A stretch of DNA of 64,000 bases, taken from an uncultured Planctomycetota bacterium. Its GTDB lineage: Bacteria; Planctomycetota; Planctomycetia; Isosphaerales; Isosphaeraceae. Shown in pieces: positions 1 through 64,000 of the stretch (within the stretch, counting starts at the first letter, position 1; each line of letters opens with the position of its first letter). The notes below the pieces were generated by a model. The model was not told the DNA's origin. It made no database searches and saw only the letters and a list, made by a program, of their open reading frames with translations. Both the position numbers and the translations under genes were made by a program. Where the stretch lies: contig CAWGMQ010000004.1 of NCBI GenBank assembly GCA_963823665.1, positions 256,001 through 320,000 on the forward strand, read 5' to 3'.

Positions 1-876
1 TGATGCTAGGTGTGGTGATGCTTGTGCTTGCGACCGAAGGTCTCTGCGTGGTCAACCCGGCCGTCAAGAGGATCCAGCGGTTCATGGATGACCTCGAACG
101 CTCTCACGTCGAGTTGAAGGCTTACGCGCACAAGCTCGAGCGCAGCAACAGCGAGCTCCAGGACTTCGCGTCGGTGGCATCGCACGATCTGCAGGAGCCG
201 CTCCGCAAGGTTCAGGCGTTCAGCGACCGGCTGCGAAAACGATGCGCCGCGGCGCTCGACGACCAGGGGCGAGATTACCTCGACCGAATCCAGAACGCCG
301 CCGCCCGGATGCAAAGTTTGATCAACGACCTGCTGACCTACTGCCGCGTGGCAACGAAGGCACAGCCATTCGTTCCCACCGATCTCGTCTCGATCACCCG
401 GGAAGTCGTCTCTGATCTCGAGGCGCGAATTGAACAGGTGCAGCGGTCAAGTCGTCCTGGACGAATTGCCCACGATCGATGCCGACCCGCTTCAAGTCCG
501 CCAGCTCATGCAGAACTTGATCGGCAATTCGCTGAAGTATTCGCGGCCGGACGTTCCTCCGGTCGTGAAGGTATGGAGCAAGCACGAGCCGCACGTTGCG
601 GGCTCGGCGGCGGGGCGCCACCCCGCCCGTTCTGCGAGATCGTGGTCGAAGACAACGGGATCGGGTTCGACCAGATCTACTCCGAGCGAATTTTCACAAT
701 CTTCCAGCGGCTGCACGGCCGCAATGAATACGAGGGAACCGGGATCGGCCTGGCCGTTTGCCGGCAAGATTGTCGAACGGCACGGCGGCACGATCACCGC
801 GCACAGCACACCCGGCAATGGGGCAACATTCCTGGTTTCGCTGCCGATTCGCCAACCAACCGCGGGAGACAATTGA
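1..876 (+). CDS. Sensor histidine kinase (Cph1/bacteriophytochrome-type HisKA + HATPase), 5'-truncated by the window edge, with about 3 frameshifts
   Basis: H-box ASHDLQEPLRKVQAF, N-box QLMQNLIGNSLKY, G1 VEDNGIGF, G2 YEGTGIGLA and KIVERHGGTI are distributed between ORFs 3..1343 and 430..876. Confidence 0.85.
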
Positions 877-878
877 AG

Positions 879-1343
879 ATGCAAACGAACCGTGACTCGA
901 TCTCGATCCTGATCGCCGATGACGATGCAGATGATCGTATGATGGCCAAGGAAGCCCTCGAGGAGTGCCGGCTGGCCAATCCCATCGACTTCGTCGAGGA
1001 CGGAGTCGAGCTGCTGGCCTATCTTCGCGGCCAGGGCCGGTTTGCCGGGGAAACCAGACGCAGACCGGGCTTCATCATCCTCGACCTCAACATGCCCAAG
1101 ATGGACGGCCGCGAGGCACTTCGCGAAATCAAGGCCGACCCTTCGCTGCGCAGGATCCCGGTCGTCGTGATGACCACGTCGCAGGCCGAAGAGGACATCT
1201 ATCGGACCTATGATCTAGGCGTCAACTCGTTCATCACCAAGCCCGTCTCCTTTGATGGATTGGTCGATGTGATGCGCACCATGGGCGCATACTGGATCGA
1301 GATCGTCGAGCTTCCGGAAACCGGTCGCTCGCAGGAAGCGTAA
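879..1343 (+). CDS. Single-domain response regulator (Rcp1-like)
   Basis: ATG at 879 just after the HK stop; ILIADDDADD, IILDLNMPKMDG, YDLGVNSFITKP. Confidence 0.9.
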   Translation: MQTNRDSISILIADDDADDRMMAKEALEECRLANPIDFVEDGVELLAYLRGQGRFAGETRRRPGFIILDLNMPKMDGREALREIKADPSLRRIPVVVMTTSQAEEDIYRTYDLGVNSFITKPVSFDGLVDVMRTMGAYWIEIVELPETGRSQEA

Positions 1344-1345
1344 CC

Positions 1346-3515
1346 ATGAACCAAGACGCTCTCTCGCATTCTGCTCGTCGATGACGACGAGGACGATTAC
1401 GTCCTGACGCACGCCGTGCTCAACGAGTGCTACGGCGACCGCGTCGCCGTCGAATGGGTTTCGTCCTACGAGTTGGCCAGAGCCGCGCTGTTGAGCGGCC
1501 GTCACGAGCTCTGCCTGCTGGATTACCATCTTGGAAGCCGGACGGGACTCGAGCTGCTCCGCGAGACCAACTCCATCGGCTGTCCCACCCCGATTATCCT
1601 GCTCACCGGCAACGACGACTGGAACACCGACGTCGAGGCCATGGAGGCCGGGGCGGCCGATTACCTGGTCAAGGGACAGTTCGGAACAAGCCTCTTGGAG
1701 CGGTCGATCCGCTATGCCAGAGGCTTCGCTGCCGAACGCCAACATACGCTACAGGCCCTCCGAAGCAGCGAAGAGCGTTACGCCCTGGCCGTGCGCGGCG
1801 CCAACGACGGGCTCTGGGATTGGGACCTGACCACCAACCGGATCTACTTCGCCCCGCGCTGGAAGTCGATGCTGGGCTATGCCGAGGGCCAGATCGGCGA
1901 CAGCCCGGAAGAGTGGTTCGACCGCGTGCACAGAATGGACGTGGACCGGCTGAAGGCGGAGATCGAGGCACATCTCGCGGGACGATCATCCCACCTCGAA
2001 ACCGAGTGTCGCATTCTCCACGACGACGGGGCCTATCGCTGGTTCCTCACTCGAGGCCTGGCCGTTCGCGACGGCCGCGGCCGGGCCGTCCGGATTGCGG
2101 GCTCCCAGTCCGACATCACCCAGCGAAAACTGGTCGAGGACCGCCTGCAGCACAACGCCTTCCATGACTCGCTCACCGGTTTACCCAACCGCGCACTGCT
2201 CCTGGAGCGTTTGGGACAGGCCGTCGCACGGACAAAGCGGCGCCCTGAACGTCGGTTCGGTATCCTCTTCCTCGACCTCGACGGGTTCAAGGTTGTCAAC
2301 GACAGCTTGGGGCACCAGATGGGCGATCAGCTCCTGATCGCAATCAGCAGGAGGTTGGAGAGCTGCCTTCGCGACGACGACACCGTCGCCCGGCTCGGCG
2401 GAGATGAATTCATCGTCCTCATGCACGACGTCACCGAAACGCGCGATGTGTTCAACCTTGCCGAGCGGGTGCTCGAGCGCGTTCAAACTCCGTTCTCGCT
2501 CGAGGGGCATGAACTGGTGGTGACCGCCAGCATCGGCATCGCCCTGAGCACGTCGAATATCGATTGTGCTGAGGAGATGGTACGGAACGCGGATATCGCA
2601 ATGTACCGCGCCAAAGCCCGGGGCAAGTCGGGCTACGTCGTGTTCGACGAGGCGATGCACGCCGAGGCGGTGACCCGGTTGCAGCTCAACAACGACCTGC
2701 GGCAAGCAACGGCACGCGGAGAATTGCATCTTTACTACCAGCCAATCGTGGCCCTCCGGACCGGAGCGATCAGGGGCTTCGAGGCCCTGTTGCGGTGGCA
2801 CCACCCCGACCGCGGCCTGATCTGTCCAGACGATTTCGTCCCGCTCGCGGAGGAGACGAAGCTGATCTTGCCCATCGGCATGTGGGTGACCCTCACCGCG
2901 GCCCAGCAGCTCCAGAAATGGCGGCAACAGTTCTCGATGGCCGGCCCCCTCTCGATGAGCGTGAACATGTCCTGCCGGCAATTCTCGCAGGCCGATCTGG
3001 TCTGCCAGATCGAGCAGATCCTTCTGGCGACGGGGCTTGACGCCCACAGCCTGAGAATGGAGATCACCGAGAGTGCCATCATGGAACACGTCGAGACGGC
3101 TAGGTCGGTGCTCACAAAATTGAAATCTCTCGGGGTCAAGCTCGCCCTCGACGACTTCGGCAAGGGATACTCCTCGCTCAGCTACCTTCATCAGCTTCCC
3201 CTGGACACGCTCAAGCTCGACCGCTCGTTCGTCGCCAGGGTCGGGCCCAATGGCGAGAATACCGAGATTGTGCGGACCATCGTCTCACTCGCCAAGATTC
3301 TGGGGCTCGATGTGGTCGCTGAAGGCGTGGAGAAGGCCCACCAATTGGTCCAGCTCCGAGACCTGGGGTGCCAGTTCGGCCAGGGCTATTTCTTCTCACG
3401 ACCGCTCACTGCCGGCGCAGCCACCGCGATTCTCGCTGAGCCCCCCGATTGGCTGGAACGGTTGAACTTCGAAGCGCCGGAACTCGCCGATGCGGCTTCC
3501 GCCGTGCGTGTTTAG
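1346..3515 (+). CDS. REC-PAS-GGDEF-EAL diguanylate cyclase/phosphodiesterase (1-nt frameshift near 1364)
   Basis: ATG 1346 gives MNQDAL, then a shifted frame gives RILLVDDDEDD; PAS GLWDWDL; RDDDTVARLGGDEF; GFEALLRW; DDFGKGYSSL; GQGYFFSRP. Confidence 0.9.
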
Positions 3516-3564
3516 ACTGCCTTCCGCGATCGACACGACCAAAGCCTTCGCGCTTGCCAGGGCT

Positions 3565-3799
3565 TCATTTCTTGCGGGCGCTGAGCTTCTTCACAAACGC
3601 CGCATGCTCGGCCGATCGCAGGCCGCGCCCCAGAGTCTGCAACAGACGGGCCAGGTCGTACTTCCAGAGCGCCGGCCCATCGAGCCACAGGCCCGGAAAC
3701 ACCCGGGAGCGAAAGATGCCCTTCGCAGTGGGCCGGCACAATCACCGTCAGTCGTTGTCCCGCGCGAAGCGGTTGGATAGCGCGTTCGGAGATTGACAT
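3565..3799 (-). pseudogene. Internally deleted Uma2/DUF820-family endonuclease remnant
   Basis: N-terminus MSISERAIQPLRAGQRLT is joined out of frame to the typical Uma2 C-terminus GIFRSRVFPGLWLDGPALWKYDLARLLQTLGRGLRSAEHAAFVKKL*; the C-terminal frame was translated by hand and is not in the ORF track. Confidence 0.7.
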
Positions 3800-3880
3800 G
3801 ACCAGAGCCTCCAATGACGACACTGAGCCATCTTACCGGTCGGCGGATATCGCGTACGAATTGAAAGGAACCGAGATCCC

Positions 3881-5002
3881 TCAGGCGCACGGCCCGGCAC
3901 GCGCCACCTTGCGCAGCACCTCCAGCCCCCGAGTCAGCGTCGCGTCGTCCACGGCGTACGAAATCCGGAAATGGCTGTCGCTCATCGAGAACACATTGCC
4001 CGGAATAATCAGCACGTTGTTCTTGATCGCCTCGGCCACGAACTCGGTTCCACTGCCCCAGGGCGCACGCGGAAATGCATAGAACGCACCTTCCGGCCGG
4101 GCCAGCTCGAAATCGTCTGCCAATGCTTCGACCACCATGTCCCGCTTCCGCCGATACGCCGCGAACTGGGAGCTCAAATCTTCGTCGACGGCCACAACGC
4201 CGCCATGCTGGGCCATGGAAGGCGCACACACGAAGCTGAATTGCTGAAGCTTGGCCATTTCCTGGATCAAGCGGCCCGGGCCATGTGCATATCCCAGCCG
4301 CCAGCCGGTCATCCCGTGCGACTTGCTGAAACCGTTCACGACGAGCACGTTCTCGTTCCAGGTCGCCGGCGTCGCAAACGGACGATCATAGCAGTAGGTT
4401 CTGTAAACCTCGTCGCTGATCAAAAGCACGTCCCGCCGCCGGCAAACCTCGGCCAGGGCCCGCATCTCCTCCACGCTAGCCACGGCCCCCGTCGGGCTGG
4501 CCGGGCTGTTGACGACGATGCACTTGGTGCGCGGCGTGATCGCCCGCTCGACTTTGCCCGGGTCGATCCGGAAATCCGGATACGTTTCCACCAGGACGGT
4601 CCGCCCTCCCGCCAGCGTGGCAAGATGGCGATACATCATGAAGCACGGGTCAAACGTGATCAGCTCATCGCCCGGATCAACCACGCAGCAGACTGCCAGC
4701 AGAAGCGCTCCCGAGGTACCCGCGGTCACCAGCACCTGGCGGTCGGCGTGGCGAAGCTCGCCTTCGACGTCCGCCTGGATCTTTCCGCGCAGCTCCGGGA
4801 TGCCCTGAGTGACAGTATATGCATTGCGCCCGGCCTTGATCGCCTCGATCGCCGCGGTCTTGACTGGCTCGGCGACGTCAAAATCCGGCAGACCGATCGA
4901 GAGGTTGATCGGATCCTTCATGCTCTTCGCCATGTCGAACGCCTTGCGGATGCCCGACACGTCGATCTGCTTCATCCGGCCGGCGATCCAGGCGTCGTTC
5001 AC
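3881..5002 (-). CDS. PLP-dependent aminotransferase class I/II (aspartate aminotransferase-like)
   Basis: INLSIGLPDF, VNSPASPTG, LISDEVY, GFSKSHGMTGWRLGY; start at GTG 5002 inferred. Confidence 0.9.
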   Translation of the reverse strand: MNDAWIAGRMKQIDVSGIRKAFDMAKSMKDPINLSIGLPDFDVAEPVKTAAIEAIKAGRNAYTVTQGIPELRGKIQADVEGELRHADRQVLVTAGTSGALLLAVCCVVDPGDELITFDPCFMMYRHLATLAGGRTVLVETYPDFRIDPGKVERAITPRTKCIVVNSPASPTGAVASVEEMRALAEVCRRRDVLLISDEVYRTYCYDRPFATPATWNENVLVVNGFSKSHGMTGWRLGYAHGPGRLIQEMAKLQQFSFVCAPSMAQHGGVVAVDEDLSSQFAAYRRKRDMVVEALADDFELARPEGAFYAFPRAPWGSGTEFVAEAIKNNVLIIPGNVFSMSDSHFRISYAVDDATLTRGLEVLRKVARAGPCA

Positions 5003-5033
5003 GGCGAGCTCGACTTCTTTCTTGGAAGGTGGA

Positions 5034-5567
5034 TCAATAGGTGAGGAGACTGAAGATTTCGCTCGGCGCAAGCTTGGCACGCCCGTCCAGGAACGAAAGC
5101 TCGATCAGGAACGTGCAGGCCACAACCAGGGCCCCTGTCGACGTGACCAGATCGTGGCAGGCCTTCATCGTTCCGCCCGTGGCCAGCACGTCGTCGATCA
5201 AGAGCACGCGCTTGCCGGCTCCAAGTGCATCGCTGTGCACCTCGAGCTTGTCGCTGCCGTATTCGAGCTGGTATTCCTGGGCGATTGTCGCGTATGGGAG
5301 CTTTCCCGGCTTGCGAATCGGCACGAACCCGGCTTTGAGCTCAAGTGCCAGCGGCGCACCGAAAATGAATCCGCGTGCTTCCGCCGCCGCGATCACATTG
5401 ATTCCCTTGCTCGCAAAATGCCCGGCGAACTGATCGATCGACTCGGCAAATGCGGCGCTGTCGCCCAGGAGCGGCGTGATGTCCTTGAACATGATGCCCG
5501 GCTTCGGAAAATCCGGGATGTCTCGAATGTAGTCGTGCAGATCAAGCTTGTTTGCACCGCCGGGCAT
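5034..5567 (-). CDS. apt: Adenine phosphoribosyltransferase
   Basis: [42 protein letters not shown]. Confidence 0.97.
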
Positions 5568-5853
5568 GGAAGAAAAGCTCCCGAAGTGGCAAGAGGCCGG
5601 AATCGATTCGTGCTGGAGAGGCCCGGGGCCGGCCTCCGACTTCGGAGCCTGTCCCTGCCGTCCGCCACGAGATTACCACTATCGGGGAAGTGCCTGGCAA
5701 AGTCTAGAGTAGGGGCCGGCCCGGAGGCGGTCGGACGCCTGCATCCAACCGCGATCTCGGCCGGCCCCCGGCCTTGGTCGGTTTTGGTCTCCCCGACTGC
5801 GCGGGCTCAAGCGGCCCCGCGCCATTCGAGTTCGGCGTGATCTGATCCCGACT

Positions 5854-7233
5854 TCAGTTCGGAGACGCCGGTGTCGCAGTCGTGCCCGTGTTCGGGCTCG
5901 CGCTTGTGCTGTTATCCGTCGTCGTCGCCGTGTGTTTCGGCCGATTGATCCTTTTCTCGAACTCGCGCGCGACTTCCGGCGACAGCCCAGGCGGCGGCTG
6001 GGCCGCCACCTTGGCTCGCTCCGCAGCGCTCATGGATCCCCTGGAGCCGGCAGCCGCCTTGGCGGCATGCGGCGGGTTCGACATCAGCTTGACGTCGTCC
6101 TGAACGCCGTATTCCGTGTGCTTCTCTTCGTTGGCCAGCTTCACGGTTCCGGTCAACTGGTTCTCGATGGAAGAGGCCTTGATCAGCTCTTGCATCACAA
6201 GCCCCATCGCTTCCTTGAGCTTCACTTCGTAGATCATCTCGTGCGTCCGCTTGTAAACCAGCGGGTCCTTCAAGCTGATCCCCTTGTCGGCAGGAATCAG
6301 CGATTCGCGCCGAAGGATGATCCAGACCAGCTCGCTGACCTGAATCGGGCCCGTGATGCTCCCATCCTTCGGCTTGTGGCTCGGGTCTTTGTCTGCCTTG
6401 TCGCCGTCGACCAGTTGGTCGAATGCCGCGTCGGAGATCGTCTGCGGATACGCATGGCGCGTGATCGGCTCGGCCAGCAGCCCGCCCAGCGAGCGGCTGC
6501 CCGTGTCCATCGATTCATCCATCGCGAGCTTCTCGAATCCGCCGGGATTGTCGCGCAATTGCTCCCAGATCTTCATGGCCTTCTGCTGCGTGTCCACCAG
6601 GATCATCCGGCAGCGAATCTTCTCCGCATACTGGGCCTCGAACGCCTGCTGCATGTCTCCCGGCGTGACCTGCACTCGCCCTGCGCACAATTTCCGCAGC
6701 GCAAGCGCGGGATAGATGATGTCCCTCGCGTACTGAATCGGGCTGATATTGCGCTCTTTGTCCAGAGTGCGCAGCCACCCTTCACGGCTGATTCCGAACC
6801 GCTTGGCGACATCTTCGATTTCTTTGTCGATGTCGGCCGCGGTGACCTCGAGCTTCTTCGCCCGGAGCGCCTGCTCGACCAGCGTACGGTGAATCATGAC
6901 CTCGGCGATTTCCTTGCCCTTGCGAGCGATGCACTCATCTGCAAGCTGCCGGCGCGTGATCACCTGGCCGTTGACTTTGAGAATCGGGTCGTCGAGGTTT
7001 ACAGGAATCCGCGTCATCTGAGCGAGTGGAGCTTCGATCTCATCGAGGCGTACCGTCTTCTTTCCCTTTGTGTCAGGGCCGGGCGCCGTCGCCCGCGGCG
7101 CCGCTGGCGGCACATTGTATTTTTGCGCGGCATCGTCCTGCGCGATCGCGTGATGCCCGGAGCCGACGAGCCCCGCACCCAGGGCAAACGCAAACAGCCG
7201 GTAGCCGCTACCGCGAACCTTAGCGATCTTCAC
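5854..7233 (-). CDS. Exported PpiC/parvulin-type peptidyl-prolyl isomerase (SurA/PrsA-like foldase)
   Basis: Signal-like N-terminus, SurA-N-like region, CRMILV...FEKLAMDESMDTGSRSLGG; GGAG RBS before GTG 7233. Confidence 0.8.
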   Translation of the reverse strand: MKIAKVRGSGYRLFAFALGAGLVGSGHHAIAQDDAAQKYNVPPAAPRATAPGPDTKGKKTVRLDEIEAPLAQMTRIPVNLDDPILKVNGQVITRRQLADECIARKGKEIAEVMIHRTLVEQALRAKKLEVTAADIDKEIEDVAKRFGISREGWLRTLDKERNISPIQYARDIIYPALALRKLCAGRVQVTPGDMQQAFEAQYAEKIRCRMILVDTQQKAMKIWEQLRDNPGGFEKLAMDESMDTGSRSLGGLLAEPITRHAYPQTISDAAFDQLVDGDKADKDPSHKPKDGSITGPIQVSELVWIILRRESLIPADKGISLKDPLVYKRTHEMIYEVKLKEAMGLVMQELIKASSIENQLTGTVKLANEEKHTEYGVQDDVKLMSNPPHAAKAAAGSRGSMSAAERAKVAAQPPPGLSPEVAREFEKRINRPKHTATTTDNSTSASPNTGTTATPASPN

Positions 7234-7337
7234 GTGGCATCTCCCCAATTCCTTCGGCAACAGCCGGTACTCCCGTCCGCGTCCGTGCATTCGGGCCGGG
7301 ACTTTAAGGTTTCACGACAAAACGGTCAACCTCGAAA

Positions 7338-7358
7338 GTAGGTCAGGCTTGAGCCTGA
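7338..7358 (+). repeat. GTAG-type REP-like hairpin at the left IS flank
   Basis: GTAGGTCAGGCTTGAGCCTGA; related copies at 9139 and 22686. Confidence 0.75.
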
Positions 7359-7365
7359 TCGGAGG

Positions 7366-9112
7366 GGGTAGACGCCAGCTTCTGCTGGCTCCAGCAGGGG
7401 TCCGAAATCGTCAATAGGAGAACCCGGGTGTTTTGTGGTAGATTGCGGCTCCAGGGCTCTTTGGAGGATTAAATCTCGGCATAAAAGGAGTCAACCCATG
7501 GATGGGACAACGACCAAGCTCAAGGAAAAACTTGACCAACTCCTGCACGAGGCGGCGGAGGTTTCGGTAGCGCTTGATCGGGTTGAGGGCACCATCGTGG
7601 GGGTCCCTCATTACTCGGTCATCGAGGGTCGAGCCCATGAACTGGGCCAACAACTGAGCCGGCGGATCCAAGCGCAGCATATGGGTGATCTCGCCGCTCA
7701 CGCTCCTCCCTCGGCCAAATGCCCCGAGTGCGGCACTCGCTGTGACACTTCCCGCAAGAAACGTCAGGTGAGGTCTGTCGACGGCACTTTGACCGTCGAC
7801 GAGCCGGTTGCTCATTGCCCCAAATGCCGTCGGGGCTTTTTTCCCCCTCCGGGAGGCACTGGGCTTTGACGCTCGAGAACTGACCCCGCTCTTGGTGCAG
7901 CGGATCGCTGTCGCCGCCGCTGAGGCACGCTCGTTCGAGCGGGCGGCGATCGTCATGAAACAGGTAGGCGATCAGGGGGTTTCCGCCAAGACGATCGAGC
8001 GGGTGGTGCATGACGTCGGTCCCGAATTGGCCGAGCGTCGCGACGCTGACCCCAAGACGGACGAGGCCCTGGCGATGCGTCCTGCCAGCCCCGCTGAATT
8101 GGCCGTCGTCGAATGCGATGGAGGACGGATCCGCACCCGCGAGCCGGGGCATGGTCCCGGTGTGCATTCCACTGCGGAAGGCTGGCGGGAGACCAAGAAC
8201 GCGGTCTTGATCCGTGCGTCGCGTACCGTCTCCATCGACGATCCTCAACCCGAGCCACCAGCGTGCTTCTGCGACTCGGAGCATGTGGCCAAAATCGCCG
8301 AAACCGCGGCGCTCTCGGTCGCCTCATCGTTGCCTGGCTCATCTCCAAATCAGCGTCAGGAGGACTGCCCCGAGTTAGCCAAGCCGGCTAAAGCCGACGA
8401 TTGGCGCCCCAAGCGGCTGGTCCGCACCGTGCTCGCCAGCATCGCCGAGTCAAAGGTTTTCGGCAAGCAGATGGAGCGTGAGGCCAAGCGAAGGCGATTC
8501 TTCGAGGCCAACGCCAAGGCGTTCCTGGGGGATGGGTTGCCCTGGAACTGGTCAATCTGGAAGAAGCACTTCCCCGACTTCACGCCGATCCTGGATTTCA
8601 TCCACGTGCTGAGTTACCTGTTCCTGGCCGCCAAGGCGGTTCACGACGCGGCCGAAGATGCATGGAGCCAGTACCTCGTCTGGATGCGCGGTGCCTGGCA
8701 AGGGGACATGGCGCAGGTGCTTGAGGAACTGCGGGCCTGGCAAACCAAGCGCGGCGTTCCCGATAAGGATACGCCGGATAGCGACCCGCGGCAGATTCTG
8801 GCGACGACGATCAATTACCTGGAGAACAACCAAGACCGCATGAAGTACCCTGAATATCGCCAGGCCGGCCTACCGGTGACGACGGCCTGGATGGAGTCGC
8901 TGGTCAAGGAGATGAACTACCGAGTCAAAGGAACGGAGATGTTCTGGAATGACCCAGACGGCGCCGAGGCGATCTTGCAAGTGCGGGCTGTATCACTCTG
9001 CGACGATGAGCGATTGGCCAAGCACCTCCGTAGCCGCGCGGGCTGCGCCTTCACCCGCCGACCTAAGTCACCCAAACTCAATCGCCAAAAAATCCGAAGC
9101 TGACGTGCACCC
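7366..9112 (+). mobile_element. ISKra4-like (IS256 superfamily) insertion sequence
   Basis: Imperfect terminal inverted repeats GGGTAGACGCCAGCTTCTG (7366) and CCGAAGCTGACGTGCACCC (ends 9112), 15/19 matching; encloses a two-frame DDE transposase. Confidence 0.85.
7498..9103 (+). CDS. ISKra4-like transposase: ORF1 7498..7869 and ORF2 to 9103, joined at a T6C5 run (7837-7847)
   Basis: Zn-ribbon CPECG...CPKCRRGFFP; ECDGG, LGDGLPWNW, ILDFIHV, TAWMESLVKEMNYRVKGTEMFW; AAGGAG RBS. Confidence 0.85.
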
Positions 9113-9138
9113 ACTTGAGCCTGGGATCGGAGGTCCAA

Positions 9139-9161
9139 GTAGGTCAGGCTTGCAGCCTGAC
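9139..9161 (+). repeat. GTAG-type REP-like hairpin at the right IS flank
   Basis: GTAG followed by GTCAGGCT-TGC-AGCCTGAC. Confidence 0.75.
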
Positions 9162-9512
9162 AATTCAGCACCTTGCCTGTCTCGAGCAGCGAAAGCGACA
9201 CACCATCGATTCCGCGAGCATTCGTCGGTAAATGACTCCCGGGAAACAACACGAATCGCTGCCGGGTATACTCAAATGAATGACTGGATTGTCCAGACAC
9301 CGCCTGCGCAATCGCGCGGAATTTCCCCACCAGGTCCACCACGCCGCCCACAGACCGCTGCTCCAGACAATTCTTCGCCGAGCTCCGGCGAAGGAGTTCA
9401 TGGTGGAACCATCCGGGTGGAAGCTTTAAGATGCACATCGTTTCCTTCCTTCAAACGTGCGGCTCGTCGGGCCGAAGCCCTGAGCCGTTTCTGCGTCGGG
9501 CGGACCGCATTC

Positions 9513-11272
9513 ATGAACATCACGATCACTCGCGCGGCGGGAGTCGTCGTCCTTCTGGCCATGTTTCCGGTCTCGGGATTCGCCAAGCAAGCCCGCGCCG
9601 ACTCCGACACATTCTCCAAACATGCCGTCGTCGCCGGTGAAGGGCACGCCGCCGACGCCGGCCGCGAGGTCCTCAACCGCGGTGGTAACGCCATCGATGC
9701 TGCAATCGCCACGGCGTTCGCGCTGGCGGTGACACTCCCCGAAGCCGGCAATCTCGGCGGCGGCGGCTTCATCGTCGCCTACCTGAGCGACCGCCGCGAG
9801 GTCGTGACCGTCGACTTCCGCGAAATGGCACCGCGACTCCTCGACCCCGACCATGTACCTGGGTGCCGATGGAAAACCGCGGCCCCGCTACCGCGCCGGT
9901 GCCTGGTCGGCCGGCGTGCCGGGCACCGTCCGCGGCCTCGGGCTGGCGCACGCTCGATTCGGAAAAACACCCTGGGCCGAACTCGTCCGCCCCGCCGCGA
10001 AGCTTGCCCGTGACGGGTTTCCGATCTCGGCCGAGCTCGCCCGTTCACTCAACCGTCAGCTCGCACCCCGGAATCTGGAGCCAGGCCAACCAGCCGCACG
10101 CAACGACTTCGGCCGCCTCGGCGATTTCCCGGAGACGATCGCCGCGCTCGGCAAGCCCGACCGCACCCCCTGGAAATCCGGCGACCGGCTGATCCAGCAA
10201 GATCTCGCCGCCTGCCTCGACCGGATCGCGGAGCGAGGTGCCGATGAGTTCTACTCCGGCCGCACCGCCGAGTTGATCGCCCGATACATGAACGAAAAAG
10301 AGGGATTCGTTACCCTCGAAGACCTGAAGGCCTACCAAGCCAAGCTCCGCCCGCCGGTCCACACCACCTTCCGCGGATCCGAGATCTATAGCGTCGGGCC
10401 CCCCTCGTCAGGCGGGATCGTCCTTTGCCAGGTTTTGAATATCCTCGAGCGTTTCGACCTGCGCAAAGACGGCCGCGAGTCTCCCCAAACCGTGCATCGC
10501 GTCACCGAGGCGATGCGCCGGGCCTATTTCACGAGGGCCGACAAGCTCGGCGACCCCGACTTCGTCAAGATCGCGGTCGAAGAGCTGACGTCGAAAGCCT
10601 ACGCAAATCAGCTCGCCTCTACGATCGGCGTCCGCGCCACGCCGAGCCGGGAACTCGCACCTTACCCGATCGTGACCGCCGAAGGCGATCACACGACCCA
10701 TCTCTCGGTCATCGATCAGACAGGCAACGCCGTTGCCCTGACCTATACGCTTGAAGACTCGTACGGAGCAAAATGCGTCGTCTCGGGCGCCGGCTTCCTG
10801 CTCAACAACGAGATGGGTGACTTCAATGTCATACCGGGGCGAACCGACGCCGCCGGACGAATCGGCACGCTCGCCCAACTTGATCGCACCCGGCAAGCGA
10901 ATGCTCAGCTCGCAAACGCCTACCTTGGTCCTCAAGGACGGCCAGGTGCGAATGGTGACCGGATCGCCAGGCGGCCGGACCATCCCCAACACGACCCTCT
11001 GGGTCGTGCTCAATGACCTCGAGTTCGGCATGGAGCCCCGCGCGGCCGTCGACGCCCCTCGCACCCACCACCAGTGGTTTCCCGATGAGCTCGCCCTCGA
11101 AGGCCGGTCGTGGCCCGACCAGACGCGGCATGCATTGCTCGAATTGGGCCACCGGATCAAGGTCGTCAATCGCCAAGGTATCGCCAACACAATCGTCGTC
11201 GATCGCGCCGGGGCTCGAATCTTCGGAATCGCCGACCGGCGCAGCCCGCTCGCTCGAGCCGCCGGCGACTGA
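9513..11272 (+). CDS. ggt: Gamma-glutamyltransferase with signal peptide, 2 frameshifts (about 9835 and 10875)
   Basis: GGNAIDAAIATAFALAVT, GNLGGGGF, AGVPGTVRGL, catalytic HTTHLSVID, LLNNEMGDF, PGKRMLSSQTP, GSPGGRTI. Confidence 0.92.
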
Positions 11273-11607
11273 GCAGTCGCGGATCGCAAACATTTAATTA
11301 GTATTACGTTCCGGCGTCCAAAGGTCGCTGTCGACTCGGCCTGACTCGCCGATGAGTGATGCGGCGCGAGGACACTTGCCAACACCTGACTGGCGTTGCG
11401 TCGTTTTTCGGCAACGAGGGCTCGAAATGTGCGGCACAACCGTGGTTTCGGGCGTATTGGTAATACGTAGCGGTATCACCATGCGCATTTATCTCGGAAC
11501 GGAGCGCGCCGATGGCTCGCGGCACCCCGGATTGGGAATCTAGCGGCAAACGAATTGAGTTCGACTCAGCGAGCCATAGATTTGCATCTATAATGGAGAA
11601 AGCGAAG

Positions 11608-11853
11608 ATGACGCCCCGCCGCCATTCCGATAGCCCAACAATCTTGCTGCGCGTGAGCGACGGGACCTTTCACACGCATCGCTCGTTCAACGACTTTTTC
11701 CAGGCAACTCAGAGTGCCGAGGCATATGCCGGGGCGGGCTTCACCGTCGCGATGATTTCGGCGACCGGCCGGTATTTGATGGGCTTCGAGCCCCGGCGTC
11801 AGAAGGTAGCTGTCAAGAACTGGCCACCTGCAGAACAGCCGTCTCGCCCGTGA
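11608..11853 (+). CDS. Small hypothetical protein (about 81 aa)
   Basis: GGAG RBS before ATG 11608; globular-looking sequence in an otherwise intergenic region. Confidence 0.5.
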   Translation: MTPRRHSDSPTILLRVSDGTFHTHRSFNDFFQATQSAEAYAGAGFTVAMISATGRYLMGFEPRRQKVAVKNWPPAEQPSRP

Positions 11854-12073
11854 AAATGGGCTATTTTTCGACGATTACGCGAAAAAAACCCGGAATAATG
11901 CGGCAAAATCGGGCATTTTCCTGGTTTTGCCGCTTGTTTTCGACATAATCGTCGGGTACGAACAGCAGAAGCTGGATGAAATCGCTCTCGTTGTGAGGGC
12001 GAAAGAGTGCCAGGCTACTCGAAATCGTACGAGACGACTGACTGATTGACTTTCACAGGAGGTTTCAGGATCC

Positions 12074-12397
12074 ATGGCCAAGAAAGCCGCCACAGTGAAG
12101 GCTGCAACCAAGGGCGAGGTTTACACCAAGATAGCCGGCAAGACGGGATTGACCAAAAAGCAGGTCTCCACCGTCTTCGACGCGCTCACCGAGATGATCG
12201 GCAACGAGCTCGGCAAGAAGGGTCCCGGCATTTTCCAGGTTCCGGGCCTGCTCAAGCTCAAGGTCATCCGCAAGCCCGCCACCAAGGCAAAGACCGGCAT
12301 CAACCCCTTCACGAAGGAACCGATGATGTACAAGGCCAAACCCGCACGCAACGTCGTCAAGGCGCTGCCGCTCAAATCACTCAAGGAGATGGTCTGA
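12074..12397 (+). CDS. HU family DNA-binding protein
   Basis: IAGKTGLTKKQV, FQVPGLLKL, KTGINPFTKE, KAKPARNVVK; strong GGAGG RBS. Confidence 0.92.
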   Translation: MAKKAATVKAATKGEVYTKIAGKTGLTKKQVSTVFDALTEMIGNELGKKGPGIFQVPGLLKLKVIRKPATKAKTGINPFTKEPMMYKAKPARNVVKALPLKSLKEMV

Positions 12398-12534
12398 TTC
12401 GTTTGGTTGCCTCGCTGCGCCGGTAATCGACCCTGGAGCGCGACGAGACCCGATCGACCCGTGCCGGGCGCGCAAGTTCTCTTGCCAGCGCCCGGCGCGG
12501 TCGAATGATCCTTGGCCAACCCCGCTCCGCGTAC

Positions 12535-13509
12535 TCACGCATTCGCCGCCAACCCTGTCGCCTTCTGCTCCCGGTACCAGGCCACGTACCAGTGCAGCCC
12601 TTCTTCAAATGCTGTCCGCGGTGCGTACCCCAACTCGTCTGCCGCGCGTTCGATTGACGCAAAAGTCTGCCGCACGTCTCCCGGCTGTTCGGGAAAGCCT
12701 TCGATGCTCGGAGTTTTCCCAAGCGCCCGCCCGATTGATTCGATCACCTCGCGCAGAGCGACCGGCTGTGAATGGCCCAGGTTATACAGATGATGAGTCG
12801 CGCAGCGCTCGATCGCGCGACAGATTCCGTCGACGATGTCGGCCACATAGGTGTAATCACGCCGGCTGGTGCCGTCGCCGAACATTGGCACCGCCAGCCC
12901 CTGGTCGATCAAGCGCGTAAACTTGGCGATCGCCAGATCGGGGCGATTGCGCGGACCGTAGGCTGTGAAGAACCGCAAACCCGTCACCGGCAACCCGTGC
13001 AAATGATGGAACGTGTGCGCCAACAGCTCGCAGGACCGCTTGGTCGCGGCGTAGGGGCTGACCGGGAGATCGACCGGGTCTGATTCTCGAAATGGCCCGG
13101 ATGCTCGGTTGCCGTACACGCTCGAGCTCGATGCGTAGACGAATCGCGGTCGCGGCTCCAGCCGGCATGCCGCCTCCAGAAAGGCGAGCGTACCCAGCAC
13201 GTTCACCTCCGCATAGAGACGCGGCTCAAGAATGCTCGGCCGCACGCCCGCCTTCGCCGCAAGGTGCACGATCGCGTCAGGCCGAAAATGTTCGACGAGC
13301 GCGGCGGCACGGGGTGCATCCCGGATGTCCTGTTCTTCCAGACGAAAACCTGGGTTCTTACGGGCTTCGACCAGGTTCGATTCCTTGAGCGCCCGGTCGT
13401 AGAACGGGTCGAAATTGTCGACCGCCGTCACTTCCGCGCCGGCCGCCAGGAGCCGGTCCACAAGCTGCGAGCCGATGAAACCGGCGCCGCCGGTCACGAT
13501 GATTCTCAT
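12535..13509 (-). CDS. NAD-dependent epimerase (UDP-glucuronate 4-epimerase/WcaG-like)
   Basis: TGGAGFIG, HLAAKAGVRPS, YASSSSVYG, YAATK, LRFFTAYGPRNRPDLA. Confidence 0.9.
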   Translation of the reverse strand: MRIIVTGGAGFIGSQLVDRLLAAGAEVTAVDNFDPFYDRALKESNLVEARKNPGFRLEEQDIRDAPRAAALVEHFRPDAIVHLAAKAGVRPSILEPRLYAEVNVLGTLAFLEAACRLEPRPRFVYASSSSVYGNRASGPFRESDPVDLPVSPYAATKRSCELLAHTFHHLHGLPVTGLRFFTAYGPRNRPDLAIAKFTRLIDQGLAVPMFGDGTSRRDYTYVADIVDGICRAIERCATHHLYNLGHSQPVALREVIESIGRALGKTPSIEGFPEQPGDVRQTFASIERAADELGYAPRTAFEEGLHWYVAWYREQKATGLAANA

Positions 13510-13513
13510 CTTG

Positions 13514-16440
13514 TCATTCGACCGTGAATTCCCAGTGGAAGGCGGCGGTCTTGCCGTCGATCGAGAGCATCACGCCCTCGCCGTGAGGCAAGCCCTCGAG
13601 CGTGACCGGGGCGACCCGCTCGCCTTCGTTGTTCAGCACGTAGCACCGCACATCTCCTTTGCGCTTCCACTTGACGGTCGCCGTGACCGGCTCCTGGAGA
13701 AACGGCGGGCGTCCGGGATTGGCGACCTCCCGCTTCCAGCCGTTCACCCAGCGAAAATCGGTCGGCTGCACCCGGGCAATCGCCGAGACGAGCAAGCGCT
13801 TGGTCGACGCGATCGGCTCGTTGCTGAGCGAAGTTGCCACCAGCACGGCGAACGGGTTCTCGGTCGCGAGCTCGACTTGCGGGAAGGAAGCGGTTTCACC
13901 ACGGAACCAACCGGCCACGCCTTGAGTGAACGGGGTCTCGAAATAAAGCCGGCCGCGGGCAGGATCCCATTCACTTCCGCTCCGCCGCCGCCCCTTGCCG
14001 GTGCCCTTGCCCACGGCTTCGGCTGCGCGGCCCTTGGTTTCGCCCGACTCGCCGCGCCCGCGCAGGAAAAGCGAAGCCGCGTGCGGCAACAGGGCGTAGA
14101 CGTGCGGGCTGCCGTTGAGTGCTTCAGGAATCTGGTAGAGATCTTCTCCACCCACCGTTCCCGCCGGCCCCTCGCCCCAGACCTGCGGGTACAGAAAAAC
14201 CCCGCGCCGAACCACGCCATCCCAATCGGAATTCACCGCCATGTACACGCCGAGCAGATAATCTGCAGCCTCATCCGGGAACGACCAGGCTGGAGTCGTC
14301 TGGTTGCACCACTGGCCGAGCACATAGGGCCGATCGGCCCGACGCTTGATTCCCGCAATCGAATCCAGACCCCTTGCAGGTGAAGCCCATATCATCGAGC
14401 GGATCTCCGGCGACGCCCAGGGCAAGGGTGGCCAGTAGATCCGATCGTCAATCAAGTCCAGTCCCGTCCCCGCCAGCGCGGCGCAGAACTCGCCTTCGCG
14501 CCGCCAGTGCGAGACGCTGGCAATGGGGGCTTTCAGATCGTCTTTGCGGAGTGCCTCGGCCATCTTCTTGAACTGGCCCGACTCGAGCGACTCCCAGAAC
14601 CGATGGCCCGCCGCCGCCTGCGTCCGCCGTTCCAGCTCGGCCAGCTTCTTGGCGTAGGGCTCAGGCATTGCGCGAGGATTGTCGAGCAGGTCAAACAACG
14701 ATGTTTCGCCGGCCAGGGTCACCCAGGCCAGGGCCGGGTCTTCCTTGAGCGCCAGCTCGGTCTCCAAGTTCTTGTGGCCCAGGAGCGCCGTCGCCGATTT
14801 GAGTGCGAGTTGGCCCATCCGGCTGTCGAAGATCGCGGCCGGGCCGCCCCCGGAAGGAAGCAAGCCGTGAAGCGCGACGCCGTCGTCGACGCGAAACCGC
14901 CGCTTGCTCTGAAGCTCGACCGCTACGTAGATGCCCCGTTTTTTCAGCTCGGCGATCAGGTGGTCCAGCCGCTCGACGGCTTTCGGGTCAAACTCCTTGG
15001 TGTCGTCCCGCGCGTCGTCGAACAAGCTCCGGTCCGGCCCGTAAGCGGCATCGAGATCACCCAGTCGCACCAGGTTCACACCCGATCGAGCCAAGCGGTC
15101 AGCAAGCCGCTCGGCCAGCTCGGCGGGCTGGAAAGCCGCCGGCGGCAAGAGGCAAACTCCGAAGAACCGCGCACGCTCCTTGCCGCCGAACGTGAGATGT
15201 CCGTCCTTGACGGTCACCGGCCCTTTTTCGCCGGCCGGCGCCCGCAGCAGAAACGAAACATCGAGCGCGCTCTCGGCCTTGATCTCGCGCGAGGGCGGCA
15301 TCTCGAGCCAGTCGCGAGTATCCTCGGACACATCAAACGGTGACCATTCGCCCTCTTCCGGGTTGGGTGAAGCGGTGATTCGCACGTCGTCGAACCGGAT
15401 CGCTCCGATCGAGTCGTTCTTCTGGATTTGAAAGACGGCGCGGCGCGCCGGGCAGGCACCCGTACAAAAGCGCGGTCGACCCGCCAGTCAAAACTGTCCG
15501 ACCAGGTCAGCAGGAACTCCCGACCCTGCACCGGCCGTCCAGTATCGTCCAGGAAAAAAACGGTGGCACCGGCGCCTCCCGCGCCCCGAAGGCCGTTCGC
15601 CCGAACGGCGATCGAAATATCAAGCCCTTGCAAACCCGCAACCTCGGTCGCCAGCCCGGCCATCAGCCGGGAATTCCCCGCCCGGAGCTCGGCCGCGGCC
15701 GATGAATTGAAGCCGGGGAACACACGCTTCGCATCACGTTCCACCGCCCAGCAATAGGGAGCCGGATCGCCCAGCTCAAAATCACCATTGACGATCAGAT
15801 TCGCGCTCGTGGTCGGCCCGACTTCGATCAGCTTGAACGTCAGCCCGTCGATATCCAGCATGCCCGTCGAACCCATGAGCCCGATCGACATGATCGCGTC
15901 TTTCGTTCCGGAAGGAATCGGGATCCGCTTGACGACCCGGGTCCAGGTCCCCTTGATCGATTGGGTCCAGGGTCCCAGTGACCCGCGACCGAGCGCCTTA
16001 CCGGCGGCACCATGCGGATCGGCCCCGAGGAAATCGATGAATAAGGCCGGCTCGGACCCATCACGCTCACCGACCTGGACATTGCTCTGCCGCACCCAGA
16101 GCCCTAGCTCGATCGCTTCGGCCTTCTTACCGTCGATCCCGAAGGCGCGGCTGAGCGTTGTAAGCCGCCCCGGACGGCTACATTCGAACCGAACGAACTG
16201 CGGCCCGACCGGGCCGCCTTCGGGCATCAACTTTGCTCCCTGCGCGTTGTACCAGCCGTCGGGAAGTCCATCGTGATTGGCATCGGTCTCCAGGTCGTCG
16301 AGGGAAGGGGGAGGAGTGCGCACGATCAGCGCTTCCGGGCCTTCCTGCGCACGACTCCGGCCCAGGCCGATATCCGTCATTCCGGCCGCGACGACTAACG
16401 CCAGGAACACCCGCCCCCAGGTATGATAGAACCCCCTCAC
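13514..16440 (-). CDS. Exported protein with two CBM-like beta-sandwich domains and a GH5/clan-A-like barrel; frameshift near 15445
   Basis: Signal peptide; DGLPDGW and NLIVNGDFE CBM4_9-like motifs; RFFGVCL...LADRLARSGVNLVRL...LKKRGIY...DPALAWV in ORF 13514..15385. Confidence 0.7.
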
Positions 16441-16522
16441 GACGACTCCTCGCCGATCAAACGGCTAGCGGTTGCGATCTACGGGCGCAGCCAAACTCGA
16501 AATCTCAATTGTGGGGAAAAGG

Positions 16523-17341
16523 TCACGGTTTCTTTTCAGCACCCCGCTTGGCGGCGGCCTCGTCCAGGGCCTTGCCGGTCATGGGCACGAACAACGTCGG
16601 CTTGAGCTCCTTCTTGGTCAGCTTGCCGTCCTTTTTCGTCACCAGCCACACACTCTGCGTATACCGGTCACCCAGGGGAATCACCATTCGCCCCCCTTCC
16701 TTGAGCTGGTCTAAGAGCGGCTGCGGAATCGCCTGCGGCGCACAAGTGACGATGATCGAATCGAACGGCGCCGCCTCGGGCCATCCTTCGTATCCGTCGC
16801 CAACTCGAGTGTGAATATTCTTGTATCCCAGCTCTTTATGGACCTTGGTGGCCCCCTCCGAAAGCGGCTTGTGAATCTCGACCGAGTAGACCTCCTTCAC
16901 CAGTCGCGACAGGATCGCCGATTGATAACCCGAGCCCGTGCCCACCTCGTAGACAACGTCTGTGGGCTTGGGATCGAGCACCTCGGTCATGAAGGCAACG
17001 TCGTAGGGCGGCGTGATGGTCTGGCCCTCGCCGATCGGAATCGACTCGTCGTCATATGCCTGGCGCTGCGTCCCCTTGGGCAGGAACTTATGCCGCGGCA
17101 CTGTCCGGAACGCATCGAGCACGCGTTTGTTCTTGATCCCGCGCTCGGCAAGGTGCCGCTCGACCATGCGGTGGCGCAACCGCACGTCCGGATCGGCGGG
17201 GTCGGAGGTCACCTTCTTGTCGCCAGCTTCGTTCTTGTCGGCAGCTTTGGATTCTTGATCCTGACCACGCGCCGCAGACACGGCGGCGCCCAAAAAGAAC
17301 ACTCCCGCCAGCATGCCCGCCCAGAGCACGTGTCGCACCAT
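16523..17341 (-). CDS. pcm: Protein-L-isoaspartate O-methyltransferase with an N-terminal signal-peptide-like segment
   Basis: VPRHKF, PIGEGQTITPP, EVGTGSGYQ, GDGYEGWPEAAPFDSIIVT, FVPMTG. Confidence 0.9.
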   Translation of the reverse strand: MVRHVLWAGMLAGVFFLGAAVSAARGQDQESKAADKNEAGDKKVTSDPADPDVRLRHRMVERHLAERGIKNKRVLDAFRTVPRHKFLPKGTQRQAYDDESIPIGEGQTITPPYDVAFMTEVLDPKPTDVVYEVGTGSGYQSAILSRLVKEVYSVEIHKPLSEGATKVHKELGYKNIHTRVGDGYEGWPEAAPFDSIIVTCAPQAIPQPLLDQLKEGGRMVIPLGDRYTQSVWLVTKKDGKLTKKELKPTLFVPMTGKALDEAAAKRGAEKKP

Positions 17342-17507
17342 AAGTCGAGCCTCCCCACACATGAAACCGATCGGCCCCGATCAAGCAATCGCCATTCGCT
17401 AATCATAGCTCAACACGCGATTGATCGTACAGGGCGAGGTGGGATGCGCACTGGCACTTCCAGCTTGCTTCGATCGCCATAGCGCGATACAATTTGAATA
17501 GACTACA

Positions 17508-17519
17508 TGGTATATACCA
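17508..17519. promoter_or_regulatory. Perfect 12-bp palindrome TGGTATATACCA, candidate vapBC operator
   Basis: About 20 bp upstream of the vapB start in an AT-rich promoter-like region. Confidence 0.6.
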
Positions 17520-17538
17520 GCCTTCGCGGAGCCTTCTC

Positions 17539-17766
17539 GTGCACAAAGCCAAAGTCTTCAAGAACGGCCGCAGCCAGGCCATCCGGCTGCCCAAGGAGTT
17601 CCGAGTGGATGCGACCGAAGTGTATCTCAAGAAAACACCGGAAGGCTTCCTCGTCATTCCTCGCGATCCCTGGGAGATCTTCTTTGAAGGCGTCGAAAAG
17701 CTGTCCGACGATTTCATGGCCGGCGGTCGAGAACAGCCCCGGCAGAAACGATCCTGGAAGCGATGA
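17539..17766 (+). CDS. vapB: AbrB/VapB antitoxin
   Basis: AKVFKNGRSQAIRLPKEFR; GGAG RBS before GTG; ATGA overlap with the toxin gene. Confidence 0.92.
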   Translation: MHKAKVFKNGRSQAIRLPKEFRVDATEVYLKKTPEGFLVIPRDPWEIFFEGVEKLSDDFMAGGREQPRQKRSWKR

Positions 17767-18203
17767 TCTACTTGCTCGACACAGACATGCTGATCTACAT
17801 GGCACGCGGCGTGAAGTCGACCAAACCGCACAAAAATCAGGAGCGCGCCCGCAAACTGATCGAGCGTTGCAAACAAACTCAGGCCGCCGGTGATTGGGTG
17901 GGCTTGTCGGCGATCACGGTTTCTGAGCTCGAATTCGCTGCGCAAGAAAGCGGTAAATACGAGTCAGAAATCGACGCGGTTTGGAAGGTGCTCGCTCCGT
18001 TCGAGATCTACGACTACGACGGCGTCGCTTGCCCCGGCCATTATGGCCAGGTGCGCAACGATTTCGAGTCTCGAGGAGTCACGATCGGCTCTATGGATTT
18101 GCTCATCGCCGCCCATGCCTTGGCGCTTGGCGCTACGCTCGTCTCGAACAACATCGAGCACTTCTCTCGCGTGACGGGCCTGACAACTGTCAACTGGGCC
18201 TGA
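17763..18203 (+). CDS. vapC: PIN-domain VapC toxin
   Basis: YLLDTD, SAITVSEL, IGSMDLLIAAHALALGATLVSNN. Confidence 0.92.
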   Translation: MIYLLDTDMLIYMARGVKSTKPHKNQERARKLIERCKQTQAAGDWVGLSAITVSELEFAAQESGKYESEIDAVWKVLAPFEIYDYDGVACPGHYGQVRNDFESRGVTIGSMDLLIAAHALALGATLVSNNIEHFSRVTGLTTVNWA

Positions 18204-18353
18204 CAGGTGAACGTACGGAACGGTGCATCGGAGACCCATCAATGCCGAAACACCGCTTGGTCGATTTCGTATCCTGGGCTATAATCGATCGTTGAGGCGC
18301 ATTCAACCGCATCTGGAAGCTGACCCGTCTGAACGCCCTGGAGAAAACGGCCC

Positions 18354-18818
18354 ATGCGGGCTTCCGCATTCTGCCTGTGGATTGGATCGGTCTTCTTGGT
18401 GGCCGCGCCGCCACAAACCGCTGCGCCTGAGACAGTGACTCTGCTCGGGAAAGTGCTCACCTTGACCGAAGCCCTCAAGGAACGTGGCCTGGGCCTCGAC
18501 GCCGACCCCGAGCCTGCCGCCAAGCAGGCGGTGCTCCTGGGTAAAGATGGAACCATCACGCCGTTGTTGTCCGACGAGACCAGTCGCGCCCTTTTCGTGG
18601 ATGCACGATTGAGAAACCGCAATGCCCGGATCGTGGGGCGGCGATTCGCGGGTTTGCCGTATCTCCAGGTCGTGACGATTGAAGTCGAGAGCGAGGGCAA
18701 GCTGCGCACACCCGAATACTTCTGCGACGTTTGCACAATCAGCGTCCGTTACCCCCAGATTTGCCCGTGCTGCCAAGGCCCGATGGAGCTTCGCATGGCG
18801 CCCGATCCGGGCAACTGA
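18354..18818 (+). CDS. Exported hypothetical protein with a C-terminal Cys-rich (CDVC...CPCCQGPM) metal-binding motif
   Basis: Signal-like N-terminus; YFCDVCTI...ICPCCQGPMELR. Confidence 0.7.
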   Translation: MRASAFCLWIGSVFLVAAPPQTAAPETVTLLGKVLTLTEALKERGLGLDADPEPAAKQAVLLGKDGTITPLLSDETSRALFVDARLRNRNARIVGRRFAGLPYLQVVTIEVESEGKLRTPEYFCDVCTISVRYPQICPCCQGPMELRMAPDPGN

Positions 18819-18939
18819 TCCCCCGACCGGTGATCGTACCCGTTCGATCGCTCCGTAACGCCTGACTCGGCGATTTTGAGTTCCGTGTGCGTCTGTTGTT
18901 CTTGATGAGCGTTGCAAGCCCGGCCCGAGGACTCCCGGC

Positions 18940-20169
18940 ATGTCTTCCGCGGAAATCGCCAACCTGCTGCTCGGTCTGGTCGCCGCCGTGGCGGTGGTTT
19001 CGACCATCGGGGGAATTGCGTGCGTGATGTGGGTCACCCGCGCGCGAAAAAACCTTCCCGAACATACACCCCCGGTGACCATTCTCAAGCCGATCAAGGG
19101 GCTCGATGAAGGTATCGAGCGAAACCTCCGAAGTTTCTTCCAGCTCGATTATCCGTGCTACCAGCTTCTGTTCTGCGTCGCCGATCATGATGACCCAGCC
19201 ATCGGCGTGATCCGCAAGCTCATGGCCGAATTTCCGCTTCAAGATTCGCACCTGGTGATCGGCTGTGCGGCGTTCGGGCTCAACCCCAAGGTCGAAAGCT
19301 TGGCGGCCATGGAGCCGCATCGCAAGCACGACGTGATCTTGATCAGCGACTCGAATGTCCTCGCCCGGCCCTCGTACCTTCGCGAGACCGCCTGCTATCT
19401 CGCCGATCCCGGCGTTGGCTTGGTGTCCAACATCTTCGCCGGCGCGGGCGAAGTGCACCCGGGCGCCGTCATGGAAAACCTTCAGCTCAACGGCTTCATC
19501 GCGGCCGGAGTAGCCGCCGCCGCAGTCTTTCGCGCCACATGCGTCGTGGGCAAATCGATGCTCTTGCGCGCGGATGTGCTCCGGGCAATCGGAGGTTTCG
19601 CGGCCGTTCGCAACGTGCTGGCCGAGGATCAAGTCATCGCAATCCGGGTGCGTCAGGCCGGCTACTCGATCCGCCTGAGCCACCACGTCATCGAAAACGT
19701 CAACTCGCATCGCGGTCTGAAGTGGTTCTTGAACCGTCATAGTCGCTGGTACAAGATGCGGCGCCGGCTCGCCTTTCCGGCATTCATCGCCGAGCCGATC
19801 GCCAACCTGGCGACCGTGGGGCTCGTCTGGGCGTTCTCGGGCGATTCCGGAATTGCCTGGGGCGGACTGACAGTCCTGGTCGGCCTGGGAATCGTGCGTG
19901 ACGCCGTGCAAACTCGCTGGCTCCGCGGCTCGTACCCCAAGCTCAGACACTTGGTTTATAGCCCGATCAAGGACATCCTGCTCTTCCCCGTCTGGCTCGA
20001 CGCAATTCTGAATCAACGAGTTCAGTGGCGCGGGCACCGGTTCTCCGTCGGGCGGATGACGCGTCTCCGCCGCGTCTCTATCCCACGCCGAACCCGCCGC
20101 AGTCTCTCGCGCGTTCGAAAACTCCGCTCGCGGAATCCTTCCGAGCGGCGCGATCGCCCTCCGGAATGA
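18940..20169 (+). CDS. Ceramide glucosyltransferase/HpnI-like GT2 (GT21) glycosyltransferase
   Basis: PVTILKPIKG, NPKV, ISDSN, VGKSMLLR, LAED, RHSRW, C-terminal TM helices, WRG. Confidence 0.85.
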   Translation: MSSAEIANLLLGLVAAVAVVSTIGGIACVMWVTRARKNLPEHTPPVTILKPIKGLDEGIERNLRSFFQLDYPCYQLLFCVADHDDPAIGVIRKLMAEFPLQDSHLVIGCAAFGLNPKVESLAAMEPHRKHDVILISDSNVLARPSYLRETACYLADPGVGLVSNIFAGAGEVHPGAVMENLQLNGFIAAGVAAAAVFRATCVVGKSMLLRADVLRAIGGFAAVRNVLAEDQVIAIRVRQAGYSIRLSHHVIENVNSHRGLKWFLNRHSRWYKMRRRLAFPAFIAEPIANLATVGLVWAFSGDSGIAWGGLTVLVGLGIVRDAVQTRWLRGSYPKLRHLVYSPIKDILLFPVWLDAILNQRVQWRGHRFSVGRMTRLRRVSIPRRTRRSLSRVRKLRSRNPSERRDRPPE

Positions 20170-20292
20170 GCATCCGCCGCAAATTCTGTCCACGAGAGCT
20201 CACGAGATCTTGATTCTCACGGCGAGTCGGCGAATGATATGCGCTGTGATCGCCGCTGTCACTCAGGCCCCTTGACCCACGGAGCCCGCTTG

Positions 20293-21936
20293 ATGGAAGT
20301 AAAATCGAGCGCATCGGCATCCGATGCATGTGAGTTAGACCCTTCCCCGGCCCGGCCCCACGCCTCGCCACGACGCAGGTACGGCTGTTCCGCCTCACCT
20401 CTCCTTCCCGCCGCGCTGGCGGGCCTTCTGCTCTCCTTCAACACGGCTTCGAGCTCGTTCGCCCAGACCACAACAGCGCCGCTTGGCCTCGAGCGAGTGC
20501 AGAAGTCTGGAGAGCTGCGCTATGGCAGCGACATGGAAGGCGGCGGTCCCTACGCATATCCCGACCCCTCCCCGCGCGGCGTGACCGGCTTTGAAGTCGA
20601 GCTGATGGCCTTGCTCGCGAAAGAGCTGAGCGTCACACCGGTCTACTCGCAAGGCCAGTGGGACAAGTTGCTGCAGTTGCTCTCGTCTCGCCGCATCGAC
20701 ATCGTCTCAAACGGCTACGAGTGGTCCGAGCCACACGGTCGCGACTACCTGGCGACTCGCCCCTATTATGTCTATCAGTTGCAGTTGATCGGCCGCCGCG
20801 ACGGGGCGCTCCACTCCTGGGCCGATCTGAAGAATGCCAGGCCAAAAGGCCGGCGCTGGAAGGTCGGCGTGCTCACCAGCTCGGCCGCCGACCAGTTCGC
20901 AACGCAGCAGGGCGGCCCGCACGTCGATGTCTTCCGATTCGACGGCGTGACCGACGCGATGCTGGCCGTTCAGAACGGCCAGTTCGACGCGACGCTGCAA
21001 GACCTGCCCGCGGCAATCTTCTATCGCCGTCAATATCCCGGCCTCGCAACTGTCGGCGAGCCGTTGTCGCGCGGCTATTACGTGATCTACGTTCGCAAGG
21101 AAGACCGTTCCCTTCGCGATGCGCTCGACCTCGGCCTGGAGCGCCTCATCAAATCCGGCGAGCTGCACCGCCTCTACGAAAAGTACGGGATCTGGAACGA
21201 GGCCCAGAACGAGCTCTCCACATTCACCGGCCCGCTCGAGCTCGTGACCCAGGAAGCCGGCGTCTCTGGTTGGGCGCTCGTCTATCAATACCGGGATCGG
21301 CTCCTCGATGCGGCGATCATTACGATTGTCCTCTCGGTGGCGTCAATGCCCCTGGCGATGGCGCTCGGGCTCTTGATCGCGGTGGCGAGGCTTTATGGAC
21401 GCGCGCCCTTGCAAGCGCTCCTGGCGGCCTATGTCGAGCTGATTCGCGGCACCCCGCTCATGCTGCAACTCTACGTGCTCTTTTACGTGCTGCCCATGAT
21501 CGGTTTGACTCTCGACCCCCTGGTCGCGGGAATCGCCGGCCTGGCGATCAATTACTCAGCCTACGAAGCCGAGATCTACCGCGCCGGGCTGCAAGCGATT
21601 CCCGCCGGCCAGATGGAGGCTGCGCAAGCCCTGGGAATGTCGCGCTCGCTCGCCCTGCGCCGCATCATCATTCCTCAGGCCACCCGCATCGTGATTCCAC
21701 CGGTCACCAACGACTTCATCGCGCTTTTCAAAGACACATCGGTCTGCTCCGTGATCACGCTCACCGAGCTGACCAAGCAGTATTCGATGCTGGCCCAGAG
21801 CACCGGCGGCGTGCTTGAGTTTGCGCTGACAGTTGCAGTGCTCTACCTGATCATGAGCCTGCCGCTTTCGTGGTTTTCGCGCTGGGCAGAACGGCGCTTG
21901 GCGGGTGGGAGCACGAAACGGGGTGCCCTGGGATGA
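20293..21936 (+). CDS. Amino-acid ABC transporter, substrate-binding (SBP_bac_3) and permease fusion
   Basis: GGGPYAY...GFEVEL; YVELIRGTPLMLQL; YEAEIYRAG; GQMEAAQALGMS; start uncertain. Confidence 0.9.
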   Translation: MEVKSSASASDACELDPSPARPHASPRRRYGCSASPLLPAALAGLLLSFNTASSSFAQTTTAPLGLERVQKSGELRYGSDMEGGGPYAYPDPSPRGVTGFEVELMALLAKELSVTPVYSQGQWDKLLQLLSSRRIDIVSNGYEWSEPHGRDYLATRPYYVYQLQLIGRRDGALHSWADLKNARPKGRRWKVGVLTSSAADQFATQQGGPHVDVFRFDGVTDAMLAVQNGQFDATLQDLPAAIFYRRQYPGLATVGEPLSRGYYVIYVRKEDRSLRDALDLGLERLIKSGELHRLYEKYGIWNEAQNELSTFTGPLELVTQEAGVSGWALVYQYRDRLLDAAIITIVLSVASMPLAMALGLLIAVARLYGRAPLQALLAAYVELIRGTPLMLQLYVLFYVLPMIGLTLDPLVAGIAGLAINYSAYEAEIYRAGLQAIPAGQMEAAQALGMSRSLALRRIIIPQATRIVIPPVTNDFIALFKDTSVCSVITLTELTKQYSMLAQSTGGVLEFALTVAVLYLIMSLPLSWFSRWAERRLAGGSTKRGALG

Positions 21937-22679
21937 TCGACGTCATCGAGCTGGTCAAGTCGCACGGCGCGACCCGGATCCTGTGCGGGGCAAGCCTCAC
22001 CGTCGCGCGCGGTGAGGTTGCTGCGATCATCGGCGCTTCCGGCAGCGGCAAGAGCACGTTTCTCCGCTGCTTGAACGGCCTCGAGACATTCGAAGCGGGC
22101 TCGGTCACGATCGACGGCCTGCGCCTCGAGCCCGCGTGCCGGTCGCGCGATTGGCCGAAAGTCCACCGCCAGGTTTGCTTGAAGGTCGGAATGGTCTTTC
22201 AGAGCTTCAACCTCTTTCCGCATCGAACGGCAATCCAGAACGTGATGGAAGCGCCGATCCATGTACTCGGCTTGCCCCGCGCCGAGGCCTATGAACGCGC
22301 GCGCAGCCTGCTCGACCGGGTCGGCCTGTCTGACCGTTTGAACGCCTGGCCGCGCCAGCTTTCCGGCGGCCAGCAACAGCGTGTGGCCATCGCCCGTGCC
22401 CTGGCCATGCAGCCCCAGGCGATCCTCTTCGACGAGCCGACGAGCGCACTCGACCCGCGCATGACCGCCGAGGTACTCGCGGTGATCACCGACCTGGCCG
22501 GTGACGGCCTGACGATGATCGTGGTGACGCACGCCATGCATTTCGCGCGAAAAGTCGCCCAAAGAGTCCACGTCTTCGACCAGGGCCGCGTGATCGAATC
22601 AGGCCCGCCCGCCCAGGTCTTTGACAACCCGCGCCACGAATCCACGCGCAACCTGCTGTCGGCCCTGGAAGCCGCATGA
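21933..22679 (+). CDS. Polar amino-acid ABC transporter ATPase (GlnQ-like)
   Basis: [38 protein letters not shown] overlap with the permease gene. Confidence 0.93.
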
Positions 22680-22685
22680 TTCCAA

Positions 22686-22741
22686 GTAGGTCAGGCTTTA
22701 GCCTGACATTCCAAGTAGGTGAGCCTGAAAGCCTGACCTAC
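22686..22741. repeat. Doublet of GTAG-type REP hairpins between convergent genes
   Basis: GTAGGTCAGGCTTTAGCCTGAC, then GTAGGTGAGCCTGAAAGCCTGACCTAC (reverse complement GTAGGTCAGGCTTTCAGGCTCAC). Confidence 0.75.
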
Positions 22742-23433
22742 TTCGGACCGGTATCCCCCGGCGCGTCGACACGCTTCGAATGGAAGGGCGAGCCCGCCTG
22801 CGGCTTTTCGGTATGCGGCGACGATTTCGACGGCCCATCGTCGCGCAGCGCCGGCGCTTCATTTTCAGTCACTTGCGTCTCCACCCTGGTGAACTTGCGT
22901 TGATTTTCCACCGTTGCCCCGCTTTGCTTGAGCGCCTCGAGCAAACGATCCCACCGCTTGATCCCGGCTTCCACTTTCGCAAGCCGCGCCTTGAGTTTCT
23001 CCGCCTCTTCCTTCAGCGCCTTGAGCTGCGCATCAGCGAACTTGTGGTTGTGCTCGAGAAAGTCGCTGGCGACTTTCTCTGGATCCTCCGCTTCGAGCGG
23101 CGAGTGGTCGGGGCCAACGACCACAGGTGCCGGGGCAGGGGGGTCCACCAGCTTGAGAGCAGGTTCGCTTGCTGGCCCATCTGTCTCTCGCGGCAACTGC
23201 AAGGCGTCGGCGGAAACAGGAGCGGGCAAAGGCACGCCCGGCTCGCCCTTTGGTACTTCCGGTTTCGCCTCCGGAACAGCCGCCTTGGGCTCTTCCGCCT
23301 TCCTGGCTGGCGGCGGCGAATCCTGACTGCCGCTCTGAGCAATCGAAATACGACCCGCCCAGCCAACCAGACACAGGCCACTCACAACACAGCAAAGAGC
23401 CAGTTTCGGCCCGAACTTCCAGGCGGTCGACAT
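22738..23433 (-). CDS. Exported Pro-rich/coiled-coil hypothetical protein
   Basis: GGAGG RBS, signal peptide, heptad LKALKEEAEKLKARLAKVEAGIKRW. Confidence 0.7.
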   Translation of the reverse strand: MSTAWKFGPKLALCCVVSGLCLVGWAGRISIAQSGSQDSPPPARKAEEPKAAVPEAKPEVPKGEPGVPLPAPVSADALQLPRETDGPASEPALKLVDPPAPAPVVVGPDHSPLEAEDPEKVASDFLEHNHKFADAQLKALKEEAEKLKARLAKVEAGIKRWDRLLEALKQSGATVENQRKFTRVETQVTENEAPALRDDGPSKSSPHTEKPQAGSPFHSKRVDAPGDTGPK

Positions 23434-23529
23434 GATGCGCCTCCGTTGCACAAGAATACTGGGTCAAGCTCCGCTTGTGCTGGAGTGTAACGTATCCTCG
23501 GTTTTCGGCCAATCCATTTAGCGGCGGCG

Positions 23530-23686
23530 TGTCTCACGACAATAGAAATGTCCGATCTTGACGCGATAGAAATGTCCGGTTCGAATAGACCCTTCACGGC
23601 AAAGCGCCAAGGAGGTTCCTATGGCGAGCCGGATCTCGATGAGCCAACGAGAGCGAGACGTGTTGAAGGTCATGAGTGCCGTTCTG
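23530..23686 (+). mobile_element. Truncated left end of an IS1202 (ISNCY)-like element
   Basis: TGT end, two ATAGAAATGTCC repeats (23542, 23566), GGAGG RBS, and ATG 23621 encoding MASRISMSQRERDVLKVMSAVL, a transposase-like N-terminus that is then cut off. Confidence 0.7.
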
Positions 23687-23688
23687 CC

Positions 23689-26433
23689 CTACTTCTTGAA
23701 CTCGCCCTTGTCGTAGCGAGCCCAGAATTCCGCCGCCGGCCAAACAGAGTTCCAGTCGATGCCGATCGTTTTGAGGCTCTTCATTTTGCGGAGCACATCG
23801 AAGCCCCTCGCGGTGATCTTCCCGGGGGTCAGGCGAATGTCTTCGAGCGTCAGGCCCTGTATCGGCGTCAGGTCGGACACCTTGCTCCTTACCAGATTCA
23901 GAGAATTGAGAGTCTTGAATTCCGCCACCTGGGCCAAACCCGCGTCGCTCACGGATGTGTCACTGAGGACGAGAACGGCCAGGTCCTTGCAGTTTCTGAT
24001 CTGCGCAAGACTCGCGTCGCCCACCTTCGTGCCATGACAGTTGAGATGAGTGAGCGGCATCCCATTGAGCGGCGAGAGGTCGGACACGTTCGTGAAGCTG
24101 GCGTTCAGATACGTTAGCTTCATGCCCGCCAGCGGCGACAAATCGGAGACCCGCGTCGCAACGATGTTGAGCGTAGCCAGTGGCATGCCCTTCAAGGGCG
24201 AGAGGTCGGCCACCCTCGTGTTCTCGAGGCCCAATGATTCGACCCTCATGCCCTTGAGAGCCGCCACGTCCTCGACCTTCGTCCCGCCGATGTCCAGGGT
24301 TTCTAGCGGCATTCCCTCGAGCGAGGAGATGTCGGCAACCTTCGTGGCGGCAATGTGGAGAAAACTCAGCCTCATCCCCTCGAGCGGCGACAGATCGAAG
24401 ACCAGCGTGTCATAGGTCGACAAGCTCGTGAGAGGCATCCCTCGCAGCGGTGTGAGGTCGGACAGTTGTCCTTTGACAACGATGAGCGTGTTCAAAGGCA
24501 GCCCGGACAGGGGCGACAAGTCCGTGAGCGAGCTCTTGTGAACTCCCGTTCCGGAAAGCTTGAGAGACCTCAACCTTGAAAGCACGCGCAATGGCGTGAT
24601 GTCGGTTATGGCATCCGTGTCGAGCTCCAGTTCCCTGACTACGCGGTTCTCGATGGTGGGCCGAAGAGCGCCATCGAACCCGGGATTGAGCTCTTTCAAG
24701 CGAACGCTCAAAGCCTTCACCTGCTCCCCGGCCGAGAGCGCGTTGACAGCGCGCTCCCAAGCCAGCGCGTCGGCTGACCGCGGCGCGGGCTTCGCTGCGG
24801 GCGTCGCCGGCTCCCGGCTCACTCGCACGACGCGCCGGCCGTTTTTCGTGACCGTCACCAGTTCCTGCTTCACCAGCTTGCCATTCCTGGTGGCCTCGAC
24901 CATGTAATTGCCGGGCGTCAGGCGGATTTCCCTGGCGCCTGCTCCCGTGATGACGATATCCGACCCCTCGATCTTGACGCTGACACCGGGGTCGTCGACT
25001 TCGACAACCAGTGTCCCCTCTGGAGAGAAGAGGCGAATCACGGTGCCGTGGAAATCGGTGACGCCGGTCGCTTCCGTGAGGCCCAGGGATCCGAAGAGCG
25101 TCACCAGTACGGCCGCCGCGACCGCCCAGCGACGCTTGAAAAACTTGAGCCATCGCGTCGCCGGCCGGGGTTTCGGGATTTCCTTGGGCGGAGGCGCCTT
25201 CGCCTCCCCCGACTTCGGGACATCCGGAACCGGCGGGATCGTGCCCAGCCCCCGGAGCTCAGCCAAACGTTCCGCGAACAGTTCCGCCAGGTCTTGCGCC
25301 GAGGTGATCCGGTCCGCCGGGTTCTTGGCGTGCAGGACCGAGATCAGCTCGCAGAGCCACTCGGGGACCTCCGGGATGATCTCCCGGATCGGGCGGGGTG
25401 TGTCTTCCACGACGCGTTTGAGCACGGCCATCGTGTTCGCGGCCCGGAACGGCGGGCGGCCGCTGCACATCGTGTAGAGCACGCTGCCCAAACTGAAGAG
25501 GTCGGCCCGCTGGTCGATCGGCTCCCCTTGCGCCTGCTCGGGAGCCATGTACATCGGCGTGCCCGCGACGTATCCCGACTGCGTGATGCTGGCGTCGTCG
25601 GCCGCGCGGGCCAGGCCGAAGTCGGTGATCTTCACGTGCTCGATGCCGTCTTCGAGCAGGATATTGCCCGGCTTGATGTCGCGGTGGATCAAGCCCATCG
25701 CGTGCGCCGCGGCCAGACCGGCGGCGATTTGCCCGCCGATCTTGAGCACGTCGGGTAGCTCCAGCGGACCGGTCGCCTCGAGCTTCTGCTGCAAGGTTCG
25801 TCCCGCGATGTAATCCATCACGAGATAGGGGATCGGCTGGTCTTCGACCGCATAGATGGCGATTATATTCTCGTGGCGGACGGCCGCCGCCGTCCGCGCT
25901 TCACGCAGAAACCGCTTGCGGGGCGCCGAGGTCGCGGCCAAAAGCGGGGACATGAGCTTGATGGCGACGAGCCGATGCAGCTTCTCGTCGAACGCCTTCA
26001 CCACCGTCCCGAAGCCGCCGTTTCCGAGAACCTCCAGCACCTGAAATTGCGCCAGCCGGCCCAGCGAGCCGGGCTTCTCCGAGGGCTGCAGGAAGCTCAG
26101 GGCGCTCTCCACGTCGTCGCCTCGCTCTTGGCCGAGCCTCTCGTTCAGCTCGGTCCTTGCCCCGCGATCGCGCGGGCCTCTTTCCTCCTGGCCGCTCGCG
26201 GGAGCGAGACTCGTCATGTCGGCAGTGGCAGCGTCCGTGTCGAACTGCCCGCAATCGACGGCGGGCTCGGCCAGGAAGTCCATCGCCTGCGGATGGGACT
26301 CCAGCAATCGTTCGACCTTGAAGCGAAGCACCGGGTCAGCTCCACAGGCTTGGTCCAGATAATCTGCCCGCTCCGCCGCCTTCTTCTCGAGCGCGGCGAA
26401 GAAGATCGACTCGACCTGCGAAGGGCTGCTCAT
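23689..26433 (-). CDS. Ser/Thr protein kinase with a TM helix and C-terminal leucine-rich repeats
   Basis: LGNGGFG, VAIK, HRDIKPGN, TDFG, GTPMYMAPEQ; TM WAVAAAVLVTLFG; repeats of VSDLSPLxGMxL. Confidence 0.93.
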   Translation of the reverse strand: MSSPSQVESIFFAALEKKAAERADYLDQACGADPVLRFKVERLLESHPQAMDFLAEPAVDCGQFDTDAATADMTSLAPASGQEERGPRDRGARTELNERLGQERGDDVESALSFLQPSEKPGSLGRLAQFQVLEVLGNGGFGTVVKAFDEKLHRLVAIKLMSPLLAATSAPRKRFLREARTAAAVRHENIIAIYAVEDQPIPYLVMDYIAGRTLQQKLEATGPLELPDVLKIGGQIAAGLAAAHAMGLIHRDIKPGNILLEDGIEHVKITDFGLARAADDASITQSGYVAGTPMYMAPEQAQGEPIDQRADLFSLGSVLYTMCSGRPPFRAANTMAVLKRVVEDTPRPIREIIPEVPEWLCELISVLHAKNPADRITSAQDLAELFAERLAELRGLGTIPPVPDVPKSGEAKAPPPKEIPKPRPATRWLKFFKRRWAVAAAVLVTLFGSLGLTEATGVTDFHGTVIRLFSPEGTLVVEVDDPGVSVKIEGSDIVITGAGAREIRLTPGNYMVEATRNGKLVKQELVTVTKNGRRVVRVSREPATPAAKPAPRSADALAWERAVNALSAGEQVKALSVRLKELNPGFDGALRPTIENRVVRELELDTDAITDITPLRVLSRLRSLKLSGTGVHKSSLTDLSPLSGLPLNTLIVVKGQLSDLTPLRGMPLTSLSTYDTLVFDLSPLEGMRLSFLHIAATKVADISSLEGMPLETLDIGGTKVEDVAALKGMRVESLGLENTRVADLSPLKGMPLATLNIVATRVSDLSPLAGMKLTYLNASFTNVSDLSPLNGMPLTHLNCHGTKVGDASLAQIRNCKDLAVLVLSDTSVSDAGLAQVAEFKTLNSLNLVRSKVSDLTPIQGLTLEDIRLTPGKITARGFDVLRKMKSLKTIGIDWNSVWPAAEFWARYDKGEFKK

Positions 26434-26463
26434 GGTATCGCTCCGATCCCGGAAGGCCTGCCC

Positions 26464-26493
26464 TCAATGCGACGAATTCCCTCGGAACCCCTC
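26464..26493 (-). promoter_or_regulatory. Putative ECF promoter, copy A (GAGGGGTT-N12-GTCGCATTGA)
   Basis: 30 bp upstream of the STK-LRR ATG; same spacing as copies B-D. Confidence 0.5.
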
Positions 26494-26575
26494 GAGCGAG
26501 GGACGGATTCTACCACATCTGCGGGGATCTGAAACAAAGGTTCCTGACCCCTTTGTTCTGCCAGCTCGAATCGCT

Positions 26576-26992
26576 TCAACGGAGCCCCAAATGAATGTTG
26601 ATCGACTTGCCATCGAGATCGACACTCAGCATCCCATCCACCCCGCTCTTCGGGAAGAGGGGAAGCCCCGTCGGCGTGACCAAACCGTCGCCCTCGGCCT
26701 TGAGATCCACCTTCTTCTTCCCGACGGTGAGGGTTCCCGCAGCGGGCGATGGCGAATAAGGGGTGGTGCCGTCATTCCTGAGGAAGTAGAAGGAGATCTC
26801 GGCGCTGATCGGAGACCTCCCCGACACCTCCTTCTTGACAACTTCGACGTATCCCTGGCCGCCTGAAATGGCGATCCGGTTCCCTTTGTGGGGCGGAGGC
26901 GGTCCCGAATATGACGTCGAGGCAGGCCCCCCACCGCAACCGGCGAGAAGTCCAAGGAACACGAGACAACCCGAGCGCACGATCTTGAACAT
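26576..26992 (-). CDS. Lipoprotein accompanying a DUF1559 gene
   Basis: Lipobox LLAG|C; lies directly downstream of the DUF1559 gene. Confidence 0.75.
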   Translation of the reverse strand: MFKIVRSGCLVFLGLLAGCGGGPASTSYSGPPPPHKGNRIAISGGQGYVEVVKKEVSGRSPISAEISFYFLRNDGTTPYSPSPAAGTLTVGKKKVDLKAEGDGLVTPTGLPLFPKSGVDGMLSVDLDGKSINIHLGLR

Positions 26993-27139
26993 CGAAGAAG
27001 TCCTCTCACCGCAGGGGGCGAATAAAACCGTTTCAGTGGGAAGGCGGAAGCATGATGGAAACAGCATTGTCTCGGGGACGGAGGAGTCTCACTTCATCCG
27101 CGGATCGACGAGATCCGCCGGCTTCGAGGTCAACGATCC

Positions 27140-28273
27140 TCAGTACGAATCGGAGCTGATCACCTCGCCGCCGGCTCGCGTCGAGAGCTGCTGGTAGACG
27201 CCGAGGCTCGCGCCGTTGTTGACGAGGTAGTGGCCCGTCTTCGAGTAAGGAGCCGTCGCGGCAATGGACTGGTAAAGCGTGCCGTCCGGCATGGAGTCGC
27301 CGGAGCCGTCGTTATTGCCGGTGTTGAAAGTCCAGGAGCTGATGGAATTCTTGATGAAGTGCACGGAACCGTCGCAGCAAGCGAAGTTCGCACCACCGGG
27401 GTGGAAGCTCCCTGCCGCCGTCGGGCCGAAGTATCCGTAGCCGGAGCTGCCGATCGGCAGACTGTTTCCCATCCCGATGTTAAGAGGATAGAGCGTCGCG
27501 AACAGGCTGTCGTACCAGCGGCCGGAGTTCCACGCGTTGTCCGAGATGGCATAGGCCGGATCCACGATGAACAGGTGCCCCTTGCTGTGCTCGGCGAACA
27601 GGAAGGTGTTGCTGGTGCCGTCGGTGATGCTCGCGATCTTGACGGAGCTGTCGTTGTAGATAACGCCGGTGTAATACGGCAGTGGAGTGGGCGGCATCAG
27701 ATTGGAGAAGCCGAAAGTCCAGGTGCCCGCATTGCCGCCGTAGCTGGTGAATGCCTGGGTCCAGTTGCCGGGCGGCAACGGATACACCTCATTGAAACTC
27801 CATCCGGGTGTGACGCCAGAGGACGCCTGCGTCGCGGGGAGGGCGATCGTCTGGTTCTGTGTGTCGCTCGGGCAGATCAGCGAGTTGATCTGCACGCCGG
27901 CAATCGTCAGGTTGCCCGGGTCGGATGAGCAGAGGTTGAAATTGGCCGCGTTGTACATCGGTGCTTGCTCGAAGAACGGCAGCATGCGAGCGAAGCAACT
28001 GAAGTTCTCCGGATACGTGGCCCAGTGAGGGGGGTTGAACATTGTGCCCGAATACGATCCGCCGGGGAAGCAGCCGTTGGTCGACTCGTAGTTCATGGCG
28101 GCCAGGGCGATCTGCTTCAAGTTGTTGGTGCACTGGGAGCGGCGCGCGGCCTCACGGGCCGCTTGCACCGCCGGCAACAAGAGGGCGATCAAGACGGCTA
28201 TGATCGCAATCACGACCAGGAGTTCGATCAGCGTGAAACCACGCACGAGACGGGGCGTCGAAGTGGAGGTCAT
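27140..28273 (-). CDS. DUF1559 (SBP_bac_10) protein with prepilin-type N-terminal methylation motif and H-X9-DG motif
   Basis: [68 protein letters not shown]. Confidence 0.95.
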   Translation of the reverse strand: MTSTSTPRLVRGFTLIELLVVIAIIAVLIALLLPAVQAAREAARRSQCTNNLKQIALAAMNYESTNGCFPGGSYSGTMFNPPHWATYPENFSCFARMLPFFEQAPMYNAANFNLCSSDPGNLTIAGVQINSLICPSDTQNQTIALPATQASSGVTPGWSFNEVYPLPPGNWTQAFTSYGGNAGTWTFGFSNLMPPTPLPYYTGVIYNDSSVKIASITDGTSNTFLFAEHSKGHLFIVDPAYAISDNAWNSGRWYDSLFATLYPLNIGMGNSLPIGSSGYGYFGPTAAGSFHPGGANFACCDGSVHFIKNSISSWTFNTGNNDGSGDSMPDGTLYQSIAATAPYSKTGHYLVNNGASLGVYQQLSTRAGGEVISSDSY

Positions 28274-28405
28274 GGATCCGGGCTCCTCACGGTAGGGGAT
28301 CACGTACTTCCCGACACCGATTGCGATCGGGATCGGCAGGACGCACGGGACAAAAGAGAAACGGCTGATTCTCCGGACAGACATCGTCGGTCGTGGATGG
28401 ACCTT

Positions 28406-31400
28406 TCATCTCCCATCCACCGGCCGTGATTTCCAGGCCAGGAAAACGTCTCGATAGTGGTCGGGGTCCTTCCGGAACGTGGATTGATCGACGAACTCAA
28501 CACCCTCGGTGAGGTCGATCTGTTGCCCGGTCAGCAGACGCATCAGCGCCTTCGAGTCGACGAAGGGGACGTCGAACCGAGGGAGCGGAAACGTGAGCGT
28601 CTCGGCTCCCACGACCGCATTCAAAGACCGGCCGGCGGCGTCGAACCACAGGGCCGCCGGCCTGGTTCGGTTGCCGTAGGGAATGGTGAGGAGCCGCTCG
28701 CCCCGTTCCACGTCGAACATGCGGAAGCCGTAGACGTAGTCGTCTACCGCCAGCCGCCGGCTATCGGGGACGGCCTGGCGGCCAGCAACCCGATCGCCCC
28801 CGGCGCGGTCGTCGTACACCGCCAACCGCCGGCCATCCGGGCTCACGCCGATCGCCAACTGTCCGCCCGGCTGGCTGACCGCCGGGCCGAGCGGGATGCC
28901 CGTGTCCGCGTCATACATCCGAGCCTGACCGTCACTCGAAGCCAGCAGGACTCGTCGTCCGTCGTCCGAGAACTGCACCTTCCGGAGATATCCCCGGAAC
29001 CTCCGGTTGTGGTGGACGATCGCGCCGGTGTCGACGTCCCAGACGGTCAGCGTGCCGGTCGACTCGATCGCGACCGCCAAGCGGCGTCCGTCGGGAGAGA
29101 CGGACGCATCGCTCACCCACCTTGCACGGCTCGGCTGCTCGAATACCTGCGGGCCGGGGTCCGGATGACGGGTCGGGCCGAACACGCGCCGGCCGGCCGT
29201 CAGGTCCCACACGGAGAGCGTCTTCTCGTCATCCAGGCAGACGATCCGCGTCCCGTCCCGGGACAGGTTAACCGGCCGGAGCATTTCCGGCGTTAACCTG
29301 GTATTCTCGCGCGGATCGGCCGGGATGGCGGCGGCGACCGGCGGACTGGACGAAATGCGGGTGTTCCAGCGCCAGCGCGGATCGATCAGCGTGGCTGCCG
29401 CCACGACCGGCCCGGCCGGGGCGACGGTTTCAGGGTCCCACGCCCGGATGGCTCGACCGCCGGAAACGACCAGCCGCGAGCCATCGTCACTGAAGCGAGC
29501 CCCGTCGACCGAGCCGGGGTGAGAGATCGGGCGCGGCGCGACGTTCGGCCCCGAGCCATACCACGCTTTCCCGTCATTCGTCCATTCCACCCAGCGCCGC
29601 GCGTCCGGGCTGTAAGACCGGAATGTCGATTGGTCCGTCATAACCGTGACCAGGAGGTTCGCGCGTCCGCAGTCGTATCGATAGGGGTGGGAGGGCGGAG
29701 TGCGCGGCCCTGTGGCCCAGACCCGCACGGTGCCATCCTGGCTGGCCGCCAGGTACCGGGAGCTGTCCGCGGTGAATACGACCGCGCTACAGAAGTCGCC
29801 GCACCGCTGCGGCGGACCGGCACGCAGACCAGTGGCCGCGTCCCACAGGCTGACCAGGCCCCCGCTGCTGCACGTGAGCAGCCATTTGCCATCCGGGCTG
29901 ACCGCGCCGAGGTTCGCTTCCCGCGGATGAGACAACTCGTGAACGACCTGGCCGTGCTTGAGCTCGACCACCAACGCCACATTGGTATTTCCGGTCACCA
30001 GCACCCGGTCGGTATTGGGCACGAAGTACGTCTCGACCACCCAGTATCTCGTGCCGAAGGGGATTTTCCGCACGGCGTCCTTCTCGCCGCCCGCCCACAC
30101 TTCCAATCCCCTGCCGTCGGAGCTGAGCACGGCCCGGCCATCCGGCGCGAATTTGGGCCAGCTATCCTGGTTGAACGCGTAACGCTCGGTGTCCGTCGGC
30201 TGCCGGTAGGAGAGCGTCGGCGAGATGGCCTTCGGCGGATCGACATCCCAGACCCGGACGAGCTTATCCCGGCCGGCGGTGAGGAGCCGGGACCCATCGG
30301 AGGAGAACGCCAGATGCTCGATCACCATGTCGACGGGCAACCGCCAGGCGATCGGCTTTCCGTCGATGGCGGACCACATCCGCACCGTCCTGTCCTCGGC
30401 GGCGGTCGCCAGTCGCTTGCCGTCGGGGTGGAACGCGACCCAGGTCAGCGGGCCGTCGTGTTTCAGGGTGTATCGCCTGGCCCCGTTGGCCGAATCCCAG
30501 ACGCACGCGGTGCCATCGGCCGATGCCGTGGCGACCGACTTCCCGTCGGGACTGTACGCGATGTGCCGCACCCGGCCGGCGTGCGACAGGGCTGGCGCGG
30601 CGAGCCGGCTGCTCTCGTAATCCCACAGATAAGCCTCGTTCCCGTCGGTCCGGGTGAGGACGCGCCGTCCGTCCGGCGAGAAGACGGCGTCGCAAACCTT
30701 CGTCTTGTGGAAACACGCCCCGACCAGGTCGGGCATCTCGGCGAGTGCCCCGGCGATCCGCGTCCGATGAGCGGCGTCGGCCGACGGGTCGGCATGGTCC
30801 TGCTCCCACGCCCGGTGGAACCAGAGGAGGGCCGCAGTGATGTCGCGGTCGTCCTGGTATCGGACGCCGGAGAAGACGTAGAGACGCGTCAGTCGTTTCC
30901 GCGCCTCCTCGGCCGATTCCTCGGCGGCCCGACGCGCGATGGAGGCTCGGACCGAGGCGGTCTCGGCGTCTTTTCGCGCGCGGGTCGCCTCGCGCTCCCG
31001 GTCAACCGCCGTGCCGCGCTCGTTCTCCGCGCGAACGGCGTAGAACGATGCAAACCCGGCCCCGGTGAGCGTCGCGAGCAAGACCGCCGCGACCAGCGAT
31101 GCAACGGCGGGGTTTCGCCGGCACCACCGCACGGTTTGCTCGGTCAGGGTCGCGCGACGGGCCCGGATCGGCTCGTCGACGAGGAACCGCCCCAGGTCTT
31201 CGCCGAGCGCCTCGGCCGATGGGTACCGCGTCTTCGGGTCCTTCTCGATCGCCTTCAAGACGATCGTCTCCAAGTCCCGCGGGATCCGAGCATCGATGGC
31301 CCGCGGCCGCTCCGGTTCCTCGCCCTTGATCTGCTCGATCAGCCTGAGCCGGTCCGAGCAGTCGAATCCCGGGCGCAGGGTGAGTAGCTCGTAGAGCGTC

Positions 31401-32875
31401 ATCCCCAGTGAGTAGACGTCGGCCCGAGCATCCCCTTCACCCCGGAAGCGTTCGGGGGCCATGTAGCGAATCGTCCCCAGGATGTCGCCGCTCTGGGTCA
31501 GCCCTTCGTCTTCCGCCTTGGCCAGGCCGAAGTCGGCGATCCAGACGACCCCCTCGGTGTCGAGGAGCAAGTTCGCCGGCTTGATGTCGCGGTGGACGAT
31601 CCCTCGCGCGTGGGCGTAGGCCAAGCCCCCGGCGACCTGCCGGCCGATCTGCGCCAGGCTGCGGAAGAACCCGAGCCCACCCGAGTCGACCGAGGAGAGC
31701 TGGCTACCCCCGGGCAAGACCGCGGAGCTGGACGACGGGGAGAATTGCGATGAACCAAGGAGATGGTTTTTCGTGGTTGCCGGAGTCGGAGGCGTCGTCC
31801 CAGATCCGTTAACGTCCGGGTCGGCTTGAGGAACGCCCATGCGGAATTCTGCCTGGCCATCGAGCTCGTCAATTTCGCCTGCGGTCATACACTCGGTCCG
31901 GGTGTCCGCCACCACGACGTCGGATTTGGTTGCGCGATGCTTGGCCAGGATCGCCGTCGCGGTTGCGAGGTTTCCGTTGCGTGTGCTGCCCAGCATTGAT
32001 GGTGAGGCTTGCTCCGGCTCCGAGGTTCGGCCGCCAGGCTCGAAGCGGCCGATCAGAATGGTCCGCAACACCTCACTGACCTCGGCTCCCGCGGCCATTG
32101 TCGGGGCTGCCATGGCCTGGCGCGAGCGCTCTCCGTGGCGGCGGGGCCGGAGCAACTGGCCCAGCGAGGCTGCCTTGGCTTTGTGCTCGGATCCCCCCTG
32201 GTCGCGGAGCTGCTGCAGCTCGGTGATGACCCGATCGAGGCCTTGGCCCTGGATGAACTGCATGGCGTAAAAGCGGACTTCCTCGTCCTGCCCCACCTCG
32301 AAGACCGGCACGATGTTGGTGTGATGGAGTCGTGCCGCGGCGCGGGCCTCGCGGCGGAATCGCTCCTGGACCAGCCGGTTGCCGGATGCTTGCTTGGGCA
32401 AGACCTTCAGCGCCACGCGACGGCCCAGCGAGATCTGCTCGGCCTCGTACACGACCCCCATCCCGCCCCGGCCGATCTCGCGGAGGATCCGGTAGTCGCC
32501 GATTTGGGCCAGGGGGGAATTCGCGGTCCGGGAATCCCCGGTCTCCTTCTCCTTCTCCTCCTCGACCTGTCGGCCGCCCTCGGCCTGCTCGACCTGGACC
32601 ATCGCCGGGAACAGCTCGCGGATCTCCTGGGCCAGCTCCGGGTAGCGATCGGGCGGGTGGGGTTCACGGTCGAGTGCGCCGCCCCCAGGACGTTCGACGG
32701 CAGGCCGGGCCATGAAATCGGCCGCCTGGGGATAGGCCATCAGGAGCCGTTCCACTCCACGGCGCAGCTCGGCATCGCCACCGCAGGCGTGATCGAGATA
32801 ATCGGCTCGCTCCGCCGTTGTCTTCTTGCCCAGCGCGGCAAAAAAGATCGACTCGACCGGTGACGAGGTATTCAT
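28406..32875 (-). CDS. Ser/Thr protein kinase with a TM-like segment and WD40 beta-propellers
   Basis: IGRGGMG, VALKVL, HRDIKPAN, ADFG, GTIRYMAPE; many SPDG...VRVWD repeats. Confidence 0.93.
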   Translation of the reverse strand: MNTSSPVESIFFAALGKKTTAERADYLDHACGGDAELRRGVERLLMAYPQAADFMARPAVERPGGGALDREPHPPDRYPELAQEIRELFPAMVQVEQAEGGRQVEEEKEKETGDSRTANSPLAQIGDYRILREIGRGGMGVVYEAEQISLGRRVALKVLPKQASGNRLVQERFRREARAAARLHHTNIVPVFEVGQDEEVRFYAMQFIQGQGLDRVITELQQLRDQGGSEHKAKAASLGQLLRPRRHGERSRQAMAAPTMAAGAEVSEVLRTILIGRFEPGGRTSEPEQASPSMLGSTRNGNLATATAILAKHRATKSDVVVADTRTECMTAGEIDELDGQAEFRMGVPQADPDVNGSGTTPPTPATTKNHLLGSSQFSPSSSSAVLPGGSQLSSVDSGGLGFFRSLAQIGRQVAGGLAYAHARGIVHRDIKPANLLLDTEGVVWIADFGLAKAEDEGLTQSGDILGTIRYMAPERFRGEGDARADVYSLGMTLYELLTLRPGFDCSDRLRLIEQIKGEEPERPRAIDARIPRDLETIVLKAIEKDPKTRYPSAEALGEDLGRFLVDEPIRARRATLTEQTVRWCRRNPAVASLVAAVLLATLTGAGFASFYAVRAENERGTAVDREREATRARKDAETASVRASIARRAAEESAEEARKRLTRLYVFSGVRYQDDRDITAALLWFHRAWEQDHADPSADAAHRTRIAGALAEMPDLVGACFHKTKVCDAVFSPDGRRVLTRTDGNEAYLWDYESSRLAAPALSHAGRVRHIAYSPDGKSVATASADGTACVWDSANGARRYTLKHDGPLTWVAFHPDGKRLATAAEDRTVRMWSAIDGKPIAWRLPVDMVIEHLAFSSDGSRLLTAGRDKLVRVWDVDPPKAISPTLSYRQPTDTERYAFNQDSWPKFAPDGRAVLSSDGRGLEVWAGGEKDAVRKIPFGTRYWVVETYFVPNTDRVLVTGNTNVALVVELKHGQVVHELSHPREANLGAVSPDGKWLLTCSSGGLVSLWDAATGLRAGPPQRCGDFCSAVVFTADSSRYLAASQDGTVRVWATGPRTPPSHPYRYDCGRANLLVTVMTDQSTFRSYSPDARRWVEWTNDGKAWYGSGPNVAPRPISHPGSVDGARFSDDGSRLVVSGGRAIRAWDPETVAPAGPVVAAATLIDPRWRWNTRISSSPPVAAAIPADPRENTRLTPEMLRPVNLSRDGTRIVCLDDEKTLSVWDLTAGRRVFGPTRHPDPGPQVFEQPSRARWVSDASVSPDGRRLAVAIESTGTLTVWDVDTGAIVHHNRRFRGYLRKVQFSDDGRRVLLASSDGQARMYDADTGIPLGPAVSQPGGQLAIGVSPDGRRLAVYDDRAGGDRVAGRQAVPDSRRLAVDDYVYGFRMFDVERGERLLTIPYGNRTRPAALWFDAAGRSLNAVVGAETLTFPLPRFDVPFVDSKALMRLLTGQQIDLTEGVEFVDQSTFRKDPDHYRDVFLAWKSRPVDGR

Positions 32876-33303
32876 GGCATCGCTCCGATCCCGAAGGGCC
32901 CTATCCTCATTGCGACACTACCTACGAGTTTTCACGTCACCTTTCGTTGCCGTCGATCCGCTCCGGGCACCGCCAGCCCGGCCGCACCGTCACGCCGTCG
33001 ACCGCTTGCGCGGCGGTCTCCGAACTGCCAGAGGGCAACCACCGGACCTGATGTCAGCAGAATCGAACGTCTCCTGGGTCGAGATCCTTCCTGACAGACG
33101 AAACACGTAGGTCCCGGCGCCGGGACGGACCGGCCGACAGCGCTCGAGATCCGCAGCGCGTGGAACGATCATTACGGCGGCCCGAAGATCGACCGGGGAC
33201 ACGGGACGACACAGAACGGGACCGACAGCGTCGGCCTAGAGCGACCTAGGGGTTGTCTCGAGACCTCGGACACCGATGGCTCAGGAGAGCGCGTTTATTT
33301 TGC

Positions 33304-33440
33304 TGTCATCAACGCGACAAAAGCGCGCGAAACCCCTCATTCCTCTTGAAGAATTCTCAAGATTTTTTCGGAATGGCCACGGTTTTTGAGCTCGGCAAAG
33401 AGCCAGGTGCGGAGCGTAACCTTCTTGTCCATGTCCACTT
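33304..33440. repeat. 137-bp direct repeat, copy 1 (ECF sigma 3'-end remnant plus promoter motif B at 33309-33338)
   Basis: Near-identical to 39461..39597; its segment TTTGAGCTCGGCAAAGAGCCAGGTGCGG matches 45791 onward. Confidence 0.9.
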
Positions 33441-33458
33441 CGGCTGACTGCATTGCCG

Positions 33459-33600
33459 GACAGGGGCTGACGCCCCCCGCTCAACCGGAACCGCCGATCG
33501 CAGACCCGGAACAGTTGATCACAGACAGGGGGCTGACGCCCCCCGCTCGCACGGAGCTGCCGATCATGGTCACGGAACTGACGCCCCCCGCTCGCCCGGG
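33459..33600. repeat. Array of REP-like hairpins GACAGGGGGCTGACGCCCCCCGCTC (3 units)
   Basis: Units at about 33459, 33524 and 33578; stem GGGGGC-TGAC-GCCCCC. Confidence 0.85.
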
Positions 33601-33657
33601 ACCGCCGAGCGCGCGCCGGAGGGAAGATCGGCCCACGAGGGAAGATCGCCGTGGCAC

Positions 33658-36600
33658 TCACTCGTAAATCACGGTCCCATAGATGTTGTTGCTGGTCGAC
33701 GCGAGGTTCTGCGCGACCGTCGATTTGTGGAGGGTGACCACCGCGCCGGTCGCGACGTAGAGGCCGCCGCCGATGCCTTCGCCGTTGCCAAACAGGCCGC
33801 TCAATGCCTCGTTCAGGAGGATATCCGACTGGTCGAAGCTCGCGGAGCCGTCCGCGCCGACCCGGGCGCCGCCACCCCAGGCATTGCCGCCTTTCGCTCC
33901 CGACCCGGCTCGGCCGCCCTGGGCGAAATTGCCGGTCACCAGGCCCGCGGTCATGGCCAGCGACGACGTGTCCGAGTTGCCGAAGACGTTGCCGATCGCC
34001 ACGGCAATGGCACCCCCGATGCCATTGCCGCCATTGGCCCCGGCGCCACCGGCACCCCCCTGGGCCAGATTGCGCAGGAAGAGCGTGTTGTTGACGGTCG
34101 CGGTCGCGTTATTCTCAAGAGCGAGACCGCCGCCGATGCCATCGCCACCGGCATCGCCGCTGGCCCCGGCACCGCCCTTTGCCGTGTTAACCATCACCGT
34201 GCTGCTGGAGAGCGCGACACTCCCGCCGTTGCTCAAGATGCCGCCGCCGATGCCATTGCCGCCGGCGCCGCCTAGGGCCTGGTTATTGCTGATGGTGCTG
34301 GAAGCGACGTGCAGCGTGGCCTGATTAAAAATGCCGCCGCCGGCGACGGCGGAGTTGCCGCTGACGCTGGTACCGGTCAAAGCGGTCGAACCAAGGGTGT
34401 AGTTGTCCAGCCCGCCGCCATTGCCGGTGGCGGAGTTGCCGCTGACGGTGCAGTTGCTCAGGATGGTCGTGCCGTAGTTGTTGCCGTCATAGGCAAAGCC
34501 ACCGGTGTACAACCCGCCTCCGCTCGCCGCCGAGTTGCGACTGACCGCGGTGTTGGTCGCCGTGGTCGTGCCGAGAAAGGAGGTGAACAGGCCGCCGCCA
34601 CTGCCGGTCACGGAGTTGCCGCTGACGCGGCAGTTGCTCAGGTTCGTCGCAGCGTAGCCCTTGAGTTGCGGGCCCCCGTCGAGGGTAAAGATGTCGCCTT
34701 CGGTGGCAACTCCGCCGCCGGAGCCAGCGGTGTTACCGCTGATGGTGCAGTTGATCAGAGTGGCCGTGCTGACGAAGCCAAGGGGCAGGTCGCCGAAAAC
34801 GGCACCGCCGTTCCGCACGCCGCCGCCCTCGCTGCCGGCGCTGTTGCCGCTGATGGTGCAGTCGTTCAGGGTGGTTGCGCCATAGTTAACCACGCCGCCG
34901 CCCGAGCCGCTGGCGGAGTTGTGGCTGATGGCGCAGCGATAGAGTGTGGTCGTGGCCGATCCGTTATAATCGCCGAATGACTTCCCGTTGGCCAGGCCGC
35001 CGCCGCCGCCGCCGTCGAAGGCGCCGCTGGCGGAGTTGCCGCTGACGGTGCAGTGCGTCAGCGTGGCTATCCCCTCGTTGTACACACCACCGCCATAGCC
35101 GGTGCCCCCGGAGCTATACGTGGCCGTGTTGTCCCTGACCGTGCAGTTCATCATGGAGAGCGCGGCCCCCGTGTCGTTCGCCACGCCGCCGCCGTTGCCG
35201 CCGCTGGCGGAGTTGCCGCTGACGGTGCAGTTGGTCAGACTGAGCGTGCCGTAGTTCAAGACGCCGCCGCCGCTGCCGCCGCCGGAATTGCCGTCGGTGA
35301 TCGTCAGGCCCGTGATGGATGCGGTGACGCCCGCGTCGACCTGGAACACGCGGCTGGCATTGTTGCCGCTGACCGTCACGCCCGCCGCCGGGCCTATGAT
35401 CGTCTCCGTCCCGGTCGTGTTGCTCAGCTCGAGCTGGCTGGCGCTCAGGGTGATCGTCTGGTGCCCGGCGAAGATGGTCGGGGCGAAGCTGATCGTGGCG
35501 GCGCCGGGTGTGATGTTGATGAGGCCGATAGCGCCGCTCAGGTCGAGCATGCCGGGGGGGCAGCCGCCGCCCTCGGCGGTCGTGTTGACCAAGAGCGGAA
35601 TGGGCTGAACCTCGAAAGCGCCGATGTCCACCGTGCCGTGGCCGATGCGGGCGTAGCCGCGCTGGTCGGTGGTGACGCCGCCAGGGACGAGGGCGTTACT
35701 GCCCGCATCGATCGCCGGGCTGCCAGGCAAGAGCGCCATGGTCTCGGTCGGCCCGCCGTAGGAGTCGAGCGGGGCCAGCAAGGGTTGAAGCGGCGTGGCG
35801 ATGGTGCCCGTCAGGTCGGAGCCAACCCAGCCGGAGCTGCCGTCGGTCTCGCCGATCAGGTTGTGGCCTGGGGAGGTAACGGCTCCGTAGACATCGGGCC
35901 CGCTGGTGTTAGCCGTGTTCCCCGCCACGATGGTGTTGCCCAAGGTCGCCGTGCCGTAGTTCTCCAGACCGCCGCCGGTGCCGTAGGCGTAGTTGCCGCT
36001 GACGGTGCAGTTGGTCAGCGAGACCACACCGAAGTCCGCCACGCCGCCGCCGCCGTCGCCGTAGGCGGAGTTGCCGCTGACGGTGCAGTTAGTCAAGGTT
36101 AGCGTGCCGCTGGACGTGCCCAGCCCGCCACCGCCGCCGCCGGTGGAGTTGCCGCTGATGGTGCAGTCAGTCAGCGTGGCCGCGGCGTGGAAGATGTTCA
36201 CGCCGCCGGATGAGAAGCTGGCGTAGTTCCCGGCGATGGTACAGTTGGAGAGCATGGCCATGGCACCGTATGTGACGTCGACGCCGCCGCCGGTGCGGGC
36301 CGGGGCGCCGCTAGCGGTGTTCCCGCTGACGGTGCAGTTGGTCAGCGTCAGCGTGCCGCCGCCGGTGCTGGCCACGCCGCCGCCGTAGCTGGCGGAGTCG
36401 CCGCTCAAGGTGCAATTGGTCAGGGTGAGGTTGCCGCCGTAGTTGGCCAGGCCGCCGCCATTGGAGGCGCTGCCCCCGGTGATCGTCAGTCCCGAGACTG
36501 ACGCCGTGACTCCCGAGTCGACCTGGAACACCCGGCTGTTCCCGCCGGCGCTTAATGTCACGCCCGCCGTCGGGCCCGTGATCGTCTTTTTCCCGCTCGT

Positions 36601-38400
36601 GTCGCTCAGCTCGAGCTGGCTGCCCGTCAGGTCGATCGTCTGCGGCGTCTCGAACACCGTCTTGTCAAAGGTGATCGTTTGGCCCGGGACGTCGTTGGCG
36701 CCCGCGATTGCCTCGCGCAGGCTGGTGGTGCCGCAATAGAATCCGAATGCGTCGGCGGTGGTGTTGACCACGAACCTGGGGGCGATCACGGTCAAGGTGT
36801 CGCCCGGGCTGGTGACGCCCTGCCAGGACGCGGTGATCGAGCTGGTGCCAAGGGCCAGGGCCGAGGCCAAACCGGTGCCGCTGATCGTGGCTACCGACGG
36901 TGTCGCCGACGCCCACGTCGTCACCGACTTGGTGATGTCCTCAGTCGAGCCGTCGGAGAAGGTGCCTGTGGCGTTGAACTGCCCGGTGACGCCCAAGGCC
37001 AGGCTCGGGTTGCTCGGTGAGAGCGCAATCGACACCGGCGGTGTGTTCGTGAGGCCAAAATAGGCCGTGCCTGAAGCGCCGTTGGCCGTGGCCGAGACGA
37101 TGTAGCTGCCGGCGAAACCGTTGTTCTCGGCCGTGACGCTCGCCGTGCCGCTGGCGCCGATGACTGCCGGGCTGCCGATGATCATCGCCGACGCCCCGCT
37201 GGCCGGCGGGGTGAATGTGACCAAACCCCCGGCCACCGGCTCGTTCGTATTGTTGGCGGTGACCGTCGCGACCAAGGGGTTGGGGAACACGAAACCTTCT
37301 GCTGTCTGGCCGCCTCCCGAAGTCGCTGCAATGGTGAACCCGCTAGACTCGAAGGCACCGATGTCCACGACATTGTTGACGATGCGCGGGAAGCCGGCGC
37401 CGCGCTGGTCGGTGGTGACGCCGCTTGGAATGAGGGCGATGTTGCCCGCGCCGATCGCCGGGCTCCCGGGCAGTTCGGCCATCGTCGGGGTCGGCCCGCC
37501 GTAGTTGCCCAGGGGCGCCAGCACGGGATTGAGCGGCGAGGCCACGGTTCCGGTCAGGTCGGAGCTGACCCAGCCTGAGCTGCCGTTGGTCTTGCCGATC
37601 AGGTTGTTGCCCAGCGAGGCGAAGGAGCCAAAGACATCAGGGAAGGAGCTGAACGCCGAGTTCCCGGCGACGATCGTGTCGGTCAGCGTGGCCATGCCGC
37701 TGGACTTGCGAATGCCGCCGCCCTCGAGGCTGACGGAATTGCCGCTGACGGTGCAGTCGTCCAGCGTGAGCGTGCCGGCATCGCGAATGCCGCCGCCAAC
37801 GGCGGCGAAGTTGCCATTGACGGTGCAGTTGGTTAGCGCAACCGTGCCGCCTTGGTTATTAATCCCGCCGCCCTGGGCCAAAAACCCGATGCCGCTGTTG
37901 CCGCTGATTGTGCAGCCGGTCAGCGTGAGCGTACCGCCAGAGTTGTCCAGTCCGGCGCCGTCGCCGCTCGTCGAGCCGCCGGTGATCGTCAGTCCAGAGA
38001 TCGACGCGGTGACACCCGAGTCGACCTGGAACACCCGGCTCGCGTTGTTGCCGGAGATCGTTACCCCTCCCTGGCCCGGACCCTCGTAGATCGTAGTGGC
38101 ATTGCTCGCGTTGCTCAGCTCGAGCTGACCCTGCAAGAGCGTGATCGTGGCCGGCCCGGAGCCCAGCTCGAGCTCGATGGCGCTGGGACTTGTCGCCGCA
38201 TTGGCCTCGGCAATGGCATAGCGCAGCGTGCCCGCGGTCAGAGTGGCTGGATCGGCCGTGCTGGTGACTGTGAATGTCGAGAGCAGCCGGCGGTCCTCTA
38301 GCGCCAGGAGCGCCGGCTGCAGCCGTTGTCGCCGCCGTTTCCGGGACTGGACTGTACCCCGCCTGCCTCTTCGCTGGTCTTTGGCTAAGCTAGTACGCAT
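33658..38400 (-). CDS. Large exported right-handed beta-helix protein (pectin-lyase-like repeats, choice-of-anchor Q-like, Big_2, Gly-rich C-terminus)
   Basis: LALEDRRLLS planctomycete export motif; LTNCTVSGN-GGG repeats; two GGPTxTMAxLPGSPAI...DQRG...DIGAFE blocks. Confidence 0.88.
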   Translation of the reverse strand: MRTSLAKDQRRGRRGTVQSRKRRRQRLQPALLALEDRRLLSTFTVTSTADPATLTAGTLRYAIAEANAATSPSAIELELGSGPATITLLQGQLELSNASNATTIYEGPGQGGVTISGNNASRVFQVDSGVTASISGLTITGGSTSGDGAGLDNSGGTLTLTGCTISGNSGIGFLAQGGGINNQGGTVALTNCTVNGNFAAVGGGIRDAGTLTLDDCTVSGNSVSLEGGGIRKSSGMATLTDTIVAGNSAFSSFPDVFGSFASLGNNLIGKTNGSSGWVSSDLTGTVASPLNPVLAPLGNYGGPTPTMAELPGSPAIGAGNIALIPSGVTTDQRGAGFPRIVNNVVDIGAFESSGFTIAATSGGGQTAEGFVFPNPLVATVTANNTNEPVAGGLVTFTPPASGASAMIIGSPAVIGASGTASVTAENNGFAGSYIVSATANGASGTAYFGLTNTPPVSIALSPSNPSLALGVTGQFNATGTFSDGSTEDITKSVTTWASATPSVATISGTGLASALALGTSSITASWQGVTSPGDTLTVIAPRFVVNTTADAFGFYCGTTSLREAIAGANDVPGQTITFDKTVFETPQTIDLTGSQLELSDTSGKKTITGPTAGVTLSAGGNSRVFQVDSGVTASVSGLTITGGSASNGGGLANYGGNLTLTNCTLSGDSASYGGGVASTGGGTLTLTNCTVSGNTASGAPARTGGGVDVTYGAMAMLSNCTIAGNYASFSSGGVNIFHAAATLTDCTISGNSTGGGGGGLGTSSGTLTLTNCTVSGNSAYGDGGGGVADFGVVSLTNCTVSGNYAYGTGGGLENYGTATLGNTIVAGNTANTSGPDVYGAVTSPGHNLIGETDGSSGWVGSDLTGTIATPLQPLLAPLDSYGGPTETMALLPGSPAIDAGSNALVPGGVTTDQRGYARIGHGTVDIGAFEVQPIPLLVNTTAEGGGCPPGMLDLSGAIGLINITPGAATISFAPTIFAGHQTITLSASQLELSNTTGTETIIGPAAGVTVSGNNASRVFQVDAGVTASITGLTITDGNSGGGSGGGVLNYGTLSLTNCTVSGNSASGGNGGGVANDTGAALSMMNCTVRDNTATYSSGGTGYGGGVYNEGIATLTHCTVSGNSASGAFDGGGGGGLANGKSFGDYNGSATTTLYRCAISHNSASGSGGGVVNYGATTLNDCTISGNSAGSEGGGVRNGGAVFGDLPLGFVSTATLINCTISGNTAGSGGGVATEGDIFTLDGGPQLKGYAATNLSNCRVSGNSVTGSGGGLFTSFLGTTTATNTAVSRNSAASGGGLYTGGFAYDGNNYGTTILSNCTVSGNSATGNGGGLDNYTLGSTALTGTSVSGNSAVAGGGIFNQATLHVASSTISNNQALGGAGGNGIGGGILSNGGSVALSSSTVMVNTAKGGAGASGDAGGDGIGGGLALENNATATVNNTLFLRNLAQGGAGGAGANGGNGIGGAIAVAIGNVFGNSDTSSLAMTAGLVTGNFAQGGRAGSGAKGGNAWGGGARVGADGSASFDQSDILLNEALSGLFGNGEGIGGGLYVATGAVVTLHKSTVAQNLASTSNNIYGTVIYE

Positions 38401-38523
38401 GATGGTGCATCTCAGTTGATCATGAACAGATTCGGATGACTTACGGATCGAAATCGGTGGGTTTCACCTACCCTACGAATTTCTTGATATTTGCGCATGG
38501 CCATTCACGGATGCTGAGTGTGG

Positions 38524-38550
38524 GACAGGGGGCTCACGCCCCCCGCTCGC
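38524..38550. repeat. Single REP-like hairpin of the GACAGGGGG family
   Basis: GACAGGGGGCTCACGCCCCCCGCTCGC. Confidence 0.8.
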
Positions 38551-38604
38551 CGCGGCCGGCATCGGACACCCATTGCTCAAGAGGGCGCGTTTGTTTTGCA
38601 GTCT

Positions 38605-38634
38605 TCAACGCGACGAACGCGCGCGAAACCCCAC
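38605..38634 (-). promoter_or_regulatory. Putative ECF promoter, copy C (GTGGGGTT-N12-GTCGCGTTGA)
   Basis: About 205 bp upstream of the beta-helix gene; about 70 bp of context is similar to 33268-33338. Confidence 0.55.
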
Positions 38635-38663
38635 GAGGGCACGACTCAGCGCCTCGTTCGCGT

Positions 38664-39194
38664 TCAAGTCGCCGGCATCGTGACGTTCAAGTTGACCGTG
38701 AGGGTGAACTTCCCGGCGGGCTTCACGCTGTCTGGATTCCGGATCATCAAATCGAGCGAGCCCGATCCGCTGCCGCCGATTCCCTTAAAGTGCTTGGTGC
38801 CCTTGGTGATGGTCATCGTCACCGGGCCCGGGAGTCTGCCAAGTTCGGTCGTGTCCACCACCGTGTCCATCACGATGTTGCCTTTCGGCGTCGTCAGCGT
38901 AAGCGTGCCGGTCATCTGATAGTCTGGGCCCGAGACATTTTCCGACCCCTTCACCGTCGGATGACCCAACGGGGTGACAGGGCCCTTACCCGTGAGGTGG
39001 TACGGCCCATCGCCTCCCGCGGAAGTGAACGTGCCTTTGAGCGTGCCGGACACGTTGGTTACCGTGCTCGCATCCGGCAACTTGGTCACTAGCGCCGGCG
39101 CAGCGTGGTGTGTGACTGCCGAAAAGCCTGACAACAAGACCATCGATTCGAGCAACTCGACACTGGGACGGTGGCGGTACGTTTTGCGAATCAA
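38664..39194 (-). CDS. Small exported all-beta protein with a LEPRxLL-like motif
   Basis: GGAGG RBS before TTG 39194; RHRPSVELLESMVLLS; Thr/Gly-rich beta strands. Confidence 0.7.
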   Translation of the reverse strand: MIRKTYRHRPSVELLESMVLLSGFSAVTHHAAPALVTKLPDASTVTNVSGTLKGTFTSAGGDGPYHLTGKGPVTPLGHPTVKGSENVSGPDYQMTGTLTLTTPKGNIVMDTVVDTTELGRLPGPVTMTITKGTKHFKGIGGSGSGSLDLMIRNPDSVKPAGKFTLTVNLNVTMPAT

Positions 39195-39460
39195 GATGCA
39201 GGTCCTCCAGATAATGCAACCAGAGGGATCGAAACGGAAGGAAGTCAGCGATTGACATCGGGCGCACACTCACCCCGACGACCGAGAAGGGTCGCGACGT
39301 TCGACCGGGCTCCTGCCGGTCGATTCCGCCGCCACATTCACCCTGGCGCGGCGAAGCTGCAACCAAGAAGACCGCAGGGAGTCGACCGGGTTTGCCCCCA
39401 GCGCCTGCGCGTTGATCCAGCCCTCGGAGAGTGACGGCTCACTACGACGCGTTCACTCGA

Positions 39461-39597
39461 TGTCATCAACGCGACGAACGCGCGCGAAACCCCTCATTCC
39501 CCTTGAAGAATTCTCAAGATTTTTTCGGAATGGCCACCGTTTTTGAGCTCGGCATAGAGCCGGGTGCGGGGCGTAACCTTCTTGTCCATGTCCACTT
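39461..39597. repeat. 137-bp direct repeat, copy 2 (ECF 3'-end remnant plus promoter motif D at 39466-39495)
   Basis: Near-identical to 33304..33440. Confidence 0.9.
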
Positions 39598-39628
39598 TGG
39601 ATGAGACAATGACCTCGCTACGCCGAGT

Positions 39629-39785
39629 GGGACGAGCGGGGGGCGTCAGTCTTCACGGCCGGACAGGGGGCTGACGCCGCCCGCTCACCCGGAACCGCCG
39701 ATCACAGACAGGGGGCTGACGCCCCCCGCTCGCACGGAACCGCCGATTACAGACAGGGGGCTGACGCCGCCCGCTCACCCGGAAC
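39629..39785. repeat. Inverted REP-like half unit followed by about 2.75 tandem 45-bp REP-like units
   Basis: GGGACGAGCGGGGGGCGTCAG (39629), then units starting at 39662, 39707 and 39752. Confidence 0.88.
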
Positions 39786-39829
39786 TTCCTCTGACAAGTA
39801 TGAGACCGGTCGGTGTGAAGGACCGAACG

Positions 39830-42800
39830 ATGGATGAGGCGAAAAACCTGTCCGACGCCAAAGGCGAAGAATCGCCGTGCACTCCGTCGCAGGTCGAAGC
39901 GATCTTTTTTGCGGCGCTGAACGAGAAAACGGCGGCGGCACGGGCGGATTGCCTGGCTCGCGCTTGCGGCGACAACGCGAAGTTGCGATCGCGGGTGGAA
40001 CGGCTTCTGAAAGCCCATCCGCAAGCGGTGGATTTCCTGGCCCAGCCCGCAGTGGAGCGGCTTGAAGTCGAGCGACTCGATCCGGTGGAAGACGAGGGCG
40101 GCCTTCCCGCGACCATCGGCCGCTACCGGGTCATCCGGCTGCTGGGTCGTGGCGGGTTCGGGACGGTCTACCTGGCCCAGGACGACGCGCTCCGACGGCC
40201 GGTGGCGGTCAAGGTGCCCAACCCCGGGCGGGTCGCCGGCCCCGAGGACGTCGCGGTCTACCTTGACGAGGCCCAGTTCCTCGCCCAGCTCGACCACTCC
40301 AACATCGTTCCGGTCTATGACGTTGGCCAGACTGATGACGGTCTGTGCTACGTGGTTTCCAAGTACATCGAGGGCACCAGCCTGGCGGAGCAGATGGGTC
40401 AGGGCCGGATGCCCTTTGGGGAGTCGGCCGAGCTGGTGGCGACGGTCGCCCTTGCGCTGCACCACGCCCATACGCGGGACCTGGTCCACCGCGACATCAA
40501 GCCTGCCAATATCTTGCTCGACTCGGCCAACAAGCCGGTCGTAGGCGACTTCGGGCTGGCGCTGCGGGAGGAGGACTCTGGCAAGGAAGGCCGGCTGGCC
40601 GGGACTCCGGCCTACATGAGCCCCGAGCAGGCCCGGGGCGAAGGCCACCTGGTCGATGGCCGCTCGGATATCTTCAGCCTGGGCGTTGTCTTCTATGAGC
40701 TGCTCACCGGGCGTCGACCCTTTCGGGGCGATTCGCACACCGAGGTCATGAATCAGGTCGCCACCGTCGAACCTCGTCCCCCCCGGCAGATCGACGACAC
40801 GATCCCCCGGGAGCTGGAACGGATCTGTCAGAAGGCGCTGGCAAAGCGTGCGTCGGAGCGGTACAGCACGGCGCGGGACCTGGCCGAGGATCTGCGCCAC
40901 TTCCTTCACACCGAGGCGGCGGCCGGCCCATCCGCCATCACGCCGGGCCCGGTCAACCCTCCGCCTGACTCCTCCCAGGACTCGACCTCGGGTGAACCGG
41001 TGAAGATCATCCCCAAGGGACTGCGGTCGTTCGACCAGCACGATGCCCACTTCTTCCTGGAGCTCCTGCCCGGCCCGCGTGATCGCGATGGCCTGCCCGA
41101 GAGCTTGCGGTTCTGGAAGACCCGGATCGAGTCGACCGACGCGGATTCCACCTTCCGGGTCGGTTTAATCTATGGTCCGTCGGGTTGCGGCAAGTCGTCG
41201 CTGGTGAAGGCGGGGTTACTTCCCCGCCTTTCCAAGGAGGTGCTGGCGGTTTACATCGAGGCGACCGCGGCGGAGACCGAGGCTCGGCTGGAGAGAGGGG
41301 TGCGCAAAGCGGCTCCGGAGCTGAGCCCCGAGTTGGGCCTGGTGGAGGCCCTCGCCGCGCTGCGGCGGGGACGGACGCTCCGCCCGGGCCGGAAGGTGCT
41401 CCTCGTGCTGGACCAGTTCGAGCAGTGGCTCTTCGCCCGGCAGGGCCAGGAGAACTCTGAGCTGGTCGCCGCCCTGCGGCAGTGCGACGGCGAGCACCTC
41501 CAGGCGATCGTGCTGGTCCGGGACGATTTCTGGCTGGCCGCCAGCCGGTTCATGCGCGAGCTGGAGATCGACCTGGAACCGAACGCGAATATCGCCCTCG
41601 TCGATCTGTTCGATCTTCAGCATGCCCACAAGGTCTTAACCGCGTTCGGCAGAGCCTACGGGAAATTGCCCGAGCGCCATCGGGACTGGACCACTGAGCA
41701 CGAATCCTTTCTGAGCCAGGCCGCCCTAGGGCTGGCCCAGGGTGGCAGAGTGATCTCGGTACGGCTGGCGCTCTTTGCCGAGATGGTCAAGGGGAAGCCG
41801 TGGACGACCGCGGCGCTACAGGAGGTCGGCGGTACGGAAGGAGTGGGCGTGACCTTCCTCGAGGAAACCTTCAGCTCAAGGCAGGCCAACCCCAAGCACC
41901 GCCTGCACCAGATGGCGGCCCAGGCCGTACTGAAAGCGCTGTTGCCTGAAACGGGAACGGACATCAAGGGCCAGATGCATTCGGAGGCCGAGCTGCGCGA
42001 GGTCTCGGGCTACGCCGACCACCCCCGCGACTTCGCCGACCTGGTCCGCATTCTCGACCACGAGTTAAGGCTGATCACGCCGACGGAAGCCGAAGGCGTG
42101 GAGGGTGGAGGGTGGAGGGTGGAGGACGAAGGGCAGAAGAATGAATATGGGATGCCCCCGGTCGACGGTGACGACTTATCCTTGCCCGGTCCGTCCTCCG
42201 CCCTCCGCCCTTCGTTTTTACCAGCTCACCCACGACTACCTCGTCCCCTCGCTCCGTGACTGGCTGACCACGAAGCAGCGTGAGACCCGTCGCGGCCGGA
42301 CCGAGCTGCGGTTGGCGGAGCGCGCCGCGCTTTGGAACCACAAGCCGGAGAACCGGCACCTGCCCTCGGTGCTGGAGTGGGCCAACGTCCGCGTGCTGAC
42401 TCGTCGCAAGGATTGGAGTGAGTCGCAGCGCCGGATGATGCGGCGGGCCGCCCGGGTGCATGGCTTGCGGGGCTTGGGCCTGGCGATCCTGATTGCCCTG
42501 GTGAGCTGGGGATCCCTCGAGGGCTATGGATCCCTGCAAGCGGCGCATCTGATCGACTCGCTGAAGACCGCCAATATCAGGGATGTCCCGGCTCGGATCG
42601 AACAGCTCCGGACCTACCGCCGGTGGGCCGGCCCTCCCCTGGCGGGATTGCTGGCGAGCACGGAGAATGACCGCGATCAGCATCTCCGAGCCAGCCTGGC
42701 CCTCCTCGCCTTGTGGCCCGGCGACCGAAGGCAGGCCGGCTATTCGTACGACCGCCTGCTGGGGTCTTCACCAACCGAGCTTCCGGTGATCTGGGGCATC

Positions 42801-44577
42801 CTGCGGAAGCACGATCCGGCAATCGAACAGCGGTTATGGCCCTTGCTGGACGATGCCAAAGCCGACAAGGAGCCACGCTTTCGCGCGGCCTGTGCTCTGG
42901 CCAACGCCGATTCCGCCCAGATTAAGAACCGCTGGGACAGCGCCTCTTCGTTCATCACCGACCAGTTCCTCGCAGCCGCGATCAAGAATCCCAGTGATTA
43001 CGCGACGCTGATCGAGACCCTGCGACCCGTCCGGAAGGCTCTGCTCTCTCCCCTGCGCGCGTCTTCCGGGACGCCGGCCGATTCGAGAGTGAACGAACCT
43101 TTGCCACCACCATCCTGATTGACTACGCCAGCGACGATCCCCCTCTGCTGGCCGACCTGCTCATGGAGGCCGGCCCGAAGGCGTATGCCAGCCTCTTTCC
43201 GGTCGCCCAGCAGCAGGCGGCCGGAGTGCTGCCGGTGCTCCAGGCGGAGATCGCCAAGAGCTCATCGAGCGTGAACGAAGAGGGATCGGAAGAGGCCAAG
43301 GACCGGCTGGCCCAGCGGCAGGCGCGGGCCGCCATCGCCTTGGTCCGGCTGGCCAATGCCGATCTAGTCTGGCGCTTGTTGCGGCATAGCGCCGATCCCC
43401 GGCTGCGGAGCTTCATTATCCACTGGCTCAATCCCCTGGGAGCCGACCCGAAAGCGATCGTGGCCGAGCTCGATCGGCTGTCTTCACCCGCCACCCATCA
43501 CCCGCCACCCAGCCGATGGACACGATCCTCTTTCTTCCCGAAACCTCGGAGCGGCGGGCGCTGATCCTCGCGCTCGGGACATTCGGCACGGCGGGATTCT
43601 CCCCCGGCGACCGCCAGCCCCTGATTCCCAAGCTGCTCGACCTCTATCGCAACGACCCCGACGCCGGCATCCACAGCTCAGCCGAATGGGTCCTGCGCCA
43701 GTGGAAGCAAGAGGACACGTGGGAGGCAGCCGATGCCGAGCTGAGCCAGCTCAAGGATCCGGGGCGGCGGCGCTGGTTCGTCAATAGCCGGCGACAGACC
43801 TTCGTCAAAATCGAAGGCCCGGTCGAGTTCCGCATGGGCTCACCCGAGAATGAGCCAGATCGGTTTTACAGCGAAACGCTTGATCGCCGGGTCATCTCCC
43901 ACCGCTTTGCCATCGCGACCAAGGAGGTGACCGTCGAGCAATATCAAGAGTTCGTCAAGACGAACCCCGGGGTCGATCATGCCCGGAACGACCAGCACAG
44001 TCCCGATCCGAAAGGCCCCATGAATCAAGTGAGCTGGTATCATGCCGCGGCCTACTGCAACTGGCTCAGCGAGGAGGAGGGCCTGCCCAAGGACGAGTGG
44101 TGCTATCTGCCCAACGAGCAGATGAAGTACGACAGGGGGATGAAGATCCCCGCCGATTTTTGGCAGCGCACGGGTTACCGCTTGCCAAGCGAGGTGGAAT
44201 GGGAATATGCGAGCCGCGCTGGGGCTGTGACCAGCCGGCATTATGGCCTCTCGGTCGCTTTGCTGGAGCAGTATGAACGGTATGACGCCAACAGCCACCG
44301 CCATGCCTGGCCTTGTGGAAGCCTGATGCCCAACGATCTGGGCTTATTCGACACGCTTGGGAACGTGTGTGAATGGTGTCAGGATCGTTCCACGAGCCCC
44401 GGGCCAGGGAAGGTTGCGTCGCCTATGAGCGATATCATCAATGAGGACCCTCGTATTGTTCGGGGCGGGGCGTTCCTCTTTCCCCCGACGTACTTCCGCT
44501 CGGCCTTCCGGGCCTGGTTCGCGCCGTCGCCCCTCAGCCCCACCTACGGTTTCCGCATCGCCAGGGCTTACAACTGA
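39830..44577 (+). CDS. Ser/Thr kinase - nSTAND-type NTPase - TM - helical repeat - FGE-sulfatase (SUMF1) protein, with about 3 frameshifts
   Basis: LGRGGFG, HRDIKPAN, GDFG, GTPAYMSPE; GPSGCGKS and LVLDQFEQ; EFRMGSP, KEVTVEQY, GYRLPSEVEWEYA, PNDLGLFDTLGNVCEW, GFRIAR; spans ORFs 39800, 42105, 43163 and 43516. Confidence 0.88.
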
Positions 44578-44586
44578 ACATCGATT

Positions 44587-45745
44587 TCAATACTGATCGG
44601 AGCTGATGACCTCGCCGCCGTTGATCGATCCGAGCTGGATCCAGGTCGGCCCGTTGATCGAGTTCTTGATGAAGTGGACGGAGCCGTCGCCAAAGAGGCA
44701 CTCGACCCCACCGGGGTGGCGGGACCGCGTTGCCGCGTACGAGCCCGAATCGTTTGCCTGGTCGTTGCGGCCCAGCATCTGGGCGGGCTGGCTGTCGCAG
44801 AGGGAGCCGGGATTGGGGGGGCTGGAGCCCGGCCTCGAAGGACCACCGACCGTGCCGATGTTGTCGTAGTTGTCGAGGGCCAGGGCCCCGCTGATGCCCG
44901 CCAAGGCGCCAGGGTTGTAGAGGGACAGCCAGATGGGCAGAAGGTCCTGGTATCCGTTGGGGGCGAACCGCGTCATATAGGAACCAGCACCTGCGTGGCA
45001 GTCCCAGATCGTCCCGCGGAGGTCGTCGGACGCTCCTTGCAACAGCTCCGCAGCGACGTGCGTATTGCTGGTCCCATCCGTGAACGAGGCCGATCGGATC
45101 GTGATGGGCCCCAGGCCGGTTGGGCCGATGCCAAATGGCGACTGCACGAACAGGTTGCGGGTCAAGACCGGACTGAGAACGCCCTGGCCAAAATCCAGGT
45201 TTCCCCAGTTGACGCCGTAATTCCCCTTCGACGCCATCCAAGGATAGGCAGGGACGAACCCGCCGGTGGCCTTGCTCAAGGCCGCAAAGCTGAAGCTCTG
45301 GATGTTATCGCTGGGGCATTGGAAGGAGGCGATCCTCGACGTCATGACCGTGCTGTTGATGACATAGCCGAGTGCGGCAGGCCCTATGATGCCGATCGAG
45401 GCGTTGAAGGCGTTGTAGAGCGGCGCCTGCTCGAGATACGGCAGCATCAGGACGAACCACGGCGTGTTCTGGCAGTTCGCGCCGTAGGGCGACGTTGCAG
45501 ATCGCACCAGGCATGCCGCTAACACCATTGACTGCGTAGACCACGCCAATCGGCAGGCAGTTATTTGCCGACTCGTAATTGGCGAGGGCCAGACCGAGCT
45601 GTTTCAGGTTGTTGGCGCACTGCGAGCGCCGCGCCGCCTCCCGTGCGGCCTGCACCGCGGGCAAGAGCAATGCAATCAGAATCGAGATGATCGCGATGAC
45701 GACCAAGAGCTCGATGAGTGTAAAACCACAACGTCGTTTCGACAT
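44587..45745 (-). CDS. Second DUF1559 prepilin-like protein (frameshift near 45490)
   Basis: [14 protein letters not shown]...[41 protein letters not shown]. Confidence 0.9.
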
Positions 45746-45763
45746 AGCCGCGCTCACTCGTTT

Positions 45764-46339
45764 TCAGGAATTCGCGGAATCGTCCCGGTCTTTGAGCTCG
45801 GCATAGAGCCAGGTGCGGGCGTAAGTCCAGTGGCGCTCGGCAGTTGCCAGCGAAATCTTGAGGACCTGGGCGATCTCGGGCATGGTGAGGCCGGCGAAGA
45901 AGCGGAGCTTGACCAGCTCGGCCTTGTCAGCGTCTTCCGCCGCCAGCTTGGTGAGGGCCTCGTCGAGGGCTTCGAGGTCTACGGATGGTCCCTTCGCCAG
46001 GAAACCGACTGCGTCCAGGTCGACACGCAAGCGAGCGCCACCGTGCTTGACACGTTTCTTGCGGCGAGCCTTCTCGACCAGGATCCGGCGCATCGCCTCG
46101 GCGGCCGCGGAGAAGAAGTGACCGCGGCCGTCCCACTGTTTGTCGTGACCTTCGCCGACGAGCCTGAGATAGGCCTCGTGGACCAGGTCGGACGATTGGA
46201 GGGACAGCCCCGGGGCCTCAAGGGCGAGCCGCTGGGTGGCCATCTCTCGCAGTTTCTTGTAGACCAGGGGAAGGAGCTTCGAGGCAGCCCCCGGATCGCC
46301 TTGCTCGATTGCTGAAAGGATTGTTGTGACTTCGCTCAT
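45764..46339 (-). CDS. ECF-type sigma factor, TIGR02999/Sigma70_ECF family
   Basis: MSEVTTILSAIEQGD...LLPLVY...LVHEAYLRL...FFSAAAEAMRRILVEKAR...LRFFAGL...YARTWL. Confidence 0.93.
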   Translation of the reverse strand: MSEVTTILSAIEQGDPGAASKLLPLVYKKLREMATQRLALEAPGLSLQSSDLVHEAYLRLVGEGHDKQWDGRGHFFSAAAEAMRRILVEKARRKKRVKHGGARLRVDLDAVGFLAKGPSVDLEALDEALTKLAAEDADKAELVKLRFFAGLTMPEIAQVLKISLATAERHWTYARTWLYAELKDRDDSANS

Positions 46340-46454
46340 TGCCCGGGCATCACCAGAACGCCAAGACCCACCTCGGATTCGAGCGCCATCGATCGGATCT
46401 TCCCGCGTCCTTCGCCGACCACGTCCGGATTTGGGAGGCAATGTAGCGTAACGC

Positions 46455-46485
46455 CCGCGGTGCCGAACAGCAAGTGGCACCGCGG
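46455..46485. terminator. 10-bp perfect stem hairpin just past the stop of the upstream ECF gene (possible terminator)
   Basis: CCGCGGTGCC-N11-GGCACCGCGG; no clear U-tract. Confidence 0.35.
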
Positions 46486-46496
46486 TTCGACTTCAT

Positions 46497-49401
46497 TTAG
46501 CGGCGGCGAAGAACAATGTCGCCGAGATCGATGGGCTTCGCGTCCTTGACGGTGATGCTCTGGTCGGCTGACTGGCCGCCGTTGGAATCATAGGCGAAGT
46601 ACCGGCAAGGCGCGCCGACCAGCAGCCCAGGCGCGAGGAAGCGACCGTCTTGATCGGTCATGGCCGTCTGTCCGGCACCGGCGGGGCCTTGGCCGCCTCC
46701 CGGCAGGTTAACATGAACCCCATAGCTCCCAAAGGCGACGCGCACGTTTGCGAGGGGGTTTCCCCCCGCATCGATGACCCGGCCGCGTGCAACGGCCGAC
46801 GGACGTGCGACAATGGAGAGTTCGCCGTCATCGTCTGCGTCGATTGTCGTGTAGCCAGCGAGATTCCCCGCAGGATCGCGGGCGTAGACCAAGGCCGCGC
46901 CGAACGGACGGGGTAGTGCAAATCGACCTTCGCCATCCGCGCTCCCGTGAGTCGGCGGGATCCGGTCCCCGATCGGCTCGGCAACGATCATCGCGCCCGC
47001 GATCGGACGACCATCGGCTTTCTCCGCGCGAACGATGCCCCGCAGCATTCGCAGCGGACGAACCAGACGGGCAACCTGAAAGTCTTTCCGGAAATTCTGT
47101 GAGTCACCAACCTTGATTCGCTCGCTCTTCGCATTAACGCCCGGCTCACTCGGCCCGCTGAGATGATACTCTCCGGGCCCGACGCGAAACGCGTAGCGGC
47201 CGTCCGAATCGGTGTCGGCGACGCGGGTGGCTCCATCACTCAAATCCGCGGGCTGATCGATCAAAGCTCCCTTGGGAACGGCTGGCCCCTTCTCGAAGAG
47301 CATCACCGTCACGCCGGCCGCGGGCTGCGCCGCGCGACCGGCCGTCACGCGTCCGTGAATCAGGCTGCCTGGCTCCAGACGTAAGTCGACGACGGGCGCA
47401 GCCAGTTCCTCGCGGACGACCACCCCGGTGCGGCTCTTCGCAGCCCATTCCGGGTCGTTCACATAGACCGTGTACGACTGGTTCGGCGGAAGCGCCATCT
47501 TGTAAGAACCGTCGGCACCCGTGCGCGCTCGGCTCGTGCCGGCTGGATACGCGGGGCCGACGCCATCGGCGGCGACCAGGATGCCCTCGCCCGGCGAGCC
47601 ATCCGGCCGCGTCACCTTCCCCGAGACCGGCGTGAACCGCAGTACCGTGGCCGTCAGCTCGCGATCGAGCTTTCCTTCCTCGAGCATGGGCCACTTCGGC
47701 ATGGAGTACGACGTCGTCGCCAGAGCGAAGCTCGCGCCGGGTTGAACGTCAATCGGGAACCAATCAAACGTGGCGACACCATGCTCGTCGGTGCGAACTC
47801 TGGCTGACGACCCGCACAGGTTAACGTCATGGAGCTTGCCCCGCTTTTGGACAATCAACGCCACGAAGTCGACCCCGGGCACCGGCTTGCCGGCGGAGTC
47901 TGTAGCCCGGACACGCACGGTGCGCGCGCCGTTCAGAACGAGTAGCGCACTCTCCGGTGGCGGCGAGAAGTTCGGCGGCACGCTCCGGTAATTCTCGAAA
48001 TAATCAAGCCCGACGCCCGATTTGTAACCAATGATCCATTGCGTGAGCGCGTCTACCGGCGCGGAGCGAAACCCTCCCGGCAGAATCGGTGCGACCGAGG
48101 GCGACGGGAAAAATCACGTCCAGCACAGACACAGCCGCGCCTTCGACCTTTTCCCCGCGCCCATCGACCACGGTAACCGTGACCACGCGAGCCGGCTTGA
48201 GCACGATCCGGGCGAGCGTCCGCGGGTCTTTCGGACCTGTCGTCAGGTCGTCGAACCGAAAGATTCCCTGGCGAGCGCCTCCATCGGCGGTCGCGAGGAA
48301 CGACAGGTTCGCCAGCCTGGGCTCGTCGTTCGGAATCGCAAAGGTCCCATCCGCTTTGGAGTTCACAACCGGCGACTCGAGTGTCCAGAGCGAAGTGACG
48401 CGTGCGCCGCCTACGGGACGGCCGGTCGTGTCGACAATCAACCCCCTGATCCACGGGCCGACGCGGGCCGGGGCCGCATCGGCTGCCTTCCCCACCTCGA
48501 GCCTGGCCCGCGCGGGTGCAGTCTGGCGCATTGCAGCAATAACACTGCCTGCCTCCACAAACGCGACGACGAGGACTGCTGCCGCCATCACTCCCGCCGC
48601 GGCGATCTTCAATCGTCCGATGAACATCATCGTGAGCGTTCCTTGTGTCAAAACCGCGACGGCGGCCGAGGCGACCGCCCCGACTTCCTTGCCCCCGGCC
48701 AACCCGGAAGCCGCCCTCACCGTCGCCTCCAGCCACGCTTCCGACGCCGGGTGGGCGGCGAAGCCGGTCCCAAGAAATCCCATCGCAGGATCCACATTCC
48801 GTCGAACCAGCCGCGCGCGCAACCGCTCCCGGCCCTGCGCCAGCCGCCGCTGAAGCGTTCGAACCGGCACTCCGAGCTGCCCTGCCGCCTGCTCGTTGCT
48901 CAACCCTTCAAGGTGGCACAGCACGATCGAAGCCCGATACCGCTCCGGCAGCCGGTTCAGCTCCTCGTGAAGCTCCGGCAGAAAGCTCGCGGGGCCAATC
49001 TCGTCGGATCGCGCTTTCATCTCGCCCCCTCGACGTTCAATCGCACGCAGCCGGGCCGCCTGGCCCTTCGACCTGGCTGCCACCCGCATGGCCACTCCAA
49101 AGAGCCAGCTCGCCAGCGAATCAACCCGCCGGACCGAGCCACCGTTCTTTGCCAGGATTAGAAAAGTCGCCTGAGCGGCGTCTTCCGCATCATGATGGTT
49201 GCGCAGCACGTCCCGGCAAACACCCAGAACCATTGGCCCGTGCCGCTCCGCTAGCACCGCAAACGCCGACGACGAATCGGCATCGCCGCGGCCGGCGAGA
49301 AACCGCTCCAGAAGCACGCCGTCCGGAAGCGAGCCGATCGCCCCGGCCGTCAGCACGGTCTGAAGCTGCTTCAATGTCGCGCCGCGGCCCCCGCCCTGCA
49401 T
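46497..49401 (-). CDS. Membrane-anchored ECF sigma factor with C-terminal carboxypeptidase-regulatory-like repeats (frameshift near 48065)
   Basis: HGPMVLGVCRDVL...AEDAAQATFLIL; LPERYRASIVLCHLEG; TM; GxVxDxxGxPV and TDxDGRY/F repeats. Confidence 0.85.
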
Positions 49402-49494
49402 CTCGCGTGGACTCCGAAGTGAGTGTGTCATCCTCTTTCCTGATGGTGACAGACTTGATCAAACCACCGCCAACTTATTTTGACGAGCCGCAAT

Positions 49495-52390
49495 TCAGCG
49501 CGGGTGCGTGATCATGTCCCCGAGGTCGATCGCCTTCGTGTCGACCACATCAATGCGCTTTCTCGGCGCAACGCCGTGGCCGAGCTTCGGGTCGACGGCG
49601 TATACCTCGCAGCGCGTGCCGGGCGGAAGGCCGGCGACCGTGAAGCGACCCTGGGAATCACTCATCACCCACTGCGCTGTGAATTCGAAGTCGTCGCTGG
49701 CCGGAACGCCTGGCAACACCGCGAGCACCACGCGTGCATAGCTCCACGGAACTCCCGCTCTGTCAACCAGGCGTCCATGAGCGATCGCGGACGGACGGAC
49801 GACGACGGTTGCCTCGCCGGTCTGGCCCTCTCCCTGGACGGTGAACCCGGCGAGATTTCCCTCGGAATTGCGTGCGTACACCAGGAGTTTTCCAGACGGC
49901 CGAGGAAGCTCGAACCGGCCATCGCTACCCGCGAACGCCTCCGACGCAGGGCCTTCTCCGTCGACCTGCGCCACACCGACGATCGCGCGGGCGATCGTCG
50001 GTCCGTCGCGGCCACCCGAACGTACCACCCCGCGAAACGTTCTCGTCTTCGCTGGGGCCTGATCAATCCGCAAATCACGCTCGATTTCTTGCCCGGCGCC
50101 CGCGTGGAGATTTTCCGGTACGGCCCTCGCACCGCGAGCAAATGCCTCTCTAAGCGAGTACCACCCTGGCTCAACGAGGAAGGCATACCGTCCGTCCTGA
50201 TCGGTTTCGACCGTGGGGGGGCGCGCGTTCCTGAGCGCCAGCAGCGGCTCCAGGCCGACGGGCCGAACGTCCAGGTCCGACGCGAAGATGCGCACGACAG
50301 CCCCGGCCGCCGGCTGGGGCGGCTCACCGAAGGTAACGCGACCCCGGATGATGGCACCCTTCTCGAGGCGCAGGTTAACGTCCGTTGCAGGCTTCCCCTC
50401 GAGAAGCTCGACGACGTTCCGGCTTCGCGCGACCAGCCCGTCGTGGGCAACGTATAATGCATAAGGCCGGTCAGCGGGCAGATCCATGGTGTATGAACCG
50501 TCGGCGCCGGTCCGGGCTTGACCGGCGCTCGGCGGAAACGAGAAGACCAAACACTCAGCAGTAACGGGAATGCCCGCCGCAGGCGAGCCATCGGGCCGCG
50601 TGATCCTGCCCGAAAGCCGCGTGGCCCGCAGCACGTGCGCTGTCAGCTCCTCAGCCGGCGCGGCGGGGTCGAGGATGGGCCAGCGCAAGGCGGAATATCC
50701 CGGTGCGTCGACGATGAAGGTTGTCCGCGCCTGGATCGCCGCCGGCAGCCAATCGAACGTCGCGATCCCGTCGGCGTCGGTGCGGGCCCTTGCCGGAGAA
50801 TCCCATACGTTCACCGCGCTGAGCTTACCGGCCTTGTGTATGCCCGGCGGCAAGACATCAACGTCGCGCACGGGACGATTGCTCGAATCAACGACCCTCA
50901 CCCGGACGGTCCGCGCGCCATTCAGCGAGAGCTTGACCCGCTCCGGCAGCGCAGACCAGTCGAGCGGCAGGAACAGATAGTTCTCGAAGTAGTCGAACCC
51001 GACTCCCGGCTTGTACGCAAAGATCCAGTGCACGATCGCGTCTTCCGGCGCGCGAACTGTCACCACGCCGCGAGCATCCGTCAGGCCGTCGTCAACTGCG
51101 GATGCCACGTCGAGTGGAACGACGTGCGCGCCTTCGACCGCCACGCCTCGTGCGTCGACCACCGAGACCGTGATTTCATGTGCGGGCTTGAGCACGATCC
51201 GGGCCAGCGTACGCGGGTCCTGGCGCACGCCCAGTCGATCGTAGAACCGAAAGGTCCCCTGCCGTGCACCACCGTCGGCGGTCGCCCGCAGCGACGCGTA
51301 GCGCGCCGGAGTTCGATCGCTCCAGATGGCAAATGTCCCATCGGCCTTGGCCGTGACGACACGCGGCTGGCTCCCCGCGTTAGACTTGATTCGCGCACCT
51401 CCCACGGGCTGCCCGGCCGTGTCAACGACGATCCCTTTGATCCAGAGGCCGACGCCGAGCCCAGCCGGCTCCGCTGGCAGTCGGGGAACCGGTCTGCACT
51501 GGGATTGCCGAATCAGGACGCCTGGCCCCAACGGCGCTGGCTGCGCCAGCGACGGCCAAAACAACGGCTGCCGCAGCCAAGCTCGCCGCCACAAGCTTGA
51601 GGTGATCGATCAGTGCCGTTGCCGCCACGCCTTTCGCCAAGCTTGCGACCGCGGGCGAGGCCGCCGCCGCGAGCTGTTGCCCCGCAGCGAGCGCCGCCGC
51701 CGCGCGAACGGTTGCGTCAAACCACAAGTCCGGCGTCAGGTGCATCGCGATCCCTGATCCAACCAAAGCAAACGCGCCATCCGGATCTCGGCCCACCAAC
51801 CGCGCCCGCAGCCGCTCGCGACCATGCTCCAACCGCCGCTGAACAGTTCGAACCGACAAACCAAGCTGGCCCGCGGCCTGCTCGCTGCTCAATCCTTCGA
51901 GGTGACATAAGACAATCGGCGCCCGATATCGTTGTGGAAGCCGTCCCAGCTCGTCATGGAGCTCGCACGAGAAATCTGACGCTTGAGCGCATTGGTAGGG
52001 AGGTTTCATTTCGCAAGCTCGAAACTCAATCGCACGCAGCCGGACCGCCTGGGCCCTCGACTTGGCCGCGACTCTCAGCGCGACGCCGAAGAGCCAGCTC
52101 GCCAGCGAGTCAATCCGCCGGATCGAGCCGCCATGCTTGGCCAGGATCAAAAACGTCGCCTGAGCGGCATCTTCGGCGTCATGGTGGTTGCGCAGCACGT
52201 CCCTGCAAACGCCCAGAACCATCGGCCCATGCCGCTGCACCAGCACCGCGAACGCTGCCGAGGAATCGGTATCTCCGCGGCCGGACAGGAAGCGGTCCAG
52301 GAGCACCCCGTCCGGCAGCGATCCAATCGCACCCGCCGTGAGCACGGTTTCCAACTGTCGCAGCGCAACGCCCCGATGTTCGCTCCCCAT
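49495..52390 (-). CDS. Tandem paralogous membrane-anchored ECF sigma with carboxypeptidase-regulatory-like repeats (frameshift near 51480)
   Basis: Sigma part nearly identical to the 49401 gene; same repeat architecture; ends IDLGD. Confidence 0.85.
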
Positions 52391-52481
52391 CACGCAAAGG
52401 CCCCCCCGACGACAACGGTCTATACCCTTGTAGTACCGGCGCCCGGGGACTCACCGCCAACTATTTCAGAAAAATCTCCGC

Positions 52482-52907
52482 TCAGGGCTTGGAAGCGGAA
52501 TCAAACGACCCCGCCGCCACCGCCAGCGCCACCCAGGCAGCAATCATGGCGACTCCACCGATCGGCGTGATCGCCCCCAGCCAGCGCACGCCGGTGACTG
52601 CGAGGATATACAGACTTCCCGAAAAGATGAGTGAGCCAATCACGAAGAGCCATCCCGCCGCCTGAAGCGCCGCGCCGCCCCGGCCAAATTGGGCCAAGAT
52701 TCCCACCGCCAGGATGGCCAGCGCGCAATACATGTGGTATTGCGCGGCCGTGTTGAAGTTCGCCTTGAGTCGCTCGGCCGAAAGGCCGCCCGGCAGGCCT
52801 CCCAGCGCCGCAAACCGATCTTCGAGCCCGTGCGCTCCGAACGCGCCCATCGAAATCGCCAGAAACCCCCAGACGGCCCCCACGCGCAACCAGAATGCGG
52901 TACTCAT
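52482..52907 (-). CDS. DUF423 (YgdD/TMEM256) membrane protein
   Basis: GAFGAHGL, TAAQYHMY, IFSGSLYILA, LGAITPIGG. Confidence 0.92.
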   Translation of the reverse strand: MSTAFWLRVGAVWGFLAISMGAFGAHGLEDRFAALGGLPGGLSAERLKANFNTAAQYHMYCALAILAVGILAQFGRGGAALQAAGWLFVIGSLIFSGSLYILAVTGVRWLGAITPIGGVAMIAAWVALAVAAGSFDSASKP

Positions 52908-52972
52908 CGAAGTCTCTCGCAAGGATCTAGTAAGCCAGTTGGCTCGTCATTTCGATCGCCGGGTGACAGTTC

Positions 52973-54367
52973 TCAGGTCACCACCCGTGTGAACGACGGC
53001 GGGCGGGCGAGATCGAGCGCGATCGCCCGGGCCTCGGCTGCCAGGAAGAGCGAGCCGGTCACACAGATCAGACCGTCGGCATCCGTCAGCTCGCGCGCCA
53101 CCGCCAGCGCCCCGGCCGGCTCGGCCGCGATATGCGCCCTCCGCCCGCTTAGTGCCAGCATCTCCTCGGCGATCACTTCAGGCGGCACCGATCGCGGATT
53201 CTCCACGTAACGGGTCGCAATCAGTGTGTCGAAGCACGGCAGCAGCTCCTTGAGCTGGCCCGGCATGTCCTTGTCGCGCGTCGTGCCGAAGACCAGCGTC
53301 CGGCGCGACGGCGGAAAGCACGTTCGCAACGTGTCCGCCAGGGCGCTCGCCGAAGCCACATTGTGCGCACCGTCGATCACCAGCCAGGGTTTCTCGCCGA
53401 CCACCTCCACGCGCGCCGGCCACTGGAGCGCGGCGAATCCGCGCACAACGTCGTCGCGCGTGACGGCGAGGTCCGGCTCAACCTCCGCCAGCAGGTCGAG
53501 ACCCGCCAGCACGACCGCAACATTGTGCGCCTGGTGCGACCCGAGCAGCGGCAAGGTCAGTTCGCCCCAGTCCCGGCACCATGTTTGCACCTTCACGTGC
53601 CCGGCAGTGGGCCGCTCCAGTGGTGGCGCCGGCGGGATGTTCTCGTACCAGAAATCCGAATGTATTTCGCGAAGCAGGCAGCGGCGCTGGCGGGCCACGC
53701 GGCGGATCGCGACCCGCGCGTCGGCATCGCACGCGCCGCTGATTCCCGGTCGACCGCGTTTGAGAATCCCGGCCTTCTCGGTGGCAATCGACGCGAGGTG
53801 GTTACCCAGTTGGCGCGTGTGGTCGAACGAGATGCTCGTGATGATCGACAGCAGCGGCCGCACCACGTTCGTGGAATCGAGCCGCCCTCCCAGACCGACT
53901 TCAAGCACGACGGCCCCCACCCCGCGGCGGGCGAAATGCAGCAGGCCCATCGCCGTGGTGATCTCGAAAAACGTGGGACCGCGGTGACCAGACCCGCTGT
54001 CTTCCCGCTCGAGATGCTCGACCGCCTCTCGGGCCACATCCACCAGTTCGATCAGCTCGGCGGGCGAGGCCGGCTTGCCGTCAACGGTGAAGCGTTCTTC
54101 CAGGCGGTGTAAGTGCGGCGAGCAATAGAGCCCCGTTCGCACGCCCGAGGCGCCCATCGCCGCGGCGATCATCGCCGAAGTCGAGCCCTTACCCTTGGTG
54201 CCCGCCACGTGAATGATGCGCAGCCCCAGGTGAGGATCACCCATCAGCTTGAGCAGCCGCCGCATCCGCCCCAGCCGGAGCTGCCCCGACGATCGAGGCA
54301 TCCCCAGCCACTCATAATTCAACCGGCCATAAAGATAGCCGAGCCGTTCCTGATAATCGTCTTGCAT
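52973..54367 (-). CDS. folC: Bifunctional folylpolyglutamate synthase/dihydrofolate synthase
   Basis: IHVAGTKGKGST, SPHL, TFFEITT, LEVGLGGRLDSTNV, EKAGI, IDGAHN, TGSLFLA. Confidence 0.95.
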   Translation of the reverse strand: MQDDYQERLGYLYGRLNYEWLGMPRSSGQLRLGRMRRLLKLMGDPHLGLRIIHVAGTKGKGSTSAMIAAAMGASGVRTGLYCSPHLHRLEERFTVDGKPASPAELIELVDVAREAVEHLEREDSGSGHRGPTFFEITTAMGLLHFARRGVGAVVLEVGLGGRLDSTNVVRPLLSIITSISFDHTRQLGNHLASIATEKAGILKRGRPGISGACDADARVAIRRVARQRRCLLREIHSDFWYENIPPAPPLERPTAGHVKVQTWCRDWGELTLPLLGSHQAHNVAVVLAGLDLLAEVEPDLAVTRDDVVRGFAALQWPARVEVVGEKPWLVIDGAHNVASASALADTLRTCFPPSRRTLVFGTTRDKDMPGQLKELLPCFDTLIATRYVENPRSVPPEVIAEEMLALSGRRAHIAAEPAGALAVARELTDADGLICVTGSLFLAAEARAIALDLARPPSFTRVVT

Positions 54368-54551
54368 GGCGCGTCGGTCGAGCTCGGCTTTTTCAGGGAA
54401 TAGAAGACTCTGGAAGCGACAACAGCATAACCGGGAAGACGAGCGAACCGCCATGCCATGAATCCATCAGGCTCTGGTTTGCGGCGACGTTTACGCTCTG
54501 CGGTACGACCGTGCGGATCCCGCGAACGATCCGACGTGACCGCGACTCGCT

Positions 54552-54574
54552 GTAGCAGGCACACTCCGTGTGCC
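54552..54574 (+). repeat. GTAG REP-like hairpin (second family)
   Basis: GTAGCA-GGCACAC-TCC-GTGTGCC. Confidence 0.6.
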
Positions 54575-54876
54575 GTCCGCTCCTGATCTTAATCGTAATC
54601 CGAATCCGAATCCTTCTCCCGCCCTCCACGTTCGACCCTCCACCCTCGCCCACGAGTTCGTTTTGTAAATTCGTCGCGCGGCCTTACTCCACAAGGATTA
54701 GCGGAACAGCGCCGGTGAGTCCTGGTCGCTGCGATCCGTTCTCGTGGAACAGCGGTTTCAGCCCTCTGAGCATGGTGCTCGCACGATGAGAATCCGCGAT
54801 CAAACGTTCGATCTCCCGTCCCGAATCATTTCCGTGACCTCAAGTGCTCCGTCGTTCAAATTCTTATCTGACCCAT

Positions 54877-54911
54877 CCTCCGCCCTCCGCCCTCCGCCCT
54901 CCGCCCTCCGT
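54877..54911. repeat. Heptamer tandem repeat, about 5 copies of CCTCCGC
   Basis: Read directly from the sequence. Confidence 0.85.
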
Positions 54912-55376
54912 CCTCGGGAAGGCAAGGCCCGCGCCGCGCCGCCAGTCGACATCCCAACCCCGCAATCGCATCGATGATTGGTAACTCGACGAACAACCCG
55001 TGACTCGTTTCGAACATTCACTTCACGCCCGATCGACAGCGGCGGCCCGCGTTTTCAGTTCGCGGCCCCCCATTTTCTGCGCCACATGCGCCACAGCCTT
55101 GCGGCGATTGGGTTTACGTGTGGCGCAGGAAAAATCGGGCGCGCAGGAATCGAACGCAACTCCATGCTGGCCTTCTCGATAGGTGTGGCGCAGGAATAAT
55201 CGCTACTTGTATCACTTGCTCATCCCAAAATCAATTAATGAGCAAAAAATACTTACTCTGTGTTGAATCGTGCATGTTTCGTCCGGAAGAACCGAACGCA
55301 ACCGACTGATCGATCTCCGCTCGCCGTTAGCAATCGAGCAGCCTGAGGCGGTACAACGATCGACGATCGCCCAGCC

Positions 55377-55510
55377 TTCTTTCCAAGCCCCGAACAGGGG
55401 CGACATCGTAAAGCCTGGGGCGCGAGCCCGAGGACCAACGCGGCACAACAATGCACCGTCCCCCAACTTTCTTTCCAAGCCCCGAACAGGGGCGACATCG
55501 TAAAGCCTGG
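55377..55510. repeat. Two perfect 42-bp direct repeats (55377-55418 and 55469-55510), REP-like
   Basis: TTCTTTCCAAGCCCCGAACAGGGGCGACATCGTAAAGCCTGG with an internal GCCCC/GGGGC hairpin. Confidence 0.85.
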
Positions 55511-56324
55511 CCTGACCGACCACTTCGTTTTGTACATTCGTCGCGCGTCCTTACGCCACAAGGACTACGGGAACGCACGCGCTCGGTCGAAGTCGCGAGC
55601 CACCGGCCGAATTCGAAGCCGAAACCCCGCCCGCGAGCACGTCGCTTTGACCCAGAATCGCCACGGCGCGGCCCGCGTAGCGCTCCACCCCCCAAGTCCG
55701 GGTCGACCACAATCCGCAAGTGCAAACGCGAAGACAGCTTCGGCCGATCAAACAGCTTCTTTCCCCCGGCACGAAATGATATCTTTTGATAGCACAAATC
55801 GAAACTCCTCGCCTTCCTCCCAGTTCAGAGTCCGGGGCAGCGAACCCTGCTCTCGGCCGACGACACGGCAAAGCCGCCAGGGCGACCGAGTCGCCCTGCG
55901 CAACGGCCAAGTCTGCCTGGGTTTCGGTTTAGGTCTCAGGCTCTTTACCAATGGCACTATTTGGCACTTTCTGGCACTCCCTGCATGAATTTCACCGCCG
56001 TTCTCAGGATGAGTGGAGATCGACGAGGTGCTAGAAAAGCAAAGGGAGCCGCCCATCGCGCCAGCATCGCGCGTTCGCCGACTCTGCCCTATGTATATAT
56101 GCGATGGGTTTCAGCGATCGGCAAGAAAAGCGTCCAAAAAAAGTGCAATCACTCGATCGACCCGGCTGCAACGTCAGGAGCTACGGCTTTGCGCGATTTC
56201 TTTGTTAATTGTGAACACGCGGTCGAATCAAAACGCACACGCAGTCGTCCGATCGCTCATCGAGGGCATGCTGAAAGTCAAGGAAATCACCCCGGAGAAC
56301 GTGAAGCAGCTTGGGCGGCGCCAA

Positions 56325-56462
56325 TCAGCTCGCAACCCCCGACTCGAGGTAATAGATCATGTTCCAGACGCGGTCGATCTCTCGTCGCTCGATGACTTCG
56401 AGGGACTTGAGCCCACCGAAGGCATCGTTCGGCGTGTCGAGCCACTGAGCGTGGCGGGTGAT
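56325..56462 (-). pseudogene. C-terminal remnant of an Xre/MbcA/ParS-like antitoxin (DUF2384-like)
   Basis: QWLDTPNDAFGGLKSLEVIERREIDRVWNMIYYLESGVAS* with no start codon, immediately after the ECF stop. Confidence 0.6.
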
Positions 56463-56464
56463 CC

Positions 56465-57803
56465 CTACTCGGCCGGAGGTTGGGGGATCTTGGTGGGATC
56501 GCCGATCATGTAGGTGTCGATCTTCCAATCCTTGCCCTTTTCGAGGGTCAAGATGACCAGCTCGGACCAGGTCATGCCCCCGGCGGCCCGGAATTCGGCG
56601 TAGAACCAGGCCTGGTTGAATCGGTCGGCGGCGCCGGTCGCCCTCAGGTCGAGCCGCTTGAGCTTCCGGCCCTTGAGCTTGCCGGTGGCCGTGCGGACCT
56701 TGCCGACGTTCTCCGCCCAACCGGCCCGAGCGATCGCCTCGTGGGCGACCGCCGACATGGCGTCCCAGCTTTCTGCGTACTTGCCCTTGTCGAGCAGGTC
56801 GAGGTAGGCCTCGGCAACCTTCACGGTTCTCATCGAGCTTCGGCCCCTTCTCGGCCATCTTGGCCTTCTCCTTGGCCGGCTTCTCGGCCTTTGCATCCTG
56901 GCCCTTCGAGCCGATCTGGTAGGCCGCGACGGCCCCGACGCCCAGGGTCAGCATCCCAGCGAGGGCCAGGCCCCCGACGATCTTGAGCTTGGAGAGGATC
57001 ATGGTCTTCGACACTCCTTCCGCCAGGGAGGCGACTCCGGCCGAGACCATCCCGGCCGCCGTCGCCGCCGCCATGCCGCCCGCAAACGCGGTCGCGGCTT
57101 TCACCGTGGAACTCAGCAAGACGGGCGACACGGCGGCCGAGGCGCCTTCGGCGCTTAGCACCGCCGCGAAGACGCCCGAGGGGACCGCCACCCCTCGACG
57201 GGTGAGCCGCTCTCGGAGCTTCGCCCGGCCGGTCGACAAGCGACTGCGAACCGTGCCGACCGGGCATCGCAGACGACTCGCGGCCTCGTCGTGAGTCAAG
57301 CCGTCGAGGTAGCAGAGGACGATCGGTTCTCGGAACTTCTCCGGAAGGCGGCGGACCTCCTCATCAAGAGCGGCCCGCAGCTCTAGCCGGTCGAAACCCG
57401 ATTCGTCCGCCGATGTCTCCATCGCCAGTTCCTCCGCGCCTGGTCGCTCACGGGCGTTCCGTCTGGCGAGGTCCGCCCGAGCCCGGACGGCCACCCGATG
57501 AGCCACGCCGTGCAGCCAGGGGCCGAGCCGATCCGGGTCGCGAATCGACCCGGCACGCTTCGCCAGAACGAGAAACGTGGCCTGGAAGGCGTCTTCCGAC
57601 GAGTGCCGGTTGCCCAGGACTCGCCGGCAGACGCCCAGGACCATCGGTCCATGCCTGGCCACGAGCACCTCGAGCGCCACCGGGTCGCGACCGACGGCGA
57701 ACCGTCGGAGCAGCTCACCCTCGTCCATCCCCGAGGCCGACCCTTCGCCGAACAGGCGAGCGATCAGTCCCCCTACATCCTCGATCCCCGTCCCGGTCGC
57801 CAT
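56465..57803 (-). CDS. Membrane-anchored ECF sigma factor with a C-terminal DUF4019-like domain (frameshift near 56830)
   Basis: HGPMVLGVCRRVLG...EDAFQATFLVL; LPEKFREPIVLCYLDG; TM; AEAYLDLLDKGKYAESWD...WKIDTY. Confidence 0.85.
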
Positions 57804-58200
57804 AAGGTCGCCCTCCCCTTCGCCGCCACTCGCAAAGGTTCGTCAGCGTCTATTCTGCACCGGGGGAGGCGATCAATCGATCTTTCTTTGCAATTCCCGC
57901 AAAACCACGGGAACAGGCCCAAGCTCGCTTACGGCCGCTTGGAGACGACGTCCCTTCTTTCATCACGAAGGCAACCCGGGCGGTCGCGGTGATGTCGACG
58001 GTTGAGTCTCCGGGCAGGGCGACGAGGTCGGCGAGCTTCAAAACCAGCCAAGGCGCCCCTCCGCGCGGAAGGCGCCCCGAGGGAAGGCAAACACCCACTC
58101 ATCGAAGTAAGGAAGGCATCGCCGGCGTCGCCAATGAGCTGACGGTGATCAAGTCTATGGTCGCCGAGACCGCGAATCACATCCGCTCTACAACCTCGCT

Positions 58201-59806
58201 TCAACCCGCCGGCGGGCTGCTCACAAAGTTCTCTGCTTCGTCCGTGCTCCCGCTGCCTTTGTACTTGGTCACCTGCGGATACGGGAACAACGGACGGGTC
58301 CGGGTCACTTTGCCGCTTTGGTCCCGGTGCTCCCCCTTGAGCTTTTCCGGGGGCGTGCCTTCCTCGACCCAGCGTATGATCGCCGCCATCTGGCCGACCG
58401 GCGTGACGCCAGGGCCACGGAACCCGTGATCGACACCCGGCGCCAGAAACAACCGAGCAAACCGCTCGACCTCCTCCCTGCCACCCATCCGCTGTAAAAT
58501 GCGCTGATAATAATCACTTGTTCCGTCGGCCGGGATGAGTTGGTCGGCCAGGCCGTGCATGATGATGATCTTGCCTCCTCGGTCGCGATATTGCGTCAAG
58601 TCCGGGTCATCGGTCCCGATGACGGCTCCGAATTCCTCAACCGATTGCTTCCACAGAAGCTCGAATCCCGACGGCGTGAGCGTGGTGTAGTCCCATTTCG
58701 GGTCTTGGTGCAGGAAGTATTGGCACCATTCCAGTGGTATGGAGAAGGGCTTTCCCAGGAGCGGCGAGCCACCGGTCCCGGCGAGGGCGGAAAGGTCCGC
58801 GCCGCGCGCCGGGCCATACCACAGGAAACGCCCATCGTGACCCCGGGGGCCTTCCCATATCTTCCGGACCACATCCGCGTCGGCTTCGGTGAACGGGCTG
58901 TCGCCGACCTTGGTGCCCACCAGCTCCTTCGGATCGTAGGTCGAGCGCGACGGGTCATCAATCACGCCGTCGGCGACGCCGTCCGTGGCGTCAGATGACG
59001 CCACGGCTGCGGCGGTTGCCGCATCGAGCTTGGCTTTCGGCAGGAAATTCCCGCCGGCAACCATGACCACTTGCGGCCAGAGATCCGCGGGGAGCAAGCG
59101 ATGCCAGTTGATGGCCGGACAAAGGGAGATGATGCCGTCGTAGTCCTCCGGGTAGCGCTGCGCTTCCATCAATCCCTGGCGACCGCCCGTCGAGCCGCCC
59201 ACGAAATAGGAATACCGTGGGGCTTTTCCGTAGAACGCCTTCGAGAGCGCCTTACCCACCACCGTCATCTCGTGGATGCCGAGGTACGCATTGTCCTGGA
59301 CGGCGTGCCAGTCCAACCGCCCGTCCGCGCCCAGAGCAAATTTGCCGCTACCCCCTTCGTGGCCAGTGTCGGTGGCGCCTGTCGCGTATCCCGAGCGTAC
59401 CGGCCCGCTCAAAGCGGCGGGATGCCCGCCCAGAAAGCCCCCTCCACCAGTGCCTTGGAATCTCCCATTCCAGCCCTTCGTGGGCAGGGCAACGAACACC
59501 TTGACCCGACACCCCGTCGGGGGATGCGTCACGGTCGCTCTGACGCGGCACGACCCGTCGTCGGCGTTGAGCCTCGACCGAATCGATCGTCGTGTTCGGG
59601 AGGGAGACCTTGCTCAGGCTCTCCTGCGGGATCACCGGCGCGTTGTCCGCGAAAATCGGCTTGGGCGGAGCCTCGCCGACCTGGGCATGAGCGACGGCGG
59701 CCGAGAGTGCGACCAGAGCGGCGAGCATTCCAATGCGATGTCGCGCGAGGCCGAACGTCGAAGACAGGGCCACTGCAACCGCTCGAGTTACGTTCGATGG
59801 GATCAT
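58201..59806 (-). CDS. Tannase/feruloyl esterase family alpha/beta hydrolase, exported (frameshift near 59570)
   Basis: WNGRFQGTGGGG, TDTGH, GGSTGGRQG, YDGI, HGLADQLI, FLAPGVDH, WVEEG, RTRPLFPYP. Confidence 0.88.
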
Positions 59807-60469
59807 CTTGGCTGTACCTCATGAAGCACTCGACCGTCGACTATCGCGGGGCAAACTGGCTGTGCGCCTCGCAGCGCACCGGGCGACGTGCGGACTACGG
59901 AGTCGGACGATGCCCAAGTCGTCAAGCTACATCGCGGGCTGGTGCACGACAAGTCTATCTAGCCCTTCGCGAACAATGACGGATTCTTGGACGCCGCCGA
60001 AAAACCGATCGGAAAGGCACGGAGGGTCATGGATGATCACTGATCAGAACCCGATCGCCGCCGCCATCGTCCATGGCCCCAACGGGACCGGGGCCCCGGA
60101 CAAGAGCCACAGGCTTTCAGCCCTTGGCACCTTAAACCAATTCGCCATCCGCCTCGCCGTCCACCACCTCGCCAACCTCAATGGATGCCCGGCCCGGCGA
60201 ACAACGAATGGCGTGCGCCCTCCGCACTACCCAGCACCCATCACCGTTCAAGCGTGAACCACGACGCGTGTCCTCACCCAGTTTCGATCAGCTTGCGCCT
60301 TTTCCGCTTTGCGCTTCGCGCCATTGCGTGCGCCCCTCTTCACCTTGCCCCCACATCTCAACCCCGCCCCAATCGCCTTCCGCTCCAACCCCATTCCCAT
60401 CCAACCACGTGCACTTCGCAATCTCGTCCTTCGCGCCTTCGCGTGAGCGACTCTAAACCAGATGAAATG

Positions 60470-61981
60470 TCAGTCAGGAACGATCGGTCCGAATGCGGGA
60501 ACGGCCATGTCATCGTCGTCCACGATGTTTACGTAAGGCGCTGGCCCCGCGCCGTAATACAGAGCCGTATCCCGGCCGGGGATCGCCGTCGTCCACAACA
60601 CAACTGTCGCCGCCCTCTTGGGGTCGAACTCCGCTTTGTAGATCCAATCCAATGTCTCCCCCGTGGCCTTCTTGAACGTAAACCCAGTTGGTCGACCCGG
60701 CGCCTGCAGCTTTCCGCTCACCCCGCTGAACTCCACCACGATGCGTGGCTTCGGCGATCCGACACGAGTCGCCGCTTTGAGTCGGATCTCGCGACGTTGA
60801 GGCACGCCCTTCTTCGTGTACGAGAGCGCCATGCGGACCATCCGTCCGCCTATACGTGCCAGTGAGTTGTAGTCCAGGTGTAGACCGTCCATCACATCCA
60901 GGTCGATCGACGGGACGCAATGGGTGTGAAGAAGGGTCTCCGGCAATCGTCTTTGCGCCTCCCGAATCGCCTCCCACGCCCAGGCGCGATTGTCCGGCCC
61001 GTTATGATGCCGGCAGATCTGCGCGAAAATTACGGGCATGGTCGGATCGCGGAAGTCCGTGCGGAGTGCCTCGACAAACCTGGTGAACTGCTCGCCGTAG
61101 GTCGACACCGGCCCGATCAGGGACGGCGTCGTGACGGTCCGATCCTTGTCGCCGAAAATCGCATCTTGTTCTCCCTGGAAGAACAGCACCCCCTTCACCC
61201 GCCCCCCGGCGCTCATCACATGGTGGTGGAGGAATCCATAGCGATTGCCGTCTCGACCTTTAGGGTCCCAGATGGCCAGGGCCCCGCCCGTCGCGCACGG
61301 GATCAAACCGATTGGTACACCACTCAGAGCGTGCAGCTTACGCGCGAAGAAGTACGAGCAGTCGATCCCGCCAACAGGGATCTTGCTCGCGACGATCGAC
61401 CGGACCTTTGCCTCGGAATACTCCGGGTGTTGCCCCTTGATGACAAACGGCGCCAGCGACTCGGGAATGCGGTGAATAGGCGGCACGCCGGCACACCAGT
61501 GCGCGTCCCGCTCGACATGCAGGATATTGAGCATGTTCAGATACGGCAACTCGGGCAACGGTTCCTTGATCACGTCTATCCCAAACATGTTTGACTGTCC
61601 GCCCAGGACCCAGATGTCGCCGACAAGGATCCTGCGAAACTGCACGAGCGGTCTTGCGAGATTATCTTTCGCCATGACCGTGATCGTATACGGACCGCCC
61701 GTTTCAAGTCCTTCGACGACGACCCCAGGCCCCATGTTGCCTACGCTGATCGGGCTTGAATCGATTCGTCGAAGTAGATGCCCGCTTCCATCCTCGACCG
61801 TGACAACGATCTCGGCTACTCGATCGGTACCTTTGGCGAGAAGTACCAGACAAGAGGCCCGATCGATCGCATCGCGCTGCAGGACCTGATAATCCTCCTT
61901 GAGCACGACGCGGTCGACGGCGGCCGAAGGGTGGCATACGGCCACGGCGTGTCCGACGAACGCGACAAGGATGACGATCAT
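60470..61981 (-). CDS. Exported sialate O-acetylesterase/SASA family (SGNH) esterase
   Basis: VGDIWVLGGQSNM, VPIGLIPCATGG, GVLFFQGEQD, DGLHL. Confidence 0.88.
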   Translation of the reverse strand: MIVILVAFVGHAVAVCHPSAAVDRVVLKEDYQVLQRDAIDRASCLVLLAKGTDRVAEIVVTVEDGSGHLLRRIDSSPISVGNMGPGVVVEGLETGGPYTITVMAKDNLARPLVQFRRILVGDIWVLGGQSNMFGIDVIKEPLPELPYLNMLNILHVERDAHWCAGVPPIHRIPESLAPFVIKGQHPEYSEAKVRSIVASKIPVGGIDCSYFFARKLHALSGVPIGLIPCATGGALAIWDPKGRDGNRYGFLHHHVMSAGGRVKGVLFFQGEQDAIFGDKDRTVTTPSLIGPVSTYGEQFTRFVEALRTDFRDPTMPVIFAQICRHHNGPDNRAWAWEAIREAQRRLPETLLHTHCVPSIDLDVMDGLHLDYNSLARIGGRMVRMALSYTKKGVPQRREIRLKAATRVGSPKPRIVVEFSGVSGKLQAPGRPTGFTFKKATGETLDWIYKAEFDPKRAATVVLWTTAIPGRDTALYYGAGPAPYVNIVDDDDMAVPAFGPIVPD

Positions 61982-62332
61982 CGCTCGATTCCTTCCTGAC
62001 GGAGCCTGGAGAGTCGGTAGAAGTAGCGGACACAATCGACAAGAAAACTCTGATACATGGGGTAGCGGAAGGTTCCATACACTGGATTATACACCCGGGG
62101 GCGGACGGCCAGACAACGCGAGGCGCAAGGCGTGGCTGGCATGAGTCAGGACGTGCGGAAGGATCTCGAATCGGTGGTCAACCGGCACCTGCTTACGCAG
62201 TCCGAGTTCTCTTGACAAGCCCGACGAAGTCAAGACATGGCATGCAGCACGGGCGACGTATCCCGCTTTCCCGTCGCCGCAGCGCGTGAAAAAAGGCGCA
62301 GCGAGCTGTATGATCCGAGTAGGAGGTGAGAG

Positions 62333-62633
62333 ATGCCGATTCACGATTGGACCCGAGCCGAAGCGGGTGACTTTCACCACTTCCATCAGCGATGGATCAG
62401 CGCCCTGACTGATGCCCTGAACAGTGGCGGGCTGCCTCCCGGATTCATGGCCCTGGCCGAGCAAGTCACCGGCCGCCCCATTCCTGTCAGTCGGGGTTGG
62501 CGACCGTCTTCCGGCAATCCCGCTGTTCCTGACCGAGTACGACCAAGTGTCCTGCCCGCTCAATGCGACCTATGATCAAGCGTGGGCGGTGTTCCCCGCC
62601 ATGCTCAAGGAGATTCTCGAACCACCCGGCTGA
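62333..62633 (+). pseudogene. Internally deleted DUF4058-family gene
   Basis: Strong AGGAGG RBS; N-terminus MPIHDWTR...FHHFHQRW...ALAEQ joined out of frame near 62485 to the C-terminus VGDRLPAIPLFL...LNATYDQAW. Confidence 0.75.
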
Positions 62634-62714
62634 CGGACTCGAGTTGTGAATCGGAAAGCAATTTCGGAGCGACAAGACGGCCCACAAGCTGCTGGTCACT
62701 GCGTCACTCCTCGA

Positions 62715-63308
62715 TTACACATCGGCCTTGTCGTCCCAGTAACGGGCATTGTTCGCGTACCCGCGCAGCTGGAAGGCTCGCGGGACCTCGGTACCCACAG
62801 CGGGGAACGTCCGCCTCGTCCGGTCGTAACCCGTGATCCCGGCCAAGGACAGCAGGCGATCAAAGTCCTTCTCGTCCCGCGATCCGAACCAGCGCACCGC
62901 AGCATGCAGTTCGGCTGTGAAGTCCTGCTCCACCATTGTCGCGATATCCCAGAGCTCCTCCAGGTCCGCCTTGATGTAGCGGGACTTCAGGCGATCGACG
63001 ACCCTGGCGAACTGGTCGAAGGTACCCTGGAACTCGGGGAAGTACTCCGCCAGGAGGGCGCGGTTACTGCGCAGCAACTCCCTCGCCTCGGCGAGTTCGG
63101 CCACGAGCGAGGGCACTTCGTGAGCATCCCCCTCGTCGTCTTTGAGCTCGAACGTCGTGAAATGCCGATCGTCGAACAAGGCCAACCAGAAGACGGGCAC
63201 GGACATCGGACCGTCAGCCACCAGGTCACGACCTTTGGGCTTGCGGCCGATGTTGCAGCCGGCCGGGCCGGGGATGTCATTGGCAATCAGCGTCGACATG
63301 TTCGACAT
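62715..63308 (-). CDS. Hypothetical cytoplasmic protein (about 197 aa)
   Basis: GGAG RBS before ATG 63308; clean codon usage; no recognised motif. Confidence 0.65.
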   Translation of the reverse strand: MSNMSTLIANDIPGPAGCNIGRKPKGRDLVADGPMSVPVFWLALFDDRHFTTFELKDDEGDAHEVPSLVAELAEARELLRSNRALLAEYFPEFQGTFDQFARVVDRLKSRYIKADLEELWDIATMVEQDFTAELHAAVRWFGSRDEKDFDRLLSLAGITGYDRTRRTFPAVGTEVPRAFQLRGYANNARYWDDKADV

Positions 63309-63473
63309 CGGATGTGCTCCAGGACTGACGACCTCCGCACGATCCCGTCGTCGTGCCGATACTTGTCCATCCACGTCCATGGGGTCAGACCTTCAAGCGA
63401 GAACAGCATGACCTGGAATAAGTGCGGATCGCCATGCCAGTCGAAACCGGAGGGGCAGGGACAGTGGCACCCC

Positions 63474-64000
63474 TTATTCGGCGTCGGGTTCCGGCATCAC
63501 GCCCGTCTCGACGGCCAAACGCAATTCTTCAGGGCAGGCGTTCCAGGTCGCCTCGTACGTCGATTCCAGCGGAACCGGCACGTGCCAGTCATTCGCCCGA
63601 AACAGTGGCATATCCAGAAGGATGTCGCCCACGCCGACCGCCTCGACGTAGCAAGCCTGCACGCCGCCAGTTTCATATGAGGCGAGAATTCGGTCCTTTC
63701 CCGCGGGCAATGCGAACTCCTCCTCCTCAATTTCGTCCCAGATGCCCTTGTGTATTCCGAGTGGGTCGCGCGGCGTCGGCGGAAAGAGGTCAATCGCGAG
63801 GACATGAACTCCGGGCGCAGGAATGCGATGGTCTTGTCGACGAAGTCGCGCAAGGCGGCGCGGCTATCCTTGTTCCCCGGCGAGACGATCTCGATCACTG
63901 CAATGGTTCGGCCCAAATGGTGCTTCAGCACGACAAGGTTAGCGCGCGTGGCATAGATTTGCTTCGTGGTGCGGCTCACGAAACGGGTGACCGGCGGCGT
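63474..64000 (-). CDS. DUF4058-family protein (5' end beyond the window; frameshift near 63810)
   Basis: IAVIEIVSPGNK, IDLFPPTPRDP...IHKGIWD, LASYE...YVEAVGVGD...MPLF...VPLESTYEATW. Confidence 0.8.

Follow-up and report, generated by a model that had tools for sequence, protein, structure and literature searches.

ECF promoters of the canonical autoregulatory kind include that of RpoE and those of the ECF41/ECF42 TGTC..-CGTC type. Group ECF43, according to its entry in PMC7826278, is confined to Proteobacteria and has a predicted GTC at -35 and CAG at -10. Among the planctomycete groups, ECF59 is described with a -35 of TC and ECF61 with no conserved motif. The ECF specificity dictionary of Todor et al. 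2020 (PMC7776599) was built on motifs found in front of sigma genes, of the operons containing them or of divergent genes, and its main text contains neither "ECF43" nor "planctomyc". The literature examined holds no validated promoter for TIGR02999 sigma factors. Published surveys restricted to upstream regions would miss the element described here, and found no consistent motif, because the predicted promoter lies downstream.

The locus studied here is a kinase island within a 64,000-nt stretch of planctomycete DNA (the window), which encodes one such sigma factor:

45764..46339, minus strand: TIGR02999/PF07638 ECF sigma factor, 191 aa, with sigma2.2 motif Q48-S-S-D51

It scores 194.4 bits against a cut-off of 126.15 for TIGR02999 and 198.1 against 21.1 for PF07638. 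Behind TIGR02999 genes there is a two-box element that most probably serves as their cognate -35/-10 promoter. Four copies of it in the window carry the spelling expected for this sigma factor and two paralogues, which would transcribe the kinase and likely-secreted-protein genes of the island. This reading is supported by the position of the element, its fixed spacing, its covariation with sigma residues and the test on held-out loci.

An element behind TIGR02999 sigma genes

The initial annotation called for a motif search downstream of TIGR02999 genes, and this search recovered TG-N21-CGCAY downstream of the genes and not upstream. A de novo EM motif reached a log-LR of 844 downstream versus 165 upstream (162 loci). 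At a score of at least 10 bits, the motif occurred downstream in 117/162 training loci and in 49/69 held-out loci. The four window copies represent one spelling of the family motif, TG[AG][GC]G../CGCAY. Variable spacing in homologous loci had been named as evidence against a promoter; instead, a single gap separates the boxes in 89% of training sites and 45/49 held-out sites. At family level, two further features lie outside the trained blocks: a pyrimidine-purine step situated 9-10 nt beyond the conserved A (67%/90%; held-out 38/48 and 45/48) and an A-tract that precedes the -35 by 13-17 nt.

An upstream, autoregulatory motif was rejected, as the search for one gave only noise and copies upstream of the sigma gene are limited to 3/162 training and 1/66 held-out loci. 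A kinase-type start follows the element in 85/117 family loci. In this family the sigma gene would not be autoregulated; the gene behind it, usually a kinase, would be transcribed, and positive feedback would run through the activator kinase. Named relatives are mostly Planctomycetota, with some Verrucomicrobiota, and the genome containing the window encodes at least 41 TIGR02999 sigmas.

The motif bases co-vary with sigma4 residues 165, 168 and 169 and sigma2 residues 70, 89 and 96. The top ten residue-base MI pairs mainly join the sigma4 helix to the -35 box or sigma2 to the -10 box. A one-residue code predicts held-out bases with an accuracy of 0.83, versus 0.59 for the majority base, 0.53 for the nearest relative and 0.625 for the best of 2000 shuffles. 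Trained on sigmas less than 65% identical, it still reaches 0.82-0.84, with the nearest relative at 0.49. On a FastTree tree, residue and base changes share branches in 21 cases, versus 19 and 17 single changes (control 38); independent-pair tests on supported branches had at most five pairs, too few for p<0.05.

When the sigma is aligned to RpoE, E168 corresponds to R171 and R169 to S172, positions that PMC7776599 links to -31 and -34. The partner bases of 168 and 169 are likewise three apart and in the same order. The sigma2-to-RpoE mapping is low-confidence (hhalign probability 11%). No solved structure matched the window sigma by sequence at E<=0.001, and Foldseek gave weak ECF matches only (best E 0.006). 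In an AlphaFold model (pLDDT 78, without DNA), residues 164-190 and 72-100 are helical.

The code residues of the window sigma (D70, E89, R96, A165, E168, R169) predict TGAGGG…CG.CGCAT, which matches the four copies at 34/36 code positions. The sigma4 helix, through A165/E168/R169, would read TGAGGG, and the CG.CGCAT part would be read by R96/E89/D70 of sigma2; the predicted start of transcription lies about 10 nt beyond the conserved A. Position 50 is Thr in 227/231 family members and position 51 is Asp in 6/231, while the window sigma has S50 and D51. By analogy with EcfP/EcfK, phosphorylation of S50 would activate the sigma factor, and D51 may allow some activity without it.

Four copies and their descent

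All four minus-strand copies reported in the initial annotation are present where it placed them:

26464..26494, minus strand: copy A, -35 CGAGGG (26489-26494), -10 CGCATT (26466-26471); 20.8 bits, 9/9 code positions
33309..33339, minus strand: copy B, -35 TGAGGG, -10 CGCGTT (G variant); 14.5 bits, 8/9 code positions
38605..38635, minus strand: copy C, -35 CGTGGG, -10 CGCGTT (G variant); 12.5 bits, 8/9 code positions
39466..39496, minus strand: copy D, -35 TGAGGG, -10 CGCGTT (G variant); 13.6 bits, 9/9 code positions

One hundred dinucleotide shuffles gave 0 matches. The 16.46-Mb genome contains 6 matches to the exact pattern and 0 to the reversed pattern used as a control. The following genes lie behind the copies:

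23689..26433, minus strand: Ser/Thr kinase with LRR domain and one hydrophobic segment (STK-LRR), directly behind copy A
28406..32875, minus strand: Ser/Thr kinase with WD40 propellers and one hydrophobic segment (STK-WD40), behind copy B
27140-28384, minus strand: DUF1559 gene, after STK-WD40
26576-about 26995, minus strand: small cysteine-bearing gene, likely a lipoprotein, after STK-WD40 and DUF1559
33658..38400, minus strand: 1580-aa LEDRRLLS-leader beta-helix/choice-of-anchor-Q protein, behind copy C
38664..39194, minus strand: 176-aa protein with LESMVLL leader, behind copy D; orthologue in the sister genome (G001)

The 176-aa protein has no Pfam or NCBIfam match. As claimed, each copy lies upstream of a minus-strand gene, the conserved -10 base preceding the next same-strand start by 35 nt (A), 438 nt (B), 209 nt (C) and 276 nt (D). 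Transcription is predicted to start at about 26458-26459 for A, 33303-33304 for B, 38599 for C and 39461 for D. The pyrimidine-purine step is at the modal position only in C; it falls one base earlier in A and D, as does the C-A step of B. A lack of upstream-of-gene or strand bias had been proposed as a ground for rejecting the motif. Among 20 genome-wide pattern matches, 12 score at least 11.5 bits; each of these lies in front of a kinase-type or LExRxLL gene of the same orientation. The TGAGGGG pattern is at about control level in 20 relatives, except for a same-genus genome (16 vs 11). Other promoter classes in the same genome give no sign of expansion (TGGCRSG 10 vs 6 in the control, TGAGRCD 13 vs 13).

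The differing spacer of copy A, with boxes and spacing unchanged, had been taken as pointing to a promoter rather than a simple duplication. Copy A is the only one with a separate spacer; B, C and D are duplicates. Copies B and D have 144 nt in common at 94% identity, and B and C 71 nt at 87%, extending past the motif; the four copies are therefore not independent. Two relics of a sigma gene, each corresponding to about its last 50 coding bases, precede B and D:

33369..33419, minus strand: TIGR02999 sigma 3' coding-end relic before copy B, 88% identical to window 45775-45824
39526..39576, minus strand: TIGR02999 sigma 3' coding-end relic before copy D, 86% identical to window 45775-45824

Relic start points vary (nt 391, 440, 461, 462, 465, 480, 503 and 516 of 576). 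REP-like palindromes adjoin B, C and D; these repeats have 12 matches genome-wide, and no transposase was recognised by eye beside their second cluster. The regulon would have grown as a sigma 3' end and its promoter were duplicated before new genes, the coding part then eroding.

An isolated box before the STK-WD40 ATG was also examined:

32907-32916, minus strand: lone -10-like box GTCGCAATGA, probable remnant of an A-type promoter/leader, matching -35 absent

The box reported in the initial annotation exists; as a fifth promoter it was rejected, with a two-block score of 1.2 bits versus 12.5-20.8 for A-D. The surrounding 73 nt are homologous to the stretch from copy A to the ATG (81% identity), and the box has probably decayed.

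Which copies work, and for which sigma factor

Copy A has the canonical A at 26468, where B, C and D carry G. At this -10 position, A is found in 111/117 training sites and G in 1/117, with G in 2/48 held-out sites (3/165 overall). Because of this change, copies B-D are likely weaker than A, which is likely of full strength; B-D may be weak promoters. It is rather unlikely that TIGR02999 sigmas do use the element as a promoter and yet only copy A works in the window, B, C and D being dead passengers of sigma 3'-end duplications. Besides the change at a near-invariant base, their common spacer and flanks show shared descent, and their leaders are long (209-438 nt versus a family median of 42 nt from conserved A to kinase start). 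All four copies are kept in the sister genome. In a phylogenetic footprint comparing the two genomes, the boxes are not significantly better conserved than their flanks (2/72 vs 37/481 mismatches, p=0.21). Several observations point the other way. In eight G-type copies (island and sister-genome counterpart) and another at C7 the boxes are kept, whereas most columns of the following 40 nt vary; this is a weak argument, since most box columns are set by the search pattern itself. Behind each G-type copy there is still a gene that is intact or nearly so, and in copy C the motif persists without a sigma relic. Finally, the two genomes differ at an orthologous site pair elsewhere, one having A and the other G, which suggests that G is tolerated.

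The initial annotation assigned the motif to the sigma at 45764..46339. This sigma does belong to the best-matching class, but two paralogues elsewhere in the genome (L016 and L010; C3:1807680 and C4:2882860) have identical code residues and tie with it, and no site adjoins its own gene. There is none within 350 nt upstream (best 1.4 bits) and none directly downstream, where a DUF1559 gene takes the place of the kinase; the nearest copy is 6.3 kb away. Each paralogue is, or once was, directly followed by a site. The copies could thus be read mainly by these paralogues, or by near-class sigmas at C7, the window sigma having lost its own downstream promoter. We consider this unlikely, as the window sigma is intact, scores above the family cut-off and is kept at 97% DNA identity before the same island in the sister genome, and each of the sigmas concerned stands at the head of a separate cluster of sites of its class.

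It is very improbable that the repeats lack a promoter role and are structural RNA, or serve an element inserting at sigma 3' ends as sites of recombination or attachment. Sigma-tail relics do flank cargo genes as direct repeats, and REP-like palindromes adjoin B, C and D, but the variable relic starts leave no fixed junction, an Rfam search of 23000-47000 gave no match, and neither kind of feature would co-vary with DNA-contacting residues encoded 250-350 nt away. Least credible is that the motif belongs to a repressor or to one of the other, C-terminally extended ECF sigmas nearby in the window (48004-49431, 51422-52393, 56325-57803), since it tracks TIGR02999 genes and residues across many genomes and no site of at least 10 bits precedes those three genes (best 7.4).

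If the copies are TIGR02999 promoters, a wider model is conceivable, and we offer it tentatively. In kinase-switched TIGR02999 sigmas with the promoter behind their own gene, tail duplications would place a ready-made promoter before new cargo. A multi-island, partly kinase-independent regulon would have been built in this way for the D51 clade, and the 40 or more paralogues would form largely orthogonal sigma-promoter pairs readable from six residues. Given a downstream promoter and such a code, the genes controlled by each paralogue could be predicted from sequence. Such a promoter also suggests that feedback passes through the kinase and not the sigma, and it illustrates how a regulon may spread by gene-tail copying; the pairs would be candidate orthogonal, phosphorylation-switchable parts.

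Comparison with known systems

The closest described systems are the ECF43 pairs EcfK/PknS of Xanthomonas citri and EcfP/PknT of Vibrio parahaemolyticus (PMC13147305, PMC8999054), which have a Sigma70_ECF domain and kinase neighbours, and in which Ser/Thr replaces the acidic sigma2.2 motif (Q-S-S-D at 48-51 in the window sigma). Judged by the definition of Casas-Pastor 2021, the window sigma has the Sigma70_ECF domain rather than separate sigma2/sigma4 Pfam domains, and S/T in place of DAED. It departs from that definition in lying outside Proteobacteria, the gene content of the host pointing to a planctomycete, and in having DUF1559, not a kinase, at +1. The S-D at 50-51 is rare, and the TIGR02999 element, TG[AG][GC]..-CGCAY located behind the sigma gene, differs from the predicted GTC/CAG. 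The window sigma is thus ECF43-like and not an ECF43 member. Planctomycete groups ECF59, ECF61, ECF62 and ECF217 also have a kinase adjoining the sigma, but they are described as separate sigma subfamilies.

The TIGR02999 element resembles canonical autoregulatory ECF promoters in being bipartite, with fixed spacing and a C-G opening the -10 box; it differs in not preceding the sigma gene, so that feedback would run via the kinase. The residue-base code follows the same logic as that described in PMC7776599, at equivalent positions (RpoE R171/-31, S172/-34 and probably N84/-13), and the start-site pyrimidine-purine step and UP-element are hallmarks reported there as well. Unlike in that dictionary as described, the training signal here comes from downstream regions, with positions 165 and 96 acting as strong determinants.

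Motif copies in the window and the element behind TIGR02999 sigma genes

The initial annotation described four minus-strand copies of a bipartite motif, each upstream of a minus-strand gene. Rematching the pattern G[AT]GGGGTT-N12-GTCGC[AG]TTGA bore this out, with four window matches, all on the minus strand, and none in 100 shuffles; genome-wide, the exact pattern has 6 matches against 0 for the control. Distances are from the conserved -10 base to the gene:

Copy A, 26464, minus strand: precedes STK-LRR, 35 nt
Copy B, 33309, minus strand: precedes STK-WD40, 438 nt
Copy C, 38605, minus strand: precedes the 1580-aa beta-helix/choice-of-anchor-Q protein, 209 nt
Copy D, 39466, minus strand: precedes a 176-aa protein, 276 nt

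The host genome has at least 41 TIGR02999 matches over cut-off among the 150 scored out of 362 candidates, and at its best 30 sigma loci a similar two-box element directly follows many of the stop codons. We gathered 197 sigma loci from this genome, relatives and 80 GTDB loci. Nineteen lacked a hit or an anchor or had too short a flank and were left out, and near-duplicate removal brought the set to 162. De novo EM search recovered the motif downstream of the sigma genes, with a log-LR of 844 against 165 upstream. The two-block model of the downstream regions, TG[AG][CG]G..-spacer-(T)CGCA[TC]TG, has a single spacing in 89% of sites. It scores at least 10 bits in 117/162 downstream and 3/162 upstream regions. 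Because it had been trained on the downstream set, the model was frozen for 80 new metagenome loci (69 usable), where 49/69 downstream and 1/66 upstream regions passed.

Counted from the first base of the sigma stop, the -35 box of the 117 sites begins a median of 21 nt downstream. Of these loci, 85 have a kinase-type start behind the motif, at a median of 42 nt from the conserved A of the -10 CGCA core. Outside the trained blocks, a pyrimidine and then a purine stand 9-10 nt past this A (67% and 90%; held-out, 38/48 and 45/48), and there is an A-tract 13-17 nt 5′ of the -35. Both features fit a promoter, and the element is very probably the promoter of the TIGR02999 family. Four near-identical TIGR02999 sigmas of the host genome (L018, L020, L022, L027; G000:C6:342417-354044 and C10:1154049), ahead of kinases, have no clear motif downstream.

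Residue-base code and the probable readers of the window copies

Mutual information was computed between 175 protein and 27 DNA columns over 117 sigma-site pairs, with residues numbered as in the window sigma (45764-46339, minus strand). The top pairs join E168 to -35 bases 5 and 6, A165 to -35 bases 3 and 4, R169 to -35 base 2, R96 to the two bases 5′ of the -10 core, D70 to the base after CGCA, and E89/R93 to the first C. R165 goes with C in 45/46 cases and A165 with G in 31/35; E168 goes with G in 27/27, N70 with C in 32/33 and D70 with T in 50/52.

The match is not explained by descent. A one-residue rule trained on sigmas less than 65% identical reaches an accuracy of 0.82-0.84, against 0.49 for the nearest relative. 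For 48 held-out sigmas the rule reaches 0.83, compared with 0.59 for the majority base, 0.53 for the nearest relative and 0.625 at best in 2000 shuffled pairings. On a FastTree phylogeny built without the code columns, residue and base change together (19 and 17 single changes give 21 joint ones; among the controls, 19 and 24 give 38). Independent pairs on supported branches change in the same direction almost always and in opposite directions almost never, these being at most 5 pairs with no single test significant.

The window sigma passes TIGR02999 and PF07638. When the code is derived from the 103 sigmas that are less than 62% identical to the window sigma, the boxes expected for its residues are T-G-A-G-G-G and C-G-x-C-G-C-A-T, and copies A-D agree at 34/36 code positions. 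The motif had been assigned to this one gene. That assignment is right to the class and not to the single gene, because two other sigmas of the genome, L016 (contig C3) and L010 (contig C4), tie with it among the 26 scored; the next reaches 30. Across 45 own-genome matches, partial ones included, all seven key residues are common to these three alone. It is likely that the window sigma's class reads the window copies. Upstream of the window sigma gene there is no motif site (best 1.4 bits), and a DUF1559 gene lies directly behind it.

Origin and spread of the copies

Copies B and D have 144 nt in common at 94% identity, and B and C 71 nt at 87%. By sequence, A-D are therefore not of four independent origins. 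The lone -10-like box reported before STK-WD40 is present; over 73 nt its stretch is 81% identical to an A-type leader, of which it is probably a remnant, and the box has a two-block score of 1.2 bits.

The 51 nt ahead of B and D match the sigma coding end (88% and 86%). This relic-plus-motif cassette also precedes cargo genes on C3, C11 and at several sites in the same-genus genome G001. Relic starts range between nt 391 and nt 516 of the 576 sigma nt and share no fixed junction; copies A and C have no sigma-tail relic. In the simplest reading, the gene tail would have been duplicated together with its promoter and then eroded from the 5′ side. The motif is a real feature, very probably an ECF promoter with known contact logic that lies behind its sigma gene, and tail duplication would have spread it.

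Copies B, C and D carry G at the conserved -10 A, where cognate sites have A in 111/117 (G in 1) in training and A in 43/48 (G in 2/48) held-out. Their leaders are long. Mismatches between the host genome and G001 did not differ significantly between boxes and flanks (2/72 vs 37/481, p=0.21). Activity of B-D is slightly favored over inactivity.

The looser pattern YGAGGGG-N16-CGCRYT has 20 matches in the host genome against 4 for the reversed control. Twelve score at least 11.5 bits, and all 12 precede a co-oriented gene (7 kinase-type, 5 with an LExRxLL leader); the other 8 score at most 10.4 bits, broadly in keeping with the 4 control matches. Good matches are mostly clustered behind same-class sigmas on C3, C4 and C7, and the two sites behind the N70 sigma of C7 have the sequence CGCACT, in agreement with the code. 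G001 has an orthologous island with all four copies and extra ones, as well as a second such island. Across the remaining 19 relatives, the pattern stays close to control level. The host genome shows no expansion of two further promoter classes.

Several further observations concern these loci. Homology ends right after the sigma stop in both genomes (window 45761; L278:9735 in G001). The DNA that follows differs, with DUF1559 and a divergent kinase in the window and, in G001, a gene of 1.1 kb; the sigma looks as though it had been separated from its downstream promoter. The STK-WD40 start (32650-33115) joins an A-type kinase N-terminus to a kinase body that starts differently in G001. This chimeric appearance would fit recombination between the repeated cassettes. 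A further genus of the family has cargo between two identical TGAGGGG sites (L282:7768 and 11522), and an apparent sigma-tail remnant precedes the first of them. On C7, a motif copy of the G type, ahead of a beta-helix gene, lies 2.7 kb away from a truncated TIGR02999 sigma that lacks the end of the recognition helix (L203, G000:C7:638808-639329).

The window also holds:

39800-44577, plus strand: divergent Ser/Thr kinase with ATPase-like middle and FGE-sulfatase C-terminus, in four reading frames
46497-52393 and 56325-57803, minus strand: three tandemly duplicated ECF sigmas (82% over 300 nt) that carry C-terminal extensions, two of the three apparently frameshifted and followed by carboxypeptidase-regulatory-like repeat frames
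33443-33623, 38509-38568 and 39630-39806: REP-like GC-rich palindromic repeats

The REP-like repeats form clusters with 45-66 nt spacing, and their 12 genome-wide matches all lie in the island or in one C10 cluster (G000:C10:482826-483219); no transposase associated with the clusters was identified. Frameshifts split several island genes, including the divergent kinase and the DUF1559 gene behind the sigma, and could be decay or assembly error.

Proposed circuit and known systems

In both STK-LRR and STK-WD40 the HRD motif is intact and there is one hydrophobic segment. In the most likely mechanism, a signal at a membrane kinase would lead to phosphorylation of S50 in the window sigma. At each copy, the holoenzyme would then start transcription some 10 nt beyond the -10 A, and the output would be more kinase and LExRxLL proteins, likely secreted. 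The sigma2.2 motif of the window sigma is Q-S-S-D, and D51 occurs in 6/231 sigmas, 4 of them in its own clade. By analogy with the retained acidic residue of EcfK, discussed in PMC13147305, the window sigma may be partly active without phosphorylation.

A full-text literature search turned up no paper that places the promoter of the TIGR02999 family downstream, which does not establish absence from print. The ECF43 entry of PMC7826278 predicts GTC/CAG, which differs from the motif here. Todor et al. (PMC7776599) searched upstream regions only, and their datasets could hold code-based predictions for the family. They also tie RpoE R171 and S172 to -31 and -34. In our sigma4 alignment to RpoE, of low overall probability and with the sigma2 register uncertain, E168 corresponds to R171 and R169 to S172, and their partner bases stand in the same order and at the same distance as in the RpoE code.
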